Virus record (IMG/VR): IMGVR_UViG_3300045988_137377
Coordinates: 1-32,052 of that record
Strand: one strand, 5' to 3'
Origin: a virus
Length of the DNA stretch: 32,052 bases
The translations under genes were made by a program, and so were the position numbers. This document shows positions 1 to 32,052 of this stretch, in pieces; positions within the stretch are counted from its first letter, which is position 1; every line of letters starts with the position of its first letter. The notes below the pieces were generated by a model. That model saw only the letters and a program-made list of their open reading frames with translations, was not told where the DNA came from and did no database searches.

Positions 1-108
1 GGTCACCCGTGCGTTGCCGTACACCTGTGCGTTGCCGTACACCCGTGCGTCTCCGGTCACCCGTGCGTTGCCGTACACCTGTGCGTCTCCAGTCACCCAT
101 GCGTTGCC
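1..108. repeat. Six tandem 18-bp units (consensus gKtcacccgtgcgtYKcc) encoding G-[ND]-A-x-V-[YT] hexapeptides
   Basis: Direct reading: units at 1-18, 19-36, 37-54, 55-72, 73-90 and 91-108. The same unit family occurs at 31884-32052. Confidence 0.95.
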
Positions 109-273
109 GGACTGAGCTAGATTTTCGTACCTTTTTATGTACCCACCAATGTTGCCTTTAATCACGTCTGAGAAAGACCTCAATGCGCGTATCCTATAAA
201 GTTTTTCTCCGAAAACTTCAATAAAATCGTCTTGTAGAATCTCATACTTATCAGAGATTGTTGCTTTTTTCAT
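1..273 (-). CDS. Hexapeptide-repeat (beta-helix-like) protein, N-terminal part (ATG at 273-271); continues at the right end of the window
   Basis: Translates MKKATISDKYEILQDDFIEVFGEKLYRIRALRSFSDVIKGNIGGYIKRYENLAQS followed by GNAWVT/GDAQVY/GNARVT/GDARVY/GNAQVY/GNARVT. It is open to base 1 (91 codons exactly). RBS AAAGGAAAG lies upstream of the ATG. Confidence 0.75.
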   Translation of the reverse strand, partial: MKKATISDKYEILQDDFIEVFGEKLYRIRALRSFSDVIKGNIGGYIKRYENLAQSGNAWVTGDAQVYGNARVTGDARVYGNAQVYGNARVT

Positions 274-366
274 TTTTCTTTCCTTTCGCTGTGTGGCCCT
301 TCCTGGCTACATTTATAGTATATCACCCTCTACCGACTAAACCAAGCTGGGAGAGGGTGAAATAAG
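274..366 (-). promoter_or_regulatory. Early cassette A: 38-nt inverted repeat (323-360) enclosing a -35-like TTGGTT (340-345), abutting an extended -10 TGATATACT (-10 at 317-322), then leader and RBS
   Basis: Gene-sense reading is TCACCCTCTCCCAGCTTGGTTTAGTCGGTAGAGGGTGATATACT...GAAAGGAAAGAAAAATG. There is a 17-nt spacer between TTGGTT and TATACT. About 73 nt are identical to cassette B. Confidence 0.6.
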
Positions 367-1218
367 TCATACTTCATTAGATGCTTGTGCTGCTTGCAGC
401 TCAAGCAGCTTGGCCTTAGCCTCTATCATTGCCACCTCGGCCTGCACGCGCTCAGTCTCAGCTCGCATAGCCTCAAGCTCAAGCTCGCGCCGCTCACGAA
501 TCGCAGCAAGCGCGGTTGTGCGCCGCTCTTCCGCAGACCACTCGACAACGCCAGCAAGCTCACGCAATGCTGTTTTCAGCCACATCTTCTCGGGGTATTT
601 CTGCCACGGCGAGAATTTACTCCGAGCTGTCTGCGACGCATCCATAGCCTCCTGTATGCGATCTTTGCCAACCTGCACCACGGGTGATATACCGCCACCT
701 GCGAGGTCGTTATATTCGACCCATGCGACAGCTTTCACTAGCTGCCCACGCTCCTCATCTGGCGCGCGCATATATTTAGGTGATTCGTCTACACCCTCGA
801 CGTACTCGAATTTATCGCCCTCGCGTACTGCTATTCGGTGAATGTTCTTTGCATACCCGGCGCGACGGATTAGCTCGACCCACCCTTTATAGCCTATGTC
901 TGCTACTATTTCGCGTCCGCGTGGCACAAAATATATTTCATCCGTACCAGGGGTAAGACCATACCGAGCCGATTTCTGCAGCATCACTGTAAGCTGCAAA
1001 GGATCATTCAGTGCCAAAGATACAAGTTTAGTGTCATTCCTGATTACCAATGACGCGGCTGCGAGCCAGTCGAGTACGTCACCTTGCATGTGCTTCGGCA
1101 TTGCGGCGGCAATGAATTCTTTTTGCGGCTCGATTATTTTTTTTTGCAGGTCGCGTATTGCGATTTGGCTACTTTGTTGGTTGCGTGAGATTTGGTTTCC
1201 TGGCTGTGGCTGTACCAT
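367..1218 (-). CDS. recT: RecT-family single-strand annealing recombinase
   Basis: Motifs ARYGLTPGTDEIYFVPRG, GYKGWVELIRRAGY and SPWQKYPEKMWLKTALRELA match the RecT family pattern. A YqaJ-type exonuclease gene lies nearby. Confidence 0.85.
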   Translation of the reverse strand: MVQPQPGNQISRNQQSSQIAIRDLQKKIIEPQKEFIAAAMPKHMQGDVLDWLAAASLVIRNDTKLVSLALNDPLQLTVMLQKSARYGLTPGTDEIYFVPRGREIVADIGYKGWVELIRRAGYAKNIHRIAVREGDKFEYVEGVDESPKYMRAPDEERGQLVKAVAWVEYNDLAGGGISPVVQVGKDRIQEAMDASQTARSKFSPWQKYPEKMWLKTALRELAGVVEWSAEERRTTALAAIRERRELELEAMRAETERVQAEVAMIEAKAKLLELQAAQASNEV

Positions 1219-1248
1219 TTTCTGTGTCCTGTCTTTCTGAGTGGATGC

Positions 1249-1572
1249 TTATAGCATTGATTCGTACGCGTGGGTGAAGAATTTTTCTGCTGATTCTTTT
1301 GAGCAGGATACGGATTCTTCGTATTCCTGGTTTGCCAGCATCGGGCTATTGGTCTCAGTTAGGATTTCGTCGAATAGCAGATCGCGTATCTCGGATTCTT
1401 GCACCTCATAATCATCTGCTAGGATTACGCGCCCCTGCATGGTTAGTTCTATATGGGTAGCGGTCGGGTCGTCGCGTTCGATCAGCAGGTGGAAGCCTAC
1501 ACCTTCTTTAGTGATTGCCCATCCGTGCATGATGCGGTTGCGGACTTCCCAGATGATTTTTCCTTTTTTCAT
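1249..1572 (-). CDS. Hypothetical protein (107 aa, acidic C-terminal half)
   Basis: ORF begins directly after cassette C, with RBS AAGGAAAGGAAAAG upstream of the ATG. No recognisable motif. Confidence 0.6.
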   Translation of the reverse strand: MKKGKIIWEVRNRIMHGWAITKEGVGFHLLIERDDPTATHIELTMQGRVILADDYEVQESEIRDLLFDEILTETNSPMLANQEYEESVSCSKESAEKFFTHAYESML

Positions 1573-1655
1573 TCTTCTTTTCCTTTCCTTGTATCTCTAG
1601 TGTATCACCCCCTACCGACTAAACCAAGCTGGGAGAGGGTGAAATACATCACTAA
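1573..1655 (-). promoter_or_regulatory. Early cassette C: inverted repeat 1605-1642, extended -10 TGATACACT (-10 at 1599-1604), short leader and RBS
   Basis: Gene-sense reading is TCACCCTCTCCCAGCTTGGTTTAGTCGGTAGGGGGTGATACACTAGAGATACAAGGAAAGGAAAAGAAGAATG. It is identical to plus-strand cassette E. Confidence 0.6.
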
Positions 1656-2558
1656 TTACTTGAATACAACAAATGGCTTCCCCTGCCCGCGCGCCTGACG
1701 CTTAGCAATAGGTCGCCCATTATACTCAAGCTCAGCGGCGCGCCCCATCTCAATGGCAGCCCAATTCTTAGCTATAGCCTCAGTCTGCTTATACAATTTC
1801 TTGATCCGTTGGAAGCGCTCAATGCGAACAGCTGCATCATTTGACGCAACCACAAGTGTGTCGTCAATTTCAGGGTGCAGCTCGCGCGCAGCCTCATAGA
1901 TCGACATGTCACCCTCTTCTTCTGAAAAGTCAGGCTCTACACCATATTCGAGAGACGCAGCAAATTCTGAACACTCTAGACGCATGCGTTCTACATATTG
2001 TTCGTCGTACTCTATGGTGTACTCACGGAACTGCATTGCGATCAATGCCGCAATAATACACTTTTTTACGCCCGTACAAAACATCTGTGCCTGCACCTGA
2101 GCATAATATCCCAGGGGTATACCATCAGCACCCGAACCAGAAGCACCCCATTCTGCCCCATTCATGGCGGTCTTGCACTCTAGTAGCGCTACTACCTCGG
2201 GTGACTTCTTGCCAGCCTCGGGAATGACTATTAATCGATCAGGCGTGGCAGTGATTACTTCACGGCTCCATGCTAGACCATGCGGATTTAGAACAGAATA
2301 TTCGGGGTGCTGCTGCGTGTACCATTGGGCGATAGCGTCTTCTAAGATGTGCCCGCGTTGAGCAACCTCATGAGTAGGCGACTGCCCCTCAATGTTTCCC
2401 TTCATTGTGTGCCATATGGCATATTTAGAGGTGTACGGCGAGACTTTTAGAATCGCAGCAACCTTGGATGCAGTGATTTTCTTCATCCACTCAGGGCTAC
2501 CTGGCTTAAGCGGCTGTTTTATTGCCCTCTTGCGCAGTTGATACCATTTCATTTCCAT
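1656..2558 (-). CDS. YqaJ-like (lambda-Exo/RecE-class, PD-(D/E)XK) recombination exonuclease
   Basis: GSPEWMKKITASKVAAIL...SPYTSKYAIW...RGHILEDAIAQWY...ATPDRLIV...LLECKTA matches the YqaJ viral recombinase layout. It is paired with RecT. Confidence 0.8.
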   Translation of the reverse strand: MEMKWYQLRKRAIKQPLKPGSPEWMKKITASKVAAILKVSPYTSKYAIWHTMKGNIEGQSPTHEVAQRGHILEDAIAQWYTQQHPEYSVLNPHGLAWSREVITATPDRLIVIPEAGKKSPEVVALLECKTAMNGAEWGASGSGADGIPLGYYAQVQAQMFCTGVKKCIIAALIAMQFREYTIEYDEQYVERMRLECSEFAASLEYGVEPDFSEEEGDMSIYEAARELHPEIDDTLVVASNDAAVRIERFQRIKKLYKQTEAIAKNWAAIEMGRAAELEYNGRPIAKRQARGQGKPFVVFK

Positions 2559-2577
2559 TTTCCTTTTATTGATAGTG

Positions 2578-2600
2578 CCGCAGGCTTAGGGAGCCTGCGG
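2578..2600 (-). other. Intergenic 9-bp stem-loop (ccgcaggct/agcctgcgg, 5-nt loop) between two minus-strand genes
   Basis: Perfect inverted repeat seen directly. No U-tract on either side, so its function (terminator, processing site) is open. Confidence 0.4.
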
Positions 2601-2616
2601 AACTTTGTACTACTGT

Positions 2617-2814
2617 TTAGATTTCGTTGTCGGCTACGATGCTCCAGAATTCACTTTCGTCTACCTTGAGTACGTATCCGTCTTCGTAGTCGCCAATCGC
2701 TAAATCTGCAATGGCTTCAACATTGTAATCATCGGCTTTTGCGTCGCTTGCTTCGATAACCTCGATAATCTCACGCTCGATAGCCTCGGTGCGGGTGGTG
2801 TATTTCTGTGCCAT
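2617..2814 (-). CDS. Small, very acidic hypothetical protein (65 aa)
   Basis: First ORF after cassette B with an RBS. The sequence is rich in D/E (EAIEREIIEVIEASDAKADDYNVEAIADLAIGDYEDGY). Confidence 0.6.
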   Translation of the reverse strand: MAQKYTTRTEAIEREIIEVIEASDAKADDYNVEAIADLAIGDYEDGYVLKVDESEFWSIVADNEI

Positions 2815-2912
2815 TTTCTTTCCTTTCGCTGTGTGGCCCTTCCTGGCTACATTTATAGTATATCACCCTCTACCGACTAAACCAAGCCAATAGAGGGTGA
2901 TATTTGCTACAT
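2815..2912 (-). promoter_or_regulatory. Early cassette B: perfect 10-bp-arm inverted repeat (2863-2900), extended -10 TGATATACT (-10 at 2857-2862), long leader identical to cassette A
   Basis: 2815-2887 is identical to 275-347. Arms are tcaccctcta/tagagggtga. Confidence 0.6.
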
Positions 2913-3308
2913 TTATTTATTGAATAAGTTCACCTGCAAAGAAGCCACAGATAAAATCGTATTTTTTTGAGACTCATAGTCTATTCCACCTGAGCCTTCG
3001 CTATTCAAAATCCACTCAGCAACACTCGCTATGCATTTCCTGTGAACGTTATCCGCGCCAGATGTTTTACCGTAAAAATCGCAGCTAGAAATCTCAGAAA
3101 GAATCATTGTCGCCCTATCCGACAGATCGTAATTGACCCATCCATAATGCGACATATCAAGATAGTCCAGAAGCTTTATAGTGTCGTCAATTCCATTCTT
3201 ATACGGTGCACGCCACGCATATTTCATGATATTGCCTAGATAGAATGGCAGCTCGTGAATAAAACTAGTGAGCTTGTGCCCGTCAATTTCGAGATAATGG
3301 TTAGACAA
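2913..3308 (-). CDS. DUF3310-like phage protein (131 aa), probable TTG start overlapping the upstream stop
   Basis: FYLGNIMKYAWRAPYKNGIDDTIKLLDYL resembles the DUF3310 signature (GN..KY..R...K....D..K...Y). GGGGGA lies upstream of the TTG. The gene looks more AT-rich than its neighbours. Confidence 0.55.
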   Translation of the reverse strand: MSNHYLEIDGHKLTSFIHELPFYLGNIMKYAWRAPYKNGIDDTIKLLDYLDMSHYGWVNYDLSDRATMILSEISSCDFYGKTSGADNVHRKCIASVAEWILNSEGSGGIDYESQKNTILSVASLQVNLFNK

Positions 3309-3672
3309 TTGGTCGTCCCCCAGTAGCTAGTAGTCTTTCGTGTCTTGCGATGCGTTCGCGCCTGGCCTGCACCCATTTTTCGTAGTACTGTTTAGTTAGC
3401 TCAGCGCTGCGATATTCGTTAGGGTCTATTACACGCTCTTCCTTATACTTACGATTCTCCTGCCTCTTGCGGCAAATTGAGCAGTCCGGATTTATTTCCG
3501 CCATGTCAATTCCGCACCCTTTACATTTAGGTGGTTCTGGTGCTTTATATCGTATGTCGCCTACGATCTTCCACTTGCGGTGCCGATTATTGCACTGCGT
3601 GCACCCCTTTGTTCTTTCCTCACGCGGGCACCCACATGTTCCACAGTGTGTTGTGTATTCCTTGCCAGCCAT
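3301..3672 (-). CDS. Cys-rich putative zinc-ribbon protein (123 aa)
   Basis: Two CxxC-type clusters (HCGTCGC...CTQC and CKGCG...CSIC) followed by a basic helical tail. Confidence 0.55.
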   Translation of the reverse strand: MAGKEYTTHCGTCGCPREERTKGCTQCNNRHRKWKIVGDIRYKAPEPPKCKGCGIDMAEINPDCSICRKRQENRKYKEERVIDPNEYRSAELTKQYYEKWVQARRERIARHERLLATGGRPIV

Positions 3673-3673
3673 T

Positions 3674-4180
3674 TTAGATTACCGCCGTTGCTAATAGTTT
3701 GAATTGGTGAAATTTCTTGACGTGCGCATCAGATGCTTGCACGATCCCTTGGTGCGTGCTCATAGGTTTCATAGTTCCGCATACACTGCAATCTGCATAC
3801 CATTTACCGTTGTATTTCCGAGACTTTACTTTGGCTTCATGAGTTATGCCGATCATGAAAACATTGAAGACTAGACAGAAGTCTTGTATATCCTGGGCTG
3901 TGCTTGCGTCTCGCAACTTCCCAGTTGCTCCTAGTAAATCTTCTGTCGTTATAGCTGTTAGCTTGCGGGTTCGCTCGTTCGCAGCTAGTTTCTTAGGCAG
4001 TGAGAATTTCTTGCGTGCTGCACCTGGCTTGAGTGCCTTTAGGGTTCGTGAGTGCCCCTGCTCATTGAAGAACATTTCGTCAATGTCTTTTGCTACCAGG
4101 TAGCTTTTCCCGTCTAGGGTTGTGATTACTCGCAGGGTTTTCCCTGTGAACCTGTTTTGTAGTAGGTATCCTACTGTCAT
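3674..4180 (-). CDS. Bro-N-like domain protein (antirepressor-like N-terminus) with a C-terminal CxxC/His cluster
   Basis: FTGKTLRVITTLDGKSYLVAKDIDEMF resembles the Bro-N core (F..xxxRv...dGxxwFvAkDv). First gene after cassette D. Confidence 0.45.
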   Translation of the reverse strand: MTVGYLLQNRFTGKTLRVITTLDGKSYLVAKDIDEMFFNEQGHSRTLKALKPGAARKKFSLPKKLAANERTRKLTAITTEDLLGATGKLRDASTAQDIQDFCLVFNVFMIGITHEAKVKSRKYNGKWYADCSVCGTMKPMSTHQGIVQASDAHVKKFHQFKLLATAVI

Positions 4181-4259
4181 TTCTTTTCCTTTCCTTGTAC
4201 TTCTAGTGTATCACCCCCTACCAGATAATCAAGACGACAGGGGGTGAAATAAATTACAG
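4181..4259 (-). promoter_or_regulatory. Early cassette D: inverted repeat 4211-4247 (TCACCCCCT/AGGGGGTGA), -35-like TTGATT in the loop, extended -10 TGATACACT (-10 at 4205-4210)
   Basis: Same architecture as A/B/C but with a different loop and a compensated stem position. Confidence 0.55.
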
Positions 4260-4580
4260 CTACCCTCGCAGATTACTCCACGTATACACATCCTGACGGT
4301 CGAAAAGCCGGTCATTGCCAGAAGTCCTAAACGGCTTCAACTTACCAGATGCGCAAGCCTTACGCACACCGTTTGGAGTCATTTCCCCCATCTCTGCGAC
4401 CTCTCGGACAGTCAATAGAGTGCTAATAATATTCTCTGGGTTATCGGGTGAGATCATTTCACGAATGCGGTCTACCTCGTCATGCAAATCTTCGAGATGC
4501 CCAATATTCTTATCTGTGAGATCATTAGCAAGCAGCTGAATATTCTTGAGCGCAATACGCAAATCTTGCAGATCGGACAT
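4260..4580 (-). CDS. Helix-turn-helix DNA-binding protein (excisionase/MerR-like HTH at the C-terminus)
   Basis: LTVREVAEMGEMTPNGVRKACASGKLKPFRTSGNDRLFDRQDV fits the HTH_17/Xis-like pattern. Confidence 0.5.
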   Translation of the reverse strand: MSDLQDLRIALKNIQLLANDLTDKNIGHLEDLHDEVDRIREMISPDNPENIISTLLTVREVAEMGEMTPNGVRKACASGKLKPFRTSGNDRLFDRQDVYTWSNLRG

Positions 4581-4954
4581 TATTTTTTCCTTTCGTATGG
4601 GCTGAAAAATATTTCAAGCCTCGGGTTTTCTCTATCTACACCACCGTGATGGAGGTGTGGGCCATCTAGGTATTCATGTGAGTCATCTGGGAGTATCCCC
4701 GCGTCCACAATCCCATCCAGAATAGCCTTTGCTGTAGGGTAATAATTTCCCGGATCGTACCTTCCGGCGCGTGCCCTGTAAATGTATACATGACATTCCA
4801 CAGGTGGTTCCAAAGCTTCTAGGCTATGTGCTGCCTCATGCCCTGCTCTTCGCCAGTATTTGGATGATTTCTGCCTAGTGCGCCAATGCTCAGACATTAG
4901 CTTGTTTATCGACAGCAGCGGGTGGCCATCCGGTATCTCAATGACTACTTTCAT
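4580..4954 (-). CDS. rusA: RusA-like Holliday junction resolvase
   Basis: RYDPGNYYPTAKAILDGIVDAGILPDDSHEYL matches the RusA catalytic-region pattern (D.xN..K...D.l....DD). Size is 124 aa. Confidence 0.7.
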   Translation of the reverse strand: MKVVIEIPDGHPLLSINKLMSEHWRTRQKSSKYWRRAGHEAAHSLEALEPPVECHVYIYRARAGRYDPGNYYPTAKAILDGIVDAGILPDDSHEYLDGPHLHHGGVDRENPRLEIFFSPYERKK

Positions 4955-5349
4955 TAGGAGACTTTACGCGTGGATACTTCGTAGTCCTCGACTGTACAAA
5001 ATTCCTCGCCAACGTAAGCGCGGTACACGGCAACCTCATTCAGGAATAACTCGTACCCATCTGGAATAAGCTCAGCAAATTCTTTAGCCAGGTACTTCTC
5101 TAAGGACTTGATAATTTCCTGGTGCCCCTCGATGATCTGCTGCCAGTACTCGGATGAATCGAATGCGGTGCCGTCTTTGACCTGCACTCGCGCAAGCCCG
5201 TTCTTTATGAAGTTTTCGGTGGCTTCTACTACCTTCTTGCCACTCTCGGTGTCTTTCACAAAGGGCATGTCTTCCAGTAGTTCTACCCATGCGGCTTTTT
5301 TGTCCTGGCGGTAGGTTAGGCTGATTGCGCCTTCGAGTGTTTCGCTCAT
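4954..5349 (-). CDS. Hypothetical protein (131 aa); start moved to ATG 5349
   Basis: MSETLEGA is preceded by AAAGGAAAGAAGAAA. The ORF-track extension to 5406 would run through the cassette F promoter and hairpin. Confidence 0.6.
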   Translation of the reverse strand: MSETLEGAISLTYRQDKKAAWVELLEDMPFVKDTESGKKVVEATENFIKNGLARVQVKDGTAFDSSEYWQQIIEGHQEIIKSLEKYLAKEFAELIPDGYELFLNEVAVYRAYVGEEFCTVEDYEVSTRKVS

Positions 5350-5428
5350 TTTCTTCTTTCCTTTCTTTCGACACCTCAAGTGTATCATGCAATACCAGTA
5401 ATGCAAAGCTGGTTTTGCATGAGGTGCA
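5350..5428 (-). promoter_or_regulatory. Early cassette F: same 38-nt architecture with different arms (TCATGCAA/TTGCATGA, 5385-5422), extended -10 TGATACACT (-10 at 5379-5384)
   Basis: Gene-sense reading is TCATGCAAAACCAGCTTTGCATTACTGGTATTGCATGATACACT...GAAAGAAAGGAAAGAAGAAAATG. A nested palindrome ATGCAAA/TTTGCAT is present. Confidence 0.5.
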
Positions 5429-5977
5429 TCACATACCCTCTAATGTCCGCATCTGCCTATCACGCTCACGCTCAACAGCCCCACGCCGCATAGAACCAGA
5501 CTCACCCACACCAAAGCTGCGCACAAGCGCACGCACCTCAGGAGGCGGCGGAACAGCCTCCCTTTCGCGCGGCGCACGCGGCGCATCAAGCACGCGCAAA
5601 TCAACCTCACTGCGCACAAACTCAGGTACAGCAGCATATGCTCGCTTCCATGACTCATACACGCGTACAGCAGCCTCGTAATCCTGCTTATCCTCAATTT
5701 CAAGAGACTTGAATTTGGCTGCGAGGCGCGAGCACCTTCCAAGCGCACCGTCAATCTCGGCCTTCATTTCCTGCCAGGTCTCCAAAATGTCCCCCGGTTG
5801 GAGAATAGATATGCGGCGCGTTGAATAAAGTCGCTTTTGCACCTCGCGGGCGTACTTGTCTGGCACCTCTGCACAAATTTCTGCCCACACCGTAAGGATT
5901 TCATCAGGTAGTGGCTTTAAGCGCTGATCTAGCCCGGTGGCGACCGTATAGAGCGCTCGCATTGTGTTTAGTTCCAT
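5429..5977 (-). CDS. Hypothetical protein (182 aa), translationally coupled to the Rep-like gene
   Basis: Overlaps the upstream stop by 10 nt. No motif recognised. Position suggests a replication accessory role (inference only). Confidence 0.55.
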   Translation of the reverse strand: MELNTMRALYTVATGLDQRLKPLPDEILTVWAEICAEVPDKYAREVQKRLYSTRRISILQPGDILETWQEMKAEIDGALGRCSRLAAKFKSLEIEDKQDYEAAVRVYESWKRAYAAVPEFVRSEVDLRVLDAPRAPREREAVPPPPEVRALVRSFGVGESGSMRRGAVERERDRQMRTLEGM

Positions 5978-6933
5978 TGGGTAATTTCCTTTCGATTTTC
6001 TTCAAAGTGCTGTGCGGCGATTTGCGGGGCGTTTTTAAGTGCGGACAGATCGTAACCCATTTGGGCGGCTTTTTGCTCCCATTCGGTCATCTGTGGCTTC
6101 CGAGAGGGGAATACTGCCTCTAGGTCTTCCTCCCATCCGCGACGATTGAGCCAGGTGGACGGGTGAGGAACATATTTTAGCTCGGTACCGCTCTGTGCGA
6201 ATGCGGCTGCGTATGCCCGCATGCCGTCGATAGCGTCCTGAGACTCGCCACGTCGCTCTACAGCCCTCCAGGCGCGCTCTGACGCCTTTTTTCCTACCCG
6301 CCTGGGAACTAGTGCCCAAAACGTATCAAAATCACTTAGAGGGGCGTTCTGTGGCTTCTGATGGGTATTTGCGTTCGATACCTGGACTACCTCGTCAGCT
6401 TTTCGCCAATGCTGCTGAGTATCAGGTTCGATTTTCACAATTGCCTCGGTTCCAAGATCATCATAATCAGCGAGCGCGTCAGCGCGTAGCGGCTCTGTGA
6501 CCTGAGCCACCTCAGCGTCACGGGGGACTATAGGGGGTAAATTAGTATTATTAATAACTTTAGTATTAAGAGGAGTATGCAGCGAAACCGTCGACGGTTC
6601 AACCGCTGTCGGTAAACCTGACAACGGCTCACTATGTGAGACACTTGGGAGCTTCGCAACCATGATCGAAGAACCAAATTTGCCGCCCTCGCGAGACTGT
6701 GAAATCTCCAGATACCCGAGCTCTTGCAATTCGTCGATTAGAGATTTCACTCCCATGCGCCCCATAGGTGATGCCTCGATTAATTCTTGGCGTGAGAGTG
6801 AGTATCCAGGTTTCTGTGAAACGATGAAGCTTATAAGCCCGCGGGCACCCCATGAAAGCCTTGAATCACGCAGAATTTGGTTCGGAATCATGGTGAACGA
6901 GTGCTGGTAGTCGAAATGGTGTATAATATCCAC
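5968..6933 (-). CDS. Replication initiator / replisome-organizer-like protein (N-terminal winged-helix, C-terminal DnaD-like motif); GTG start
   Basis: N-terminus FTMIPNQILRDSRLSWGARGLISFIVSQKPGYSLSRQELIE is typical of phage/plasmid Rep wHTH domains. C-terminus reads FDTFWALVPRRVGKKASERAW...HPSTWLNRRGWEED. First gene of the leftward operon. Confidence 0.65.
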   Translation of the reverse strand: MDIIHHFDYQHSFTMIPNQILRDSRLSWGARGLISFIVSQKPGYSLSRQELIEASPMGRMGVKSLIDELQELGYLEISQSREGGKFGSSIMVAKLPSVSHSEPLSGLPTAVEPSTVSLHTPLNTKVINNTNLPPIVPRDAEVAQVTEPLRADALADYDDLGTEAIVKIEPDTQQHWRKADEVVQVSNANTHQKPQNAPLSDFDTFWALVPRRVGKKASERAWRAVERRGESQDAIDGMRAYAAAFAQSGTELKYVPHPSTWLNRRGWEEDLEAVFPSRKPQMTEWEQKAAQMGYDLSALKNAPQIAAQHFEENRKEITQWN

Positions 6934-6973
6934 CGGGACATCCTTTCTGTTTCTTATTTTCCTTTCCGGAATT

Positions 6974-7008
6974 GCCTCCGAGGCTTTCGCCTCGGGGGCT
7001 TTTTCGTT
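6974..7008 (+). terminator. Textbook intrinsic terminator on the PLUS strand, inside the leader of the minus-strand Rep gene
   Basis: gcctccgaggc-tttc-gcctcgggggc followed by tttttcgtt. It forms an 11-bp stem with one G.U wobble in plus-sense RNA (C.A mismatch in minus sense), a tetraloop and a U-run. Confidence 0.7.
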
Positions 7009-7070
7009 ATCCAGTATATCACGTTAGTGTATGGTGCTATACCAGATGTACATGTGATAATAAACACACA
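7009..7070. promoter_or_regulatory. Divergent promoter region: leftward extended -10 TGATATACT (-10 at 7013-7018, minus) and rightward extended -10 TGTGATAAT (7053-7061, plus)
   Basis: Both -10 elements carry the TGn extension, and the leftward one has the same GTGATATACT context as the cassettes. Palindrome ATGTACAT at 7046-7053 lies between them. Confidence 0.5.
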
Positions 7071-7102
7071 AAAACAGCTTGCGCTTCGACCCATGTAATG
7101 CC

Positions 7103-7384
7103 ATGATTAAATACATGAAATACATTCTGATTCACGCCGACACATTAGAGCACCTGGCACAAAAGCTCACCAAAGTATTCAGGCAGCACGGCAAATACTG
7201 CTCATACGCAACCGCGAAAAAGGTTGCGGAAAAATACACCACAATCGCAGGCAACGGCATACACGCAAAACAGCGAGGCTACGCACGGGCAATGAAATTC
7301 ATCCTACACACCTCAATCGACAACCTAGTCGCCGATCTGCGATACGAAATCGCACAGCAGAAAGTGGTGCGGTTCGATGCGTAA
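7103..7384 (+). CDS. Hypothetical protein, first gene of the rightward operon (start uncertain: TTG 7079, ATG 7103 or ATG 7115)
   Basis: ORF lies downstream of the rightward promoter with no clear SD. No motif recognised. Confidence 0.5.
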   Translation: MIKYMKYILIHADTLEHLAQKLTKVFRQHGKYCSYATAKKVAEKYTTIAGNGIHAKQRGYARAMKFILHTSIDNLVADLRYEIAQQKVVRFDA

Positions 7385-7664
7385 TATTAGCCTGAAAATC
7401 ACCAAAGACAAGTCCGGTGTAGTCGAGGTAAAACCGCATGACACCACAGAGCTAGCATTCGAGGAGAATACTCGCCTAGAAAACGCGCTAAAAGAGCTAA
7501 ACTTCCTGCGGTCATACTCTAGCCGCCTAACCATCCGTCTGGCTTCCTGGGATGCCGTAGAAGCTGCATTCGATGGTGAGAGAGTGCGAGTCGTACCGGA
7601 TAAAACCAAAAATCCGGATAAATATGCAGAAATCTTATTCTCGATTGGTGAAGAAAATGAGTAG
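7377..7664 (+). CDS. Hypothetical protein (95 aa)
   Basis: Its ATG overlaps the upstream stop (ATGCGTAA), indicating a coupled operon. Confidence 0.55.
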   Translation: MRNISLKITKDKSGVVEVKPHDTTELAFEENTRLENALKELNFLRSYSSRLTIRLASWDAVEAAFDGERVRVVPDKTKNPDKYAEILFSIGEENE

Positions 7665-7983
7665 CAAGACGATTCTGCGCCATGTAGTCACTGTGCACAT
7701 TATCGAAGATACGGCGGCACTAAATACATCTCGGCTCTCGCAAGCGGCTTTCAAAAATGCTTACGCACAGTATGCAGCGATAGCCAAAGAGCTAGACGAA
7801 TATGACATGCCACTCACAGATAAGCTCGTATGGCGCACACAGCGTGTAGAAGACCTTGTAGACAAGGCGCTAAAGCGATACGGTATGCGTGTAGCACGAA
7901 GCAAAACCGCCATAGAGTCACTGAATAGCAAGAAAGGCTATTTAGCCCTGCATATTACCCTGGAAGAAGCGAAAGGTGAGTAG
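7657..7983 (+). CDS. Hypothetical protein (108 aa); start moved to ATG 7657
   Basis: MSSKTILRHV follows GGTGAAGAAA and overlaps the upstream stop. The ORF-track start 7573 would overlap the preceding gene by 90 nt. Confidence 0.55.
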   Translation: MSSKTILRHVVTVHIIEDTAALNTSRLSQAAFKNAYAQYAAIAKELDEYDMPLTDKLVWRTQRVEDLVDKALKRYGMRVARSKTAIESLNSKKGYLALHITLEEAKGE

Positions 7984-8329
7984 TAAACACAAACCGCCAT
8001 ATTTGCTATTTCGTTTCGATCATAAAGAGCTTGTGGTGCTTTACAGGCGCAAGCCAGATAAAGACAGGCTCATATACACATTCCGTAGGTTAGTTAGTGG
8101 TGCTGTCGAAATATTCACTCGACGAGGCGACATGAAAAACAGTCCTATAGCAGCAGCAACGTTTGAACTTCCGGAGGAAAACATAGCGAATGCCATAGTT
8201 ACAATGACGGATGCCAGTAAATATGTTGATATTCTAAGCGCATTGCCTTGGGAGGCTGATGTTATTGAGGGCTTGCCTGCTGACGTAGATACACTAATAC
8301 GGGAACGCATTCCTGGATACTATAACTAA
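7976..8329 (+). CDS. Hypothetical protein (117 aa), GTG start
   Basis: GAAAGG precedes the GTG, which overlaps the upstream stop (GTGAGTAG). Confidence 0.55.
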   Translation: MSSKHKPPYLLFRFDHKELVVLYRRKPDKDRLIYTFRRLVSGAVEIFTRRGDMKNSPIAAATFELPEENIANAIVTMTDASKYVDILSALPWEADVIEGLPADVDTLIRERIPGYYN

Positions 8330-8411
8330 ATATGACATATATCACCCTCTCCCAGCTTGGTTTAGTCGGTAGGGGGTGATACACTAGAGATACAAGGAAA
8401 GGAAAAGAAGA
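8330..8411 (+). promoter_or_regulatory. Early cassette E, the only plus-strand copy: inverted repeat 8342-8379, extended -10 TGATACACT (-10 at 8380-8385), leader and RBS
   Basis: 8342-8421 is the exact reverse complement of 1563-1642 (cassette C plus the first 10 nt of the downstream CDS). Confidence 0.6.
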
Positions 8412-8606
8412 ATGAAAAAAGCAATCATCACCGCAATAATCATTAGCGCAGTAGTCATAGGAGCATCAGTAATCGTATGCACCCCCACCCTAAGCATCAT
8501 GGAGTTCGACGCAGAACAAATGGCATACGGAATCTTCGCAATGGCAGCAGCAGCACTAGGCGCACGCGAATACGTCGCGTGGAAAACCCGAAAGGAAAAG
8601 AAATAA
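8412..8606 (+). CDS. Small membrane protein (64 aa, two hydrophobic segments, basic C-terminus)
   Basis: IITAIIISAVVIGASVIVC and AYGIFAMAAAALGA segments. Strong RBS from cassette E. Confidence 0.6.
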   Translation: MKKAIITAIIISAVVIGASVIVCTPTLSIMEFDAEQMAYGIFAMAAAALGAREYVAWKTRKEKK

Positions 8607-8752
8607 TGAAAATCACCGAATACTGCTACAACCTACTAGTAGGGATGTGCATACTCCTGTTTATCGGCTTCACTATCGCCGCAATATTCGGGAATTACTT
8701 CGCTGCGCTGCCAGCGCTCCTGTTCCTCGTAATCCTAAAACTCACACTCTAG
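8606..8752 (+). CDS. Small membrane protein (48 aa, two hydrophobic segments); start at ATG 8606 (TAATG overlap)
   Basis: MKITEYCYNLLVGMCILLFIGFTIAAIFGNYFAALPALLFLVILKLTL. AAGGAAAAG lies upstream. Confidence 0.55.
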   Translation: MKITEYCYNLLVGMCILLFIGFTIAAIFGNYFAALPALLFLVILKLTL

Positions 8753-8764
8753 AAAGGCACACTC

Positions 8765-9010
8765 ATGAAAATCACCAAAAACATTGCAACATTCGGTTGG
8801 GTAATGCTCGGTCTATCCGCATTTCTTCTATGCGTAAACATTCTATCCGCAATGATCGGAGAAACACTCTACGCGGATATGCTGTATGTTGCAGGATGCG
8901 CGATCATCGGAGTAGCGCTACTTGCACCGCACGCACTAGCTGTGTATATGCAATATAAATTGCACCAGATTGAGTATCAAGACGTAAAATTAGCTGATAT
9001 ACTGGATTAG
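8765..9010 (+). CDS. Small membrane protein (81 aa, two hydrophobic segments)
   Basis: MKITKNIATFGWVMLGLSAFLLCVNIL and LYVAGCAIIGVALLAP segments. Confidence 0.55.
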   Translation: MKITKNIATFGWVMLGLSAFLLCVNILSAMIGETLYADMLYVAGCAIIGVALLAPHALAVYMQYKLHQIEYQDVKLADILD

Positions 9011-9080
9011 TACCAAGTAAACAAAACTATCTATAATGGATTCAGGTATTGTTTTCTGGTTTCCGGACGAAACAAAATTA

Positions 9081-9118
9081 TCCCCCGCACCTAATTCATG
9101 TGGCAGGTGCGGGGGATA
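9081..9118 (-). terminator. Convergent (probably bidirectional) terminator between the plus-strand block and the end of the late operon
   Basis: 13-bp perfect stem atcccccgcacct/aggtgcgggggat. In minus sense it is followed by AATTTTGTTT. It lies 10 nt after the holin-like gene stop. Confidence 0.75.
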
Positions 9119-9127
9119 ATTCTATAC

Positions 9128-9664
9128 TTAGCGGGCTACAGAATCACTCGGGAACTGATCCGGGTTTTCATCAACCCAACCAACACGCGGGTCATAAATC
9201 TGCCCAGGCGCGCCGCCCTCAGGTGCGCCTTCCTCACCGTAACGGTACTGACGACCACCAAGAGCTTCCTTCTCCCACTGCTCACGCATAGAATCACCCG
9301 GGTTAGGCTTCACCTCTGACACATGCTCAGGTGCAGGATCACCCACGACACCACGGGCGATAGCCTCCATAGCCTCGTAGAAATCAACAGAACCTACAGC
9401 CTTAGAAACAGCTTCACCAACATGCGAGTCAACAGCATCAGACACGACACCCTCAGTATGAGCCTTTTCACCAACAGCGTTGCGACCAAAGAAATACGCG
9501 GTAGCACCAAGGATCAGAGTAGAGATAGCCGACTGGACTTCACTAGGTAGTTCGATACCAAAGCGGCCAGCAATGAAGACGAGAATAGTCATCACAGCGC
9601 CGACCATAGCCACACCCATAGTTGCGGTCTTGGTAACATTACCTGCGTAACGCTCATTATTCAT
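9128..9664 (-). CDS. Holin-like membrane protein (two N-terminal TM segments, long acidic C-terminal tail)
   Basis: TM-like segments MGVAMVGAVMTILVFIAG and AISTLILGATAYFFG. Immediately downstream of the endolysin. Two Met codons (M1, M16) precede TM1. Confidence 0.6.
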   Translation of the reverse strand: MNNERYAGNVTKTATMGVAMVGAVMTILVFIAGRFGIELPSEVQSAISTLILGATAYFFGRNAVGEKAHTEGVVSDAVDSHVGEAVSKAVGSVDFYEAMEAIARGVVGDPAPEHVSEVKPNPGDSMREQWEKEALGGRQYRYGEEGAPEGGAPGQIYDPRVGWVDENPDQFPSDSVAR

Positions 9665-9688
9665 AATAATTTCTTCCTTCTATCAGTA

Positions 9689-10492
9689 TTAGTTAGGGAA
9701 TTCCCGGTACATGGTCTGAGCGTCTTTATCGAACTCAGCCTTACGTGCTTCCGCCTGGGTAGATTCATCATACCCTAGAAGATTACGCAGACCGACAGCC
9801 AACGAGCCATCCTTCATACGGTGCGGGATACCTACACGGAACTGGTTAAACAGCACCTTCACCATGCGCACACCTGCCCAAGTATTCTGATCTACCTCAC
9901 GCACCATCTCGGATAGTGTTCGGTTGCCCCATTCGGGGCGGCGAGTGTTGAAGACTACTTCTTCAAGTTCTTGTTTGGTTGCCATATCAAACCAATCTTT
10001 CTGAGAGCTTGCGCCCCCGTTGTAGTATTGCATTGCGCGGCGCGTCATCTCGCCCTTGCTCCACGTGCCAGAGCACTCTGTAGAGAACCAATCGCGGTGC
10101 TCAGTTAGCGGGATAATACGCCCCTGCTCGCGCCAAATATCAGCGATACGCTCAGCAACAGTATTCATATCACCCTCGCTCATACGCGGGTTACATTCAA
10201 GCGTAATACTCTGAGCATTACCCTTAGCGTTACCGTTAGCCCACGCCGCAGCAGAATGATCGACAATGCATCCAACGATACCGTCAGAGATAACCTCATG
10301 AGCACTCGTACCAACAGTAGGTGAGTCACAGAAGAACGCCATGACCTGCTCCCAGGTCTGCCCCCACTCAGGCTTACCCCACCAGTGCAATGTGATGTTC
10401 GTGATAACACGCGGGTACCCAAATGTTGACTGGACAAGGTAGCCCGGCGTGAAATTCTTCGCGTCACGGTCAGTCACAAATTTGTATGCCAC
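9689..10492 (-). CDS. Endolysin: N-acetylmuramoyl-L-alanine amidase (Amidase_2/PGRP type) with an unassigned C-terminal domain; GTG start
   Basis: ITLHWWG...TSAHEVISDGIVGCIVDHSAAAWANGN...SITLECNP fits the amidase_2 pattern. GAGGAGG lies upstream of the GTG. Confidence 0.8.
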   Translation of the reverse strand: MAYKFVTDRDAKNFTPGYLVQSTFGYPRVITNITLHWWGKPEWGQTWEQVMAFFCDSPTVGTSAHEVISDGIVGCIVDHSAAAWANGNAKGNAQSITLECNPRMSEGDMNTVAERIADIWREQGRIIPLTEHRDWFSTECSGTWSKGEMTRRAMQYYNGGASSQKDWFDMATKQELEEVVFNTRRPEWGNRTLSEMVREVDQNTWAGVRMVKVLFNQFRVGIPHRMKDGSLAVGLRNLLGYDESTQAEARKAEFDKDAQTMYREFPN

Positions 10493-10494
10493 TA

Positions 10495-10971
10495 TTAGCC
10501 TCCTCTCTTAGCGGCTCGCACAACCGGCAAAACGCCAGTCTGTGCCAATAGTATATTATCAACCCGTTCACGCTCATGCCGCATCTCATTGCGCACACCC
10601 TCAATATGCGTACGTAACTGAGAATGCTCTTCCAGGCCGTCAGATATAGCCTTGCTCAATTCGCGCTGCTTATCGCCCTGGCGTGACTGCTCAGCCAGTA
10701 TAAGGTCTAACCTGTCTCGCATTTCGTCCAGATCGTCACGCAAATTCGTACCATGATCGTTTTTTACCTGGTGCTTAGCTATCTCAACGTCTTTGCTGAC
10801 GACGTGCACTTTCTCACCAACAGTGCTAACCTGATCTGACAGTGTTGATAACTTGCTACTAACAGCCTTGTAAATATATATGCCCGTCGTCCCTGAGATG
10901 ACTATTGCGGCAGACATGATAATCAGTGCATCAACCACAGGATGCCCTGTTTTAGGTAATTCAATGTTCAC
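10495..10971 (-). CDS. Membrane-anchored coiled-coil protein (158 aa), first gene of the lysis cassette; start moved to GTG 10971
   Basis: GGGGGA lies 7 nt upstream of the GTG. One TM (VVDALIIMSAAIVISGTTGIYIY) is followed by a heptad-like charged region. The ORF-track start 11082 would run through a terminator and promoter. Confidence 0.55.
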   Translation of the reverse strand: MNIELPKTGHPVVDALIIMSAAIVISGTTGIYIYKAVSSKLSTLSDQVSTVGEKVHVVSKDVEIAKHQVKNDHGTNLRDDLDEMRDRLDLILAEQSRQGDKQRELSKAISDGLEEHSQLRTHIEGVRNEMRHERERVDNILLAQTGVLPVVRAAKRGG

Positions 10972-10994
10972 CCATATTCCCCCTTTTTTTGTCG

Positions 10995-11010
10995 CCTGAA
11001 TTATACCTCT
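10995..11010 (-). promoter_or_regulatory. Candidate lysis-cassette promoter (perfect TATAAT, plus coordinates 11000-11005)
   Basis: Minus-sense GAGGTATAATTC lies in an AT-rich gap directly after a terminator. No good -35. Confidence 0.4.
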
Positions 11011-11029
11011 AAAACATAGGAATACTTGA

Positions 11030-11071
11030 ATATAAAACTGCACCCGCACTAAACATAAAGCGCAGGTGCAG
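11030..11071 (-). terminator. Intrinsic terminator after the tail-fibre extension ORF
   Basis: Minus-sense ACTGCACCTGCGC...GTGCGGGTGCAGT followed by TTTTATATT. Confidence 0.6.
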
Positions 11072-11088
11072 TATATACTCAAGGTAAG

Positions 11089-12039
11089 CTATGACGCATC
11101 ATAAAACACGCCTGTAATCTCACCCCAAGTACCACCATGAAGCTCAATACCAGAACTAGACCGCAAATCGGAATAAGGGAACCACAGCAGCCGCTCGCGC
11201 GAACCATCAGCACGGATAACAGAGTAAACCATGACATTGCCCTCGCGTTTCAGCTCTATGCCCTTATCACCAGGTTTCACGTCTCGATTCTCATAACCGC
11301 GAGTATCAGTATTAGACCAACGAAGATCATACCCAGCCGTAGCGTTTATATACTCGCGCCCGATACCATCAGCCTTAGGCGCAGTAGAAACAGCGCGCTT
11401 CTCAATCGAGATAGCCGACCGCTCCCACGTGTCACCGCCACCATTAGTAGAAGCCTCAATCTTCGGCCCCTCACCAGTCCACGAAATGACAGCATACGAA
11501 CCATCATTCACAAACAGGCCAGAAGGTGATACAAGAGACTGCTTCTGGATAGGCGCATTATTGGGCGCCTCCAAAGGCTCACCAGTCTTACTCGACACAG
11601 GACGCTCGTAAGACCTTGCCTTACCATCCGGCGTTTTCAAGCCAGGTGCCCAGAAATACTCACGCAACACACCAGTTTTCATATCGCCGTCCTTCCAGCC
11701 GCCATGAGCCCAAGTGAATACCCACTGGATAGGCTTCTCACCCGGCTTAGGCGCATCCGCCACCTGATAGCTCAGCTGAGACCAATCAGAGTGCTTATCA
11801 CCCTTCACGGCGCGCACCTGGATAATACCAGACTGCCCCGCCCTAACAGTGAACACATGACCAGGCTGAGCAGGTGCGGGCGAAGACCCGTCAATAGCGA
11901 TCTGGTAGCCAGTAGCACCAGTAACAGTATCCCAAGTAACCGTCAAATTGGTGCCACTAGCCTCAACACGCAGACCAGTAGGCGGAGGAACATTATCCGC
12001 GTCAGAAACATGTTCACCTTTACCGCCCGCCTGTTCTCT
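11089..12039 (-). CDS. FN3-like domain plus unknown C-terminal domain; open from the TGA at 12040-12042, with no ATG/GTG/TTG before TTG 11946; probable readthrough extension (or severed part) of the fibre gene
   Basis: Same frame as 12040-14079. PPPTGLRVEASGTNLTVTWDTVTGATGYQIAIDG...SDWS is one FN3-like domain that begins upstream of the first possible start codon. Confidence 0.6.
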   Translation of the reverse strand, partial: REQAGGKGEHVSDADNVPPPTGLRVEASGTNLTVTWDTVTGATGYQIAIDGSSPAPAQPGHVFTVRAGQSGIIQVRAVKGDKHSDWSQLSYQVADAPKPGEKPIQWVFTWAHGGWKDGDMKTGVLREYFWAPGLKTPDGKARSYERPVSSKTGEPLEAPNNAPIQKQSLVSPSGLFVNDGSYAVISWTGEGPKIEASTNGGGDTWERSAISIEKRAVSTAPKADGIGREYINATAGYDLRWSNTDTRGYENRDVKPGDKGIELKREGNVMVYSVIRADGSRERLLWFPYSDLRSSSGIELHGGTWGEITGVFYDAS

Positions 12040-14079
12040 TCAAAAGACAGCACCCGGCACGATGCCGTAGAGATGTGTGCCTGCACGAACCAGGATAACC
12101 AGGCCACTAGCAGGCGCAGCACCATTCTTGGTCTGCCACGTCACACCCTCAGGGTGAGTAACATTATCCAGCAGGAAGAACCAAGCAACATCCGTACCCT
12201 CAGGCAGAGAATACGCACGACCGTTCACAACCTGCACAGTCTCCAACTGAGAAACACGCTTCTCAAACGGCAAAACATTATTAATCCAAGCCTTCGCACG
12301 ATCAGCAACCCACTCAGCCGGTGCCTTATCATACGGGTTCTGGTCTGGTTCATCCTCGCTACCATTACCAACAGCAAAAGTACGATCCGTAGCATATAGG
12401 TGCCCGATACCAGCCTTATCAGCCTTAGCGAACACCGCATCCACATTATCCTTAGTGATGCCATGCACAACATGCCAAAACCGCCACGACGGCATACCAT
12501 CATAATGGCGCGGATGAATATCAGTCACCTTCGCATCAATATACTTCTGAGCGTTAGACTCATAGGTTAACGCAATGTCGCACGCATCCATCATCTCAGG
12601 GCGCGTATTCGACCCAGGGTTAATAATAACTAGTGTATCCTGCCCAGCAATTTCCTTAATCTTCCCGTACAGGCGCTTATAGTACGGCATGATAGCCTTC
12701 TGCTCATCATCCCAGCCATTCACAACCTCGTCAAGGAAGATAGCGAACTTCTTTAGACCGCCACCATTCTTGTACCAAGTCACAAGGTTGCGCACCTGTG
12801 CAAGAATAGCTTCCTCAGTGTCTTCACGCACAGCCTCAGCAGAAACGTTCAGGTTCTTACGGATACGCTCAAAATACGCAGGCGTAGCAAACTCTGAGTT
12901 AGCGCCGTACCGAGTCTGCAAGTAGAACGCTACGTACTTAGCACCAGCCGCCTCAGCAAGCTTACCTTGAGTCAAGAAGTCGTTATCAACCTTGTCACCC
13001 CAGTTGCCAGAAGACTTATTCAGAATCACAATACCCAGCGTGTCACCAAATAACAGCGTCTTTTCCCACTGCGACACCTTACCGGGTTGGTCGCGGTTAT
13101 AGTAATCAGGCCAGTAATAGGTAACCATTGAAATATTGCGTTGTCCGAACCCGTGATTACGCTCACCAATATTCATATCGGCGATAGCCCGAGACACAAC
13201 CGGGGCAACATTCTTCTCAGACTCACGCAAAATATCAGTCTTAGCGGCATCAATCTTACCGTCAATAGTCTGATCTACAGAGTCTAGCGCCTCAGAAACG
13301 ATATTAGTCCGCGCCTGCTCGATACCCTGGCTAATCTTCGTGTCGATAGTGCTATTAACAGACTCAGTAGCCGCCTGCACAATACCAGGCTTAGCTTGCT
13401 CAATCTTAGAATCAATCGCAGAACCAGCAGTACGGAGAATATCACCCTTCAACACCTGCGACTTGGCGTCAAAAGCCGAATCAATCTTAGGGGTAACAAC
13501 AGACTCTATCTTCCCATCAATAGACGAATTGACAGACTGCACCACCTCATCCTTGATAGACGCAGACTTTTCTGTAATTACAGAAGAAACCTTCGCCTCA
13601 ATCGTAGGAGTCACACGCTCATCAATCTGCCGAGTAATCTCACTACCAGCCGCAGCCTGCACAGCTGCCGGCAGCTTCTCAGACAGTTGCGACTCGACAA
13701 CAGTAGCCGCCTGAGACTGAATCATCCCAGGAACAGTAGCCTGAATACGCTCGTCAGCAACAGCACCAGCATGCTCACGCACACCAGACTCAACAGCAGC
13801 CGGAATAGTAGTAGACACTACAGGAGCAATAGCATCAGCAACAGCAGACTGCACACTATCCTTCGCAGCCTGCACAGCCTCAGACTTCACACCAGCAACC
13901 TTATCGGTTGCGGCTTGCTCTGCCGCCTGCACAGCGACAGACTGAATATCCTGCTTCGCCTCGATTACCTTCTCGGTAGCAACCTGCTCAGCAGCCGCAC
14001 GAGCAGACGCAAGCGGGAGACCCGTAAGCGCCCCACTCTCATCAGCAATAACCAGCCGATTCAACCCGCTAATAGCCAT
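12040..14079 (-). CDS. Tail fibre / depolymerase: N-terminal Ala/Val/Gln-rich helical region with S-x-ID-x-KI repeats, central Spherulin4-like (GH135-like) glycosidase domain
   Basis: YYWPDYY...GIVILNKSSGNWG...YVAFYLQTRYG...FAIFLDEV...LVIINPGS...CDIALTYES follows the Spherulin4 (PF12138) block order. Position is after the baseplate genes. Confidence 0.65.
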   Translation of the reverse strand: MAISGLNRLVIADESGALTGLPLASARAAAEQVATEKVIEAKQDIQSVAVQAAEQAATDKVAGVKSEAVQAAKDSVQSAVADAIAPVVSTTIPAAVESGVREHAGAVADERIQATVPGMIQSQAATVVESQLSEKLPAAVQAAAGSEITRQIDERVTPTIEAKVSSVITEKSASIKDEVVQSVNSSIDGKIESVVTPKIDSAFDAKSQVLKGDILRTAGSAIDSKIEQAKPGIVQAATESVNSTIDTKISQGIEQARTNIVSEALDSVDQTIDGKIDAAKTDILRESEKNVAPVVSRAIADMNIGERNHGFGQRNISMVTYYWPDYYNRDQPGKVSQWEKTLLFGDTLGIVILNKSSGNWGDKVDNDFLTQGKLAEAAGAKYVAFYLQTRYGANSEFATPAYFERIRKNLNVSAEAVREDTEEAILAQVRNLVTWYKNGGGLKKFAIFLDEVVNGWDDEQKAIMPYYKRLYGKIKEIAGQDTLVIINPGSNTRPEMMDACDIALTYESNAQKYIDAKVTDIHPRHYDGMPSWRFWHVVHGITKDNVDAVFAKADKAGIGHLYATDRTFAVGNGSEDEPDQNPYDKAPAEWVADRAKAWINNVLPFEKRVSQLETVQVVNGRAYSLPEGTDVAWFFLLDNVTHPEGVTWQTKNGAAPASGLVILVRAGTHLYGIVPGAVF

Positions 14080-14081
14080 AA

Positions 14082-14549
14082 TTAGACCTCCTCAATTCTA
14101 GCGGTACCATCACCATTATCTACCACACGGTAGTCACGTGGTGAACCGCCACCGCCCTGCTCAACATTGCGTACATTACCTCTACGGTAAGGTGCAGCGA
14201 AAATCTCAGCAATATCCAGAGAATCACCAGCCTGCACAGTAAAAACAACCGGGTCACACGGAATAACACCACCATCAGAATAAATCCGCGCGTGCGCCTC
14301 CCACGACCACCAAGCCGGGGCATCCTGCCCAGCCTCAGGCGCGAGCAGACGAATATCACGCTCACCCCCATACGACAAGTAGCCGCTAGAACCCAGCTCA
14401 GCCGTAACCTCAACAGGAAGCGAAGTCGCAGACCCCGACACCACAAGGCTAGTAGGGCGAAAAATAATCTTTCCACGAAGTGGGCGAGCAGACCCACCAA
14501 CAGGTGCAGCAGGATTCAAAAACCTGCCGCGAATAGTCGCATACCCCAT
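14082..14549 (-). CDS. Minor tail / baseplate-associated protein (155 aa)
   Basis: Position between the large tail-tip protein and the fibre. The RBS for the next gene (GAGGAGG) lies in its 3' end. Confidence 0.45.
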   Translation of the reverse strand: MGYATIRGRFLNPAAPVGGSARPLRGKIIFRPTSLVVSGSATSLPVEVTAELGSSGYLSYGGERDIRLLAPEAGQDAPAWWSWEAHARIYSDGGVIPCDPVVFTVQAGDSLDIAEIFAAPYRRGNVRNVEQGGGGSPRDYRVVDNGDGTARIEEV

Positions 14550-14565
14550 ACGCTAACTCCATTCT

Positions 14566-16821
14566 TTAGAAGACACGGCATGTAATCCGCGTCTGGTTAT
14601 CAGCTGGCACATGTGTAACACCAGTAATAAGGACGTTCAGTTCACCACCACTAGGCAGATCAACAATATACGTCTCCCCAATTTTAATATCCGGACGGAA
14701 AAAAACGGTAAGACTCGGAATCTGAATCTGAGACCGCGCCATAGCCGCAATATCCTGTGCAATCGCATGAGCATTATTCTGCGTATCACCCCATGGCCCA
14801 ATATCAAGCTCCAGCGCTGGTATTTTTTGGGCTGCAGGAGTCGTGGTAAACCTTGCGATATTCCTGTTCTTGCTGAAATCGATCTTCAACCCGCCACGGA
14901 TAATAGGGGTAGGCTTGCCTGCTAAGTCCTCCATCATGCCGTGCGCTTCACGCTGGGTAGGAAAGCGCGCCTGAATCGCATTTGTTGTACTGGTGTTTAC
15001 CTCATGTAGCACCCACTGCCAAGGCGTAATATCGTCTATATACGCTTCATACTGGGCTTCAATAAACCCCATCTCCCAGACATATTCCACAACAGAGCCA
15101 TGGTATAGTTTGCGCGCGTGTGCGTCAAATTCCGGGTCTGCACCATGGTTAGGTATTCTATCTATGGTGTACAAGTAGAAAAAGTCCATATTTAGCTCTG
15201 TGTCTGTCTCGAACCACTCTTCTGTATCAGCTGGGGAGAACCATGTAGTGCGACGCTCGGAAGGCTCCAAGTTACCACCTGAACCTTGCCAAAAAACCAC
15301 AGGCGCATCATTCCCTTTTGCACCCATGCGCGACCATTCCGCAATATTGTACGAGATGTTTACAGCAGATGCCAGTTTAGTCGAATCTTGTACCACATCG
15401 CAGCTGATTATTTCGTCAGCATCAATACGCATAGTCGGTTTACTGCTGATAATACGCGGAACATTTATAATATTTAGAACACCGTCAGCGTCATGCCACA
15501 TCATGCACGAAAAATACTCAGCAACCTCTTCGAGTACTTCCCTTGCTATACGCCCGCGCACAGAACGGGTAAAGGTAAGAGCCATCGCATGATCGGGCGG
15601 CGCAACACGCGCAAGCGTGCGCTCCTGGAAAGGTAAATCGCCATTCAGCAGAAGCACATCCGCGATATGCCCACCCTGTGACGCATAAATCTCAACAGCA
15701 TAAAGGTTTCCGCCATCACGCAATCGCGTATCAGGCAGGCTACCCAGCGCGTATTCTCCGTTTTCTTGGTCTACACGCCACTTATTTCCCTCTATCTTTA
15801 GCTCGAAACGTGCACCAGGTGCAAGCTTCATGGGCTTCTCTACAGTATCCAGTGCGATAGACCCATCAGCAAGGATGCCAAAGCGCGCAGCATCCCTAGC
15901 GCCACCCTTTTCGCAATAGATATTGATCCAGGTGTCACCAGACCTACTAAGGCTATTCTTTCCGCGCAGAATAAGCGGAACTCCTTTAGAATAAGTCTTG
16001 TTATGCCCGTTGGCTGTCTCATAGGTTGCGTGCCCGCGAGTTAGATATGATGTGCCTTCACCAAAATAGAAGGCGAAGAGTGGATGCCCAGAATCACCCC
16101 ATTTCGACCCGCCAGATGCTCCGATTAGCTGCCCGTGCCCGCGCCGCCAATTACACATGAAAGACCCCTGCAAAGGGGCATACAAGAGCACCTGCTTATT
16201 CTCGTAAACAGGCAGCTTAGACTTCACGGCAGGAGAGTAACCGCACTGCTCCAAAATATCCCAGATAAAGGAGGATAGTGAAGCGGCAGGGTAGAAACGC
16301 CCATTATCTGTGCGGCGGCGACCAGGCATAACATAAGCAAGAGGAAGCACCTCAACAACTTTAGACAGATTGTCGATATAGTCCACACACTCAGTCACTA
16401 GCCCGCCAGTACTCGAGTCGATCTTATTAGAAGAGACACGCCCCGTAAACACCTTGCTGTAGTACTGCTTGGTTATGGATGCGGGCGACTTGTGCAGAAA
16501 AATCTCCACCTTATCACCAAGATAAGGGATACTGAATTTATCAGCAAAATCAGGGCGATCAGCCGAAACAGACATGCTAACAAAATCAGGTGTAGCACCC
16601 ATAGGTATATCCCACGTAATAGTAGCACCCGAGTTAGAGAAACCATCATTAGTGGCGAGTCGACCCGCCGCATCTTTAGAGGCAGACTGGTTGATAGTCA
16701 CCTCATGCATCCCCTTATCGACACCGCCAATCATTATTGACGCGTTGATAACAGTCACACCATGTTTGGCTATCTCAGCCTCAGATTTGATTACTTGCGG
16801 TGGTGGAAAATCAGACCTCAT
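14566..16821 (-). CDS. Large tail-tip / baseplate hub protein (Tal-like, 751 aa)
   Basis: Size and position: second gene after the tape measure. Its start overlaps the upstream stop (TAATG). Confidence 0.5.
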   Translation of the reverse strand: MRSDFPPPQVIKSEAEIAKHGVTVINASIMIGGVDKGMHEVTINQSASKDAAGRLATNDGFSNSGATITWDIPMGATPDFVSMSVSADRPDFADKFSIPYLGDKVEIFLHKSPASITKQYYSKVFTGRVSSNKIDSSTGGLVTECVDYIDNLSKVVEVLPLAYVMPGRRRTDNGRFYPAASLSSFIWDILEQCGYSPAVKSKLPVYENKQVLLYAPLQGSFMCNWRRGHGQLIGASGGSKWGDSGHPLFAFYFGEGTSYLTRGHATYETANGHNKTYSKGVPLILRGKNSLSRSGDTWINIYCEKGGARDAARFGILADGSIALDTVEKPMKLAPGARFELKIEGNKWRVDQENGEYALGSLPDTRLRDGGNLYAVEIYASQGGHIADVLLLNGDLPFQERTLARVAPPDHAMALTFTRSVRGRIAREVLEEVAEYFSCMMWHDADGVLNIINVPRIISSKPTMRIDADEIISCDVVQDSTKLASAVNISYNIAEWSRMGAKGNDAPVVFWQGSGGNLEPSERRTTWFSPADTEEWFETDTELNMDFFYLYTIDRIPNHGADPEFDAHARKLYHGSVVEYVWEMGFIEAQYEAYIDDITPWQWVLHEVNTSTTNAIQARFPTQREAHGMMEDLAGKPTPIIRGGLKIDFSKNRNIARFTTTPAAQKIPALELDIGPWGDTQNNAHAIAQDIAAMARSQIQIPSLTVFFRPDIKIGETYIVDLPSGGELNVLITGVTHVPADNQTRITCRVF

Positions 16822-17672
16822 TATACAACCTTTGCCCTACCTGCTCCGACTTCAATAAACTTGCACTGATACTCATAAATAGGTGGCATACCAGTCATAC
16901 CGCGAAGCTTCTGCGAAGACAACTCGGTTAGCGCAACATTCTGAATACACCTGCCAGGTGTCCACGCCTTCATCTCCCTACCAGTAGTCAGGCTTGGGTA
17001 TCCAAGTTCGCCTTCTATTGCGGTAACGGAAAAGCTGATCGGGTTAGCGTCAAGAGTAAACCAGATTGCCTTGCGCGTTGGAAATAAGCCATCAAGCGAG
17101 CCACGCGAAAGAGTGTAGGTTATAGTCTTGGCTCCAGCAATATCTATCGCAATATTTATAGTAGAACCAGGCGATAGCACGGCACTGAAGTTATACTCTT
17201 GTCTACCGAAAGGCAATGGCTGGTGATCCACTACGCGTACATTTTTAGTTACCGAATATAAATCGCGGTAGAAAATAGATCGGTCATACTCATCAACTTC
17301 GCCACCAGAAAGTGTAGCCCCACCATTAACAGCAGCAGGCAACATCATAGAGTCACGCTCAGTAAGCAGATTCTCAACCTGAGACCCTGCCGGAAAAATA
17401 GTCAAAGGATAATACGTACTCAAATTGTGCACATTATAAGCAGCGTTCATGAGCATCATTTCGACTTTCTCACGATCTTTACCTGCAACACGGAATGTAG
17501 CCGAGAAATCTTTTAGCGCCTGAGGGCGACCATAGAAAGAGAACCTACGCGCACCAGTAGCAGACTGCTGCACCTGACGGTTAGCAAAAGAGTAGTTCAC
17601 CTGCTCTGTAGAGCCGCCTCGCACCTGCATAAAGGAGGCTTGCTGCCCAATCATCATAGGGTACGAACTCAA
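16821..17672 (-). CDS. Distal tail protein (Dit-like, 283 aa)
   Basis: Immediately downstream of the tape measure, which is the usual Dit position in siphoviruses. Confidence 0.5.
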   Translation of the reverse strand: MSSYPMMIGQQASFMQVRGGSTEQVNYSFANRQVQQSATGARRFSFYGRPQALKDFSATFRVAGKDREKVEMMLMNAAYNVHNLSTYYPLTIFPAGSQVENLLTERDSMMLPAAVNGGATLSGGEVDEYDRSIFYRDLYSVTKNVRVVDHQPLPFGRQEYNFSAVLSPGSTINIAIDIAGAKTITYTLSRGSLDGLFPTRKAIWFTLDANPISFSVTAIEGELGYPSLTTGREMKAWTPGRCIQNVALTELSSQKLRGMTGMPPIYEYQCKFIEVGAGRAKVV

Positions 17673-17677
17673 GGGGT

Positions 17678-20600
17678 TTACCTCCGTGCCTGCAAAGTTG
17701 TTGAACGCATCGTGCCGTAGAATTGTCGCCCATCAATATTTACCATAGGTCTCCAGTTAGACAGCGCCTCGACTATCTGATTATACAGGTCAGGTGCCTG
17801 GGGTGGTGCCACAAATTCACTCCGACCAGAGACGTGCCCGCCAGCAGAGAAGCCGCGCACAAAATCACCCGAATTGATACGCTCCAACAATCCACGATGC
17901 TTACGTGTAGCATCAGCATTCACGATAAACTCTCCTGATCGAACCATGAGAGGCACACCAGCATCAGTTACAGCAGGCACATTATCAGTCCACCTGGACA
18001 ACGGTTCACGCCCAGGGATAACACCTCCGGTAGCGAAGCCAGGGACAGCGCCACCATGCGCACGCCAACCGCCACGACGACCCAGAGTTTTCTTCACAGA
18101 ATCAACCATCTTCCGCTCAAAAATCTGGGTGATCGTAGTCGTCTTCTGGCGCGGAATGCTATCAAGGTTTGACTTGTAGTTATTGATGTTACTGTTAGCT
18201 ACACCTGTCCGAGCATTAGCAACCGTATCAACCCTACCAGGAACACTATTAGCCTTATTCGCCAAAGCACCAAGCTGCCCAAAAGCCTGCTCCGTATCAG
18301 CATTAGCTGCAATATTCACATTGCCACCCGCAGCGTCACTAGCCTCACGCAAATACTTGAGCTTACCCGTAGCCGCGTCCACACCAAACACCTGTGTACC
18401 GATAACGACCTCACGAGGCATACGCTCAATATCATTATTCAGAGAAGTCATCACACGGGCAGCCGTAGTATCAGCCCACGTGTCAATCGACACGCGGTCA
18501 GGGATAGCGTAAATCGAGTGAATCAGCTGTTCAGCCTCATCAGAGGTCAAACCCATCTGCAACGCAGACTGACGCAGCGTATCAATCACACCATGAATAT
18601 GGTTACGAACAGCGTCATAGTCGCCACCCTGACGAGCAACAGCAGAAGAAGCCTGGATACCTTCCTGCGCCATCTTCGCAAAAGCATCATTCAGCTTTTG
18701 CCCCGCTTTCGTGGTCTGATCGAAAGTTCTCGTCTGCCCATCATATGCCGCTGAGTTCTTCTGGATAGCCTCAGACAAATCGTCCATGGACTTGTAGTAG
18801 TCAGCCATGCTCTTAGTCGAGTCAGCAAACCCGCCCGCGAGCATCTTCAAACCCTTATCAAGGTCTTCAACAGCAGAGCCAGCACCCTCAACCCATTTAG
18901 CCATCTCCTGCGCTTCACCAGAAAGCCCCTGCATAGCGGCAGAGCCTTCATCTAGCGAGTTTTTCTGAACCTCAAGGGAGTGTTTCAGCTCGTCCTGTGC
19001 ACGAGCAGCATCAGCAAGCTTGGGTGGATACTCGCCAAGCATGACCTGGTACTTCTCTTCATCAGTCAGAGACACGTTCAGGGACGAAGCATAATTCTCG
19101 ACGGCTTCTTTCAGCTTCGGGAACGCCTGCATGTACTCCTGAGCCGTGTATTTCGCGCGCCCCTGCGCCTCAGACGCTGCGTCTGTTTCGCGTACAATCG
19201 ACTGGAAGAACTTCTCAGCCTCACCACGATTCTCAGCATACAAGCTGCCCAATGACTCATCTAGGTTCGTTACAGCCTCTTTGAGAGCGTCAGCACCAAC
19301 CTTAGCGCCAGCCGTGTGGGATACCCATTGAGAGAAGCCTTCCATCGCGTCGCCAGAGTCAGCCTTGAGCTTCACCAGGGCTTCACCCAAGCCGTTCACC
19401 TTGGGCACTTGGTCTTCCAGACCAAGGAAAGCCCAGGTAGCTTTACCGCCCATGTCTTTGAATTTCTGGTTTACCTGGTCTAGGTTTCCGCCCGTGTTCT
19501 TTAGCGCACTGTTCATACTGTCGAGTGATGGTGCTTTGTACTCCGTGTTCGCTGCGCTAACGAAAAGCACGATACCTTCGGCTGCGAGTGCGGCGGTACC
19601 AGCGATCTTGCCTAGTGTTGCACCGAGCCTACCGAGCTTTGAGCCGCTAGCAGCGGCAGCTGCACCCTCAGTAGACTCGGCAAGCTCTCGTGTAGATGCT
19701 GATGCAGTACTCGCAGACACGGAGAATGAAGCCAGCGTGGCTTTCATGGTCTGGTATGCAGTGATGAATTTAGCGGCGGCGGCTACACCAAGCAAGGCTA
19801 CACCGGTGAGACCGACCACAGTAAGGTTCACTGCGAGGAATGACGGCGGCAGCTTACCCATGAAATCGAGTAGACCTGTAGCCATCTGCACGAGTCCACG
19901 GAAGAAATCAGACAGGCCGCCGGAAGAGCTAAGAATAATCGTGTCGATAGCACCACCTAGCTTCTCAATATCGCCAGCTAGGTTGTCCTGCTGAATAGCA
20001 GCCGTACTAGCAGCGTATCCAGCGTCATTAGTCTTATCGATCCAGCCTTGAATGCCTTCTTGCCCTTGGGTGTATAGCACGTTGGCGGCACGCACAGCGT
20101 CAGACCCGAAGATGGTTGCGAGCGCAGCGTCACGCTGTGCGGGTGTCAGGTTCTCTAGCCCACGCTTCAGATCGCCAGCAACAGCGGTAATACCCTTGAA
20201 CTTACCCTCAGCATTGTACAGTGAGATGCCGTACTCAGCCATAAGCCCAGCCGCTTCCTTGGATGGATTCTGTAGCTTCTGCAGCATGACCTTGAAAGAT
20301 GTACCAGCGTCAGAGCCGACCAGACCAGCAGACGCGAACGCAGCAAGCGTACCCGTTGTCTCCTCAATCGACAACCCGGTTTGCGCCGCGACAAGACCAG
20401 ACTGTTTAAGGGCATACCCGAGGTCGCCAACGCTACCCTGAGCTTTACCAGCACCAGCCGCAAGAAGGTCAGCAACATGCCCAATATCCGAGCCTTTCAA
20501 CCCGAACTGGGTCATCGCCGTAGCAGCCAACTCGGCAGCCTCGCCAACCTCAATATTACCCGCAGCAGCGAGCGACAACGCACCAGACAACCCACCACCG

Positions 20601-21556
20601 AGAATGTCCTTAGTCTCGACACCAGCCTTAGCAAGCTCTTCAATACCATTAGCCGCCTCAGAGCCAGAGTACTTAGTGTCCGCGCCAGCCTTCATAGCAG
20701 CCTCACGAAGCTTATTCATATTGCCAGCAGTCTCATGCGTAGCCGCCTGCACCTGCGACATAGCCTTGTCAAAATCGGCGTACTGCTTCACAGCGTACCC
20801 AAAACCAGCCGTAAGCGCGGCACCACCAAGCGCAGCGCCCGTAGAAATATGATCCAAAGCGTCACGGTTCGACAGAATATTCTTCGCGAGAGTGCGAGCC
20901 TCATTACCCAGGTCACGGAAATACCCGCCAACGCTAGAAACCATAGCCCGCCCACGATCAGCCATAGCCCCAAATGCACCAGTCACAGAGTCCTTAGCGC
21001 TAGAGAACGCATAACGAATACCCGTAGTAAACGAGTTATACATCACAGCAGAACCAAAGTTACTGTTCCTGAATGCAGACCCAGCCGCAGACGCTGCAGA
21101 AGACACACTAGACTTAACAGCCGACGCATAGTCACGCCACCCAACACTAGCGGTACGAGACGCACGCTCCATTACACCGGTAATACTGCCCGCGCTTGCT
21201 TTCGCGGCTTCTGCGGCTTCTTTGTATGCTGCTTTTTCGGCTCGGGTCATTCCGCTTATTACGCCTACGCGTTCGCGTGCTGCGGTGGATGCGGCTGCGG
21301 CGGCGGCGCGTCCTGCTTCTCGTGCGGCGGCGGCGGCTGATTGGGCGGAGCCTTTGGCTGCTTCGGATTGCGCGGCTTTGGCTGCGTTGGCTGTTGCTTT
21401 TGCTGTTTCGTGTGCAGCCTGTTGTGCTGCGTTGCGTGCACTGTTGGCGGCGGCTGTCACGCCGGCGACAAAGTTCTTGGTGTCTGCCCGTAGCTGGATA
21501 GTGACTGTTTGCGCAGCGCTTGATTTGCCTCCGCGTGATCCGCCGGTTCGTGCCAT
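17678..21556 (-). CDS. Tape measure protein (1292 aa)
   Basis: Ala-rich helical N-terminus; TP901-type TMP core (KQYADFDKAMSQVQAAT...GIEELAKAGV...GDLGYALKQSG...SFKVMLQKL); hydrophobic central segments; longest ORF after the chaperone pair. Confidence 0.9.
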   Translation of the reverse strand: MARTGGSRGGKSSAAQTVTIQLRADTKNFVAGVTAAANSARNAAQQAAHETAKATANAAKAAQSEAAKGSAQSAAAAAREAGRAAAAAASTAARERVGVISGMTRAEKAAYKEAAEAAKASAGSITGVMERASRTASVGWRDYASAVKSSVSSAASAAGSAFRNSNFGSAVMYNSFTTGIRYAFSSAKDSVTGAFGAMADRGRAMVSSVGGYFRDLGNEARTLAKNILSNRDALDHISTGAALGGAALTAGFGYAVKQYADFDKAMSQVQAATHETAGNMNKLREAAMKAGADTKYSGSEAANGIEELAKAGVETKDILGGGLSGALSLAAAGNIEVGEAAELAATAMTQFGLKGSDIGHVADLLAAGAGKAQGSVGDLGYALKQSGLVAAQTGLSIEETTGTLAAFASAGLVGSDAGTSFKVMLQKLQNPSKEAAGLMAEYGISLYNAEGKFKGITAVAGDLKRGLENLTPAQRDAALATIFGSDAVRAANVLYTQGQEGIQGWIDKTNDAGYAASTAAIQQDNLAGDIEKLGGAIDTIILSSSGGLSDFFRGLVQMATGLLDFMGKLPPSFLAVNLTVVGLTGVALLGVAAAAKFITAYQTMKATLASFSVSASTASASTRELAESTEGAAAAASGSKLGRLGATLGKIAGTAALAAEGIVLFVSAANTEYKAPSLDSMNSALKNTGGNLDQVNQKFKDMGGKATWAFLGLEDQVPKVNGLGEALVKLKADSGDAMEGFSQWVSHTAGAKVGADALKEAVTNLDESLGSLYAENRGEAEKFFQSIVRETDAASEAQGRAKYTAQEYMQAFPKLKEAVENYASSLNVSLTDEEKYQVMLGEYPPKLADAARAQDELKHSLEVQKNSLDEGSAAMQGLSGEAQEMAKWVEGAGSAVEDLDKGLKMLAGGFADSTKSMADYYKSMDDLSEAIQKNSAAYDGQTRTFDQTTKAGQKLNDAFAKMAQEGIQASSAVARQGGDYDAVRNHIHGVIDTLRQSALQMGLTSDEAEQLIHSIYAIPDRVSIDTWADTTAARVMTSLNNDIERMPREVVIGTQVFGVDAATGKLKYLREASDAAGGNVNIAANADTEQAFGQLGALANKANSVPGRVDTVANARTGVANSNINNYKSNLDSIPRQKTTTITQIFERKMVDSVKKTLGRRGGWRAHGGAVPGFATGGVIPGREPLSRWTDNVPAVTDAGVPLMVRSGEFIVNADATRKHRGLLERINSGDFVRGFSAGGHVSGRSEFVAPPQAPDLYNQIVEALSNWRPMVNIDGRQFYGTMRSTTLQARR

Positions 21557-21560
21557 GCTA

Positions 21561-22031
21561 TTACTCCTGCTCTTCCTCAGATAGTTGCTGCTGCCATTCT
21601 AGTAGGTCTAGGTACGCTGGGTCTTCTGTCGCGTCGTAAGGCTCCGGAACAAGAATATCGCCTGGGCGGGGCTTGTAGTCTTCCCGCTGCGTGATTTGCT
21701 CGACAGCTTCCTTTGCCTTACAGGTGTATGTTTCGACCTCGAACTGGGTGTGCCCTTCACGGCATTTTTTGCGTGGGTTGCCGCATTCTGGGCATAGCTC
21801 AGCCTGGTAGATTTCCCACCCTAACGCGGCTGTCATGTCGCGGTCTGTCCAGTCGCGGGTACTGTCGCCCAATAGCATTGCGGATGGTGGTTTGCCCCAG
21901 CGGGCGGCTGCACGCATTACGAGTACAGCCGCCGCATTTTCTTCTTCTATTAGGCTATCGGCGACGAAATCGGGGCGACACCTCCAGCGTTGCCTCGGCG
22001 GCGCGTGCTTCGCCGTAGGTTGAGAGGCACT
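21561..22031 (-). CDS. Tail assembly chaperone downstream frame (T-like part); open from 22031, first ATG 21917 lacks an RBS; expected to be expressed as a frameshift fusion with 21955-22509
   Basis: Overlaps the last ~25 codons of the upstream chaperone ORF. Its frame is +1 relative to that ORF (first-base coordinates 2 vs 0 mod 3). Confidence 0.55.
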   Translation of the reverse strand, partial: SASQPTAKHAPPRQRWRCRPDFVADSLIEEENAAAVLVMRAAARWGKPPSAMLLGDSTRDWTDRDMTAALGWEIYQAELCPECGNPRKKCREGHTQFEVETYTCKAKEAVEQITQREDYKPRPGDILVPEPYDATEDPAYLDLLEWQQQLSEEEQE

Positions 22032-22509
22032 TTACGAATTGCCCACCTAGAGTGTCAGCAAGTTTAAGCCACTGTGACGCGGCGAGTGACTGCCCTTCAA
22101 GAGTGGCGGTGAGCTGGAACACGCGCGCCCACCATGTCAGGTCTTCGGTGTCCACTTCGTCCTTACCGGTGTCTTTCTTCCAGTCCTTGTTGATTTCTTT
22201 CAGCTCAGCATCAGTGAGGACACGGGTACGGAAAGTAGCAGTCTTAGCGTTAGCAGTAATTTCTTCTACCTGCTCATACAGCGCGGCAAGCTCACCGTCG
22301 AGTGATTCTGAGGCGACAGTCTCCATGTCGTCGCTCTCACCCTCTGCGCGCAACGCCTCTAGCTTTTCGATCTGCTCTTCAACATTCGCCAAATCTGCCA
22401 CATCATCAGGATTCAAAAGCAGCAGGGTTTCGCGGTGCAGCTTGTACTGGTCTGCACCAGACAACCACTCGGAAAGATTAAAAGCGTTCTCAGCAGTGTT
22501 CTTAGCCAT
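21955..22509 (-). CDS. Tail assembly chaperone (G-like, 184 aa); start moved to ATG 22509
   Basis: AGGGAGAA RBS lies before MAKNTAENAF. Acidic protein between the major tail protein and the tape measure. Confidence 0.65.
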   Translation of the reverse strand: MAKNTAENAFNLSEWLSGADQYKLHRETLLLLNPDDVADLANVEEQIEKLEALRAEGESDDMETVASESLDGELAALYEQVEEITANAKTATFRTRVLTDAELKEINKDWKKDTGKDEVDTEDLTWWARVFQLTATLEGQSLAASQWLKLADTLGGQFVKCLSTYGEARAAEATLEVSPRFRRR

Positions 22510-22622
22510 TTTTGTATTCTCCCTATCAGGTGGTGTGATGGGTAAAAAATATTGGGTGCCTCCCACAACCACCACAGGGGAGACACCCAATATTGTATCA
22601 CTCACTCACTCAAGACACATTA

Positions 22623-23177
22623 CTATGCTACCACACTAATAAACTCACGGAAACCAGTCACCTGGCACTTGTGAATGGTGCGGATGTAACCAGAGGTGCG
22701 GTCAGCTGCTTCATTTACTGGGTGCGGCTGGTCGAATGAGCATGCGTAGATGCTGATTTCGTCGCCCTCTGCGAAAGGGTCATAGTACGGCTTGTTGGTG
22801 TGACGGGTGACAACATACGCCTCGGTGCCTTTATTCTTGAGCATCTGGAAAATCTTGTCACGCACCGGGTCGAACTTGCCGCCGTTAGCGCCTTCCTGGA
22901 AGTATCGGAAGATAGCAAGCTCAACCTCCGCATTGGACTGCCCCCAAGCCTTAGCATTTGTATCTTCACAGACCGCAGCCATGCCGTCAATGGTTTCAGA
23001 GTCAGTAGACCCGATCTTGGTCTGCGACTTGATAGCCGCACACGAAATATCCAGGGCAGTATTAGCGTTAAGCTCAGCTACCTTCGGCTTGTCCATAGAG
23101 ACAACGCCACCCATAGGAATAAGCATCAGCTTTAATTTAGCACCCGCATAGGTGCGTCCCGGCGAAGAATCAGCCAT
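22623..23177 (-). CDS. Major tail protein (184 aa)
   Basis: Position immediately upstream of the chaperone pair. Size is typical. Confidence 0.6.
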   Translation of the reverse strand: MADSSPGRTYAGAKLKLMLIPMGGVVSMDKPKVAELNANTALDISCAAIKSQTKIGSTDSETIDGMAAVCEDTNAKAWGQSNAEVELAIFRYFQEGANGGKFDPVRDKIFQMLKNKGTEAYVVTRHTNKPYYDPFAEGDEISIYACSFDQPHPVNEAADRTSGYIRTIHKCQVTGFREFISVVA

Positions 23178-23352
23178 TGTAGTCCTCCTCAGACTCGGTA
23201 AACTCGGTTGTAGTGTATTCTACTGGCTCTGCTGGTTCCTGCTCGCGCTGTGACGGCGGAACCTCAAAACCAAATAGCTCAATGTAGCTGGCAGGCACAT
23301 ACGCGAGACGGCGTGTCTCGGGGTGTACTAGCCACATAAAATTATCCATCAT
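23170..23352 (-). CDS. Small hypothetical protein (60 aa, acidic C-terminus)
   Basis: Tightly packed ORF overlapping both neighbours by a few nt. Confidence 0.45.
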   Translation of the reverse strand: MMDNFMWLVHPETRRLAYVPASYIELFGFEVPPSQREQEPAEPVEYTTTEFTESEEDYNG

Positions 23353-23783
23353 TACCCCCTAGGTATGGTAATAGTGTACGTCAAAGGCGTGTATAGTCGT
23401 GCAGGCGTGACCTCTGAGTCTGTTAGCATGACCTGCCCTTGAGCCTGTGCCCAGTCAAGGTTAGCGTAGCTGTCACCCATTATCTTTGTGGTCGCGAGCC
23501 GGTCACGCACAGCATCGGTGAGCGCATAAAGCTCATGCGTGGTATGGGCTACACAAGTGACAGTGAAATCGACAGTCAAAGAATCATTGTCAGGTGTACC
23601 GCATAGCCCTACCATGTCCTCATACCCTGCACCTACACCCATAAAAATAGCCACATACGGCTTAATATGGTTAGGCAGGTACTCGGGCACAGGCTCAGGA
23701 ACAAAACCCTGGAACACTGAAACGTTCTCGATACCAGTTAGCGCACGCTCGATAGCTTCCGCAAGCTCGATAGTGATACTCAC
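23352..23783 (-). CDS. Tail terminator / head-tail completion protein (143 aa)
   Basis: Position between the HK97-gp10-like protein and the major tail protein. Confidence 0.45.
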   Translation of the reverse strand: MSITIELAEAIERALTGIENVSVFQGFVPEPVPEYLPNHIKPYVAIFMGVGAGYEDMVGLCGTPDNDSLTVDFTVTCVAHTTHELYALTDAVRDRLATTKIMGDSYANLDWAQAQGQVMLTDSEVTPARLYTPLTYTITIPRG

Positions 23784-24112
23784 AGCTCTACCCCCTCAAT
23801 GACAGCCGCCACCATGTCATCCATAGTCGCTTCAATAGCAGGGCGCATGTGCGAGCGCGGAGCCATCTTAGATGTACCGAACTCAACATACGCGGCGTAT
23901 GGTGCAGCAGAGATAACATCCGCTGCATTTTTCCCAGCCTTAGCTGCCGTGATGTTTGAGCGCAAGTAGCCGGTGCGTACTGGTGCGCGGCGTTTAGCCT
24001 CATCACGCAGTATCTTACCTGCTGCGAGTACCTGCGGTGAGAAATCGTGAGCAGCCGCTACCTGGAAGGTAACAGCCAGCTTCTTCATTTCTTCCCAATC
24101 CTGCTGCATCAT
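23780..24112 (-). CDS. HK97 gp10-like head-tail adaptor
   Basis: APVRTGYLRSNI...APYAAYVEFGTSKMAPRSHMRPA matches the HK97-gp10 family signature (P..TG.L..s...Ya..vEfGt). Confidence 0.6.
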   Translation of the reverse strand: MMQQDWEEMKKLAVTFQVAAAHDFSPQVLAAGKILRDEAKRRAPVRTGYLRSNITAAKAGKNAADVISAAPYAAYVEFGTSKMAPRSHMRPAIEATMDDMVAAVIEGVEL

Positions 24113-24552
24113 TTCGCGCCTGCTCTCTGGTTCTGCATCTCACCACAAATAAGGTCGATAGACCCAAGCAGCGAACCAGCCATGATCTGCTTCACAGTGA
24201 AACGCTTACCTTGCATACCAGGAATATTAGACGCAGTGACAACGAGCACATGGTTACGCAAGCCTGTCCGTAGCTCCCACATACGCAAAGGCATCTGAAC
24301 CAGATAGTCACGTGTAGCTGCATCCTGAACCGAACCAGTCACATTATCCGCATACCGGTTCAACTCCTGAATACGACAAGTCACATCAGTAAACACGCGC
24401 TTCTCAACCACACCAGAAAGCGGTGCTTTAGGATTCACGGCAGCGGGCGCGAGCACATCAACCATAGCCGTCATGCCCTGCTCAACCACAGGTGCAAGAC
24501 GCAAAGACCAATCAGCAGGTACCACACGCTGCCTAGAAGTATAGCGAGCCAT
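24109..24552 (-). CDS. Head closure / head-tail joining protein (147 aa); start moved to ATG 24552
   Basis: MARYTSRQRV start. The ORF-track extension to 24786 (Cys/Arg/Leu-rich) overlaps the upstream gene in another frame. Confidence 0.5.
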   Translation of the reverse strand: MARYTSRQRVVPADWSLRLAPVVEQGMTAMVDVLAPAAVNPKAPLSGVVEKRVFTDVTCRIQELNRYADNVTGSVQDAATRDYLVQMPLRMWELRTGLRNHVLVVTASNIPGMQGKRFTVKQIMAGSLLGSIDLICGEMQNQRAGAK

Positions 24553-24925
24553 AGCGGCACTCTCCCATCGGCTCGAACCAGGCACCCACCATGGGGTCAC
24601 CCTCTTCATGGATACGGGTAGCCTCAGCATCCAACGCGTCAGCCTGCGCCCGCAACTCGGCAGCGACAGCCACACCATCAACAGATAAATCCTGTGTCGT
24701 GATCTTCTTGGACAGCAGGTTTTCATCTGTAGCCATGCGCCGCAGCAGGCGAGCCGCAACACGACGAACAGTAACCGCCTCGACACTAGCAGGCTCTAGA
24801 GACGCAAGAAGCTCTATGTCTCTGTCAGAGAAAATAGTTTCATGATCGTGTAACTGTTTATCATCGCTCGGTAAATCGTTTACCAGTAGGCGGATCGTGT
24901 AAATATCTTCTGCTGTCAGAGACAT
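24533..24925 (-). CDS. Head-tail connector protein (130 aa)
   Basis: First gene after the major capsid protein. Call is position-based. Confidence 0.45.
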   Translation of the reverse strand: MSLTAEDIYTIRLLVNDLPSDDKQLHDHETIFSDRDIELLASLEPASVEAVTVRRVAARLLRRMATDENLLSKKITTQDLSVDGVAVAAELRAQADALDAEATRIHEEGDPMVGAWFEPMGECRYGSLYF

Positions 24926-24949
24926 AGAGCCTCACCCCTCTAGTGTAGC

Positions 24950-26020
24950 TTACTTGGTGCCGTCAGACGCGTATGCAGCGTGCGCGAACACAGCGGCAGC
25001 GCCGGTGACGTGGCGACCACGGTAAGCGATAGTATCATCAGTGAAGCCACCTTCACGCGCATCAATGGTGCTGCCGGTCACGGAGATACCAGTGTTGTTG
25101 CTGATACGCAGGTCAGGGGTTTCATGCCCCACAAGGGTTGCGCGCTGGATAGCCGGGTTTGCCGAACCAGCAGCGGGCAGAAGGAACCAAGTAGTGTTCT
25201 TCGTGGTAACCTTCGGGTTCAGCTGTGCGAGCTGAGGCACAACAGCAATATCAATGTTGCTCGACAGGAAGTTAGCCGAAACGGTTTCGCTATTGCCCGA
25301 TTTGGTGCGGATTTCCTTAGCGCCCAGAATCTCGCGAGCCTGAACAGCGAGAGCAGAAGGTACAACCAGTACCATGCGCTCCACGTCGATGGCGGAGCCG
25401 TGCACACCGTCACGACCAGACACAGCAGCGTATGCTGCCTTCAAGTTCTCAAGCGATAGCGCCTTAGTGTCAGCCACGGACGCGCCAGAGAAGAATGCCT
25501 GATTAATGCCCTGCGCATCGAACAAGGTAGAGAACACTACCTTATCTTCCAGCTTTGCTGCACCAGCAGCTAGGCGCTTAGGAATCTGGGTTAGCTTATC
25601 CCAGTTTTTGTTTACAACGTCTTCCCACGTGAAGGGGAACACCCTACCATACTTGTCATTCTTGATCTGCACGGTTCCAGGCAGCAGGTCGGCAGCCTTG
25701 TACTCTTCCGCTTCATTGACATGCATATAGTCAATGTCACCTGCTAGGGTAGCCAGCGGGGTAGGATTAAAGGACGACAGGCGCGTGGTCTGTGCCACCT
25801 TCTGCCACTGTGTTTCGTAGCCACGGTACAGATCAAGTACTTCGTACTCAAAAGCGCGCCCAAGCAGTGCGGGGAAGTCGCTAGTAGTAAGCGCTTCCTG
25901 CAAGCGCGCCTGCGCACTGTATCCGCCCCGGATACCGTCACGGAGGATGGTGGCGGCTTCTGCTACGCGCTGGTTTGCGCCGGTGTCGCGTAGCTTCTCA
26001 TAGTTAAGAAATTCACTCAT
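24950..26020 (-). CDS. Major capsid protein (356 aa)
   Basis: Size, strong RBS (AGAAGGAAC), and position after the scaffold and decoration genes and before the connector genes. Confidence 0.75.
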   Translation of the reverse strand: MSEFLNYEKLRDTGANQRVAEAATILRDGIRGGYSAQARLQEALTTSDFPALLGRAFEYEVLDLYRGYETQWQKVAQTTRLSSFNPTPLATLAGDIDYMHVNEAEEYKAADLLPGTVQIKNDKYGRVFPFTWEDVVNKNWDKLTQIPKRLAAGAAKLEDKVVFSTLFDAQGINQAFFSGASVADTKALSLENLKAAYAAVSGRDGVHGSAIDVERMVLVVPSALAVQAREILGAKEIRTKSGNSETVSANFLSSNIDIAVVPQLAQLNPKVTTKNTTWFLLPAAGSANPAIQRATLVGHETPDLRISNNTGISVTGSTIDAREGGFTDDTIAYRGRHVTGAAAVFAHAAYASDGTK

Positions 26021-26039
26021 TATTTGGTTCCTTCTTGGT

Positions 26040-26366
26040 TTAGTCGAATGCTACGCCTACGGGTGCAACCTCAATAGTCGCACCAGCAGATGCGGAAGCC
26101 TGTAGTGCTACACCCCAAATCTTGCCTGCACCAGTGGTGAGCAAGCCATCAGTACCGAGCTTGACGATTGCGCCAGCCTGCACGGTTTCCTTCACGGGCA
26201 GGCGGTATGATCCGTTACGCCAGATAGTTACTTTCTGCCCTTGTTCTGCGGTAGTCATTGCTACACCAGCGATAGCGCCGATACGGACGGGTTTACCGGA
26301 CTCGTACTTTTTATCGGCAATGAGGGCGATGTGTTCGCCTTTGCCGTAGGATACGTTTGTAGCCAT
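26040..26366 (-). CDS. DUF2190-like head decoration / cement protein (108 aa)
   Basis: Small Gly/Ala/Val-rich beta-type protein directly upstream of the capsid gene (GKPVRIGAIAGVAMTTAEQGQKVTIW...GAIVKLGTDG). Confidence 0.5.
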   Translation of the reverse strand: MATNVSYGKGEHIALIADKKYESGKPVRIGAIAGVAMTTAEQGQKVTIWRNGSYRLPVKETVQAGAIVKLGTDGLLTTGAGKIWGVALQASASAGATIEVAPVGVAFD

Positions 26367-26370
26367 TATT

Positions 26371-27285
26371 CTATAGCCCCTTCATGATCGAAAGAATATC
26401 GTCCACAGTTGCAGACTGTGATTCCTGGACGTGAGCGCCCATACCGTAGACGGGAGATTGTGCAGACTTTGCAGCCAGCACCTCTTTGAGGGATTCCTGC
26501 ACACGAGTCTCGAATTCATCCCGGCTCAAGCCAGCTGCTGACTCTACAAGCATTTTGCGAGTCGTGGGCGCGTCCACGTTGCGGAATGCCTCAGCAACAA
26601 CAGCCTCAGCGTCTTTCTTCGCGCCCTCTGCTTCAAGCTCTTCTACTTTGGCTTTCAGTTCGTCGCGCTCTGCTTTCAGGTCTTCAACCTGCTTTTTCAG
26701 CTCGGTTACCTCGGGTGACTCAACCTTAGGTGCATCCTGTACGGGTGCTGCCGTCGGCTTAGTCACGGGTACGCCATCAGCTTCAACAATGTTCGCCATG
26801 CCGTCCACCTCTCTACTAGATTCCAGGACGGCAGTAATCTTCCCGCCGCGCCCCGGCTTCGTAACAAAATCAACAGAATCGACCTGCGTAATCTCTTTAA
26901 TCACCCGGTCTTTCCCAGGCGCCATTATACCAGACGCGTTAATAGACACGCCTATATACGGGGCACGCTCACGAATAAAGTCGCGGTACTCAGGAAAAAT
27001 CTTCGCACGACCAACCAGTGCGCCCGAATCATCAACAACAGGGCGACCATCAATAACACCAGCCAGCTCACGAATATCACCCTCAGGACGAGACGCACGC
27101 TCACTACCTGTCGCATGGTTCATATACATGTGCACAGGCGAATCCCAGATAGGCGACTCTGCAAGCTTCTTGATAGTCTCAGGCGGGTACTCGCCAGAAC
27201 TACCCTTACCCGGTGTAATGATAGTCACAGCCACCAGGGAGCCAGTCGGCTCACCATCAGCCTCAATCAAATGCACACTAGACAC
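26371..27285 (-). CDS. Capsid scaffolding protein (possibly a protease-scaffold fusion)
   Basis: C-terminal charged coiled coil (VTELKKQVEDLKAERDELKAKVEELEAEGAKK). Position between the MuF-like and capsid genes. Confidence 0.55.
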   Translation of the reverse strand: MSSVHLIEADGEPTGSLVAVTIITPGKGSSGEYPPETIKKLAESPIWDSPVHMYMNHATGSERASRPEGDIRELAGVIDGRPVVDDSGALVGRAKIFPEYRDFIRERAPYIGVSINASGIMAPGKDRVIKEITQVDSVDFVTKPGRGGKITAVLESSREVDGMANIVEADGVPVTKPTAAPVQDAPKVESPEVTELKKQVEDLKAERDELKAKVEELEAEGAKKDAEAVVAEAFRNVDAPTTRKMLVESAAGLSRDEFETRVQESLKEVLAAKSAQSPVYGMGAHVQESQSATVDDILSIMKGL

Positions 27286-28130
27286 TACTTCCTCCTAGCC
27301 AAAATGTCAGACAAATTACGTTGAGTCCAATACATAGACCCATCATACCAGCGGGCACGCCGCGACAAATCAGACCACGCAATAGACCCATCAGCCAGAC
27401 CTCGCACAACCTCCATACCTTGAGACGATGAAGCTACACCTGCTATAGCTTCTACCTGTGAATCGAAATCGAGTGAGTCGAACCACTCTCTACCCGAGTT
27501 ACGAGCGGTAATGTCAGGATACTGACTTAGAAGCGGTGCCATTACGCAGCGGCAGTTTGGGTGTGAGTGTAGTTCTCCGCTCATGTGTTTTTCGCCGTGG
27601 TGCATGATGCATGACCGGCATGTGTTTTTGTCGAGTTGTGCGACCCATTGCCAGCCTTGGTTTTGGATTTGTTGGGTGAGTGTTTGGGTGGTGCGTCGTG
27701 TGGCTTGTTGTGTGGCTAGGTTTATGCCTAGTGTGATGGCGGTGGCTATTTGTGTGATTTTGGTTTTTAGGCTAGTTATGTTGATTTTTTCTGGTTTGGG
27801 TGGTGGTGTGGGTTGGGGGAGTGTTTGTGTTGTGTAGTTTTGGAGGTGGTGGTGTGTGGTGGTGGTGGCTTGGTTGGCTGCTTGTTGTGCGGCTTGGTTG
27901 GTTTGGTGTTGGATGGTGGCTAGGGTGGTGGCGTATGTGGTTAGGGCGGCGGTCTGTTGTTTGTGTCGTGTGTGGCGTGGTGTGAGTGTGCCTAGTGCGG
28001 TGATGGATGCGAGTGTGGCGGTTAGGTTTTGGTGGTTTTGGTGTGCGGCGATGATGAGGGGTTGGGTGTGTTGGTTTTCTATTTGGGTGAGGTCTTGTTG
28101 TAGGTTTTGGGCGTATTCTTCTGGGGTCAT
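27285..28130 (-). CDS. Minor head protein, SPP1 gp7 / Mu F-like, with an extreme low-complexity T/Q/H/N/P/A N-terminal half
   Basis: WQWVAQLDKNTCRSCIMHHGEKH...HSHPNCRCV is the MuF/gp7 signature. ATGA overlap with the portal stop. Confidence 0.75.
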   Translation of the reverse strand: MTPEEYAQNLQQDLTQIENQHTQPLIIAAHQNHQNLTATLASITALGTLTPRHTRHKQQTAALTTYATTLATIQHQTNQAAQQAANQATTTTHHHLQNYTTQTLPQPTPPPKPEKINITSLKTKITQIATAITLGINLATQQATRRTTQTLTQQIQNQGWQWVAQLDKNTCRSCIMHHGEKHMSGELHSHPNCRCVMAPLLSQYPDITARNSGREWFDSLDFDSQVEAIAGVASSSQGMEVVRGLADGSIAWSDLSRRARWYDGSMYWTQRNLSDILARRK

Positions 28131-29533
28131 TTGATTTCTCCTGCGTATGCTGCGCGGATTAGTGCGTCGCCTGTGGTTTCGGTGGTGCGATGGATTTGTC
28201 CGTTTTCGTCGCGGAGTTGGTTTATTTTTTCGTCTGGGTCTGTGATTCCGAGTGCACGCATGGCGAGTAGTGCGGTTTGGTCTAGTGGGAGTATGCCGAG
28301 CTGGTCTGCTGTGGTGATTGCGTCTAGTTGTGCTTGGGTGGGTTCGGGTGTGATGTCGTCCCAGTGGAAGGTGATTGTGCGGGGTGCTTCTGCGGGTAGG
28401 TTACCTAGCGTGATTTGTGTGTCGATGATGTGGTTGATGATTGCGCGGTATGTTTCTTCCCAGGTGCGGCGGCGCGCTTCGATTTCGAGTTGTAGGGGGC
28501 GGTCGAGTGTTTCGGCTACTGCGCGGGCACCGGTTTGTCCTGGGTCTGCGAGTAGCATTGTGACGGGTACGCCTAGGGCGGCGGCGATCATGGCAGCTAA
28601 GGGTTTGCCTGATTCCGCGTCGATGGTCGCGCCCGTGTTTGGCATGGTGGTGATTTCTGCGTCTACTAGCCCTATTGCGCCGGGCTGTGTGGCTGTGGCG
28701 GCTTGCTGTATGGCGCGGCGTGCTTCTTGTACGGCGCGGGAGGTTTTGCCTGTGATGCGGTGGCTGATTTTACTGATGGCGCGCATGAGCCGCGCCCAAT
28801 CTTGCAGATAGTTCTTGTAGGCGCTGATCCAAGGTGAGGCTGCAAACAGGTCGGGTGTGCCTAGCAGGCTCATGGGGATGCGATTTACGGCATGGTGGTA
28901 GATGGGTGTATTCCAGTCTACGGGGATACCATCTAGCTCTGCATATTTATTCGCTGAATCGTATCCTATTGCGGGGTGCCATGTTTTGACAGTGTGTCCG
29001 TACTGGTAGTAGGAGCGCAGGTATAGGGCGGGGCGGGCGCTGTCTTCCTGCATTGGAAGAATTTTCTCGATATGCTCGATACCCTCGGTGCGCACAACAG
29101 CGCGTCCGGTAGCAGGATCAGTGAAAATCAGAAAGAAAATATTTCCGTCTGCCGCTTCCTGGGTTCCGATTGCCTGGTGTGCACTGTGCCCGGTTAGGGA
29201 GATGCGGTTATCCGGATCATCAAGGAAAGCCTGGATAATCTCGTTTACGCCTGACTCATCGTCGCAGGTGATGCCTATACCAGACCCGAAAACATATGAT
29301 GTGCGGATACTCACGCCGCGTTTACCTAGCGGGTCTGCAACGGCGAGCACGCGGCATGTCTCGGCGATATTCTGTACTCCAGACAGGGAGAACTCTGTTT
29401 CGGCGGCGGCCGCAATAGACCGCCACTCCGTATTTTGTGCCCATGCCTGTTCTAGATCGGCGATTGACTCTTGCAGGTCACGTGTCGCTTCTCGTAGCTC
29501 GCGGCGCTCACGGCGCGCATCAAAAATACCCAT
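28127..29533 (-). CDS. Portal protein (468 aa)
   Basis: Follows the large terminase. Size and sequence pattern (e.g. LGTPDLFAASPWISAYKNYL...GKPLAAMIAAALGVPVTMLL) are typical of SPP1-type portals. Confidence 0.85.
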   Translation of the reverse strand: MGIFDARRERRELREATRDLQESIADLEQAWAQNTEWRSIAAAAETEFSLSGVQNIAETCRVLAVADPLGKRGVSIRTSYVFGSGIGITCDDESGVNEIIQAFLDDPDNRISLTGHSAHQAIGTQEAADGNIFFLIFTDPATGRAVVRTEGIEHIEKILPMQEDSARPALYLRSYYQYGHTVKTWHPAIGYDSANKYAELDGIPVDWNTPIYHHAVNRIPMSLLGTPDLFAASPWISAYKNYLQDWARLMRAISKISHRITGKTSRAVQEARRAIQQAATATQPGAIGLVDAEITTMPNTGATIDAESGKPLAAMIAAALGVPVTMLLADPGQTGARAVAETLDRPLQLEIEARRRTWEETYRAIINHIIDTQITLGNLPAEAPRTITFHWDDITPEPTQAQLDAITTADQLGILPLDQTALLAMRALGITDPDEKINQLRDENGQIHRTTETTGDALIRAAYAGEIK

Positions 29534-30945
29534 CAGTATGCGTATCCTATCTCATAGTCGTTGTCGGTGTAATCCTGTACATCATCATACCCGCCGTATA
29601 TCGGGTGATGGTATATCTGATTTAGCGCCTGCGTCATAGCGTCCACAGTATCGTCGTGCGCACCAGCCGGGAATTGCCGCATTTCTGTTATGAGCTCTTC
29701 CACATTCGGCAAAAGCTGCGGGGTGGGGAATAGCACATTTTTCGCGTGAATGTACGCAGTAACTGCGTTAGCCCTAACAACCTTGCCGCCCTCAGGATTT
29801 ACCGGGATAATCCCCGGGACGCGAGATCGTAGAGAGTCGATTACGGCGGGGCCATTCGCCTTGTCCTCAACATATTTGATTGTTGCCTGCGGGTATTTAG
29901 CGGCCATAGCCTCGATGGCCTCACATGTGCGGGTGAAATTCATGCGCTCACGCACCATATCAACCAGGTACGCGGTGTTGCCCTCTGCGTACCAGGTTTG
30001 CCCTACCGCATAATCAGACCCTGTAGTGTCCTTAAACGTCAAATCCCAGGACTGCACGAGTATTCCGCTATTAGATACGCCGGGGAATGTGCGTGAGCCG
30101 TCTGGATTTTCTATCCAGATAGGTGCTGTGTAGCGCGCCAGATCATCAGATTTAGGGAATATGCCGCCTTCATCGGGCGCTGGTGTGCCCTGATACAGTG
30201 CCGCCCACGCCTGCGGGTTAGCATCGCGTTTACGTTTCTCCCAGTTCTCGCGAGACCTGCCGCGTGCACTAATCATGAACTCACCAGGTTCACGGCCTAG
30301 AATGTCAGTCTCACCGCGCGCTGGGTTGTGGTCTGCCTGGGCAGGAATACGTATATACTCCCATTCACCAGGTTGATTAGCCATTACCTGCCCTGCAAGG
30401 TCATTCTCATGCCAGCGAGTAAGGATCATAATTACGGGCGCACCTGGGGCTAGACGTGTGGACGCTGTGGAAGTCCACCACGACCAGGCGCGGCGCTGAT
30501 ACGCCTCCGAGCGGGCATCTTCCATACCACGCACAGGGTCATCGATAATCAGTACATCAGCAGGCTTACCAGTCATAGACCCGCCCACGCCGGTACAGAA
30601 AAGAGAGCCAGCATGTCCGCGTATATGCCAATAGTGAGCCGCTGACGAATCAGCTGCAAGCTCTATCTGCATTTTGTCGCCGTGCTCGCGTATGTCATTC
30701 CTGATCGTGCGCCCCCAGTCGGACGCGATAGCAGCCTGGTATGAGGCGATAATCACACGCTTATCGGGGTCTTTAGATAACACCCACTCTGTGAAGCGGC
30801 GTGTGGCGCGCTGGGATTTACCTTCCTGTGGTGGCATAGAAATAATCAACCTTGCATCAGGAGTGTTGTAGGCGCGCACAAGCGCCGCGTCAATAACATC
30901 AAGCGCTGGTGTCTGCACATTTTTAGGGTCTAGATCAGCCGCCAA
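29533..30945 (-). CDS. terL: Terminase large subunit (TTG start as called; true start uncertain)
   Basis: Walker A-like PPQEGKS, Walker B-like ADVLIIDDP, TRWHENDL coupling motif and a C-terminal nuclease-type region (VEDKANG...HDDTVDAM). Confidence 0.9.
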   Translation of the reverse strand: MAADLDPKNVQTPALDVIDAALVRAYNTPDARLIISMPPQEGKSQRATRRFTEWVLSKDPDKRVIIASYQAAIASDWGRTIRNDIREHGDKMQIELAADSSAAHYWHIRGHAGSLFCTGVGGSMTGKPADVLIIDDPVRGMEDARSEAYQRRAWSWWTSTASTRLAPGAPVIMILTRWHENDLAGQVMANQPGEWEYIRIPAQADHNPARGETDILGREPGEFMISARGRSRENWEKRKRDANPQAWAALYQGTPAPDEGGIFPKSDDLARYTAPIWIENPDGSRTFPGVSNSGILVQSWDLTFKDTTGSDYAVGQTWYAEGNTAYLVDMVRERMNFTRTCEAIEAMAAKYPQATIKYVEDKANGPAVIDSLRSRVPGIIPVNPEGGKVVRANAVTAYIHAKNVLFPTPQLLPNVEELITEMRQFPAGAHDDTVDAMTQALNQIYHHPIYGGYDDVQDYTDNDYEIGYAY

Positions 30946-31012
30946 TTCACCAGGTGTAGCCCATGATACTGTGCGTGGGGCTACCGCGCGCGCGAGTTCT
31001 GCGAAAAATATT

Positions 31013-31615
31013 TTACTCCCCCTGAGACTCTAGAGCATGTAGCTCAATAGCTAGCGTATTACGCACAGTATTTTCCTGCTCGCTAGTCAGCCCAGCAGAA
31101 GCCAGAGCGCGCGAAATAGCCGCCGAAATAGCAGAAACCTTAGCTGCCTCAATCTGCACTATCTTACCTGCAATATCGTGTTTCATAGCCATATCAAGGA
31201 ACTTAGCTGTGCGATCCATCGCCTCGCCATACAGCTGCACGGCGGCACGGATTTGTAGCGAGCCCTCTTCTGTGAAGTGCTCAATATTATGATTTAGCTC
31301 ATTCACCATACGTCCGAGAACATCCTTGAAATGGATTGCTTCAGTAGTAAGCCTCTGTAGCTCTATGAGCGGGTCTGTTACACGTGACTCGATAGGCACA
31401 TCAACCGCCAGCGCACCCACTTCACGGCGAACCTTTTCTTTTACCACATATCGCGCATAATTCAGCTTTGCAGCTTTTTTGATTTGCGGTGCAGAGCCGC
31501 CATGCTTACGGCACACAGTAGTACCTTTCACAGCGTAGCTTCGGCAAGGGTTCCCTGTCCTACGGCTAACCGCCGTACATTTCATGCCCTGGTACCATTC
31601 TTTTTTACTAGTCAT
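31013..31615 (-). CDS. terS: Terminase small subunit (200 aa); start moved to ATG 31615
   Basis: GGAGGT lies 7 nt upstream of MTSKKEW. The N-terminal Cys/His motif CTAVSRRTGNPCRSYAVKGTTVCRKHGGSAP is common in actinophage small terminases. Immediately upstream of terL. Confidence 0.6.
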   Translation of the reverse strand: MTSKKEWYQGMKCTAVSRRTGNPCRSYAVKGTTVCRKHGGSAPQIKKAAKLNYARYVVKEKVRREVGALAVDVPIESRVTDPLIELQRLTTEAIHFKDVLGRMVNELNHNIEHFTEEGSLQIRAAVQLYGEAMDRTAKFLDMAMKHDIAGKIVQIEAAKVSAISAAISRALASAGLTSEQENTVRNTLAIELHALESQGE

Positions 31616-31619
31616 AATG

Positions 31620-31650
31620 TAACCTCCATGCATATTATACCTGGAGGTTA
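31620..31650 (-). promoter_or_regulatory. 9-bp-arm hairpin (TAACCTCCA/TGGAGGTTA) that pairs the terS Shine-Dalgarno; the loop contains TATAAT
   Basis: Minus-sense reading is TAACCTCCAGGTATAATATGCATGGAGGTTACATTATG. The right arm contains the GGAGGT RBS. Confidence 0.5.
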
Positions 31651-31661
31651 CAACTGGTTGT

Positions 31662-32052
31662 TTAGTCTAGTCCAAATTGGATTTTAGCGGTTTCGATTAA
31701 AGATTTATAAACCTTACCATGCATATTATCGCCATGAGTAGACTCGACAGCTTCAAGAAATTCTTCAATAGAACCAGTGAAACAACCCCTAGTTACCCTA
31801 ACTCCTATCTCTGAGTCCCTGTAGATTGTCAAACATCCACGCTCACTGCCAATATCTAATACAGTAATCATATCCACCTGGCTGGTCACCCGTGCGTTGC
31901 CGTACACCCGTGCGTCTCCGGTCACCCGTGCGTTGCCGTACACCTGTGCGTTGCCGTACACCCGTGCGTCTCCGTACACCTGTGCGTTGCCGTACACCCG
32001 TGCGTCTCCAGTCACCCATGCGTCTCCGGTCACCCGTGCGTTGCCGTACACC
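31662..32052 (-). CDS. Hexapeptide-repeat protein, C-terminal part (5' end runs off the window and continues from base 273-1)
   Basis: (V)YGNARVT GDAWVT GDARVY GNAQVY GDARVY GNAQVY GNARVT GDARVY GNARVT, then SQVDMITVLDIGSERGCLTIYRDSEIGVRVTRGCFTGSIEEFLEAVESTHGDNMHGKVYKSLIETAKIQFGLD and a TAA stop. Confidence 0.75.
   Translation of the reverse strand, partial: VYGNARVTGDAWVTGDARVYGNAQVYGDARVYGNAQVYGNARVTGDARVYGNARVTSQVDMITVLDIGSERGCLTIYRDSEIGVRVTRGCFTGSIEEFLEAVESTHGDNMHGKVYKSLIETAKIQFGLD
31884..32052. repeat. 9.4 tandem 18-bp units of the same family as 1-108
   Basis: Units start at 31884, 31902, 31920, 31938, 31956, 31974, 31992, 32010 and 32028. The last 25 nt are identical to bases 1-25. 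Confidence 0.95.

What the first reader, a model, noticed from the sequence alone, without database searches (positions are those of the whole stretch)
274..8411. Family of hairpin + extended -10 cassettes bounding every early gene module, with compensatory stem changes
Six intergenic gaps share one architecture when read in gene sense: A 274-366, C 1573-1655, B 2815-2912, D 4181-4259, F 5350-5428, and E 8330-8411 on the opposite strand. Each has a 37-38-nt inverted repeat that starts TCA and ends TGA, and in the A/B/C/D/E copies the loop holds a -35-like TTGGTT/TTGATT. The 3' arm supplies the TG of an extended -10 (TGATATACT or TGATACACT). A purine-rich RBS follows. The stem sequences differ but stay complementary: TCACCCTCT/AGAGGGTGA in A and B, TCACCCCCT/AGGGGGTGA in D, and TCATGCAA/TTGCATGA in F. 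The single non-Watson-Crick position in C/E is a G.U wobble only in the sense transcript. This covariation argues for a conserved RNA or DNA structure, most simply a terminator for the upstream module fused to the promoter of the next one, rather than a mere protein operator. The Rep promoter at 7013-7018 has the same GTGATATACT context but no hairpin. Two leader types exist: A/B share about 73 identical nt, and C/E share 80.
Basis: partly seen in the sequence, partly recalled or inferred. Interest (0 to 1): 0.7.

Follow-up and report, generated by a model that had tools for sequence, protein, structure and literature searches.

The report
Promoter-plus-hairpin cassettes between phage gene modules
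A small phage from human oral metagenomes separates its gene modules with six copies of one compact cassette, a host-type promoter built into an RNA hairpin, which resembles the "PeSL" promoter/terminator cassettes of T4-like phages but has its own fixed geometry.

Summary
Six intergenic cassettes (A, C, B, D, F on the minus strand, E on the plus strand) share one design. Each has a 37-38-nt inverted repeat running TCA...TGA, a TTG-type -35 in the loop, and a 3' arm that supplies the TG of an extended -10 (TGATAYACT). A purine-rich ribosome-binding site and an ATG follow.

A covariance model finds exactly these six copies in the window. It finds 68 copies at six conserved positions in about 20 related ~32-kb contigs.

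It is paired in 92% of cells, against 35-51% in slid controls. Strand asymmetry is strong:
- G·U outnumbers A·C 131 to 22.
- The sense RNA hairpin is more stable than the antisense one in 61 of 63 distinct copies.

This favours a structure on the sense strand, most simply RNA made by read-through from the upstream module. It argues against a protein operator or a cruciform. TAYACT and the TT of the -35 are invariant, which supports a real promoter.

Termination itself is not shown. No U-tract follows the stem, so a leaky attenuator or a 3'-end stabiliser is equally possible. Cassette A heads the structural operon, so the cassettes do not bound early genes only. Copies also exchange between positions.

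The closest known analogue is the PeSL cassette of T4-like phages. I rate this a new variant of a known kind, of moderate interest.

The parts
274..366 (-). Cassette A. Hairpin 323-360, -35 TTGGTT 340-345, TGATATACT 317-325. Long leader with a 5' stem-loop at 293-310, then RBS and ATG at 271-273. It drives the hexapeptide-repeat gene and, downstream of it, the terminase/structural operon.
   Evidence: (E 1.9e-14)
1573..1655 (-). Cassette C. Hairpin 1605-1642, -35 1622-1627, TGATACACT 1599-1607, short leader. It lies between YqaJ-like exonuclease (upstream) and the 107-aa ORF plus RecT (downstream).
   Evidence: E 7.7e-16
2815..2912 (-). Cassette B. Hairpin 2863-2900 (fully paired, 19 bp when G·U pairs are counted), -35 2880-2885, TGATATACT 2857-2865. 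Long leader with a 5' stem-loop at 2833-2850. It drives a 65-aa ORF (2617-2814) that is present in only some relatives.
   Evidence: (-32.7 kcal/mol, z -7.7)
4181..4259 (-). Cassette D. Hairpin 4211-4247 (37 nt), -35 TTGATT 4227-4232, TGATACACT 4205-4213. It lies between the HTH_17 gene (upstream) and the 168-aa ORF (downstream).
   Evidence: E 2e-12
5350..5428 (-). Cassette F, the second stem class (TCATGCAA/TTGCATGA plus inner ACCAG/CTGGT). Hairpin 5385-5422, TGATACACT 5379-5387. An extra outer helix CACCTC/GAGGTG brackets the -10. It follows the Rep-g11 operon.
   Evidence: E 1.6e-13; F class at this position in all 13 relatives
8330..8411 (+). Cassette E. Hairpin 8342-8379, -35 TTGGTT 8357-8362, TGATACACT 8377-8385, short leader. 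It lies between four small plus-strand genes and three small membrane-protein genes. It is 94% identical over 98 nt to cassette C in inverted orientation.
   Evidence: I1; E 2.1e-16
7013..7070 (-). Rep promoter region. It is a degenerate copy of the cassette (CTGGTA...TACACT followed by a second TGATATACT) without stem complementarity. It is the only promoter of this type with no co-directional gene upstream, so it serves as a natural control.
   Evidence: same in L002, L008
2575..2600 (-). A plain GC-rich hairpin (CCGCAGGC...GCCTGCGG) after the 65-aa ORF. It has no U-tract and no promoter. YqaJ, downstream of it, has no promoter of its own, so this hairpin must allow read-through.
9085..9125 (.). 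Canonical bidirectional terminator at the convergence of the two transcription directions. On the minus strand the stem is followed by TAATTTTGTTT. It shows that U-tract terminators are used elsewhere in this genome.

Best explanation
Each cassette is a composite regulatory unit that does two jobs with the same ~60 bp.

As double-stranded DNA it is a host primary-sigma promoter of the extended -10 type: TTGnnn, a 17-nt spacer, then TGnTAYACT. It starts a short (~20 nt) or long (~40 nt, with a 5' stem-loop) leader that ends in a strong purine-rich ribosome-binding site.

As RNA, made only when polymerase reads through from the upstream module, the two arms flanking the -35 fold into a 15-bp hairpin. 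The hairpin begins 5-12 nt after the upstream stop codon and ends at the TG of the -10. It therefore marks the 3' end of the upstream module's message. Most likely it acts as a leaky, U-tract-poor attenuator or terminator, with the A/T-rich -10 serving as the weak-hybrid tail. It may also, or instead, block 3' exonucleases.

The result is a set of modules, each insulated at its 3' end and re-driven by an identical promoter. Because the copies are ~70-100 nt of near-identical sequence, they also serve as substrates for homologous exchange. Leader types and whole hairpin alleles move between positions.

Shown:
- The architecture and its conservation.
- Strand-specific pairing selection.
- Invariance of the promoter elements.
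- Exchange of cassette sequence between positions.

Inferred:
- That transcription starts at these sites.
- That the hairpin stops or stabilises RNA.
For: Real and non-random:
- The window has six covariance-model hits with E <= 2e-12 and no others.
- TGATAYACT occurs 8 times against 0.54 expected.

Conserved in relatives:
- 68 copies lie at six syntenic positions in about 20 contigs whose TerL is 95-97% identical.
- A more diverged relative (76% aa identity in the downstream gene) keeps a 14-pair hairpin.

Structure:
- 92% of cells are paired against 35-51% in slid registers, and 0 of 500 shuffles reach the observed pairing or covariation score.
- 8 pairs change on both sides. Examples are CCACC/GGTGG, CCCTA/TAGGG and the whole F class.
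- RNAalifold finds the same helix.

Strand specificity:
- G·U outnumbers A·C 131 to 22, and G·U exceeds A·C in 10 of the 12 columns where either occurs.
- Sense RNA MFE is -21.1 against -14.5 kcal/mol for antisense, with sense better in 61 of 63 copies, Wilcoxon p about 1e-11.
- Transitions that a wobble pair tolerates are 4-6 times more frequent than those that break a pair.

Pairing constraint on the left arm:
- The left-arm TCA, at about -47, has no promoter role. It is nevertheless nearly invariant, opposite the TGA that the extended -10 fixes.

Promoter:
- TAYACT is invariant even in copies that have lost the TG.
- The TT of the -35 is invariant in a variable loop.
- Unrelated phages carry TTGACA-N17-TGATATACT, so the motif is a standard extended -10 box.

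Natural control:
- The Rep promoter has no co-directional gene upstream. It is a degenerate cassette with no stem.

Exchange between copies:
- A copy's nearest neighbour lies in the same genome 18% of the time against 6% expected (p = 0.002).
- The long leader sits at positions A, B or C in different genomes.
Against: - No U-run follows the stem (2.3 T in 10 nt), and the terminator scanner calls none of the six.
- The genome uses a proper U-tract terminator at 9085-9125.
- A similar tail-less hairpin at 2575-2600 must be read through for YqaJ to be expressed. Efficient termination is therefore doubtful.
- The -35 matches TTGACA at only 3 of 6 positions, and an E. coli-type scan does not report these promoters.
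- No transcript data exist, and the host is only inferred.
- The family is a tight clade and its copies exchange sequence, so the cells counted are not independent events.
- At column pair 31-45, A·C occurs about as often as chance would predict.
- G·T wobble pairs also stabilise single-stranded DNA, so RNA is not proven.
Confidence: 0.55

Rival explanations
1. The hairpin is an RNA processing or stability element only, and polymerase does not stop there. Long read-through transcripts would be trimmed back to, or cut at, the hairpin (3' exonuclease block, RNase III/E/J site). Each module's message would then get its own half-life. The overlap with the promoter would simply be compaction in a 32-kb genome.
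For: - The strand-specific pairing evidence fits this as well as it fits termination.
- The missing U-tract is expected under this reading.
- The tail-less hairpin at 2575-2600 has to be read through.
- A related saliva phage, D_HF5_3, also has tail-less GC-rich hairpins between its early genes, without promoters attached.
Against: - If every module is transcribed by read-through, there is little reason for each to carry its own full promoter.
- The Rep promoter lacking a stem fits both readings, so it does not discriminate.
- The stem is 15 bp with mismatches, which is short for a classical RNase III site.
Confidence: 0.25
2. The inverted repeat is an operator for a dimeric phage or host DNA-binding protein, for example the HTH_17 protein at 4260-4580 or the Cys-rich 123-aa protein. 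Binding would switch all six promoters together.
For: - The outer arms TCACCC/GGGTGA are well conserved in the main class and bracket the -35.
- The genome encodes small DNA-binding proteins.
- Repeated operators in phage intergenic regions are known, for example stoperators and conserved inverted repeats in actinophages (my own knowledge, not tested here).
Against: - A duplex operator is strand-symmetric, yet mismatches are G·T rather than A·C by 131 to 22, and the sense strand folds better in 61 of 63 copies.
- The inner seven pairs vary freely in sequence but stay paired.
- The F class has entirely different arms with the same geometry.
- The half-site centres are about 34 bp apart, which is unusual for a dimer.
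Confidence: 0.08
3. The hairpin forms in single-stranded DNA of the sense strand, not in RNA. It could form on the lagging-strand template during bidirectional replication from the Rep region, as a priming or recombination signal. It could also form on the non-template strand as part of an unusual promoter.
For: - G·T pairs also stabilise DNA hairpins. With DNA parameters the sense strand is still better in 48 copies against 14.
- If replication starts near 7000, the sense strand is the lagging-strand template on both sides, which would fit the orientation of all six copies (my inference from the gene map).
- The phage encodes RecT, YqaJ and RusA.
Against: - The hairpins are tied exactly to stop codons and promoters, not to any replication feature.
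- Predicted DNA hairpin energies are small (about -8 kcal/mol).
- Hairpin promoters of the N4 type use 5-7-bp stems with 3-nt loops on the template strand and a virion RNAP, and none of that is seen here.
- The origin position is unknown.
Confidence: 0.05
4. The palindrome has no function of its own. It would be a passenger in a repeated promoter cassette, kept uniform by gene conversion between copies, and the cassettes would matter only as promoters and recombination linkers.
For: Copies clearly homogenise within genomes and move between positions. Shared ancestry therefore inflates the counts of paired cells.
Against: - Gene conversion copies sequence. It does not explain why distinct alleles differ by compensatory or wobble changes.
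- It does not explain why the interior diverges by about a quarter of its positions while 92% of pairs hold.
- It does not explain why the one copy without upstream transcription lost its stem.
- It does not explain why the mismatches are strand-biased.
Confidence: 0.05

Closest known systems
PeSLs (promoter-early stem-loops) of T4-like myoviruses: Arbiol et al. 2010 (PMC2839356); Comeau et al. 2014 (PMC4122927)
   Same: [quoted passage not shown]
- Both combine a sigma-70-type promoter, a stem-loop that can lie between or over the -35 and -10 boxes, G·T pairs in the stem, and a Shine-Dalgarno sequence.
- The PeSL authors interpret them as a terminator/attenuator for upstream transcription plus a promoter for the next gene.
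- In both, the copies act as sites of homologous exchange. Here this is seen as leader swapping and intragenomic homogenisation.
   Different: - There is no sequence relationship.
- The phage is a ~32-kb phage whose structural proteins resemble actinophage proteins, not a 170-250-kb myovirus of Gram-negative bacteria.
- The geometry here is fixed: -35 in the loop, 3' arm ending in the TG of the -10. PeSLs fall into five positional subclasses.
- There is no AT-rich block upstream of the -35.
- The cassettes bound conserved core modules (Rep, RusA, YqaJ, RecT, structural operon), not ORFan-rich hyperplastic regions.
- PeSL promoter and terminator activities were measured with lacZ fusions. Nothing has been measured here.
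Start-associated sequences and extended SAS (SAS/ESAS) of Cluster K mycobacteriophages: Pope et al. 2011 (PMC3203893)
   Same: - Both occur in phages of (probable) actinobacterial hosts.
- Both are repeated motifs at the translation starts of a subset of non-structural genes, all in one orientation.
- About half of the SAS are preceded by imperfect 17-bp inverted repeats with a 4-13-bp spacer. That is comparable to the 15-bp arms and 9-nt loop here, followed by a conserved leader and RBS.
   Different: - The SAS consensus GGGATAGGAGCCC is absent here.
- ESAS are not described as containing -35/-10 boxes.
- The function of SAS/ESAS was still unknown in 2025.
- No strand-asymmetry or covariation analysis has been reported for them in the text I read.
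Intrinsic (factor-independent) terminators
   Same: A GC-rich stem-loop lies directly after a stop codon, in gene sense.
   Different: There is no U-tract. The tail is the -10 box (UAYACUAG...), with 2.3 U in 10 nt. The loop is 9 nt and carries a promoter element.
RNase III processing hairpins between the early genes of T7/T3 (my own knowledge, not tested here)
   Same: Hairpins at every boundary of an early polycistronic region define separate messages with stable 3' ends.
   Different: T7 sites are longer, have an internal loop, and are not fused to promoters. No cleavage data exist here.

Membership tests
PeSL-type composite promoter/stem-loop cassette | [quoted passage not shown] | tested here: met
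   Six copies in the window and 68 in relatives. The hairpin starts 5-12 nt after the stop codon, and the leader ends in GGAAAGGAAA-ATG.
PeSL-type composite promoter/stem-loop cassette | A sigma-70-like promoter consensus within the cassette | tested here: met
   TTGnnn-17 nt-TGnTAYACT. TAYACT is invariant in 68 of 68 copies and the TT of the -35 is invariant. Activity was not measured.
PeSL-type composite promoter/stem-loop cassette | A stable stem-loop overlapping or adjacent to the promoter boxes | tested here: met
   A 15-bp helix enclosing the -35. Mean sense MFE is -21 kcal/mol and 92% of cells are paired.
PeSL-type composite promoter/stem-loop cassette | The stem-loop terminates or attenuates upstream transcription (shown by reporter assay for PeSLs) | not testable with these tools
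   Only indirect evidence exists: sense-strand asymmetry and the stemless Rep promoter. The absence of a U-tract argues for weak termination at best.
PeSL-type composite promoter/stem-loop cassette | Recombination between copies shuffles the flanked genes | tested here: inconclusive
   Leader types and hairpin alleles move between positions, and copies homogenise within genomes. The 65-aa ORF module and the cassette-A-plus-hexapeptide-gene module are present or absent among relatives, but these indels are not flanked by two cassettes. One contig joins p4-cassette-g2, as expected for a C x E inversion, but it could be a misassembly.
PeSL-type composite promoter/stem-loop cassette | AT-rich tract upstream of the -35, and association with ORFan-rich hyperplastic regions of T4-like genomes | tested here: not met
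   The region upstream of the -35 is the C-rich left arm. The cassettes bound conserved replication/recombination modules in a 32-kb genome that is not T4-like.
Extended -10 promoter of the primary sigma factor | TGn immediately upstream of a TAnnnT hexamer, with a -35 TTGnnn at 16-18 bp | tested here: met
   TGATAYACT with TTG 17 nt upstream in all main-class copies. The same box follows TTGACA-N17 in unrelated phages.
Extended -10 promoter of the primary sigma factor | A mapped transcription start 6-8 nt downstream of the -10 | not testable with these tools
   No transcript data are available.
Canonical intrinsic terminator | A GC-rich hairpin followed directly by a U-tract | tested here: not met
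   The hairpin is present, but the tail has 2.3 T in 10 nt. None of the six is reported by the scanner.
SAS/ESAS of Cluster K mycobacteriophages | The 13-bp GGGATAGGAGCCC motif at the start codon, with 17-bp imperfect inverted repeats upstream | tested here: not met
   The leaders here are ACAAGGAAAGGAAAAG or the GTAGCC...GGCTAC type. Only the general layout is similar.
Known RNA families (Rfam 15) | A match at gathering score | tested here: not met
   The whole window gave no hit. There are no tRNAs either.
Palindromic protein operator | Half-sites conserved in sequence and symmetric on the two strands | tested here: not met
   Mismatches are strand-biased (131 G·T against 22 A·C). The inner stem varies in sequence but stays paired. 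The F class has different arms.

The most novel reading that the evidence does not exclude
The fixed geometry may itself be the mechanism. The hairpin ends at -14, so a read-through polymerase held by the hairpin 10-13 nt further on would sit at the next promoter's +1. The extended -10 box would then be displayed in its bubble exactly as in an open promoter complex. Hairpin and -10 element could together form a sigma-dependent pause or a U-tract-independent termination site. That site would hand the polymerase, or its sigma factor, directly to re-initiation at the same spot. Termination of one module would thus be coupled to initiation of the next.
Probability: 0.1. Interest if true: 0.8.

Novelty: new variant of a known kind. 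Interest (0 to 1): 0.45.

Why it matters
Composite promoter/terminator cassettes that also act as recombination linkers have been described so far essentially for large T4-like phages. Finding an unrelated, more regular version in a small phage that probably infects an oral actinobacterium suggests the design is a general solution for modular phage genomes.

This family is a convenient test system. It offers six near-identical units per genome and dozens of natural stem variants. The left arm can be mutated without touching the promoter core. A stemless promoter is built in as a control.

The family could help settle whether hairpins without a U-tract terminate transcription in Actinobacteria, which is still disputed (my own knowledge). 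It could also provide compact insulated expression parts.

If the element is only an ordinary promoter next to an ordinary stabilising hairpin, the result is a tidy annotation of transcription units in an uncultured phage clade.

Tried and rejected
- Megablast of 1-9000 against GenBank phages gave no match.
- A scan of 185,579 species genomes for the cassette core gave only single chance hits in unrelated taxa. No prophage was found and no host could be assigned directly.
- Rfam and tRNA scans found nothing.
- The E. coli-type promoter/terminator scanner does not report the cassettes at all. I take this to reflect a weak -35 and a missing T-run, not the absence of the elements.
- I looked for relatives at intermediate distance, to get independent covariation. 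TerL-based loci are all 95-97% identical. Homologues of the 168-aa protein stop at 74%. YqaJ homologues jump from 83% to 40%. The clade is therefore isolated. Only one more diverged copy (L092) was found, and it keeps the hairpin.
- The nearest isolate, the saliva phage D_HF5_3, has plain hairpins between its early genes but no cassettes.
- I considered an outer helix between the stop-codon box (TAGTGA/ATGAC) and the -10. I dropped it because its register differs between copies.
- I considered N4-type DNA hairpin promoters and rejected them. The stem and loop sizes are wrong and the favoured strand is the non-template one.
- I did not count the contig with the p4-cassette-g2 order as proof of inversion. 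Another IMG/VR contig of this family is plainly a join of two different genome variants.

Full report
**What the window is**

The 32,052-bp window looks like a complete, circularly permuted phage genome.
- An 18-nt coding repeat sits at both ends and belongs to one hexapeptide-repeat gene that starts at 273 on the minus strand.
- The minus strand carries, in transcription order: a replication initiator (5968-6939), a 182-aa ORF, a 131-aa ORF, RusA, an HTH_17 protein, two unknown ORFs, a DUF3310 protein, a 65-aa ORF, a YqaJ-type exonuclease, a 107-aa ORF and RecT.
- After RecT come the hexapeptide-repeat gene and the terminase/structural operon, running round to 9128.
- Seven small plus-strand genes occupy 7103-9010.
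- The two transcription directions converge on a canonical terminator at 9085-9125.

The terminase and capsid proteins are closest to those of a saliva phage (62% and 42% identity). The next closest are phages of Brevibacterium, Arthrobacter and Glutamicibacter. The nearest non-family YqaJ homologues, at 34-40% identity, include proteins named from Nocardia and Corynebacterium. All related contigs come from human-microbiome samples. The host is therefore probably an oral actinobacterium. This is an inference. No prophage copy was found in 185,579 species genomes.

**Checking the observation**

Read in gene sense, all six gaps have the reported layout:
- a stop codon,
- 5-12 nt of spacer,
- TCA-stem / loop containing TTGGTT, TTGATT or TTTGCA / stem-TGA,
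- TAYACT,
- a leader, a purine-rich RBS, and ATG.

The -35 TTGnnn lies 17 nt from TAYACT, and the TG of the 3' arm gives TGnTAYACT. TGATAYACT occurs 8 times against 0.54 expected. A covariance model built from family copies finds exactly six sites in the window, each with E <= 2e-12. All are in gene sense and none lies in the 23-kb structural half.

**Relatives**

Two exact-pattern scans of IMG/VR, together with the covariance-model search of the loci they returned, gave 68 cassette copies. A terminase-based scan gave further contigs of the same clade. In all there are about 20 contigs, with TerL 95-97% identical and genomes of about 32 kb.

The copies sit at six syntenic positions:
- before the MSETLEG gene (always the F stem class),
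- before MTVGYLLQ,
- before YqaJ,
- before MKKGKIIW,
- before the gene that follows RecT,
- before MKKAIIT on the other strand.

A more diverged fragment (76% aa identity in the downstream protein) has a cassette with different arm details. It still forms 14 pairs, with -28.0 kcal/mol in sense and -14.8 in antisense.

**Is the stem selected as a structure?**

On an alignment of 59 distinct copies, the helix is 15 pairs with a 9-nt loop.
- 92.0% of cells form standard pairs, against 35-51% when the 3' partners are slid by 1-3 columns.
- No shuffle out of 500 reaches the observed pairing or covariation score.
- Eight pairs show changes on both sides.
- RNAalifold, given no structure, returns the same helix.

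Much of the double-change count comes from the F class, which may be a single ancient event. Independent small cases also exist: CCACC/GGTGG, CCCTA/TAGGG, and C-G/U-A/U-G/G-U/A-U all occurring at one pair.

The left-arm TCA lies near -47, where it has no promoter role. It is nevertheless almost invariant. It faces the TGA that the extended -10 fixes, which is what a pairing constraint predicts.

**On which strand?**

Transitions away from a Watson-Crick pair should give G·T and A·C equally often if the duplex, or both strands, mattered.
- Observed counts are 131 G·T against 22 A·C on the sense strand. G·T exceeds A·C in 10 of the 12 columns where either occurs.
- Transitions that wobble pairing tolerates have a mean frequency of 0.15. 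Those that would break a pair have 0.03-0.04.
- The sense RNA hairpin averages -21.1 kcal/mol and the antisense -14.5. Sense is more stable in 61 of 63 distinct hairpins.

These cells are not independent events, and at one inner pair A·C is as common as chance predicts. Even so, the bias is large and consistent. It rules out a symmetric operator or a cruciform as the main constraint. It points to a single-stranded form of the sense strand.

The hairpin lies upstream of its own predicted start site. As RNA it can therefore exist only on transcripts reading through from the upstream module, where it forms their 3' end region.

**Is the promoter real?**

- TAYACT is invariant in all 68 copies. 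This includes eight that the model found without the TGATAYACT pattern, some of which have lost the TG.
- The TT of the -35 is invariant in an otherwise variable loop.
- The same TGATATACT box appears 17 nt after a perfect TTGACA in many unrelated phage contigs, so it is an ordinary strong extended -10 element.
- Each cassette lies 24-43 nt upstream of an ATG with a strong RBS.

Promoter activity itself is inferred, not measured.

**A natural control**

The promoter in front of the replication-initiator gene (7013-7021, minus strand) has the same -10 box. On inspection it is a decayed cassette (CTGGTA...TACACT followed by a second TGATATACT) whose arms no longer pair. It is the only promoter of this type with no co-directional gene upstream. 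This fits a hairpin that acts on incoming transcripts rather than on the promoter.

**Terminator or not?**

There is no U-run after the stem. The tail is the -10 box itself (UAYACUAG...), with 2.3 U in 10 nt, and the scanner reports none of the six.

Two further points bear on this.
- The genome does use a classical U-tract terminator where the two transcription directions meet.
- A similar tail-less hairpin after the 65-aa ORF must be read through, because YqaJ behind it has no promoter.

I therefore regard efficient termination as unproven. The data fit a leaky attenuator, a 3'-end stabiliser or processing site, or both.

Cassette A precedes the hexapeptide-repeat gene and the structural operon. 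Two relatives lack cassette A and that gene altogether, so their structural genes simply follow RecT. The cassettes are therefore not a purely early device, and they do not by themselves explain timing.

**Exchange between copies**

- A copy's nearest neighbour lies in the same genome 18% of the time against 6% expected (p = 0.002). It lies at the same position 25% of the time against 16% (p = 0.04). Orthology is largely scrambled.
- The long leader, whose 5' stem-loop begins about where the transcript would start, is found at positions A, B or C in different genomes.
- The conserved block runs into the first codons (ATG-A/GAA-AAA-G).
- The 65-aa ORF with its long-leader cassette is present in the window and in one other variant, and absent in most.
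- In the window, C and E are 94% identical over 98 nt in inverted orientation.
- One contig has the order p1-p4, cassette, g2, RecT, which is what recombination between C and E would give. However, another contig of this family is clearly a join of two different variants. Misassembly cannot be excluded.

**Comparison with known systems**

The closest described elements are the PeSLs of T4-like phages. Those are intergenic cassettes with a sigma-70-type promoter, a stem-loop placed between or over the promoter boxes, G·T pairs, an SD and the next ATG. They have been shown by lacZ fusions to promote and to terminate, and they mediate modular shuffling (PMC2839356, PMC4122927).

The present cassettes work like PeSLs on every feature that can be read from sequence. 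They differ in several ways:
- They are not related in sequence.
- They occur in a small phage of a probably Gram-positive host.
- They have one rigid geometry.
- They lack the AT-rich upstream tract.
- They bound conserved core modules rather than ORFan-rich regions.

The SAS/ESAS repeats of Cluster K mycobacteriophages share the layout of an inverted repeat plus a conserved start region. Their consensus is different and their function is unknown. Rfam has nothing matching.

**Verdict**

The finding is real and well conserved. It is best read as a PeSL-like composite of a host promoter and a sense-strand RNA hairpin that closes the upstream message.

Its novelty is that of a new variant of a known kind. 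The strand-asymmetry evidence and the stemless control are what this analysis adds. What remains open is whether the hairpin terminates, pauses or only stabilises, and whether its exact register with the -10 box has a mechanistic meaning.

Noticed in passing
window 31619-31651 (-): A 12-bp hairpin (GTAACCTCCAGG...CATGGAGGTTAC) lies directly in front of the first gene of the terminase/structural block. Its loop reads TATAATAT. Its 3' arm contains the GGAGG ribosome-binding site for the ATG at 31615. It is conserved in relatives, including those that lack cassette A. It may be a translational or late-transcription control element.
   Followed up: partly
window 8995-9125 (+): A seventh TGATATACT box lies inside the 3' end of the last small membrane-protein gene. 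It is followed by about 80 nt of strongly conserved non-coding sequence and then the 9085-9125 terminator hairpin. This is a candidate small RNA of about 110-120 nt. It shares TGATATACTGGAT with the Rep promoter. Rfam gave no hit.
   Followed up: partly
window 1-164 and 31866-32047: 18-nt tandem repeats at both window ends encode a hexapeptide repeat (YGNA[RQ]V[TY]GDA...) of one gene split by the window boundary. The reading frames do not join exactly, so the repeat array may be collapsed or permuted in the assembly.
   Followed up: partly
window 2575-2600 vs L017 about 6990-7015: The hairpin after the 65-aa ORF has the same stem in both genomes, but its loop is approximately reverse-complemented (TCCCTAA against CTAGGGT), as if the palindrome had flipped. 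The L017 copy of the ORF also carries an in-frame stop.
   Followed up: no
L078 and L091 (IMGVR_UViG_3300006261_000005, 58.5 kb); L015/L084 (IMGVR_UViG_3300006545_000010): The 58.5-kb contig contains two different variants of this phage joined head to tail (for example Rep 71% against 85% identity to the window). The 25-kb contig has p1-p4, cassette, g2, RecT. That is either a genuine inversion between cassettes C and E or a repeat-induced misassembly.
   Followed up: partly
window 6974-6999: The Rep leader contains an 11-bp GC-rich hairpin. On the plus strand it is followed by TTTTTCG, so it looks like a terminator for antisense transcription entering the Rep gene. On the minus strand it is a 5'-UTR hairpin.
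   Followed up: no
window 293-310 and 2833-2850 (-): The long leader carries a stem-loop (GTAGCC-AGGAAG-GGCTAC in relatives) that begins about where the transcript should start, like a 5' mRNA-stabilising hairpin. Both window copies have an A·C mismatch in it (GGCCAC).
   Followed up: partly
L040 (OR148987.1, saliva phage D_HF5_3) 31393-38024: The nearest sequenced phage also has GC-rich hairpins without U-tracts in most early intergenic gaps, but with no promoter motif attached. Tail-less hairpins between early genes may be common in this group of phages.
   Followed up: partly

What the first reader, a model, noticed from the sequence alone, without database searches (positions are those of the whole stretch)
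6922..7008. Candidate antisense countertranscript covering the Rep leader and RBS
A strong intrinsic terminator is oriented on the PLUS strand at 6974-7008: an 11-bp stem, a UUUC loop and UUUUUCGUU. Its one non-canonical pair is G.U in plus sense but C.A in minus sense. No plus-strand gene lies upstream of it. It sits inside the 5' leader of the minus-strand Rep mRNA, whose promoter -10 is at 7013-7018 and whose GTG start is at 6933. A perfect plus-strand TATAAT lies at 6922-6927, within the first codons of rep. A start about 7 nt downstream would give a roughly 70-75-nt RNA (about 6934 to 7005). Its CU-rich 5' part (ccuuucuguuucuuauuuuccuuucc) is exactly complementary to the rep Shine-Dalgarno region (AGAAAGGA). 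This is the layout of plasmid ctRNA copy-control systems (pMV158/pIP501 type) applied to a phage replication initiator. A weaker alternative is an insulator that stops antisense transcription from entering the rightward operon.
Basis: partly seen in the sequence, partly recalled or inferred. Interest (0 to 1): 0.65.

Follow-up and report, generated by a model that had tools for sequence, protein, structure and literature searches.

The report
Antisense RNA candidate over phage rep leader
A conserved transcription terminator points the "wrong way" inside the leader of a phage replication-initiator gene, with a perfect promoter -10 box 46 bases upstream, so the phage probably makes a ~70-base antisense RNA that masks the ribosome-binding site of that gene; the mechanism is a familiar plasmid/phage one and its expression is not yet shown.

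Summary
Window 6974-6999 is an 11-bp G+C-rich hairpin followed by TTTTTCGTT on the + strand. It lies in the 5' leader of the minus-strand rep gene (5968-6933; PHROG replication initiator).

Across 24 distinct leaders from related ~32-kb uncultured phages (Rep identity down to about 60%):
- The stem keeps pairing through compensatory changes (97.9% of cells paired).
- All 28 wobble cells are G.U in the + sense and C.A mismatches in the rep sense.
- The + sense hairpin is the more stable one in 24 of 24 sequences.

So this is an RNA terminator acting on the + strand.

TATAAT at 6922-6927 (rep codons Ile3-Ile4) is invariant in these leaders and is TACAAT in one further partial relative. It is the only -10-like motif within 350 nt upstream. 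The host is probably an actinobacterium (Rothia-like), where -10-only promoters are the norm.

The best reading is a ~70-nt cis-antisense RNA (about 6934-7005) that covers the whole rep 5' UTR and its Shine-Dalgarno sequence. It would repress Rep translation and also cause convergent-promoter interference.

Promoter activity and any regulatory effect are inferred, not shown. A pure insulator role remains a serious rival. There is no Rfam match. I classify it as a new variant of a known kind, of moderate interest.

The parts
6922..6927 (+). Candidate -10 box (TATAAT) of the antisense promoter P_as. It is the reverse complement of rep codons 3-4 (ATT ATA).
   Evidence: Sequence. Invariant in 24 distinct leaders; TACAAT in the partial relative L060. 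It is the only TANNNT motif between 6567 and the hairpin apart from overlapping or weaker ones at 6924 and 6955. One of 3 TATAAT on the + strand. Promoter activity is not shown.
6934..7005 (+). Predicted ~70-nt antisense RNA body, with the start inferred 7-8 nt after the -10 and the end in the U tract.
   Evidence: The covariance model built from 21 relatives matches 6934-7005 at 95.6 bits. Both ends are inferred, not mapped.
6934..6973 (+). CU-rich 5' tail, mostly single-stranded. It contains the anti-Shine-Dalgarno sequence UCCUUUCU (6941-6948) and the conserved UUCCGGAAUU next to the hairpin.
   Evidence: Unpaired probability is 0.85 over the anti-SD. Nearly invariant in the main clade. A weak 5' hairpin, GGGACA/UGUUUC, has no covariation.
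6974..6999 (+). Terminator stem-loop: 11-bp stem with a UUUC loop.
   Evidence: Covariation gives 97.9% of cells paired and 3 pairs with double changes. There are 28 G.U cells in the + sense and 0 in the - sense. The + sense is more stable in 24 of 24 sequences.
7000..7008 (+). U tract of the terminator (TTTTTCGTT). It overlaps the predicted first bases of the rep mRNA.
   Evidence: Invariant CTTTTTCGTTATC in the main clade and CTTTTCTGTTATC in the ~60% clade.
6941..6948 (-). rep Shine-Dalgarno sequence AGAAAGGA, 7 nt upstream of the start codon.
   Evidence: Sequence. Conserved in all relatives. Predicted 71% unpaired in the mRNA leader. Complementary to the Gram-positive-type 16S 3' end ...CCUCCUUUCU (general knowledge).
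6931..6933 (-). rep start codon (GTG; ATG in some relatives).
   Evidence: GTG<->ATG at the same position in L058, L059 and L065. PHROG alignments start at residues 5-13.
5968..6933 (-). rep, a replication initiator / replisome-organiser-like protein of 321 aa. It is the target gene and the first gene of the long minus-strand operon.
   Evidence: phrog_270 replication initiation protein, E = 1.6e-33. One source names a relative 'replisome organizer protein'. Distant RepA-like and RepO hits in cultured phages.
7013..7021 (-). P_rep extended -10 (TGATATACT). The predicted rep transcription start is about 7005-7008, roughly 72 nt from the predicted antisense start and convergent with it.
   Evidence: TGnTAnnnT is kept in all relatives with variable n positions: TATACT, TATATT, TATGCT, TACACT, TATAGT. 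The start site is inferred.
7027..7042 (.). Operator-like palindrome GTGTA-N6-TA(T/C)AC between the two divergent promoters (context).
   Evidence: Conserved arms with at least two spacer types among relatives. No binding protein identified.
7053..7061 (+). Extended -10-like TGTGATAAT, the likely promoter of the small plus-strand gene cluster 7117-9010 (context).
   Evidence: Sequence. TGTGA(T/C)AAT in most relatives; L011-L013 and L016 have TGTGAT followed by other bases. Inferred.

Best explanation
The phage encodes a ~70-nt cis-antisense RNA, a countertranscript.

**Transcript (inferred).**
- Transcription starts about 7-8 nt downstream of a -10-only promoter. This is TATAAT at 6922-6927, embedded in rep codons 3-4.
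- It runs on the + strand through the complement of the rep 5' UTR.
- It stops at the intrinsic terminator 6974-6999 plus its U tract, just short of the rep promoter.
- The RNA is a ~40-nt CU-rich, largely single-stranded 5' tail followed by one terminator hairpin.

**Action (inferred).**
- The tail pairs with the purine-rich rep leader, including the Shine-Dalgarno AGAAAGGA and the bases abutting the start codon. This blocks 30S binding.
- Pairing probably also creates a duplex that is a substrate for double-strand-specific RNases.
- The two start sites are convergent and only ~72 nt apart, so firing of one promoter must also interfere physically with the other.
- The RNA is made from every genome copy, so its level should rise with phage DNA copy number. 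That would give negative feedback or temporal shut-off of Rep synthesis.

**Shown here:** the terminator, its strand of action, its conservation, the presence and conservation of the -10 box, and the geometry.
**Inferred:** promoter activity, the RNA ends, and the regulatory effect.
For: 1. The terminator is real and acts on the + strand.
   - It has 11 pairs and folds with z = -5.5.
   - In 24 distinct leaders, 97.9% of stem cells pair. Three pairs show G-C<->A-U double changes, and the observed covariation score is reached by 0 of 500 shuffles.
   - All 28 wobble cells, at four different pairs, are G.U in the + sense and C.A in the rep sense; there are none of the opposite kind.
   - The + sense hairpin is more stable in 24 of 24 sequences, mean -20.6 against -16.0 kcal/mol.
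2. The U tract is invariant.
3. TATAAT is kept in all 24 leaders, including the clade at about 60% Rep identity. In that clade the surrounding rep DNA has fallen to 45-50% identity. The one variant is TACAAT, which keeps T-12, A-11 and T-7.
4. It is the only -10-like motif within ~350 nt upstream of the terminator.
5. The host is probably actinobacterial. The endolysin is 73% identical to Rothia phage Spartoi LysA and the terminase is closest to Arthrobacter and Brevibacterium phages. In mycobacteria 79% of promoters carry ANNNT/TANNNT and no -35 consensus exists (PMC6448022). The phage's own rep promoter is also -10-dominated.
6. No coding use of the + strand is likely. Leader and loop lengths differ by 1-3 nt among relatives, and the shadow ORF upstream is not conserved.
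7. The anti-SD is predicted 85% unpaired in the RNA and the SD 71% unpaired in the mRNA.
8. The architecture equals that of pMV158 RNAII: a single-stranded 5' tail, one hairpin and a U tail, with the tail doing the binding (PMC4485353).
9. Synonymous diversity of rep codons 1-10 is 0.066, against ~0.27 for codons 11-80.
Against: - There is no expression evidence of any kind.
- The promoter has no -35 and no correctly spaced TG.
- Invariance of the two Ile codons is not significant. 38 of 108 invariant-residue codons in rep are single-codon, so two in a row has p of about 0.1.
- AU-rich codons right after a start codon are favoured for translation anyway.
- High conservation of the leader could reflect sense-strand functions or a recombination-prone module boundary.
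- The host is inferred, not known.
- The element is confined to one phage group. More distant Rep homologues (L018, L062, L063, L149) have no such element.
- The logic of 'copy control' for a phage with no recognised lysogeny or partition genes is unclear.
Confidence: 0.55

Rival explanations
1. Insulating terminator only. The hairpin stops pervasive or incidental + strand (antisense) transcription before it runs into the divergent promoter/operator region and the plus-strand gene cluster. Sources could be the TATAAT, the AT-rich patch at 6538-6566 inside rep, or sites further upstream. The short RNA product would have no dedicated regulatory role.
For: - The terminator is selected on the + strand.
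- It ends 8-13 nt before the rep -10 and the operator-like palindrome.
- Evidence for the promoter is only moderate.
- A cluster of TANNNT motifs lies about 430 nt upstream, in the AT-rich patch.
Against: - No + strand gene or strong promoter lies upstream for about 30 kb.
- The nearest and best -10 is only 46 nt away, so what would be insulated against is itself a ~70-nt RNA fully complementary to the rep RBS. Such an RNA would be hard to keep functionally neutral if made in any quantity.
- The ~40-nt tail is far more conserved than an insulator needs.
Confidence: 0.25
2. Sense-strand element. The hairpin functions in the rep mRNA itself as a 5'-proximal stem-loop that protects the transcript from 5'-end-dependent RNases (RNase E/J) or binds a regulator. 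The + strand terminator look would then be a by-product.
For: - The hairpin also folds in the rep sense (-20 kcal/mol in the window) and lies 5-8 nt from the predicted 5' end.
- The window's sense loop is GAAA, a GNRA tetraloop.
Against: - 21 of the 24 leaders carry at least one stem mismatch in the sense strand; in 20 of them it is a C.A that is G.U in the antisense. All one-sided changes favour the antisense.
- The sense hairpin is weaker in 24 of 24 sequences.
- The loop is not conserved in the sense strand: GAAA, AAAA, AAACA, UCCAU, UAAA and others.
- The A-run/U-tract is conserved on the side that only makes sense for + strand termination.
Confidence: 0.1
3. DNA-level element: a protein-binding palindrome, a cruciform, or a single-strand hairpin used for priming or origin function next to rep.
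For: It lies next to the replication gene and to a region that probably holds operators. G.T pairs are also tolerated in single-stranded DNA hairpins.
Against: - The stem sequence changes while pairing is kept. That is the signature of a folded strand, not of a sequence-specific protein site.
- The one-sided G.U pattern excludes a duplex-DNA palindrome.
- The hairpin plus an invariant T run is the canonical intrinsic-terminator form.
- The better origin candidate is the AT-rich repeat patch inside rep.
Confidence: 0.05

Closest known systems
pMV158 RNAII (streptococcal rolling-circle plasmid countertranscript); likewise the antisense RNAs of corynebacterial plasmids pGA1 and pCG1 (cgrI)
   Same: - It is a small cis-antisense RNA opposite the leader and RBS of the replication-initiator mRNA.
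- The architecture is a single-stranded 5' tail, a single terminator hairpin and a U tail.
- In RNAII the tail, especially the 8 nt next to the hairpin, drives binding and inhibits translation, rather than loop-loop kissing (PMC4485353). Here too the ~10 nt next to the hairpin (UUCCGGAWU) are the best-conserved part of the tail in both clades.
- The corynebacterial examples show that the device works in Actinobacteria (references listed in PMC13088423; details from my own knowledge).
   Different: - The replicon is a ~32-kb tailed-phage genome, not a plasmid, and no Cop-type repressor gene is identified.
- The tail is longer: ~40 nt against 17 nt.
- The promoter lies inside the rep coding sequence.
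- There is no sequence or structure homology to any Rfam ctRNA family.
- Expression and effect are untested.
Phage lambda OOP RNA with promoter pO
   Same: - It is a short antisense RNA in a phage replication region.
- It comes from a promoter near the initiator gene O, convergent with the main early promoter, and ends at an intrinsic terminator.
- pO activity modulates replication through interference with pR transcription (PMC3985674).
   Different: - OOP is antisense to the 3' end of the upstream gene cII and acts through RNase III. It does not affect O-P mRNA (PMC3985674).
- Here there is no upstream gene, and the RNA covers the leader and RBS of the initiator itself.
Phage P22 sar RNA
   Same: It is a ~69-nt phage cis-antisense RNA that covers the ribosome-binding region of its target gene and comes from a promoter convergent with the target's promoter. 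(Cited as an antisense regulator of ant in PMC2629481; size and target details are from my own knowledge of Liao et al. 1987.)
   Different: The target is the antirepressor gene ant, in an immunity region and not a replication gene. The host is Gram-negative. There is no homology.

Membership tests
Intrinsic (factor-independent) terminator | G+C-rich stem-loop immediately followed by a U-rich tract on the transcribed strand | tested here: met
   11-bp stem with 9 G-C pairs, a 4-nt loop and TTTTTCGTT. Hairpin energy is -23 kcal/mol.
Intrinsic (factor-independent) terminator | Structure conserved by compensatory change on the strand where it acts | tested here: met
   97.9% of cells paired and 3 pairs with double changes. 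28 G.U cells in the + sense against 0 in the - sense.
Intrinsic (factor-independent) terminator | Actually releases transcripts | not testable with these tools
   Needs in vitro termination assays or Term-seq.
Replication-control countertranscripts (ctRNA; pMV158 RNAII / pGA1 / ColE2 RNAI type) | Discrete small RNA transcribed from the strand opposite the rep leader | not testable with these tools
   Only the signals are seen: a -10 box at 6922-6927 and a terminator at 6974-7008. No transcript data.
Replication-control countertranscripts (ctRNA; pMV158 RNAII / pGA1 / ColE2 RNAI type) | Own promoter convergent with the rep promoter | tested here: inconclusive
   A perfect TATAAT, invariant in 24 leaders, and the only -10-like motif nearby. 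It has no -35 or TGn, and the codon-invariance test is not significant.
Replication-control countertranscripts (ctRNA; pMV158 RNAII / pGA1 / ColE2 RNAI type) | Complementary to the rep translation-initiation region or leader | tested here: met
   The predicted RNA 6934-7005 spans the whole 5' UTR, including the SD at 6941-6948, and abuts the start codon at 6931-6933.
Replication-control countertranscripts (ctRNA; pMV158 RNAII / pGA1 / ColE2 RNAI type) | Sets the copy number or incompatibility of a plasmid replicon | tested here: not met
   The replicon is a circularly assembled ~32-kb tailed-phage genome carrying terminase, tail and lysis genes and no recognised partition gene. Dosage feedback is only inferred.
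Replication-control countertranscripts (ctRNA; pMV158 RNAII / pGA1 / ColE2 RNAI type) | Sequence or structure homology to a curated ctRNA family | tested here: not met
   No Rfam hit at gathering scores. At E <= 10 there are only unrelated sub-threshold hits, none to a ctRNA family.
Lambda OOP-type RNA | Antisense to the 3' end of the gene upstream of the initiator (cII) | tested here: not met
   No gene lies between the rep promoter and rep. The RNA overlaps only the rep leader.
boxB/nut-type antitermination hairpin in the sense leader | Conserved loop sequence (GNRA-like pentaloop) on a short stem, with a boxA nearby | tested here: not met
   The sense-strand loops vary (GAAA, AAAA, AAACA, UCCAU, UAAA and others), and 21 of the 24 leaders have at least one stem mismatch in the sense strand.

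The most novel reading that the evidence does not exclude
The antisense RNA is a true dosage sensor and incompatibility determinant of a non-integrating actinophage. On this reading, these oral (Rothia-type) phages persist as low-copy episomes or carrier-state replicons whose copy number is set by an RNA, as in plasmids.

The ~40-nt tail is nearly identical across the main clade while the operators differ. A resident genome would therefore block Rep translation of any incoming relative. That would be an RNA-based cross-immunity layered on top of repressor-specific immunity.
Probability: 0.1. Interest if true: 0.65.

Novelty: new variant of a known kind. Interest (0 to 1): 0.45.

Why it matters
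Cis-antisense control of replication-initiator translation is textbook biology for plasmids. In phages, the classic antisense RNAs (OOP, sar, c4) act on lysogeny or immunity genes.

If confirmed, this would be a conserved countertranscript sitting directly on the leader of a tailed-phage initiator gene, in a group of uncultured human-oral actinophages. That would extend plasmid-style RNA feedback to phage DNA replication. It would also give a compact handle of about 100 bp for tuning or blocking replication of these phages.

It also illustrates a purely comparative way to assign the acting strand of a hairpin, through one-sided G.U pairs. The mechanism itself would not be new.

Tried and rejected
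- **Rfam.** No family matched at gathering scores over the whole window. At E <= 10 over 6850-7100 there were only weak unrelated hits (snoU49, RsaOG, Ref84, isrL).
- **Near-identity DNA search.** Nothing was found in 50,697 GenBank phage records.
- **Bacterial genomes.** The Rep protein patterns and a 29-nt leader pattern gave no relative in 185,579 GTDB species genomes. There is no integrated prophage and no direct host assignment.
- **Leader 17-mer in IMG/VR.** This returned only the relatives already known, plus chance matches.
- **Distant Rep homologues.** At 25-42% identity, including saliva phage D_HF5_3, rep sits inside operons or behind sense-oriented hairpins. The covariance model found nothing convincing there. 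The element is therefore clade-specific.
- **Second hairpin in the 5' tail.** GGGACA/UGUUUC, with the anti-SD in its loop, shows no double changes and several broken cells. Not claimed.
- **Codon invariance of ATT-ATA as proof of a promoter.** Not significant.
- **A + strand protein gene ending before the terminator (6662-6910).** Rejected as a shadow ORF.
- **N-terminally extended Rep (372-378 aa) called by some pipelines.** Rejected, because leader lengths differ by non-multiples of 3.
- **PDB and Pfam/PHROG searches.** No function was found for the first plus-strand gene, so the operator-binding protein is unidentified.
- **A paper on the pGA1 ctRNA.** It could not be retrieved.
Full report
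**What is in the sequence.** The window is a circularly assembled phage genome of about 32 kb, with a 25-bp terminal repeat. Almost all genes lie on the minus strand. One long transcription direction runs from rep (5968-6933) through RusA-, RecE- and RecT-like genes, across the window ends, into the terminase, head, tail and lysis genes. A small plus-strand cluster (about 7117-9010) diverges from rep. The finding lies in the ~180-bp divergent control region.

- The hairpin GCCTCCGAGGC-TTTC-GCCTCGGGGGC (6974-6999) followed by TTTTTCGTT.
- TATAAT at 6922-6927.
- The rep GTG at 6931-6933, preceded by AGAAAGGA (6941-6948).
- TATACT (7013-7018, minus strand) as the rep -10.

The 321-aa product matches phrog_270 'replication initiation protein' (E = 1.6e-33). 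One source names a relative 'replisome organizer protein'.

**Is it more than chance?**
- The + strand RNA folds at -33.3 kcal/mol, with z = -5.5 and 0 of 200 shuffles as good.
- In the consensus scan of the whole genome this is the top-ranked terminator-like site on either strand.
- One larger hairpin, a bidirectional terminator at 9081-9122, is missed by that scan because its loop is 12 nt. It shows that this phage does use classic hairpin-plus-U terminators.
- TATAAT occurs only three times on the + strand.

**Relatives.**
- There was no near match among cultured phages and none in GTDB genomes.
- IMG/VR, metagenome and Logan/ENA assemblies gave about 35 loci from ~32-kb phages whose Rep is about 60-93% identical.
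- These loci yield 24 distinct leader sequences (alignment A3).
- The endolysin is 73% identical to lysin A of Rothia phage Spartoi. The large terminase is closest to a saliva phage and to Arthrobacter and Brevibacterium phages.
- The host is therefore most likely an oral actinobacterium. This is an inference.

**The hairpin is an RNA element of the + strand.**
- On A3, the ten core stem pairs are formed in 97.9% of 240 cells. With the partner slid by one column the figure is 61-73%.
- Three pairs switch G-C<->A-U on both sides (14 cells). No shuffle out of 500 reaches the observed covariation score.
- Strand asymmetry is more telling. All 28 non-Watson-Crick but pairable cells, at four different stem positions, are G.U when read on the + strand and C.A mismatches when read in the rep sense. 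There is not one case of the opposite kind. I count about six independent events against none.
- Consequently the + sense hairpin is more stable in 24 of 24 sequences, mean -20.6 against -16.0 kcal/mol.
- G.U appears as the intermediate between G-C and A-U at pair 93-105, which is the classic path of compensatory evolution.
- The T run after the stem is invariant. In the rep direction the stem is followed by AAUUCCGG, which is no terminator.
- Loop length and sequence vary, which argues against a loop-specific protein site or a boxB-like element.
- I regard 'a + strand intrinsic terminator under selection' as established, short of biochemistry.

**Where would the terminated transcript start?**
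- TATAAT is invariant in the 24 leaders and TACAAT in one partial relative.
- It is kept even in the ~60% clade (L058, L059, L144). There the adjacent rep N-terminal domain DNA is only 45-50% identical to the window, while identity around the start codon/TATAAT peaks at 0.80.
- The spacing to the hairpin is 46 nt in the window and 38 nt in L058, so the RNA would be about 65-73 nt.
- On the + strand between 6567 and the hairpin there is no other TANNNT except overlapping or weaker ones at 6924 and 6955. The next cluster is an AT-rich patch about 430 nt upstream.
- There is no -35 and no correctly spaced TG.
- In Actinobacteria this is normal. In M. smegmatis 79% of promoters have ANNNT at -10, TANNNT marks the stronger ones, and no -35 consensus exists (PMC6448022).
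- The phage's own rep promoter is defined by a conserved TGnTAnnnT with variable n.

Two tests were less favourable.
- Synonymous diversity of rep codons 1-10 is fourfold lower than in codons 11-80 (0.066 against ~0.27). Another low region exists within rep.
- 35% of invariant-residue codons are single-codon across the 24 genes. Invariance of ATT-ATA alone therefore has p of about 0.1.
- AU-rich codons after a start codon are also favoured for translation (general knowledge).

The promoter is therefore plausible and well placed, but not demonstrated.

**No coding alternative.**
- Leader lengths differ by 1-3 nt among relatives, so no frame runs through it. This also disposes of the 372-378-aa Rep variants called by some pipelines.
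- The 82-aa + strand frame 6662-6910 is an ordinary shadow ORF. Far longer ones are common in this genome, and it is interrupted in L011, L145 and L148.

**Likely mechanism.**
- The predicted RNA (6934-7005) matches the covariance model end to end at 95.6 bits.
- It consists of a CU-rich tail of about 40 nt and the terminator hairpin.
- The anti-Shine-Dalgarno stretch is predicted 85% unpaired. The Shine-Dalgarno in the rep leader is predicted 71% unpaired.
- The rep transcript should start at about 7005-7008, which is 7 nt or so after its -10. This is inferred. If so, the antisense RNA is complementary to the entire 5' UTR and abuts the start codon.
- Binding would block ribosome loading and create a long duplex.
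- The C.A mismatches weaken the sense hairpin by 2-8 kcal/mol, which would ease strand invasion into it.
- This is the design and the binding route shown for pMV158 RNAII. There the single-stranded tail, above all the 8 nt next to the hairpin, drives pairing that then 'progresses upwards into the hairpin stems' (PMC4485353).
- Here too the ~10 nt next to the hairpin (UUCCGGAWU) are the part of the tail conserved in both clades.
- The two start sites are convergent and about 72 nt apart, so transcriptional interference, as shown for lambda pO against pR (PMC3985674), must add to any RNA-RNA effect.
- Dosage-dependent feedback on Rep is an inference from the plasmid paradigm.

**Rivals.**
1. Insulator only (0.25). 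The terminator protects the promoter/operator region from antisense transcription and the RNA has no role. This is hard to separate from the main model without expression data. However, whatever is terminated from the nearest promoter is a full RBS complement.
2. Sense-strand 5' hairpin (0.1). This is contradicted by the one-sided G.U pattern and by the non-conserved loop.
3. DNA-level element (0.05). This is contradicted by covariation and strand asymmetry. The better origin candidate is the AT-rich repeat patch inside rep.

**Comparison with what is known.**
- It works like a plasmid countertranscript (pMV158 RNAII, the pGA1/pCG1 antisense RNAs of corynebacteria) and like phage P22 sar.
- Topologically it resembles lambda pO/oop. 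It fails membership there because OOP targets cII, not O (PMC3985674).
- It is not a homologue of any curated RNA family.
- The replicon is a phage, not a plasmid.
- More distant Rep homologues lack the element.
- I therefore file it as a new variant of a known kind. The terminator is well supported and the RNA and its function are predicted.

**Scores.**
- Confidence that a + strand terminator is under selection: about 0.9.
- Confidence in the ~70-nt regulatory antisense RNA: 0.55.
- Interest: 0.45.

Noticed in passing
window 6514-6600 (core 6538-6567): An AT-rich patch inside rep carries the direct repeat TTAGTATTA twice, at 6541 and 6559. Synonymous diversity of rep codons 111-160 is only 0.01-0.07, against ~0.27 nearby. 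The encoded NTKVINNTNLPPIVP is invariant. This may be an origin of replication embedded in the initiator gene, as in lambda O or P1 repL.
   Followed up: partly
window 9081-9122: A perfect 15-bp inverted repeat, TTATCCCCCGCACCT / AGGTGCGGGGGATAA, with a 12-nt loop. An A run precedes it and T-rich sequence follows. It sits at the convergent junction of the plus-strand cluster and the minus-strand lysis genes and is probably a bidirectional terminator. The terminator scan missed it because the loop exceeds 8 nt. A TATAAT lies just upstream at 9032 (+).
   Followed up: no
window 2537-2609 (+): A second, weak match to the covariance model (23.7 bits). A 12-bp hairpin (2577-2605) with one mismatch lies between a small minus-strand ORF (2617-2814) and the RecE-like gene (start 2558). 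A CU-rich stretch lies opposite the recE Shine-Dalgarno and the T tract is weak. It was found again only in L051, so it is probably just an intercistronic hairpin.
   Followed up: partly
window 2857-2900 (- strand): GGTGATATACT, the same extended -10 as the rep promoter, is preceded by the inverted repeat ATCACCCTCT / AGAGGGTGAT. It lies in the 98-bp gap upstream of the small ORF 2617-2814 and is probably a second minus-strand promoter with its own operator.
   Followed up: no
window 7027-7042 and the same place in L001-L017: The operator-like palindrome GTGTA-N6-TACAC sits between the divergent promoters. Its arms are conserved, but at least two spacer and flank types occur among relatives (TGGTGC against GGAAGG). 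This is reminiscent of immunity-specificity variation. No DNA-binding protein was identified in the plus-strand cluster.
   Followed up: partly
whole window: The 25-bp terminal direct repeat indicates a circular assembly of about 32,027 bp. No integrase or partition gene was recognised, and there is no relative in 185,579 GTDB genomes. The phage is probably non-integrating, and its lifestyle is unknown.
   Followed up: partly
L012 and L016 (IMGVR_UViG_3300006261_000005, 58.5 kb): One IMG/VR contig carries two different rep copies, 85% and 70% identical to the window, about 32 kb apart. It is probably a chimeric assembly or concatemer of two related phages.
   Followed up: no
window 5968-5977: The rep stop overlaps the start of the next gene (5429-5977) by 10 nt. 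This suggests translational coupling, so repression of rep translation could spread to the downstream gene.
   Followed up: no

What the first reader, a model, noticed from the sequence alone, without database searches (positions are those of the whole stretch)
11944..12045. Single in-frame TGA splits the fibre/depolymerase from an FN3-domain ORF that has no start codon
The 679-aa fibre ORF ends VPGAVF-TGA, with the stop at 12040-12042. The next 31 codons (12039-11947) are in the same frame. They contain no stop and no ATG/GTG/TTG, and they read REQAGGKGEHVSDADNVPPPTGLRVEASGTN. That runs straight into LTVTWDTVTGATGYQIAIDG at the ORF-track TTG 11946. The linker-like AGGKGE...VPPP and the first beta-strands of the FN3-like domain (PPPTGLRVEASGTNLTVTW) therefore lie upstream of any usable initiation codon, and there is no SD before the TTG. 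The simplest readings are three: programmed UGA readthrough making a long (about 996-aa) and a short fibre isoform; a recent nonsense mutation that severs the distal FN3 and receptor-binding part; or a sequencing error. TGA is otherwise used as a normal stop here (for example in recT and the portal gene), so a recoded genetic code is unlikely.
Basis: seen in the sequence. Interest (0 to 1): 0.75.

Follow-up and report, generated by a model that had tools for sequence, protein, structure and literature searches.

The report
Conserved leaky stop in phage fibre
A family of phages from the human mouth keeps one leaky UGA stop codon, always at the same spot, between its tail-fibre enzyme and an in-frame binding module, so ribosomes that occasionally read through the stop probably make a rare long form of the fibre, a trick well known in RNA viruses that I could not find described for a tailed DNA phage.

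Summary
The 679-aa fibre ORF ends at TGA 12042..12040. The next 31 codons are in frame, open and lack ATG/GTG/TTG, and they run into a 285-codon ORF.

It is not an error or a recent mutation. All 18 distinct junction sequences from independent metagenome assemblies keep T-TGA-A at this codon. All keep a 93-nt, indel-free, stop-free spacer. The spacer evolves under protein-level purifying selection (omega about 0.45, P=2e-6).

UGA followed by A is the reported leaky context for tRNA-Trp. The codon after the stop is AGA, ATA or AAA (A-N-A), although AGA makes up only 3% of Arg codons here.

Sister lineages encode the same roughly 1000-aa architecture as one ORF. The more distant Rothia phage Spartoi group has two genes with their own SD and ATG.

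An AlphaFold model puts FN3 strand A upstream of the TTG. One lineage has no canonical start before codon 62.

Best reading (about 0.65): programmed UGA readthrough gives a major 73-kDa Sph3-like depolymerase fibre and a minor 107-kDa form carrying FN3 plus a beta-sandwich module.

No protein data exist. Internal initiation at the TTG cannot be excluded, and natural deletion variants show the module is dispensable.

The parts
13165..14079 (-). Fibre N-terminal region (aa 1 to about 305): long alpha-helical, repeat-rich shaft. Its length varies among relatives; short-form fibres are 624-728 aa.
   Evidence: AlphaFold secondary structure shows helices 23-114, 122-207 and 217-301, at low pLDDT as a monomer.
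12280..13152 (-). Sph3/Spherulin4-like (GH135-type) (beta/alpha)-barrel glycoside hydrolase domain (aa about 310-600), the putative depolymerase.
   Evidence: Pfam PF12138 Spherulin4, E=4.6e-16, 59.5 bits against a cut-off of 30.2, aa 350-588. The best Foldseek PDB match is 5c5g, Aspergillus clavatus Sph3, with target-normalised TM 0.68.
12043..12264 (-). C-terminal beta domain of the short isoform (RVSQLETVQVV...LVILVRAGTHLYGIVPGAVF). It ends 4 residues after the conserved YG[IY]VPG motif, which is a module-swap junction.
   Evidence: All 34 short-form relatives examined end at this same position. Fused relatives continue from here into a linker. P0045 and P0120 carry different distal modules after the same motif.
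12035..12043 (-). Recoding site: T-TGA-AGA-GA (stop at 12042..12040, +4 A at 12039).
   Evidence: TGA followed by A is invariant in 18 of 18 full junction haplotypes, and in the deletion variant L053. The codon after the stop is AGA, ATA or AAA. AGA is 3.3% of Arg codons in the window. This is the only TGA-A among 37 gene ends, in a phage that prefers TAA (23 of 37). UGA followed by +4A is reported as especially prone to misreading by tRNA-Trp (PMC5289835).
11974..12039 (-). Post-stop linker, codons 1-22 (REQAGGKGEHVSDADNVPPPTG). It can be translated only if the TGA is read through.
   Evidence: No indel or stop in 18 haplotypes. Pairwise dN/dS for the 31 post-stop codons is 0.31. By parsimony, omega is about 0.37 for codons 1-16 (P=2e-4) and about 0.45 for all 31 codons (P=2e-6).
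11982..12030 (-). Possible stem-loop starting 9 nt after the stop, a candidate readthrough stimulator. Unproven.
   Evidence: RNAalifold consensus, about -10 kcal/mol. 94% of cells pair, but only 1 pair shows a double change. Both the pairing percentage and the covariation score are in the upper tail of the shuffles but not beyond it (45 and 39 of 500 shuffles reach the observed values). Single-sequence z-scores are not significant. Rfam gives no significant hit.
11755..11982 (-). FN3 domain of the extension (extension residues about 20-95). Strand A is residues 24-28 (RVEAS) and strand B is residues 31-35.
   Evidence: AlphaFold model, mean pLDDT 74.5, about 78-93 across this domain. Foldseek matches FN3 domains, e.g. 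7jgu with target-normalised TM 0.73 and 4u3h. A profile search hits PF00041-bearing proteins and the FN3 domain of a GH31 enzyme.
11944..11946 (-). TTG, codon 32 after the stop: the only canonical in-frame start near the module's 5' end. It lies inside FN3 strand B.
   Evidence: Among the 18 haplotypes this codon is TTG in 13, ATG in 2, CTG in 2 and CTT in 1. The CTT case is L020, where the first canonical in-frame start is codon 62; its junction is replicated in the independent assembly L046. GAGG lies 15 nt upstream.
11092..11742 (-). C-terminal beta-sandwich domain of the extension (residues about 100-316), a putative carbohydrate- or receptor-binding module.
   Evidence: AlphaFold shows beta strands with several high-pLDDT blocks. 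Weak Foldseek similarity to CBM-type beta sandwiches (2c26, CBM74 in 7uwv). No Pfam or PHROG family matches. The function is inferred.
11089..11091 (-). TAG stop of the extension or module.
   Evidence: TAG in the window and all 13 relatives examined.
11037..11072 (-). Intrinsic terminator right after the module. It shows that fibre and module form one transcription unit that ends here.
   Evidence: 14-bp stem followed by a T-rich tail, found by the terminator scan. There is no comparable site between the TGA and the module. It is conserved in relatives.

Best explanation
The TGA at 12042..12040 is a conserved, leaky UGA-A termination codon. It sits exactly at the junction between the body of a tail-fibre depolymerase and a distal FN3 plus beta-sandwich module.

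Most ribosomes terminate there and make the 679-aa, 73-kDa fibre: a helical shaft, a Sph3-like glycosidase domain and a small beta domain. A minority decode UGA with a near-cognate tRNA, most likely tRNA-Trp, and continue for 316 more codons. That yields a 996-aa, 107-kDa isoform with a flexible linker, an FN3 domain and a putative carbohydrate-binding domain at the distal end. Fibres would then carry the extra module sub-stoichiometrically.

Shown here: the sequence arrangement, its strict conservation, protein-level selection on the post-stop codons, fused orthologues in sister phages, the domain assignments, and co-transcription.

Inferred: that readthrough really occurs, its efficiency, the amino acid inserted, and what the module does.
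For: 1. All 18 distinct full junction haplotypes have TGA followed by A at the same codon, and no sense revertant was found with a pattern that left the stop codon free. They come from ENA, Logan, IMG/VR and JGI assemblies, and several are replicated in independent samples.
2. The 93-nt spacer has no indel and no stop in any haplotype. Pairwise dN/dS is 0.31, against 0.21-0.22 in the flanking domains. By parsimony with an empirical mutation spectrum, omega is about 0.45 (P=2e-6), and about 0.37 (P=2e-4) for codons 1-16 alone.
3. There are signs of selection on the nucleotide context. The codon after the stop is AGA, ATA or AAA, so the amino acid changes while A at +4 and +6 stays, although AGA is only 3.3% of Arg codons. 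The phage prefers TAA (23 of 37 gene ends) and this is its only TGA-A. Stops of 5 of the 7 neighbouring genes examined flip between TAA and TAG among the same relatives, while this one never changes. UGA followed by +4A is the context reported as prone to tRNA-Trp misreading (PMC5289835).
4. Sister lineages (L021-L024, L007, P0045, P0048 and others) encode a colinear protein, mostly 840-1036 aa, as one ORF. It has a linker and no stop at this point, so the long product is a genuine architecture.
5. FN3 strand A (extension residues 24-28) lies upstream of the TTG.
6. The start codon at position 32 is not conserved. It is CTG in L002 and L052 and CTT in L020 and L046, where the first canonical in-frame start is codon 62.
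7. There is no terminator or promoter between the two ORFs, and a strong terminator follows the module.
8. The TGA-type fibre is common and not a rare defective variant. Clusters have up to 129 member sequences.
Against: - There is no proteomic, ribosome-profiling or reporter evidence. Readthrough efficiency in the presumed Rothia host is unknown.
- No RNA stimulator is supported by covariation.
- A start-capable codon (TTG or ATG) is present at position 32 in 15 of 18 haplotypes, with a GAGG 15 nt upstream.
- Spartoi-like phages express the homologous module as a separate gene starting at the same strand. The module could therefore also, or instead, be made on its own.
- Selection on the linker is weaker than on the flanking domains.
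- The module can be lost. L053 and L054 carry an out-of-frame deletion of about 860 nt, and L052 has a second in-frame TGA inside the module. This fits an accessory role, but it also fits relaxed constraint after a truncation.
- The stop-free state of the 31 codons alone is not significant; 12% of neutral simulations stay stop-free.
Confidence: 0.65

Rival explanations
1. Split gene. The TGA is a true terminator, and the module is made as a separate 285-aa (31-kDa) protein. Translation would start at the TTG or ATG at codon 32, for example by termination-reinitiation or weak SD-driven initiation. The protein would then bind the fibre non-covalently, as Spartoi gp23 presumably does. Any readthrough would be incidental.
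For: - TTG or ATG is present at codon 32 in 15 of 18 haplotypes, and two lineages changed TTG to ATG.
- A GAGG lies upstream of it.
- Spartoi-like phages have exactly this split, with the downstream gene beginning MAMTTVTW at strand B behind a good SD.
- Gene callers annotate it this way.
Against: - It does not explain protein-level purifying selection on the 31 codons upstream of the start, nor the strict in-frame, indel-free 93-nt spacer.
- L020 and L046 have no canonical start before codon 62, and L002 and L052 have CTG at codon 32.
- The GAGG is 15 nt away and is absent in the ATG lineages.
- FN3 strand A would be lost.
- In the truly split Spartoi clade, the in-frame translation upstream of the downstream gene's start runs into stop codons within a few codons in all 8 loci, unlike the 31 open codons here.
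Confidence: 0.2
2. Pseudogenisation. An old nonsense mutation cut off the distal module, which is now dispensable and slowly decaying.
For: L053 and L054 have deleted nearly the whole module. L052 has a second in-frame TGA in it. The short fibre ends at a clean domain boundary.
Against: The module evolves under strong purifying selection across 18 haplotypes. Omega is about 0.22 for its first 60 codons, the same as in the fibre body. The module is full length in 17 of 18 full haplotypes. The TGA-type is abundant. A dead module would not keep frame with the upstream ORF.
Confidence: 0.07
3. UGA is specifically decoded rather than leaky: selenocysteine insertion, a suppressor tRNA, or a host or phage genetic code in which TGA is a sense codon.
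For: Oral metagenomes do contain TGA-recoded lineages (own knowledge). Nothing in this window points that way.
Against: - There is no tRNA gene in the window.
- Six other genes end in TGA at the expected lengths, including RecT, the portal and TerL.
- There is no SECIS or other Rfam hit at the site.
- The closest characterised relatives infect Rothia and other Micrococcaceae. The endolysin is 73% identical to Rothia phage Spartoi lysin A. Those hosts use the standard code (own knowledge).
Confidence: 0.03
4. Sequencing or assembly error, or a very recent mutation in this one genome.
For: None beyond the prior probability of such an error.
Against: The same TGA is present in 18 different haplotypes from many samples and assemblers. 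The exact 679-aa product of the window is on at least 7 contigs.
Confidence: 0.01

Closest known systems
Q-beta (Allolevivirus) A1 read-through protein
   Same: A leaky UGA at the end of a major virion protein gene is occasionally decoded, extending the protein in frame with a C-terminal domain. The result is a minor structural isoform from one mRNA. Q-beta is the founding case of in-frame readthrough (PMC8310308). No elaborate signal is needed beyond the stop-codon context.
   Different: Q-beta is an ssRNA phage of E. coli and the extended protein is the coat protein. Here the genome is a roughly 32-kb tailed dsDNA phage of an actinobacterial (Rothia-like) host, the protein is a tail-fibre depolymerase, and the extension carries FN3 plus a putative binding domain. 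There is no sequence relationship.
C-terminal Ig-like or FN3 extensions of tailed-phage structural proteins made by programmed frameshifting (SPP1 gp17.1*, T3/T7 gene 10B, Listeria PSA/A118/A500, Lactobacillus A2)
   Same: Recoding at the end of a structural gene adds an Ig-like or FN3 domain to a fraction of the subunits. In SPP1 the ratio is 3:1 and the FN3 domain is dispensable for infection (PMC7666168; PMC5009743). Here too the added part starts with FN3, and natural deletion variants show it is dispensable.
   Different: Those cases use a +1 or -1 frameshift at slippery sites into another frame. Here the extension is in the zero frame behind a stop codon, and the slippery-looking CTTTTGA is unique to the window. 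The reviews I read list frameshifting for DNA phages and Q-beta for readthrough, and my literature searches found no report of readthrough in a tailed phage structural gene. This is absence in the searched library, not proof.
Fused and split orthologues in related oral phages (L021-L024, L007, P0045; Rothia phage Spartoi gp21-gp23)
   Same: Same gene position after the tape-measure, distal-tail and tip genes, and the same domains: Sph3-like domain, small beta domain ending YG.VPG, then FN3 plus beta sandwich.
   Different: In the fused forms a Pro/Ala-rich or other linker replaces the stop. In Spartoi-like phages the pieces are separate genes (gp21, gp22, gp23), and the module gene has its own SD and ATG and begins at FN3 strand B. 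The window clade is the only one with a stop plus an in-frame, start-less linker.
Phage stop-codon reassignment (code 15 or code 4 phages, e.g. crAss-like)
   Same: An in-frame stop codon inside what is functionally one late structural gene.
   Different: Reassignment affects many genes and usually comes with suppressor tRNAs. Here there is a single site, no tRNA, and TGA terminates other genes normally.

Membership tests
Programmed stop-codon readthrough (Q-beta A1 type, context-dependent leaky UGA) | An in-frame ORF directly follows the stop and has no initiation signals of its own at its 5' end | tested here: met
   31 open codons without ATG/GTG/TTG. The spacer is in frame and indel-free in 18 of 18 haplotypes. 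Caveat: a TTG at codon 32 with a GAGG 15 nt upstream.
Programmed stop-codon readthrough (Q-beta A1 type, context-dependent leaky UGA) | Stop-codon identity and leaky 3' context conserved among relatives | tested here: met
   TGA followed by A in 18 of 18 full haplotypes plus L053. The next codon is A-N-A, using rare codons. Stops of 5 of 7 neighbouring genes vary. Context literature: PMC5289835.
Programmed stop-codon readthrough (Q-beta A1 type, context-dependent leaky UGA) | Codons immediately after the stop evolve as coding sequence | tested here: met
   Pairwise dN/dS 0.31. Parsimony omega about 0.45 (P=2e-6), and about 0.37 (P=2e-4) for codons 1-16.
Programmed stop-codon readthrough (Q-beta A1 type, context-dependent leaky UGA) | The extended protein is actually made, and at a level above background error | not testable with these tools
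   Needs mass spectrometry, a western blot or a reporter assay. Diagnostic tryptic peptides were computed.
Programmed stop-codon readthrough with a 3' RNA stimulator (MuLV or alphavirus type) | A conserved stem-loop or pseudoknot about 8 nt downstream, supported by covariation | tested here: inconclusive
   A candidate stem-loop begins 9 nt after the UGA and 94% of cells pair. Only one pair shows a double change, and both the pairing percentage and the covariation score are in the upper tail of the shuffles but not beyond it (45 and 39 of 500 shuffles reach the observed values). Synonymous divergence in the linker (dS 0.50) is not reduced.
Programmed ribosomal frameshift extension (SPP1 gp17.1*, T7 10B type) | The extension is encoded in the +1 or -1 frame behind a conserved slippery site | tested here: not met
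   The extension is in the zero frame. The codon before the stop varies (TTT, GGT, GTT, GAT).
Reassigned genetic code or suppressor-tRNA phage | Many in-frame stops of one type across genes, and often a phage-encoded suppressor tRNA | tested here: not met
   No tRNA gene. Of the six other TGA-ending genes, five are followed by another stop within 7-26 codons. The sixth (5429..5977) is followed by 114 open codons, but the annotated downstream gene is in a different frame.
Selenocysteine recoding | A SECIS hairpin immediately 3' of the UGA, and Sec machinery in the host | tested here: not met
   No SECIS or other Rfam family at E<=10, apart from a chance sRNA hit at E=0.69. Host machinery was not testable.
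Independent two-gene arrangement (Spartoi gp22/gp23 type) | The downstream gene has its own SD at normal spacing and a canonical start conserved among relatives | tested here: not met
   GAGG lies 15 nt from the TTG. The start codon is lost in L002, L052 and L020. For contrast, Spartoi has GGAGAGTGGTAAGAG-ATG.
Spherulin4 / Sph3-like glycoside hydrolase (GH135-type) - upstream fibre domain | Pfam PF12138 match above the gathering score, and a (beta/alpha)-barrel fold like Sph3 | tested here: met
   59.5 bits against a cut-off of 30.2. The top PDB fold match is 5c5g Sph3, target-normalised TM 0.68. Catalytic residues and substrate were not tested.
Fibronectin type III domain - start of the extension | A seven-stranded beta sandwich matching FN3 structures | tested here: met
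   AlphaFold strands 24-92 at high pLDDT. Foldseek matches FN3 domains 7jgu, 4u3h and 2n1k. Profile hits to PF00041 proteins. Pfam PF00041 itself did not reach E<=0.01 on the single sequence.

The most novel reading that the evidence does not exclude
This may be a genuinely selected recoding signal (UGA-A-N-A, perhaps helped by a small hairpin 9 nt downstream). It would set a fixed, or physiologically tunable, low ratio of a long receptor-binding isoform to a short depolymerase-only isoform of a tail fibre. To my knowledge that would be the first programmed stop-codon readthrough in a tailed dsDNA phage.

The family would also preserve all three states of one receptor-binding gene: fused, leaky-stop and fully split. 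That would make a leaky stop a stable evolutionary intermediate in gene fission or module exchange. One lineage (L052) has a second in-frame TGA at the next inter-domain linker, which might make three nested isoforms.
Probability: 0.5. Interest if true: 0.8.

Novelty: new variant of a known kind. Interest (0 to 1): 0.68.

Why it matters
If readthrough is real, tailed DNA phages use the same trick as Q-beta and many eukaryotic RNA viruses, not only frameshifting, to decorate virions with sub-stoichiometric binding domains.

Annotation would be affected. Gene callers currently split this locus into a 'fibre' and an orphan ORF with an arbitrary start (285 or 306 aa). In-frame TGA junctions in receptor-binding genes should be screened as possible recoding sites.

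Biologically, the ratio of short to long fibres would depend on host termination efficiency, that is on RF2 and tRNA-Trp. That could give phenotypic heterogeneity in adsorption or host range within one burst.

The natural series of fused, leaky-stop, split and deleted forms in abundant human oral phages is a ready-made comparative system. It could be used to test what the FN3 plus binding module contributes and how modular receptor-binding genes break apart.

Tried and rejected
- Megablast of the locus against GenBank phages found no match. tblastn found only the distant Rothia phage Spartoi and a Streptococcus thermophilus phage.
- The scan of representative bacterial genomes for the module found nothing, so there is no prophage context.
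- PHROGs has no family for either protein. A sequence search of the PDB with the fibre found nothing.
- No tRNA or suppressor tRNA was found. No Rfam or SECIS match was found.
- RNA structure: single-sequence folds have non-significant z-scores. The alifold stem-loop has no covariation support. I do not claim a stimulator.
- Neutral simulation of 'no stop in 31 codons' is not significant on its own (12%). I rely on the asymmetry between synonymous and non-synonymous changes.
- I tried the real intergenic region after the module's TAG as a control. It shows six different lengths among 11 haplotypes and frame breaks, but the indels sit in A/G homopolymers and the region holds a conserved terminator and promoter. 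It is only a weak control.
- RF2-like +1 frameshift at C-TTT-TGA: rejected. It is present only in the window, while relatives have GGT, GTT or GAT before the TGA.
- GTG at post-stop codon 11, used by a gene caller for P0001: rejected as a conserved start. The codon is GTG in 5 of 18 haplotypes and otherwise GTA, GTT, GTC or ATA.
- The antisense ORF 11704..12399 (+) spans the junction in codon register. I rejected it as the selected frame because variation is concentrated at third positions of the minus-strand codons.
- The other 'open after stop' cases in the window are not comparable. Gene 5429..5977 (TGA plus 114 codons) runs into a different-frame real gene. After TAG 11089, relatives break the frame.
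- Literature searches for readthrough in tailed-phage structural genes returned nothing relevant.

Full report
**1. The observation**

On the minus strand the 679-aa ORF 14079..12043 ends ...LYGIVPGAVF, followed by TGA at 12042..12040. The next 31 codons (12039..11947) are in frame and contain no stop and no ATG/GTG/TTG. They read REQAGGKGEHVSDADNVPPPTGLRVEASGTN and run into TTG 11946 and LTVTWDTVTGATGYQIAIDG. The frame stays open for 316 codons to TAG 11091..11089.

In a single genome this is not beyond chance. A downstream gene is in frame one time in three, and 31 random codons are stop-free about 23% of the time. The question is decided by relatives.

**2. Context**

The window looks like a complete siphophage genome of about 32 kb; related contigs are 30-33 kb. 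On the minus strand the order is:
- TerL, portal, capsid and tail tube;
- a 1292-aa ORF whose counterparts in related contigs carry the Pfam PhageMin_Tail family, taken to be the tape measure, followed by two tail-tip proteins;
- a 155-aa protein, the fibre, the in-frame module and a terminator;
- the lysis genes.

The endolysin is 73% identical to Rothia phage Spartoi lysin A. The portal resembles those of Arthrobacter, Glutamicibacter and Brevibacterium phages. The host is therefore probably Rothia or a close actinobacterium, and the related contigs come largely from human-associated metagenome samples.

The fibre has three parts:
- a long helical N-terminal shaft;
- a Spherulin4 domain (PF12138, E=4.6e-16), whose model best matches Aspergillus Sph3, target-normalised TM 0.68;
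- a small C-terminal beta domain.

The AlphaFold model of the 316-aa extension (pLDDT 74.5) shows a disordered linker, an FN3 domain and a larger beta sandwich with weak CBM-like matches. FN3 strand A is residues 24-28 and strand B is residues 31-35. The TTG is residue 32, so it lies inside strand B.

**3. Comparative evidence**

Homologues of the module and the fibre were traced to their contigs.

(a) The stop is conserved. I recovered 18 distinct full junction haplotypes from ENA, Logan, IMG/VR and JGI assemblies. All have TGA at exactly this codon, always preceded by T and followed by A. A pattern search that left the stop codon unspecified found no sense revertant. All 34 short-form fibre proteins examined, which fall in 90%-identity clusters of up to 129 member sequences, end at this same residue. 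They differ in shaft length (624-728 aa) and even in catalytic-domain allele.

(b) The spacer evolves as coding sequence.
- It is always 93 nt, with no indel and no stop.
- Pairwise dN/dS is 0.31, against 0.22 and 0.21 for the flanking 45 and 60 codons.
- On a parsimony tree with a mutation spectrum taken from four-fold sites, 65 of 141 changes are synonymous, against 28% expected. That gives omega of about 0.45 (P=2e-6).
- Codons 1-16 alone, which are pure linker, give omega of about 0.37 (P=2e-4).
- Synonymous divergence in the spacer (dS 0.50) is not reduced. The conservation therefore acts on the protein and not on an RNA element.

(c) The nucleotide context looks selected. The codon after the stop is AGA in 14 haplotypes, ATA in 2 and AAA in 1 (plus ATA in L053). 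The amino acid changes (R, I, K), but A at +4 and +6 stays. AGA is only 3.3% of Arg codons in the window. The phage uses TAA for 23 of 37 gene ends, and this is its only TGA-A. Stops of 5 of the 7 neighbouring genes examined alternate between TAA and TAG among the same genomes. UGA followed by +4A is reported to be particularly prone to misreading by tRNA-Trp (Engelberg-Kulka 1981, as cited in PMC5289835). UGA is the leakiest stop, with 6% readthrough quoted for a B. subtilis reporter (PMC7918605).

(d) Sister lineages encode the whole thing as one ORF.
- L021-L023 and many database proteins of 948-1036 aa are colinear with the hypothetical 996-aa product. They have a Pro/Ala-rich linker in place of stop plus linker.
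- L024, P0121, L007 and P0045 do the same with a more divergent module.
- P0045 has the window-type beta domain ...GIVPGAAG followed by a sense codon and a different cassette.
- P0120 has an unrelated distal domain after the same motif.

The stop therefore sits on a module-exchange junction, and the long architecture is genuine.

(e) The more distant Spartoi-like phages have the pieces as separate genes. gp22 ends with the homologous beta domain plus a short EQ..AGG-like tail. gp23 has a good SD and ATG and begins MAMTTVTW, that is at strand B.

(f) The putative internal start is not conserved. Codon 32 is TTG in 13 haplotypes, ATG in 2, CTG in 2 and CTT in 1. In the CTT lineage (L020, replicated in L046) the first canonical in-frame start is codon 62, deep inside FN3. 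A GAGG precedes the TTG, but at a spacing of 15 nt, and it is missing in the ATG lineages.

(g) No terminator or promoter separates the two ORFs. A 14-bp-stem terminator follows the module's TAG.

**4. Interpretation**

- Sequencing error and recent mutation are excluded.
- A reassigned code, a suppressor tRNA and selenocysteine are very unlikely. There is no tRNA gene, six other genes end normally in TGA, and there is no SECIS.
- A frameshift is not involved. [quoted passage not shown]
- The explanation that accounts for all the data is programmed, context-dependent UGA readthrough. It would produce a major 73.3-kDa depolymerase fibre and a minor 107.5-kDa isoform extended by linker, FN3 and a putative binding domain.

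I put this at about 0.65. The main rival, at about 0.2, is that the module is translated separately from the TTG or ATG, as in Spartoi. That rival does not explain selection on the upstream codons, the strict frame, or the lineages without a start. Both routes could coexist.

Pseudogenisation (about 0.07) is suggested by two derived lineages. L053 and L054 carry an out-of-frame deletion of about 860 nt that removes the module. L052 has a second in-frame TGA (CCT GGT changed to CAT TGA) exactly in the linker between FN3 and the C-terminal domain. However, the module is under purifying selection as strong as the fibre body (omega about 0.22) and is intact in 17 of 18 full haplotypes. These variants more plausibly show that the module is accessory. 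The FN3 extension of SPP1 gp17.1*, added by frameshifting at a 3:1 ratio, is likewise dispensable (PMC7666168).

A candidate stem-loop starts 9 nt after the stop. It is conserved in sequence but has no covariation support, so I do not claim a stimulator.

**5. Relation to what is known**

Mechanistically this is closest to the Q-beta A1 protein, where a leaky UGA extends a virion protein (PMC8310308). Functionally it is closest to the Ig-like or FN3 C-terminal extensions that tailed phages add by +1 or -1 frameshifting. Atkins et al. note that such domains can land in frame or out of frame, and are then expressed by standard decoding or by frameshifting (PMC5009743). Stop-codon readthrough is not listed among those routes. 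Six literature searches found no report of it in a tailed-phage structural gene. That is absence within the searched library only.

I therefore rate this a new variant of a known kind. It is not proven experimentally, but the comparative support is unusually clean, and nature has provided fused, split and deleted controls.

**6. Verdict**

- Observation: confirmed.
One of its three readings is favoured and two are refuted.
- Interest: 0.68.

The decisive test is detection of the linker and junction peptides, or of a 107-kDa species, together with reporter assays that vary the +4 and +6 A.

Noticed in passing
L052:3672-3674 (ENA ERZ27994449 k141_144115); equivalent to window about 11740-11742: One lineage has a second in-frame TGA (CCT GGT GAG changed to CAT TGA GAG, three substitutions within 6 nt). 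It lies exactly in the linker between FN3 and the C-terminal domain, and the rest of the module is intact. Four further contigs have the same neighbouring gene calls. It could be a second leaky stop giving three nested isoforms, or the start of decay.
   Followed up: partly
L053:3547-3800 and L054 (30,202-bp contigs): A natural out-of-frame deletion of about 860 nt removes almost the whole FN3 plus beta-sandwich module. It joins linker codon 6 to ...LQWFPYS, and TGA-ATA is retained. The module is therefore dispensable for at least this lineage.
   Followed up: partly
window 10965-11091 (-): After the module's TAG come a conserved 14-bp-stem terminator, a promoter-like TTCAAG-17-TATAAT and an A-run/G-run of variable length (spacer 122-127 nt among relatives). 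The real start of the next, holin-like gene is the GTG at about 10971 (VNIELPKTG), not the TTG at 11082 listed as a 195-aa ORF. Relatives break the frame upstream of that GTG.
   Followed up: partly
window 12043-12060 (-); P0045, P0120, P0100: The motif YG[IY]VPG at the end of the fibre's beta domain is a module-exchange hotspot. After it, relatives carry three FN3-module alleles (about 100%, 65% and 45% identity) or an unrelated non-FN3 domain. Only the first allele is always preceded by the TGA.
   Followed up: partly
L001:6829-9407 (Rothia phage Spartoi genes 21-23) and L025-L032: In Spartoi-like phages the same parts are three separate genes. gp22 ends with the homologous beta domain plus an EQ..AGG-like tail. 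gp23 starts at FN3 strand B, so its FN3 lacks strand A. Whether another chain supplies that strand is unknown.
   Followed up: no
window 12040-12047 (-): In the window only, the site reads C-TTT-TGA-A. This resembles the RF2 +1 frameshift site CUU-UGA-C, and the +1 frame is open for about 31 codons (the 60-aa ORF 11943..12125). It is not conserved in relatives.
   Followed up: yes
window 11704-12399 (+): A 231-aa antisense ORF spans the junction in exact codon register with the minus-strand frame. The pattern of variable sites shows the minus-strand frame is the selected one, so this ORF is most likely an artefact of codon usage.
   Followed up: yes
window 13165-14079 (-) and relatives P0038-P0117: The helical shaft of the fibre varies in length through gain and loss of repeat units of about 20-30 aa (...SKIE.AKP.IVQAA..SV...). 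Short-form fibres range from 624 to 728 aa.
   Followed up: no
window 5084-5428 (-): Gene 5429..5977 also ends in TGA and is followed by 114 open in-frame codons. The annotated downstream gene in relatives is in a different frame, so this looks like chance.
   Followed up: partly

What the first reader, a model, noticed from the sequence alone, without database searches (positions are those of the whole stretch)
27660..28125. About 470-bp tract whose coding strand is almost pure A+C (plus strand G+T): nucleotide-driven low-complexity half of the MuF-like protein
From about 27660 to the start codon at 28130 the plus strand is overwhelmingly G and T. In 27841-27960 I count 5 A and 10 C in 120 nt. 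The encoded N-terminal ~155 residues are dominated by T, Q, H, N, P and K, which are exactly the amino acids specified by codons made only of A and C, plus Ala, Leu and Ile. Val, Phe, Asp, Gly, Trp, Cys and Met are almost absent. The conserved MuF/gp7 motif region just downstream (27300-27650) has normal composition. The bias therefore appears to act at DNA level rather than through protein selection. Possible causes are strand-specific transition hypermutation (C->T plus A->G on the plus strand, i.e. deaminase-like damage to one strand), a tolerated disordered linker drifting under mutational pressure, or selection for a sequence property. A GT-only strand cannot contain any palindromic restriction site, and GGTGG runs may form non-B structures. 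The adjoining 3' end of the portal gene (28130-28560) is also A-poor on the plus strand, though less extremely.
Basis: partly seen in the sequence, partly recalled or inferred. Interest (0 to 1): 0.65.

Follow-up and report, generated by a model that had tools for sequence, protein, structure and literature searches.

The report
Maintained A+C-only coding-strand tract in phage
A 1.2-kb stretch across the portal and MuF genes of a human-oral phage uses almost only A and C wherever the proteins allow, and about 22 diverged relatives keep it that way, so a persistent DNA-level force is at work rather than protein selection or a single burst of mutation.

Summary
Plus strand 27660-28125 is 86% G+T. 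At third codon positions the A/C-only state runs from 28769 (portal codon ~250) across the gene junction to 27540 (MuF codon ~197): 409 codons, 93% A/C against 39% elsewhere, and 154 of 156 in the MuF N-half.

A second tract lies in the tape-measure gene (21413-21191). Each tract ends abruptly against a patch of G/T-ending codons.

All ~22 relatives (84-90% nucleotide identity, independent human-oral assemblies) share the tract and its edges. Their four-fold sites are heavily substituted yet stay 91-96% A/C. Polymorphism inside is mostly A<->C. Both transitions and transversions to G/T are depleted 3-18-fold. This is a maintained equilibrium, not a one-off transition hypermutation.

The low-complexity MuF N-half is an eroded but still constrained MuF N-domain.

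I rejected restriction-site avoidance, Chi-like motifs, a frameshift fusion, DGR and tandem repeats, and unstructured mRNA as the general driver.

Favoured mechanism (inferred, ~0.35): strand-polar gene conversion by the phage's RecT/exonuclease, filtered by actinobacterial NucS mismatch repair, which rejects only G/T-containing mismatches. Rivals are persistent one-strand deamination and direct selection. What confines the tract is unexplained.

The parts
27540..28769 (-). Full A/C-only ('M') domain on the coding strand. It covers the portal from codon ~250 to its stop, the overlapping stop/start (ATGA at 28127-28130), and MuF codons 1-197.
   Evidence: Maximum-likelihood change points on third codon positions: 409 codons, 93.2% A/C, P = 3e-119. 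Third-position strings. Family-level profile over 9 genomes. A/C-type polymorphism dominates 28760-27560 in 15 genomes.
27660..28125 (-).
   Evidence: 86% G+T on the plus strand. Third positions 154/156 A/C. Sense-RNA MFE is -3 to -18 kcal/mol per 150 nt over 27751-28500, against a genome mean of -41.5 +/- 9.2.
27285..28130 (-). MuF-like minor head protein gene (281 aa). The C-terminal ~140 aa form the conserved MuF domain with a Cys/His motif. The N-terminal ~157 aa are an eroded, shortened MuF N-domain.
   Evidence: Pfam PF04233 E = 9e-6, 26.8 bits, below the 29.6 cut-off. BLASTP to MuF of relatives: E = 2e-22 and 1e-12, residues 139-281 only. The alignment keeps the QLP, G.N and A..R markers in the N-half. 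AlphaFold2 pLDDT 45, predicted helices only.
28127..29533 (-). Portal gene. Its last ~220 codons lie in the tract. The protein is conserved, and only synonymous positions (plus T at position 1) are shifted.
   Evidence: Last 150 codons: third positions 93% A/C, position-1 T 3%. Amino-acid identity among relatives 95%. tblastn matches to portal proteins of actinobacteriophages.
26900..27539 (-). Adjoining 'K' patch: G/T-ending codons (A/C 8-30% at third positions) start within about 10 codons of the end of the tract and relax to ~50% by ~26800.
   Evidence: Plus-strand keto skew is -0.40 at 27300-27419 against +0.67 to +0.83 at 27660-27899. The cumulative keto skew of the window has its global minimum at ~27500.
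21191..21413 (-). Second A/C-only tract, in the N-terminal part of the tape-measure gene (17678-21556). A weaker A/C bias extends upstream to ~21917.
   Evidence: 74 codons, 95.9% A/C, P = 1e-25. Ala codons change from GCA/GCC to GCG/GCT within ~5 codons at ~21200. Conserved in 9 genomes.
20480..21190 (-). K patch following the tape-measure tract (third positions 3-30% A/C).
367..1218 (-). RecT-family single-strand annealing protein. It is an inferred component of the favoured mechanism.
   Evidence: Pfam PF03837 E = 1.6e-24.
1656..2558 (-). YqaJ-type 5'-3' exonuclease, the partner of RecT (inferred component). A RusA-like resolvase lies at 4580-4954 and an O-like replication initiator at 5968-6933.
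   Evidence: Pfam PF09588 E = 4e-18. PHROG 34 and PHROG 270.

Best explanation
WHAT IT IS (shown). The reported tract is the core of a 1.23-kb strand-compositional domain, 27540-28769. Every position that the portal and MuF proteins leave free carries A or C on the coding (minus) strand, which means G or T on the plus strand. The domain ignores the gene boundary and has sharp edges. A smaller twin lies in the tape-measure gene. All known members of a family of ~32-kb human-oral phages with actinobacterial (Rothia-like) affinities share it. It is an equilibrium: synonymous sites have turned over many times but only between A and C. The odd MuF N-terminal protein sequence is a by-product. This is the least constrained protein segment in the domain, so its first and second codon positions were carried along too.

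HOW IT IS MAINTAINED (inferred). I favour a strand-polar biased gene conversion.
1. These phages recombine constantly in short patches, and they encode a RecT annealing protein with a 5'-3' exonuclease. Single strands from co-infecting relatives are therefore assimilated into the genome.
2. In actinobacteria the mismatch-repair enzyme NucS/EndoMS recognises only G.T, G.G and T.T mismatches. In RecT recombineering it erases the incoming base more than 500-fold when such a mismatch forms. Every mismatch that contains an A or a C passes.
3. A donor G or T therefore cannot replace a recipient A or C on the donor-sense strand. A donor A or C can always replace a G or T. A<->C exchanges pass freely.
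4. Where the donor strand has one fixed polarity, that strand is driven to pure A+C. Where the polarity is opposite, the coding strand becomes G/T-ending instead.
5. A recurrent DNA end at ~27540 (and at ~21200), resected 5'-3', would give minus-strand donors to its right and plus-strand donors to its left. That matches the observed A/C tract on the right and the G/T patch on the left.

What fixes the polarity at these two places is not explained.
For: SHOWN
- The bias sits at synonymous sites.
- About 22 relatives share the tract and its edges.
- Four-fold sites in the tract are 91-96% A/C, although mean pairwise four-fold difference is 0.28-0.35 there and 0.49 in TerL.
- G/T alleles in the tract are rare and mostly present in 1-3 genomes.
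- Derived alleles per site-lineage in the MuF tract against TerL: A->C .175 vs .143; C->A .147 vs .094; A->G .016 vs .116; C->T .016 vs .180; A->T .005 vs .090; C->G .018 vs .058. All four routes to G/T are blocked, and the A<->C route is open.
- Recombination is pervasive. Distance matrices of adjacent 600-nt segments correlate at only r = 0.2-0.6, and nearest neighbours change from segment to segment. L012 and L014 are identical over 4.6 kb except for two ~45-nt patches that carry alleles seen in other relatives.
- The phage encodes RecT, a YqaJ exonuclease and RusA.
- Actinobacterial affinity: all 65 portal relatives found in genomes are Actinomycetota, the best being Rothia nasimurium at 42%. 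The phage matches are Microbacterium, Arthrobacter, Glutamicibacter and Brevibacterium phages. The samples are human oral.
- There is a sign flip with a mirror-image G/T patch.

FROM PAPERS
- NucS/EndoMS cleaves only G/T, G/G and T/T (PMC6159521).
- In M. smegmatis with phage Che9c RecT, oligos that form those three mismatches give more than 500-fold fewer recombinants and all other mismatches escape. Correction is local, spanning a few bases and not 32 (PMC11551767).
- NucS lowers recombination about 10-fold at 90% identity (PMC8228993).
- Ordinary replication asymmetry in an actinobacterium is only 2-4-fold, too weak for 96-99% purity.
Against: - The host is not identified, and its NucS is assumed from phylogenetic affinity only. 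No close prophage was found, and lysin homologues gave no organism names.
- Nothing shows that donor strands have a fixed polarity here, or why that would be confined to 1.2 kb and 0.25 kb.
- No repeats, iterons or promoter-like sites mark the flip points.
- Both flip points lie inside conserved genes, an unusual place for a pac site, nick or origin. The O-like initiator gene (5968-6933) lies at the cumulative-skew maximum, not the minimum.
- Other actinophages with RecT (Kukla, BIM BV-113) and ~60 actinobacterial prophage relatives lack such tracts.
- The G/T patch is much less pure than the A/C tract: T->C .093 and G->A .106 are barely depleted. A simple mirror model does not predict this.
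- Consensus-based polarisation of alleles is crude, and allele copies are not independent events.
Confidence: 0.35

Rival explanations
1. Persistent strand-specific deamination. The plus strand of this stretch is single-stranded far more often than its partner, because of uncoupled DNA synthesis starting at ~27540, a displaced strand at an origin-like site, or an R-loop made by antisense transcription. Its C and A are continually deaminated to U and hypoxanthine. The plus strand therefore drifts to G+T and the coding strand to A+C, as on the heavy strand of vertebrate mitochondrial DNA.
For: - A and C are exactly the two deaminable bases.
- GC skew and TA skew are equally strong (+0.66 to +0.86).
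- Third-position composition of the tract (A47 C52) equals the background with every G turned into A and every T into C (17+29 = 46; 22+32 = 54).
- The sign flip at 27540 and 21200 has the polarity of diverging leading strands. The global minimum of cumulative keto skew lies at ~27500.
- Bias increases towards the flip point on both sides.
- The depletion of transversion-derived G/T, and the slightly raised A<->C rates, fit rapid secondary T->C and G->A changes.
- A known analogue exists: the AC-rich L-strand of mitochondria (PMC1794132).
Against: - It needs a local rate asymmetry of at least 17-47-fold at equilibrium that reverses within ~30 nt. Measured replication asymmetry in an actinobacterium is 2-4-fold.
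- Transcription-coupled exposure predicts the opposite sign, because the coding strand is the exposed one.
- No promoter-like sites for an antisense transcript were found, and no origin-like repeats.
- The likely origin lies at the initiator gene, 5968-6933.
- A is depleted at least as fully as C on the plus strand, although C deaminates much faster (my own knowledge).
- No deaminase gene was detected in the phage.
Confidence: 0.25
2. Direct natural selection on a nucleic-acid property of the tract. Candidates: an mRNA of A and C that cannot base-pair (structure-free, with no start or stop codons, no pause or terminator signals, and a C-rich, G-poor Rho-loading surface); codons all read by Watson-Crick wobble pairing; or a G+T DNA strand favoured by recombination proteins.
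For: - Very high purity, rare G/T alleles, sharp edges, and conservation of place even in relatives with 45-49% portal identity (L022, L024, D_HF5_3) all look like selection.
- Local equilibrium composition changes on a scale of a few hundred nucleotides. Selection explains this more easily than mutation does.
- The MuF part gives ~750 nt of essentially unstructured mRNA.
Against: - No candidate property holds over the whole feature. The portal part (28500-28769), the tape-measure tract and the G/T patches fold like the rest of the genome.
- No over-represented motif was found.
- Palindromes are only 2-fold fewer in the tract. The genome-wide 6-mer palindrome deficit (0.64) equals lambda's (0.61) and owes little to the patchiness.
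- A Rho-loading site would not need U removed.
- The tract crosses a gene boundary and stops inside two genes, so translation-level explanations are strained.
- The opposite G/T state next door is not explained.
Confidence: 0.15
3. A single hypermutation event in one ancestor, or a segment imported from a donor phage of extreme composition, that has simply not yet decayed.
For: The composition equals an all-transition conversion of the background. The edges are sharp, like mosaic junctions.
Against: - Each lineage carries a non-consensus base at about 0.3 of TerL four-fold sites. My rough estimate, not computed, is that without maintenance about 20% G+T would have reappeared at four-fold sites in the tract. 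Observed values are 3.7% (MuF part) and 8.9% (portal part).
- Changes that did occur are A<->C.
- No donor with such composition was found among ~60 prophage relatives or the reference phages.
Confidence: 0.04
4. Protein-level selection for a T/Q/H/N/P/K-rich low-complexity domain, with codon choice a side effect.
For: The N-half sequence is conserved (85% identity), with an invariant TTHHHLQNYTTQT block.
Against: - Two-fold and four-fold synonymous choices are all A/C.
- The same bias covers the ordinary, well-conserved portal C-terminus and part of the tape-measure protein.
- Homologous MuF N-domains in relatives have normal composition.
Confidence: 0.02

Closest known systems
Strand asymmetry of vertebrate mitochondrial DNA (AC-rich L-strand, GT-rich H-strand)
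   Same: The coding strand is A+C-rich and third codon positions are strongly A/C. Both GC and AT skews are involved, and the amino acids encoded shift accordingly. It is attributed to C->U and A->hypoxanthine deamination of the strand left single-stranded during replication (PMC1794132; mechanism from my own knowledge).
   Different: There the asymmetry is genome-wide, graded and never changes sign. Here it is confined to 1.2 kb and 0.25 kb, is purer (96-99% at free sites), has edges a few codons wide, and abuts the opposite state. No replication mechanism is known for this phage.
GC-biased gene conversion, and mismatch-repair-dependent marker effects in RecT/Beta recombineering
   Same: Allele transmission is skewed by which mismatches the repair system sees in heteroduplex DNA. 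The effect mimics selection and can override weak protein constraint. The NucS rule (only G.T, G.G and T.T are corrected, >500-fold) was measured with a phage RecT (PMC11551767).
   Different: Classical gBGC favours G:C pairs symmetrically on both strands. The bias proposed here is amino over keto bases and is strand-specific. To my knowledge it has not been described as an evolutionary force. Here it is an inference, not a measurement.
Replication-associated GC/keto skew of bacterial chromosomes and phages
   Same: One strand is G+T-rich, the sign switches at defined points, and the cumulative skew curve is V-shaped. The C. glutamicum mutation spectrum makes the leading strand richer in G and T (PMC6159521).
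   Different: The magnitude differs. Keto fractions in 470-nt windows reach 0.61-0.64 in lambda and two actinophages, against 0.86 here. The measured rate asymmetry is only 2-4-fold.
Clustered strand-coordinated hypermutation (APOBEC kataegis, AID at switch regions)
   Same: It is kilobase-scale, strand-coordinated, sharply bounded and linked to single-stranded DNA at breaks or R-loops (my own knowledge).
   Different: Those are recent events seen against unmutated relatives, consist of transitions at C only, and affect a minority of sites. Here all relatives share the state, and current variation is A<->C.
SPP1 gp7 / Mu F minor head proteins
   Same: The gene sits between the portal and the scaffold/protease. 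The C-terminal 140 aa align to MuF proteins, including the GW..A.LD..TC..C motif.
   Different: The N-terminal domain is ~65 residues shorter, lacks the 'RA..IARTE' block, and has been recoded into A/C-only codons.

Membership tests
Phage Mu F / SPP1 gp7 minor head protein (PF04233) | Significant match to the family profile | tested here: inconclusive
   PF04233 E = 9.3e-6 and 26.8 bits, below the curated cut-off of 29.6, covering residues 139-197 only. PHROG minor-head and head-morphogenesis families score E = 2e-6 to 2e-4.
Phage Mu F / SPP1 gp7 minor head protein (PF04233) | Homology to bona fide MuF-domain proteins, and position directly downstream of the portal gene | tested here: met
   BLASTP E = 2e-22 to the L022 protein and 1e-12 to the D_HF5_3 'minor head protein GP7', both carrying PF04233. 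Gene order is TerL-portal-MuF-protease/scaffold-decoration-MCP.
One-off strand-specific hypermutated tract (deaminase 'kataegis' type) | The tract is absent or much weaker in close relatives, and differences from them are directional transitions | tested here: not met
   All ~22 relatives have it. Polymorphism is mostly A<->C.
Diversity-generating retroelement variable region | Template/variable repeat pair, a nearby reverse transcriptase, and adenine-specific substitutions | tested here: not met
   There is no repeat copy of the tract. No reverse transcriptase appeared among the Pfam or PHROG hits for the early genes. Substitutions are A<->C, not A-to-N.
Tandem or simple-sequence repeat | Head-to-tail repeat units account for the composition | tested here: not met
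   Tandem Repeats Finder reports only arrays of 19-56 nt scoring 32-59. Direct repeats are short, low-identity chance matches.
Chi-like or RecA-loading GT-rich recombination signal | A specific oligomer over-represented on the G+T strand | tested here: not met
   No GT-rich 5-7-mer is enriched over codon-phase-preserving shuffles.
Rho utilisation (rut) region | C-rich, G-poor, unstructured RNA that is free of ribosomes | tested here: inconclusive
   C 44%, G 7%, and unstructured over ~750 nt. But the RNA is translated, U is removed as completely as G, and termination cannot be tested here.
Mitochondrial-type replication strand asymmetry | Third positions A/C on the sense strand, with combined GC and AT skew | tested here: met
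Mitochondrial-type replication strand asymmetry | One strand demonstrably single-stranded for long periods, with bias proportional to exposure time | not testable with these tools
   This needs replication-intermediate or DNA-end mapping. Only the composition gradient towards 27540 is seen.
NucS-filtered strand-polar gene conversion (proposed here) | All changes to G/T on one strand are blocked, A<->C is free, and recombination is frequent | tested here: met
NucS-filtered strand-polar gene conversion (proposed here) | The host has NucS, and donor strands have a fixed polarity in the tract | not testable with these tools
   The host is inferred only as an actinobacterium of the Rothia type. Donor polarity is unknown.

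The most novel reading that the evidence does not exclude
In actinobacterial hosts, the unusual mismatch specificity of NucS (only keto-keto mismatches are corrected), combined with phage RecT single-strand assimilation, produces a strong strand-specific biased gene conversion towards A and C. This would be a previously undescribed evolutionary drive. It could rewrite kilobase stretches of a phage genome to a two-letter alphabet at all free sites, override protein conservation (the eroded MuF N-domain), and mark where and in which polarity phage genomes exchange single strands.
Probability: 0.3. Interest if true: 0.85.

Novelty: new variant of a known kind. Interest (0 to 1): 0.68.

Why it matters
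Strand compositional skews are normally weak and genome-wide, and are read as passive footprints of replication. Here a kilobase-scale domain sits at nearly the theoretical maximum. It is sharply bounded, flips sign, and stays stable while synonymous sites are heavily substituted.

Some process, whether repair-biased recombination, targeted single-strand damage or unrecognised selection, is therefore strong enough to dictate codon choice completely and to erode a conserved protein domain.

If the NucS/RecT conversion drive is the cause, it would be a bacterial and phage counterpart of GC-biased gene conversion, with a different and strand-specific rule. It would affect how codon usage, dN/dS and 'low-complexity' proteins are interpreted in actinobacteriophages. 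The tracts would also become natural reporters of recombination polarity.

The question is directly testable with phage crosses in nucS+ and nucS- hosts. In practice, such tracts also break assemblies (two contigs end inside this one) and mislead gene and domain callers.

Tried and rejected
1. Near-identical phage in INPHARED: none found.
2. One-off hypermutation: rejected by the shared tract, the heavy turnover at synonymous sites and the A<->C spectrum.
3. Protein-level selection: rejected by synonymous codon use.
4. DGR, repeats, iterons or a hairpin between the A/C and G/T halves: no repeats or inverted repeats of note, and no shared 9-mers between the two flip regions.
5. Chi-like or other motifs: none enriched. 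Two-tetrad G4 motifs are common on the plus strand, but there is no three-tetrad motif.
6. Portal-MuF fusion by -1 frameshift. The MuF frame is open 90 codons upstream of its ATG in the window. That length varies from 24 to 359 codons among relatives, and no conserved slippery heptamer exists. This is a by-product of T-poverty.
7. Restriction-site avoidance: the palindrome deficit is ordinary and is not due to the tract.
8. Unstructured mRNA as the general driver: true only for 27751-28500.
9. Sigma-70-type antisense promoters at the flip points: none. The scan does not model actinobacterial promoters well.
10. Recent-mutation spectrum from close pairs: only one close pair exists, and its differences are gene-conversion patches.
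11. Amino-acid replacement direction in the portal against outgroups: both the tract and non-tract halves shift towards A/C-richer codons (0.32 vs 0.27). This does not discriminate.
12. Scan of IMG/VR for long G/T runs: the tool needs 14 specified bases.
13. Host identification by prophage or lysin: no close prophage and no names.
14. Structure of MuF: low confidence, so no fold search was run.
15. Transcription-coupled asymmetry: the early leftward operon and the late operon are on the same strand but have opposite mild skews.
Full report
**1.

On the plus strand, 27660-28125 is A 6.9%, C 7.3%, G 44.4%, T 41.4%; the whole window is close to 25% each. The genes are as stated:
- a 281-aa MuF-like ORF at 27285-28130 on the minus strand;
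- its ATG overlaps the stop of the portal gene, 28127-29533;
- TerL lies upstream and a protease/scaffold gene downstream.

A 470-nt window with 86% G+T is far outside what I found elsewhere. The maxima are 0.61-0.64 in lambda, Arthrobacter phage Kukla and Glutamicibacter phage BIM BV-113. About 60 actinobacterial prophage relatives reach at most 0.71 A+C on the coding strand.

**2. The bias is in the nucleotides, not the protein**

In MuF codons 2-157 the third positions are A 47%, C 52%, G 1%, T 1% (154 of 156). The other genes of the window have A 17, C 22, G 29, T 32. Gln is CAA 25:1 in the tract but CAG 272:74 elsewhere. His, Asn, Asp and Tyr use only the C-ending codon, and Lys and Glu only the A-ending one.

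The last 150 codons of the portal, an ordinary well-conserved protein, also have 93% A/C at third positions.

A three-segment likelihood fit on third positions puts the edges at 28769 and 27540: 409 codons, 93.2% A/C, P = 3e-119 against 39%. The feature is therefore 1.23 kb long, crosses a gene junction and ends inside two genes.

In the MuF N-half the first and second positions have followed. That is why the protein there is made of T, Q, H, N, P and K, plus A, L and I.

**3. It is not unique in the genome**

A second tract lies in the N-terminal part of the tape-measure gene (21413-21191; 74 codons, 96% A/C, P = 1e-25). There the Ala codons change from GCA/GCC to GCG/GCT within about five codons.

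Third positions across the window form a patchwork:
- A/C patches;
- G/T patches with almost no A, at 27530-26900, 21190-20480 and 14549-11089;
- mixed regions such as TerL and the major capsid gene.

Each A/C tract builds up gradually in the direction of transcription, ends abruptly, and is followed by a G/T patch that relaxes over 0.7-1 kb. The cumulative plus-strand keto skew has its global minimum at ~27500, a local minimum at ~21100, and its maximum at ~7000 next to the O-like initiator gene.

**4. Relatives**

The MuF protein has 60 relatives at 79-96% identity, nearly all 280-283 aa, mostly on contigs of about 32 kb. I retrieved about 22 distinct genomes from IMG/VR, ENA and Logan. One ENA contig from a human oral metagenome is identical to the window and shows that the map is circular or permuted.

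All relatives have the tract, with 76-85% A+C in the MuF N-half and the same edges. They are 84-90% identical to one another in a star-like pattern.

More distant oral phages, with 45-49% portal identity, include the published saliva phage Caudovirus D_HF5_3. They have a weaker A/C tract over portal-MuF-scaffold and in the tape-measure N-terminus.

All 65 portal relatives found in bacterial genomes are Actinomycetota, the best being Rothia nasimurium at 42%. No close prophage exists. The host is therefore probably an oral actinobacterium of the Rothia type, but this is an inference.

**5. The tract is a maintained equilibrium**

Four-fold sites among the relatives are heavily substituted. Mean pairwise difference is 0.49 in TerL, where 184 of 193 sites are polymorphic. 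Yet four-fold sites in the tract are 96% (MuF part) and 91% (portal part) A/C. 68% of them are polymorphic for A/C at intermediate frequencies, while G or T alleles occur mostly in one to three genomes.

Polymorphism type changes at the tract edges. A/C pairs dominate from 28760 to 27560, and A/G and C/T pairs dominate outside.

| Derived allele, per site-lineage | MuF tract | TerL |
|---|---|---|
| A->C | .175 | .143 |
| C->A | .147 | .094 |
| A->G | .016 | .116 |
| C->T | .016 | .180 |
| A->T | .005 | .090 |
| C->G | .018 | .058 |

Changes to G or T are depleted 3-18-fold whether they are transitions or transversions. A single ancestral hypermutation, or an imported segment, would by now have regained roughly 20% G+T at these sites (my rough estimate, not computed).

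**6. The protein**

The MuF N-half is the least constrained segment. Its amino-acid identity is 0.85, and its position 1+2 to position 3 divergence ratio is 0.35, against 0.19 for the MuF C-half, 0.08-0.12 for the portal and 0.06 for TerL. It is still under purifying selection.

It aligns with the N-domain of normal MuF proteins, keeping the QLP, G.N and A..R markers. It is about 65 residues shorter, and the RA..IARTE block is gone. BLAST sees homology only from residue 139 onward. An AlphaFold2 model was of low confidence (pLDDT 45) and predicted only helices.

The segment is an eroded functional domain, not a free linker.

**7. Functional ideas tested and not supported**

- No over-represented oligomer was found.
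- There are no repeats, iterons or long inverted repeats.
- There are no sigma-70-like promoters at the flip points.
- There is no conserved slippery site for a portal-MuF frameshift fusion, and the open upstream frame varies from 24 to 359 codons.
- Six-base palindromes are at 0.64 of expectation, as in lambda (0.61). The patchiness contributes little, and the tract has only two-fold fewer.
- Sense mRNA is almost structure-free only between 27751 and 28500 (-3 to -18 kcal/mol per 150 nt, against -41.5 +/- 9.2). The portal part beyond 28500, the tape-measure tract and the G/T patches fold normally. Absence of structure therefore cannot be what is maintained everywhere.

**8. Recombination**

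Pairwise-distance matrices of adjacent 600-nt segments correlate at only r = 0.2-0.6, and nearest neighbours change from segment to segment. The one close pair, L012 and L014, is identical over 4.6 kb except for two ~45-nt patches that carry alleles present in other relatives.

Short-patch gene conversion among co-circulating variants is therefore pervasive. The phage encodes RecT, a YqaJ-type exonuclease and RusA.

**9. Mechanism (inference)**

The partition is amino bases (A, C) on one strand and keto bases (G, T) on the other. Two DNA-level processes respect exactly this partition.

(a) Deamination of C and A on a strand that is often single-stranded, as in mitochondria. This fits the chemistry, the equal GC and TA skews, the origin-like polarity of the sign flips and the gradient. 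It needs a local asymmetry of at least 17-47-fold that reverses within ~30 nt, whereas measured replication asymmetry in Corynebacterium is 2-4-fold. Transcription would give the opposite sign.

(b) Mismatch-repair-filtered gene conversion.
- Actinobacterial NucS/EndoMS cuts only G/T, G/G and T/T mismatches.
- In M. smegmatis, with a phage RecT, oligonucleotides that create those mismatches yield more than 500-fold fewer recombinants, while all others escape. Correction is local and restores the recipient base.
- It follows that an incoming single strand cannot install G or T where the recipient has A or C. It can always install A or C, and A<->C changes pass freely.
- With donors of one polarity, this is a strong drive to A+C on the donor-sense strand.

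Model (b) predicts what one search shows: all four routes to G/T closed and A<->C open. It also predicts rare G/T alleles, purity beyond any mutational skew, erosion of weakly constrained protein positions, and a sign that depends on donor polarity. Resection 5'-3' from a recurrent DNA end at ~27540 would give minus-strand donors on the right (the A/C tract) and plus-strand donors on the left (the G/T patch), strongest near the end, as observed.

I favour (b) at about 0.35, (a) at about 0.25 and direct selection at about 0.15.

Weak points of (b):
- the host and its NucS are inferred;
- nothing shows a DNA end, nick or fork reversal at the flip points, which lie inside conserved genes;
- other actinophages with RecT lack such tracts;
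- the G/T patch is much less pure than the A/C tract.

**10. Verdict**

The finding is real, reproducible across independent assemblies, and larger than reported. The DNA-level reading is right and the 'hypermutation event' reading is wrong.

I found no description of such tracts in phages. It is an extreme, local and actively maintained form of strand compositional asymmetry. The cause is unresolved but can be tested experimentally.

Noticed in passing
window 31662-32051, continuing at window 1 (circular map): An ORF encodes tandem 'YGNARVTGDA'-type repeats, with faint bactofilin/beta-solenoid Pfam hits on the full 266-aa product in L036. It lies between RecT and the small terminase gene. Many independent contigs of relatives end 3.8-4.1 kb upstream of MuF, which is at this repeat, so it probably breaks assemblies rather than marking genome ends.
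   Followed up: partly
window 11089-14549 and 17678-21190: Tail genes have third codon positions that are 85-100% G/T with almost no A. This is the opposite extreme of the reported tract and extends over several kilobases.
   Followed up: partly
L012 vs L014, equivalent to window 27621-27660 and 26974-27019: Two otherwise identical genomes (4.6 kb compared) differ only in two ~45-nt patches whose alleles occur in other relatives. These are short gene-conversion tracts, and both lie close to the 27540 flip point.
   Followed up: yes
L008 and L016 (IMGVR_UViG_3300006261_000005, 58.5 kb): One contig carries two diverged copies (~87-89% identity) of this ~32-kb phage. It is either a chimeric assembly or a concatenation of two co-occurring variants. 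Either way it shows that diverged relatives share a sample.
   Followed up: no
window 27835-27872 (MuF residues 91-103): The block TTHHHLQNYTTQT is invariant in the 13 aligned relatives. It is encoded by (ACC)n(CAC)n, which reads GGTGGTGGTGTGTGGTGGTGGTGG on the plus strand, a two-tetrad G-quadruplex-type sequence. Whether the conservation is at the protein or the DNA level was not resolved.
   Followed up: partly
window 27540-27640 (MuF residues 166-197): A Cys/His-rich motif, TCRSCIMHHGEKHMSGELHSHPNCRC. C171, C174, H178, H190 and C195 are invariant across distant MuF relatives, which suggests a zinc-binding site in this MuF subfamily.
   Followed up: no
L026 (Caudovirus D_HF5_3, OR148987) 1855-4774 and ~10100-11500: This published saliva phage has a weaker version of the same tracts: third positions A 25-35%, C ~50%, T 2-6% from the mid-portal to the mid-scaffold. 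Its cumulative keto skew has a minimum at the start of the tape-measure gene and a maximum at the exo/RecT genes.
   Followed up: partly
window 6933-9128: The only plus-strand ORFs of the genome (7079-8958) have no Pfam or PHROG match. No integrase was recognised in the ORFs that were scanned. The structural genes between 10495 and 24786 were not scanned, apart from 21561-21917 (PHROGs only). The phage may be strictly lytic.
   Followed up: no
L020 and L021 (IMG sample 7000000261): Two contigs from one sample end inside the tract, at MuF residues ~103-114. Assemblers evidently fail in this low-complexity DNA.
   Followed up: no
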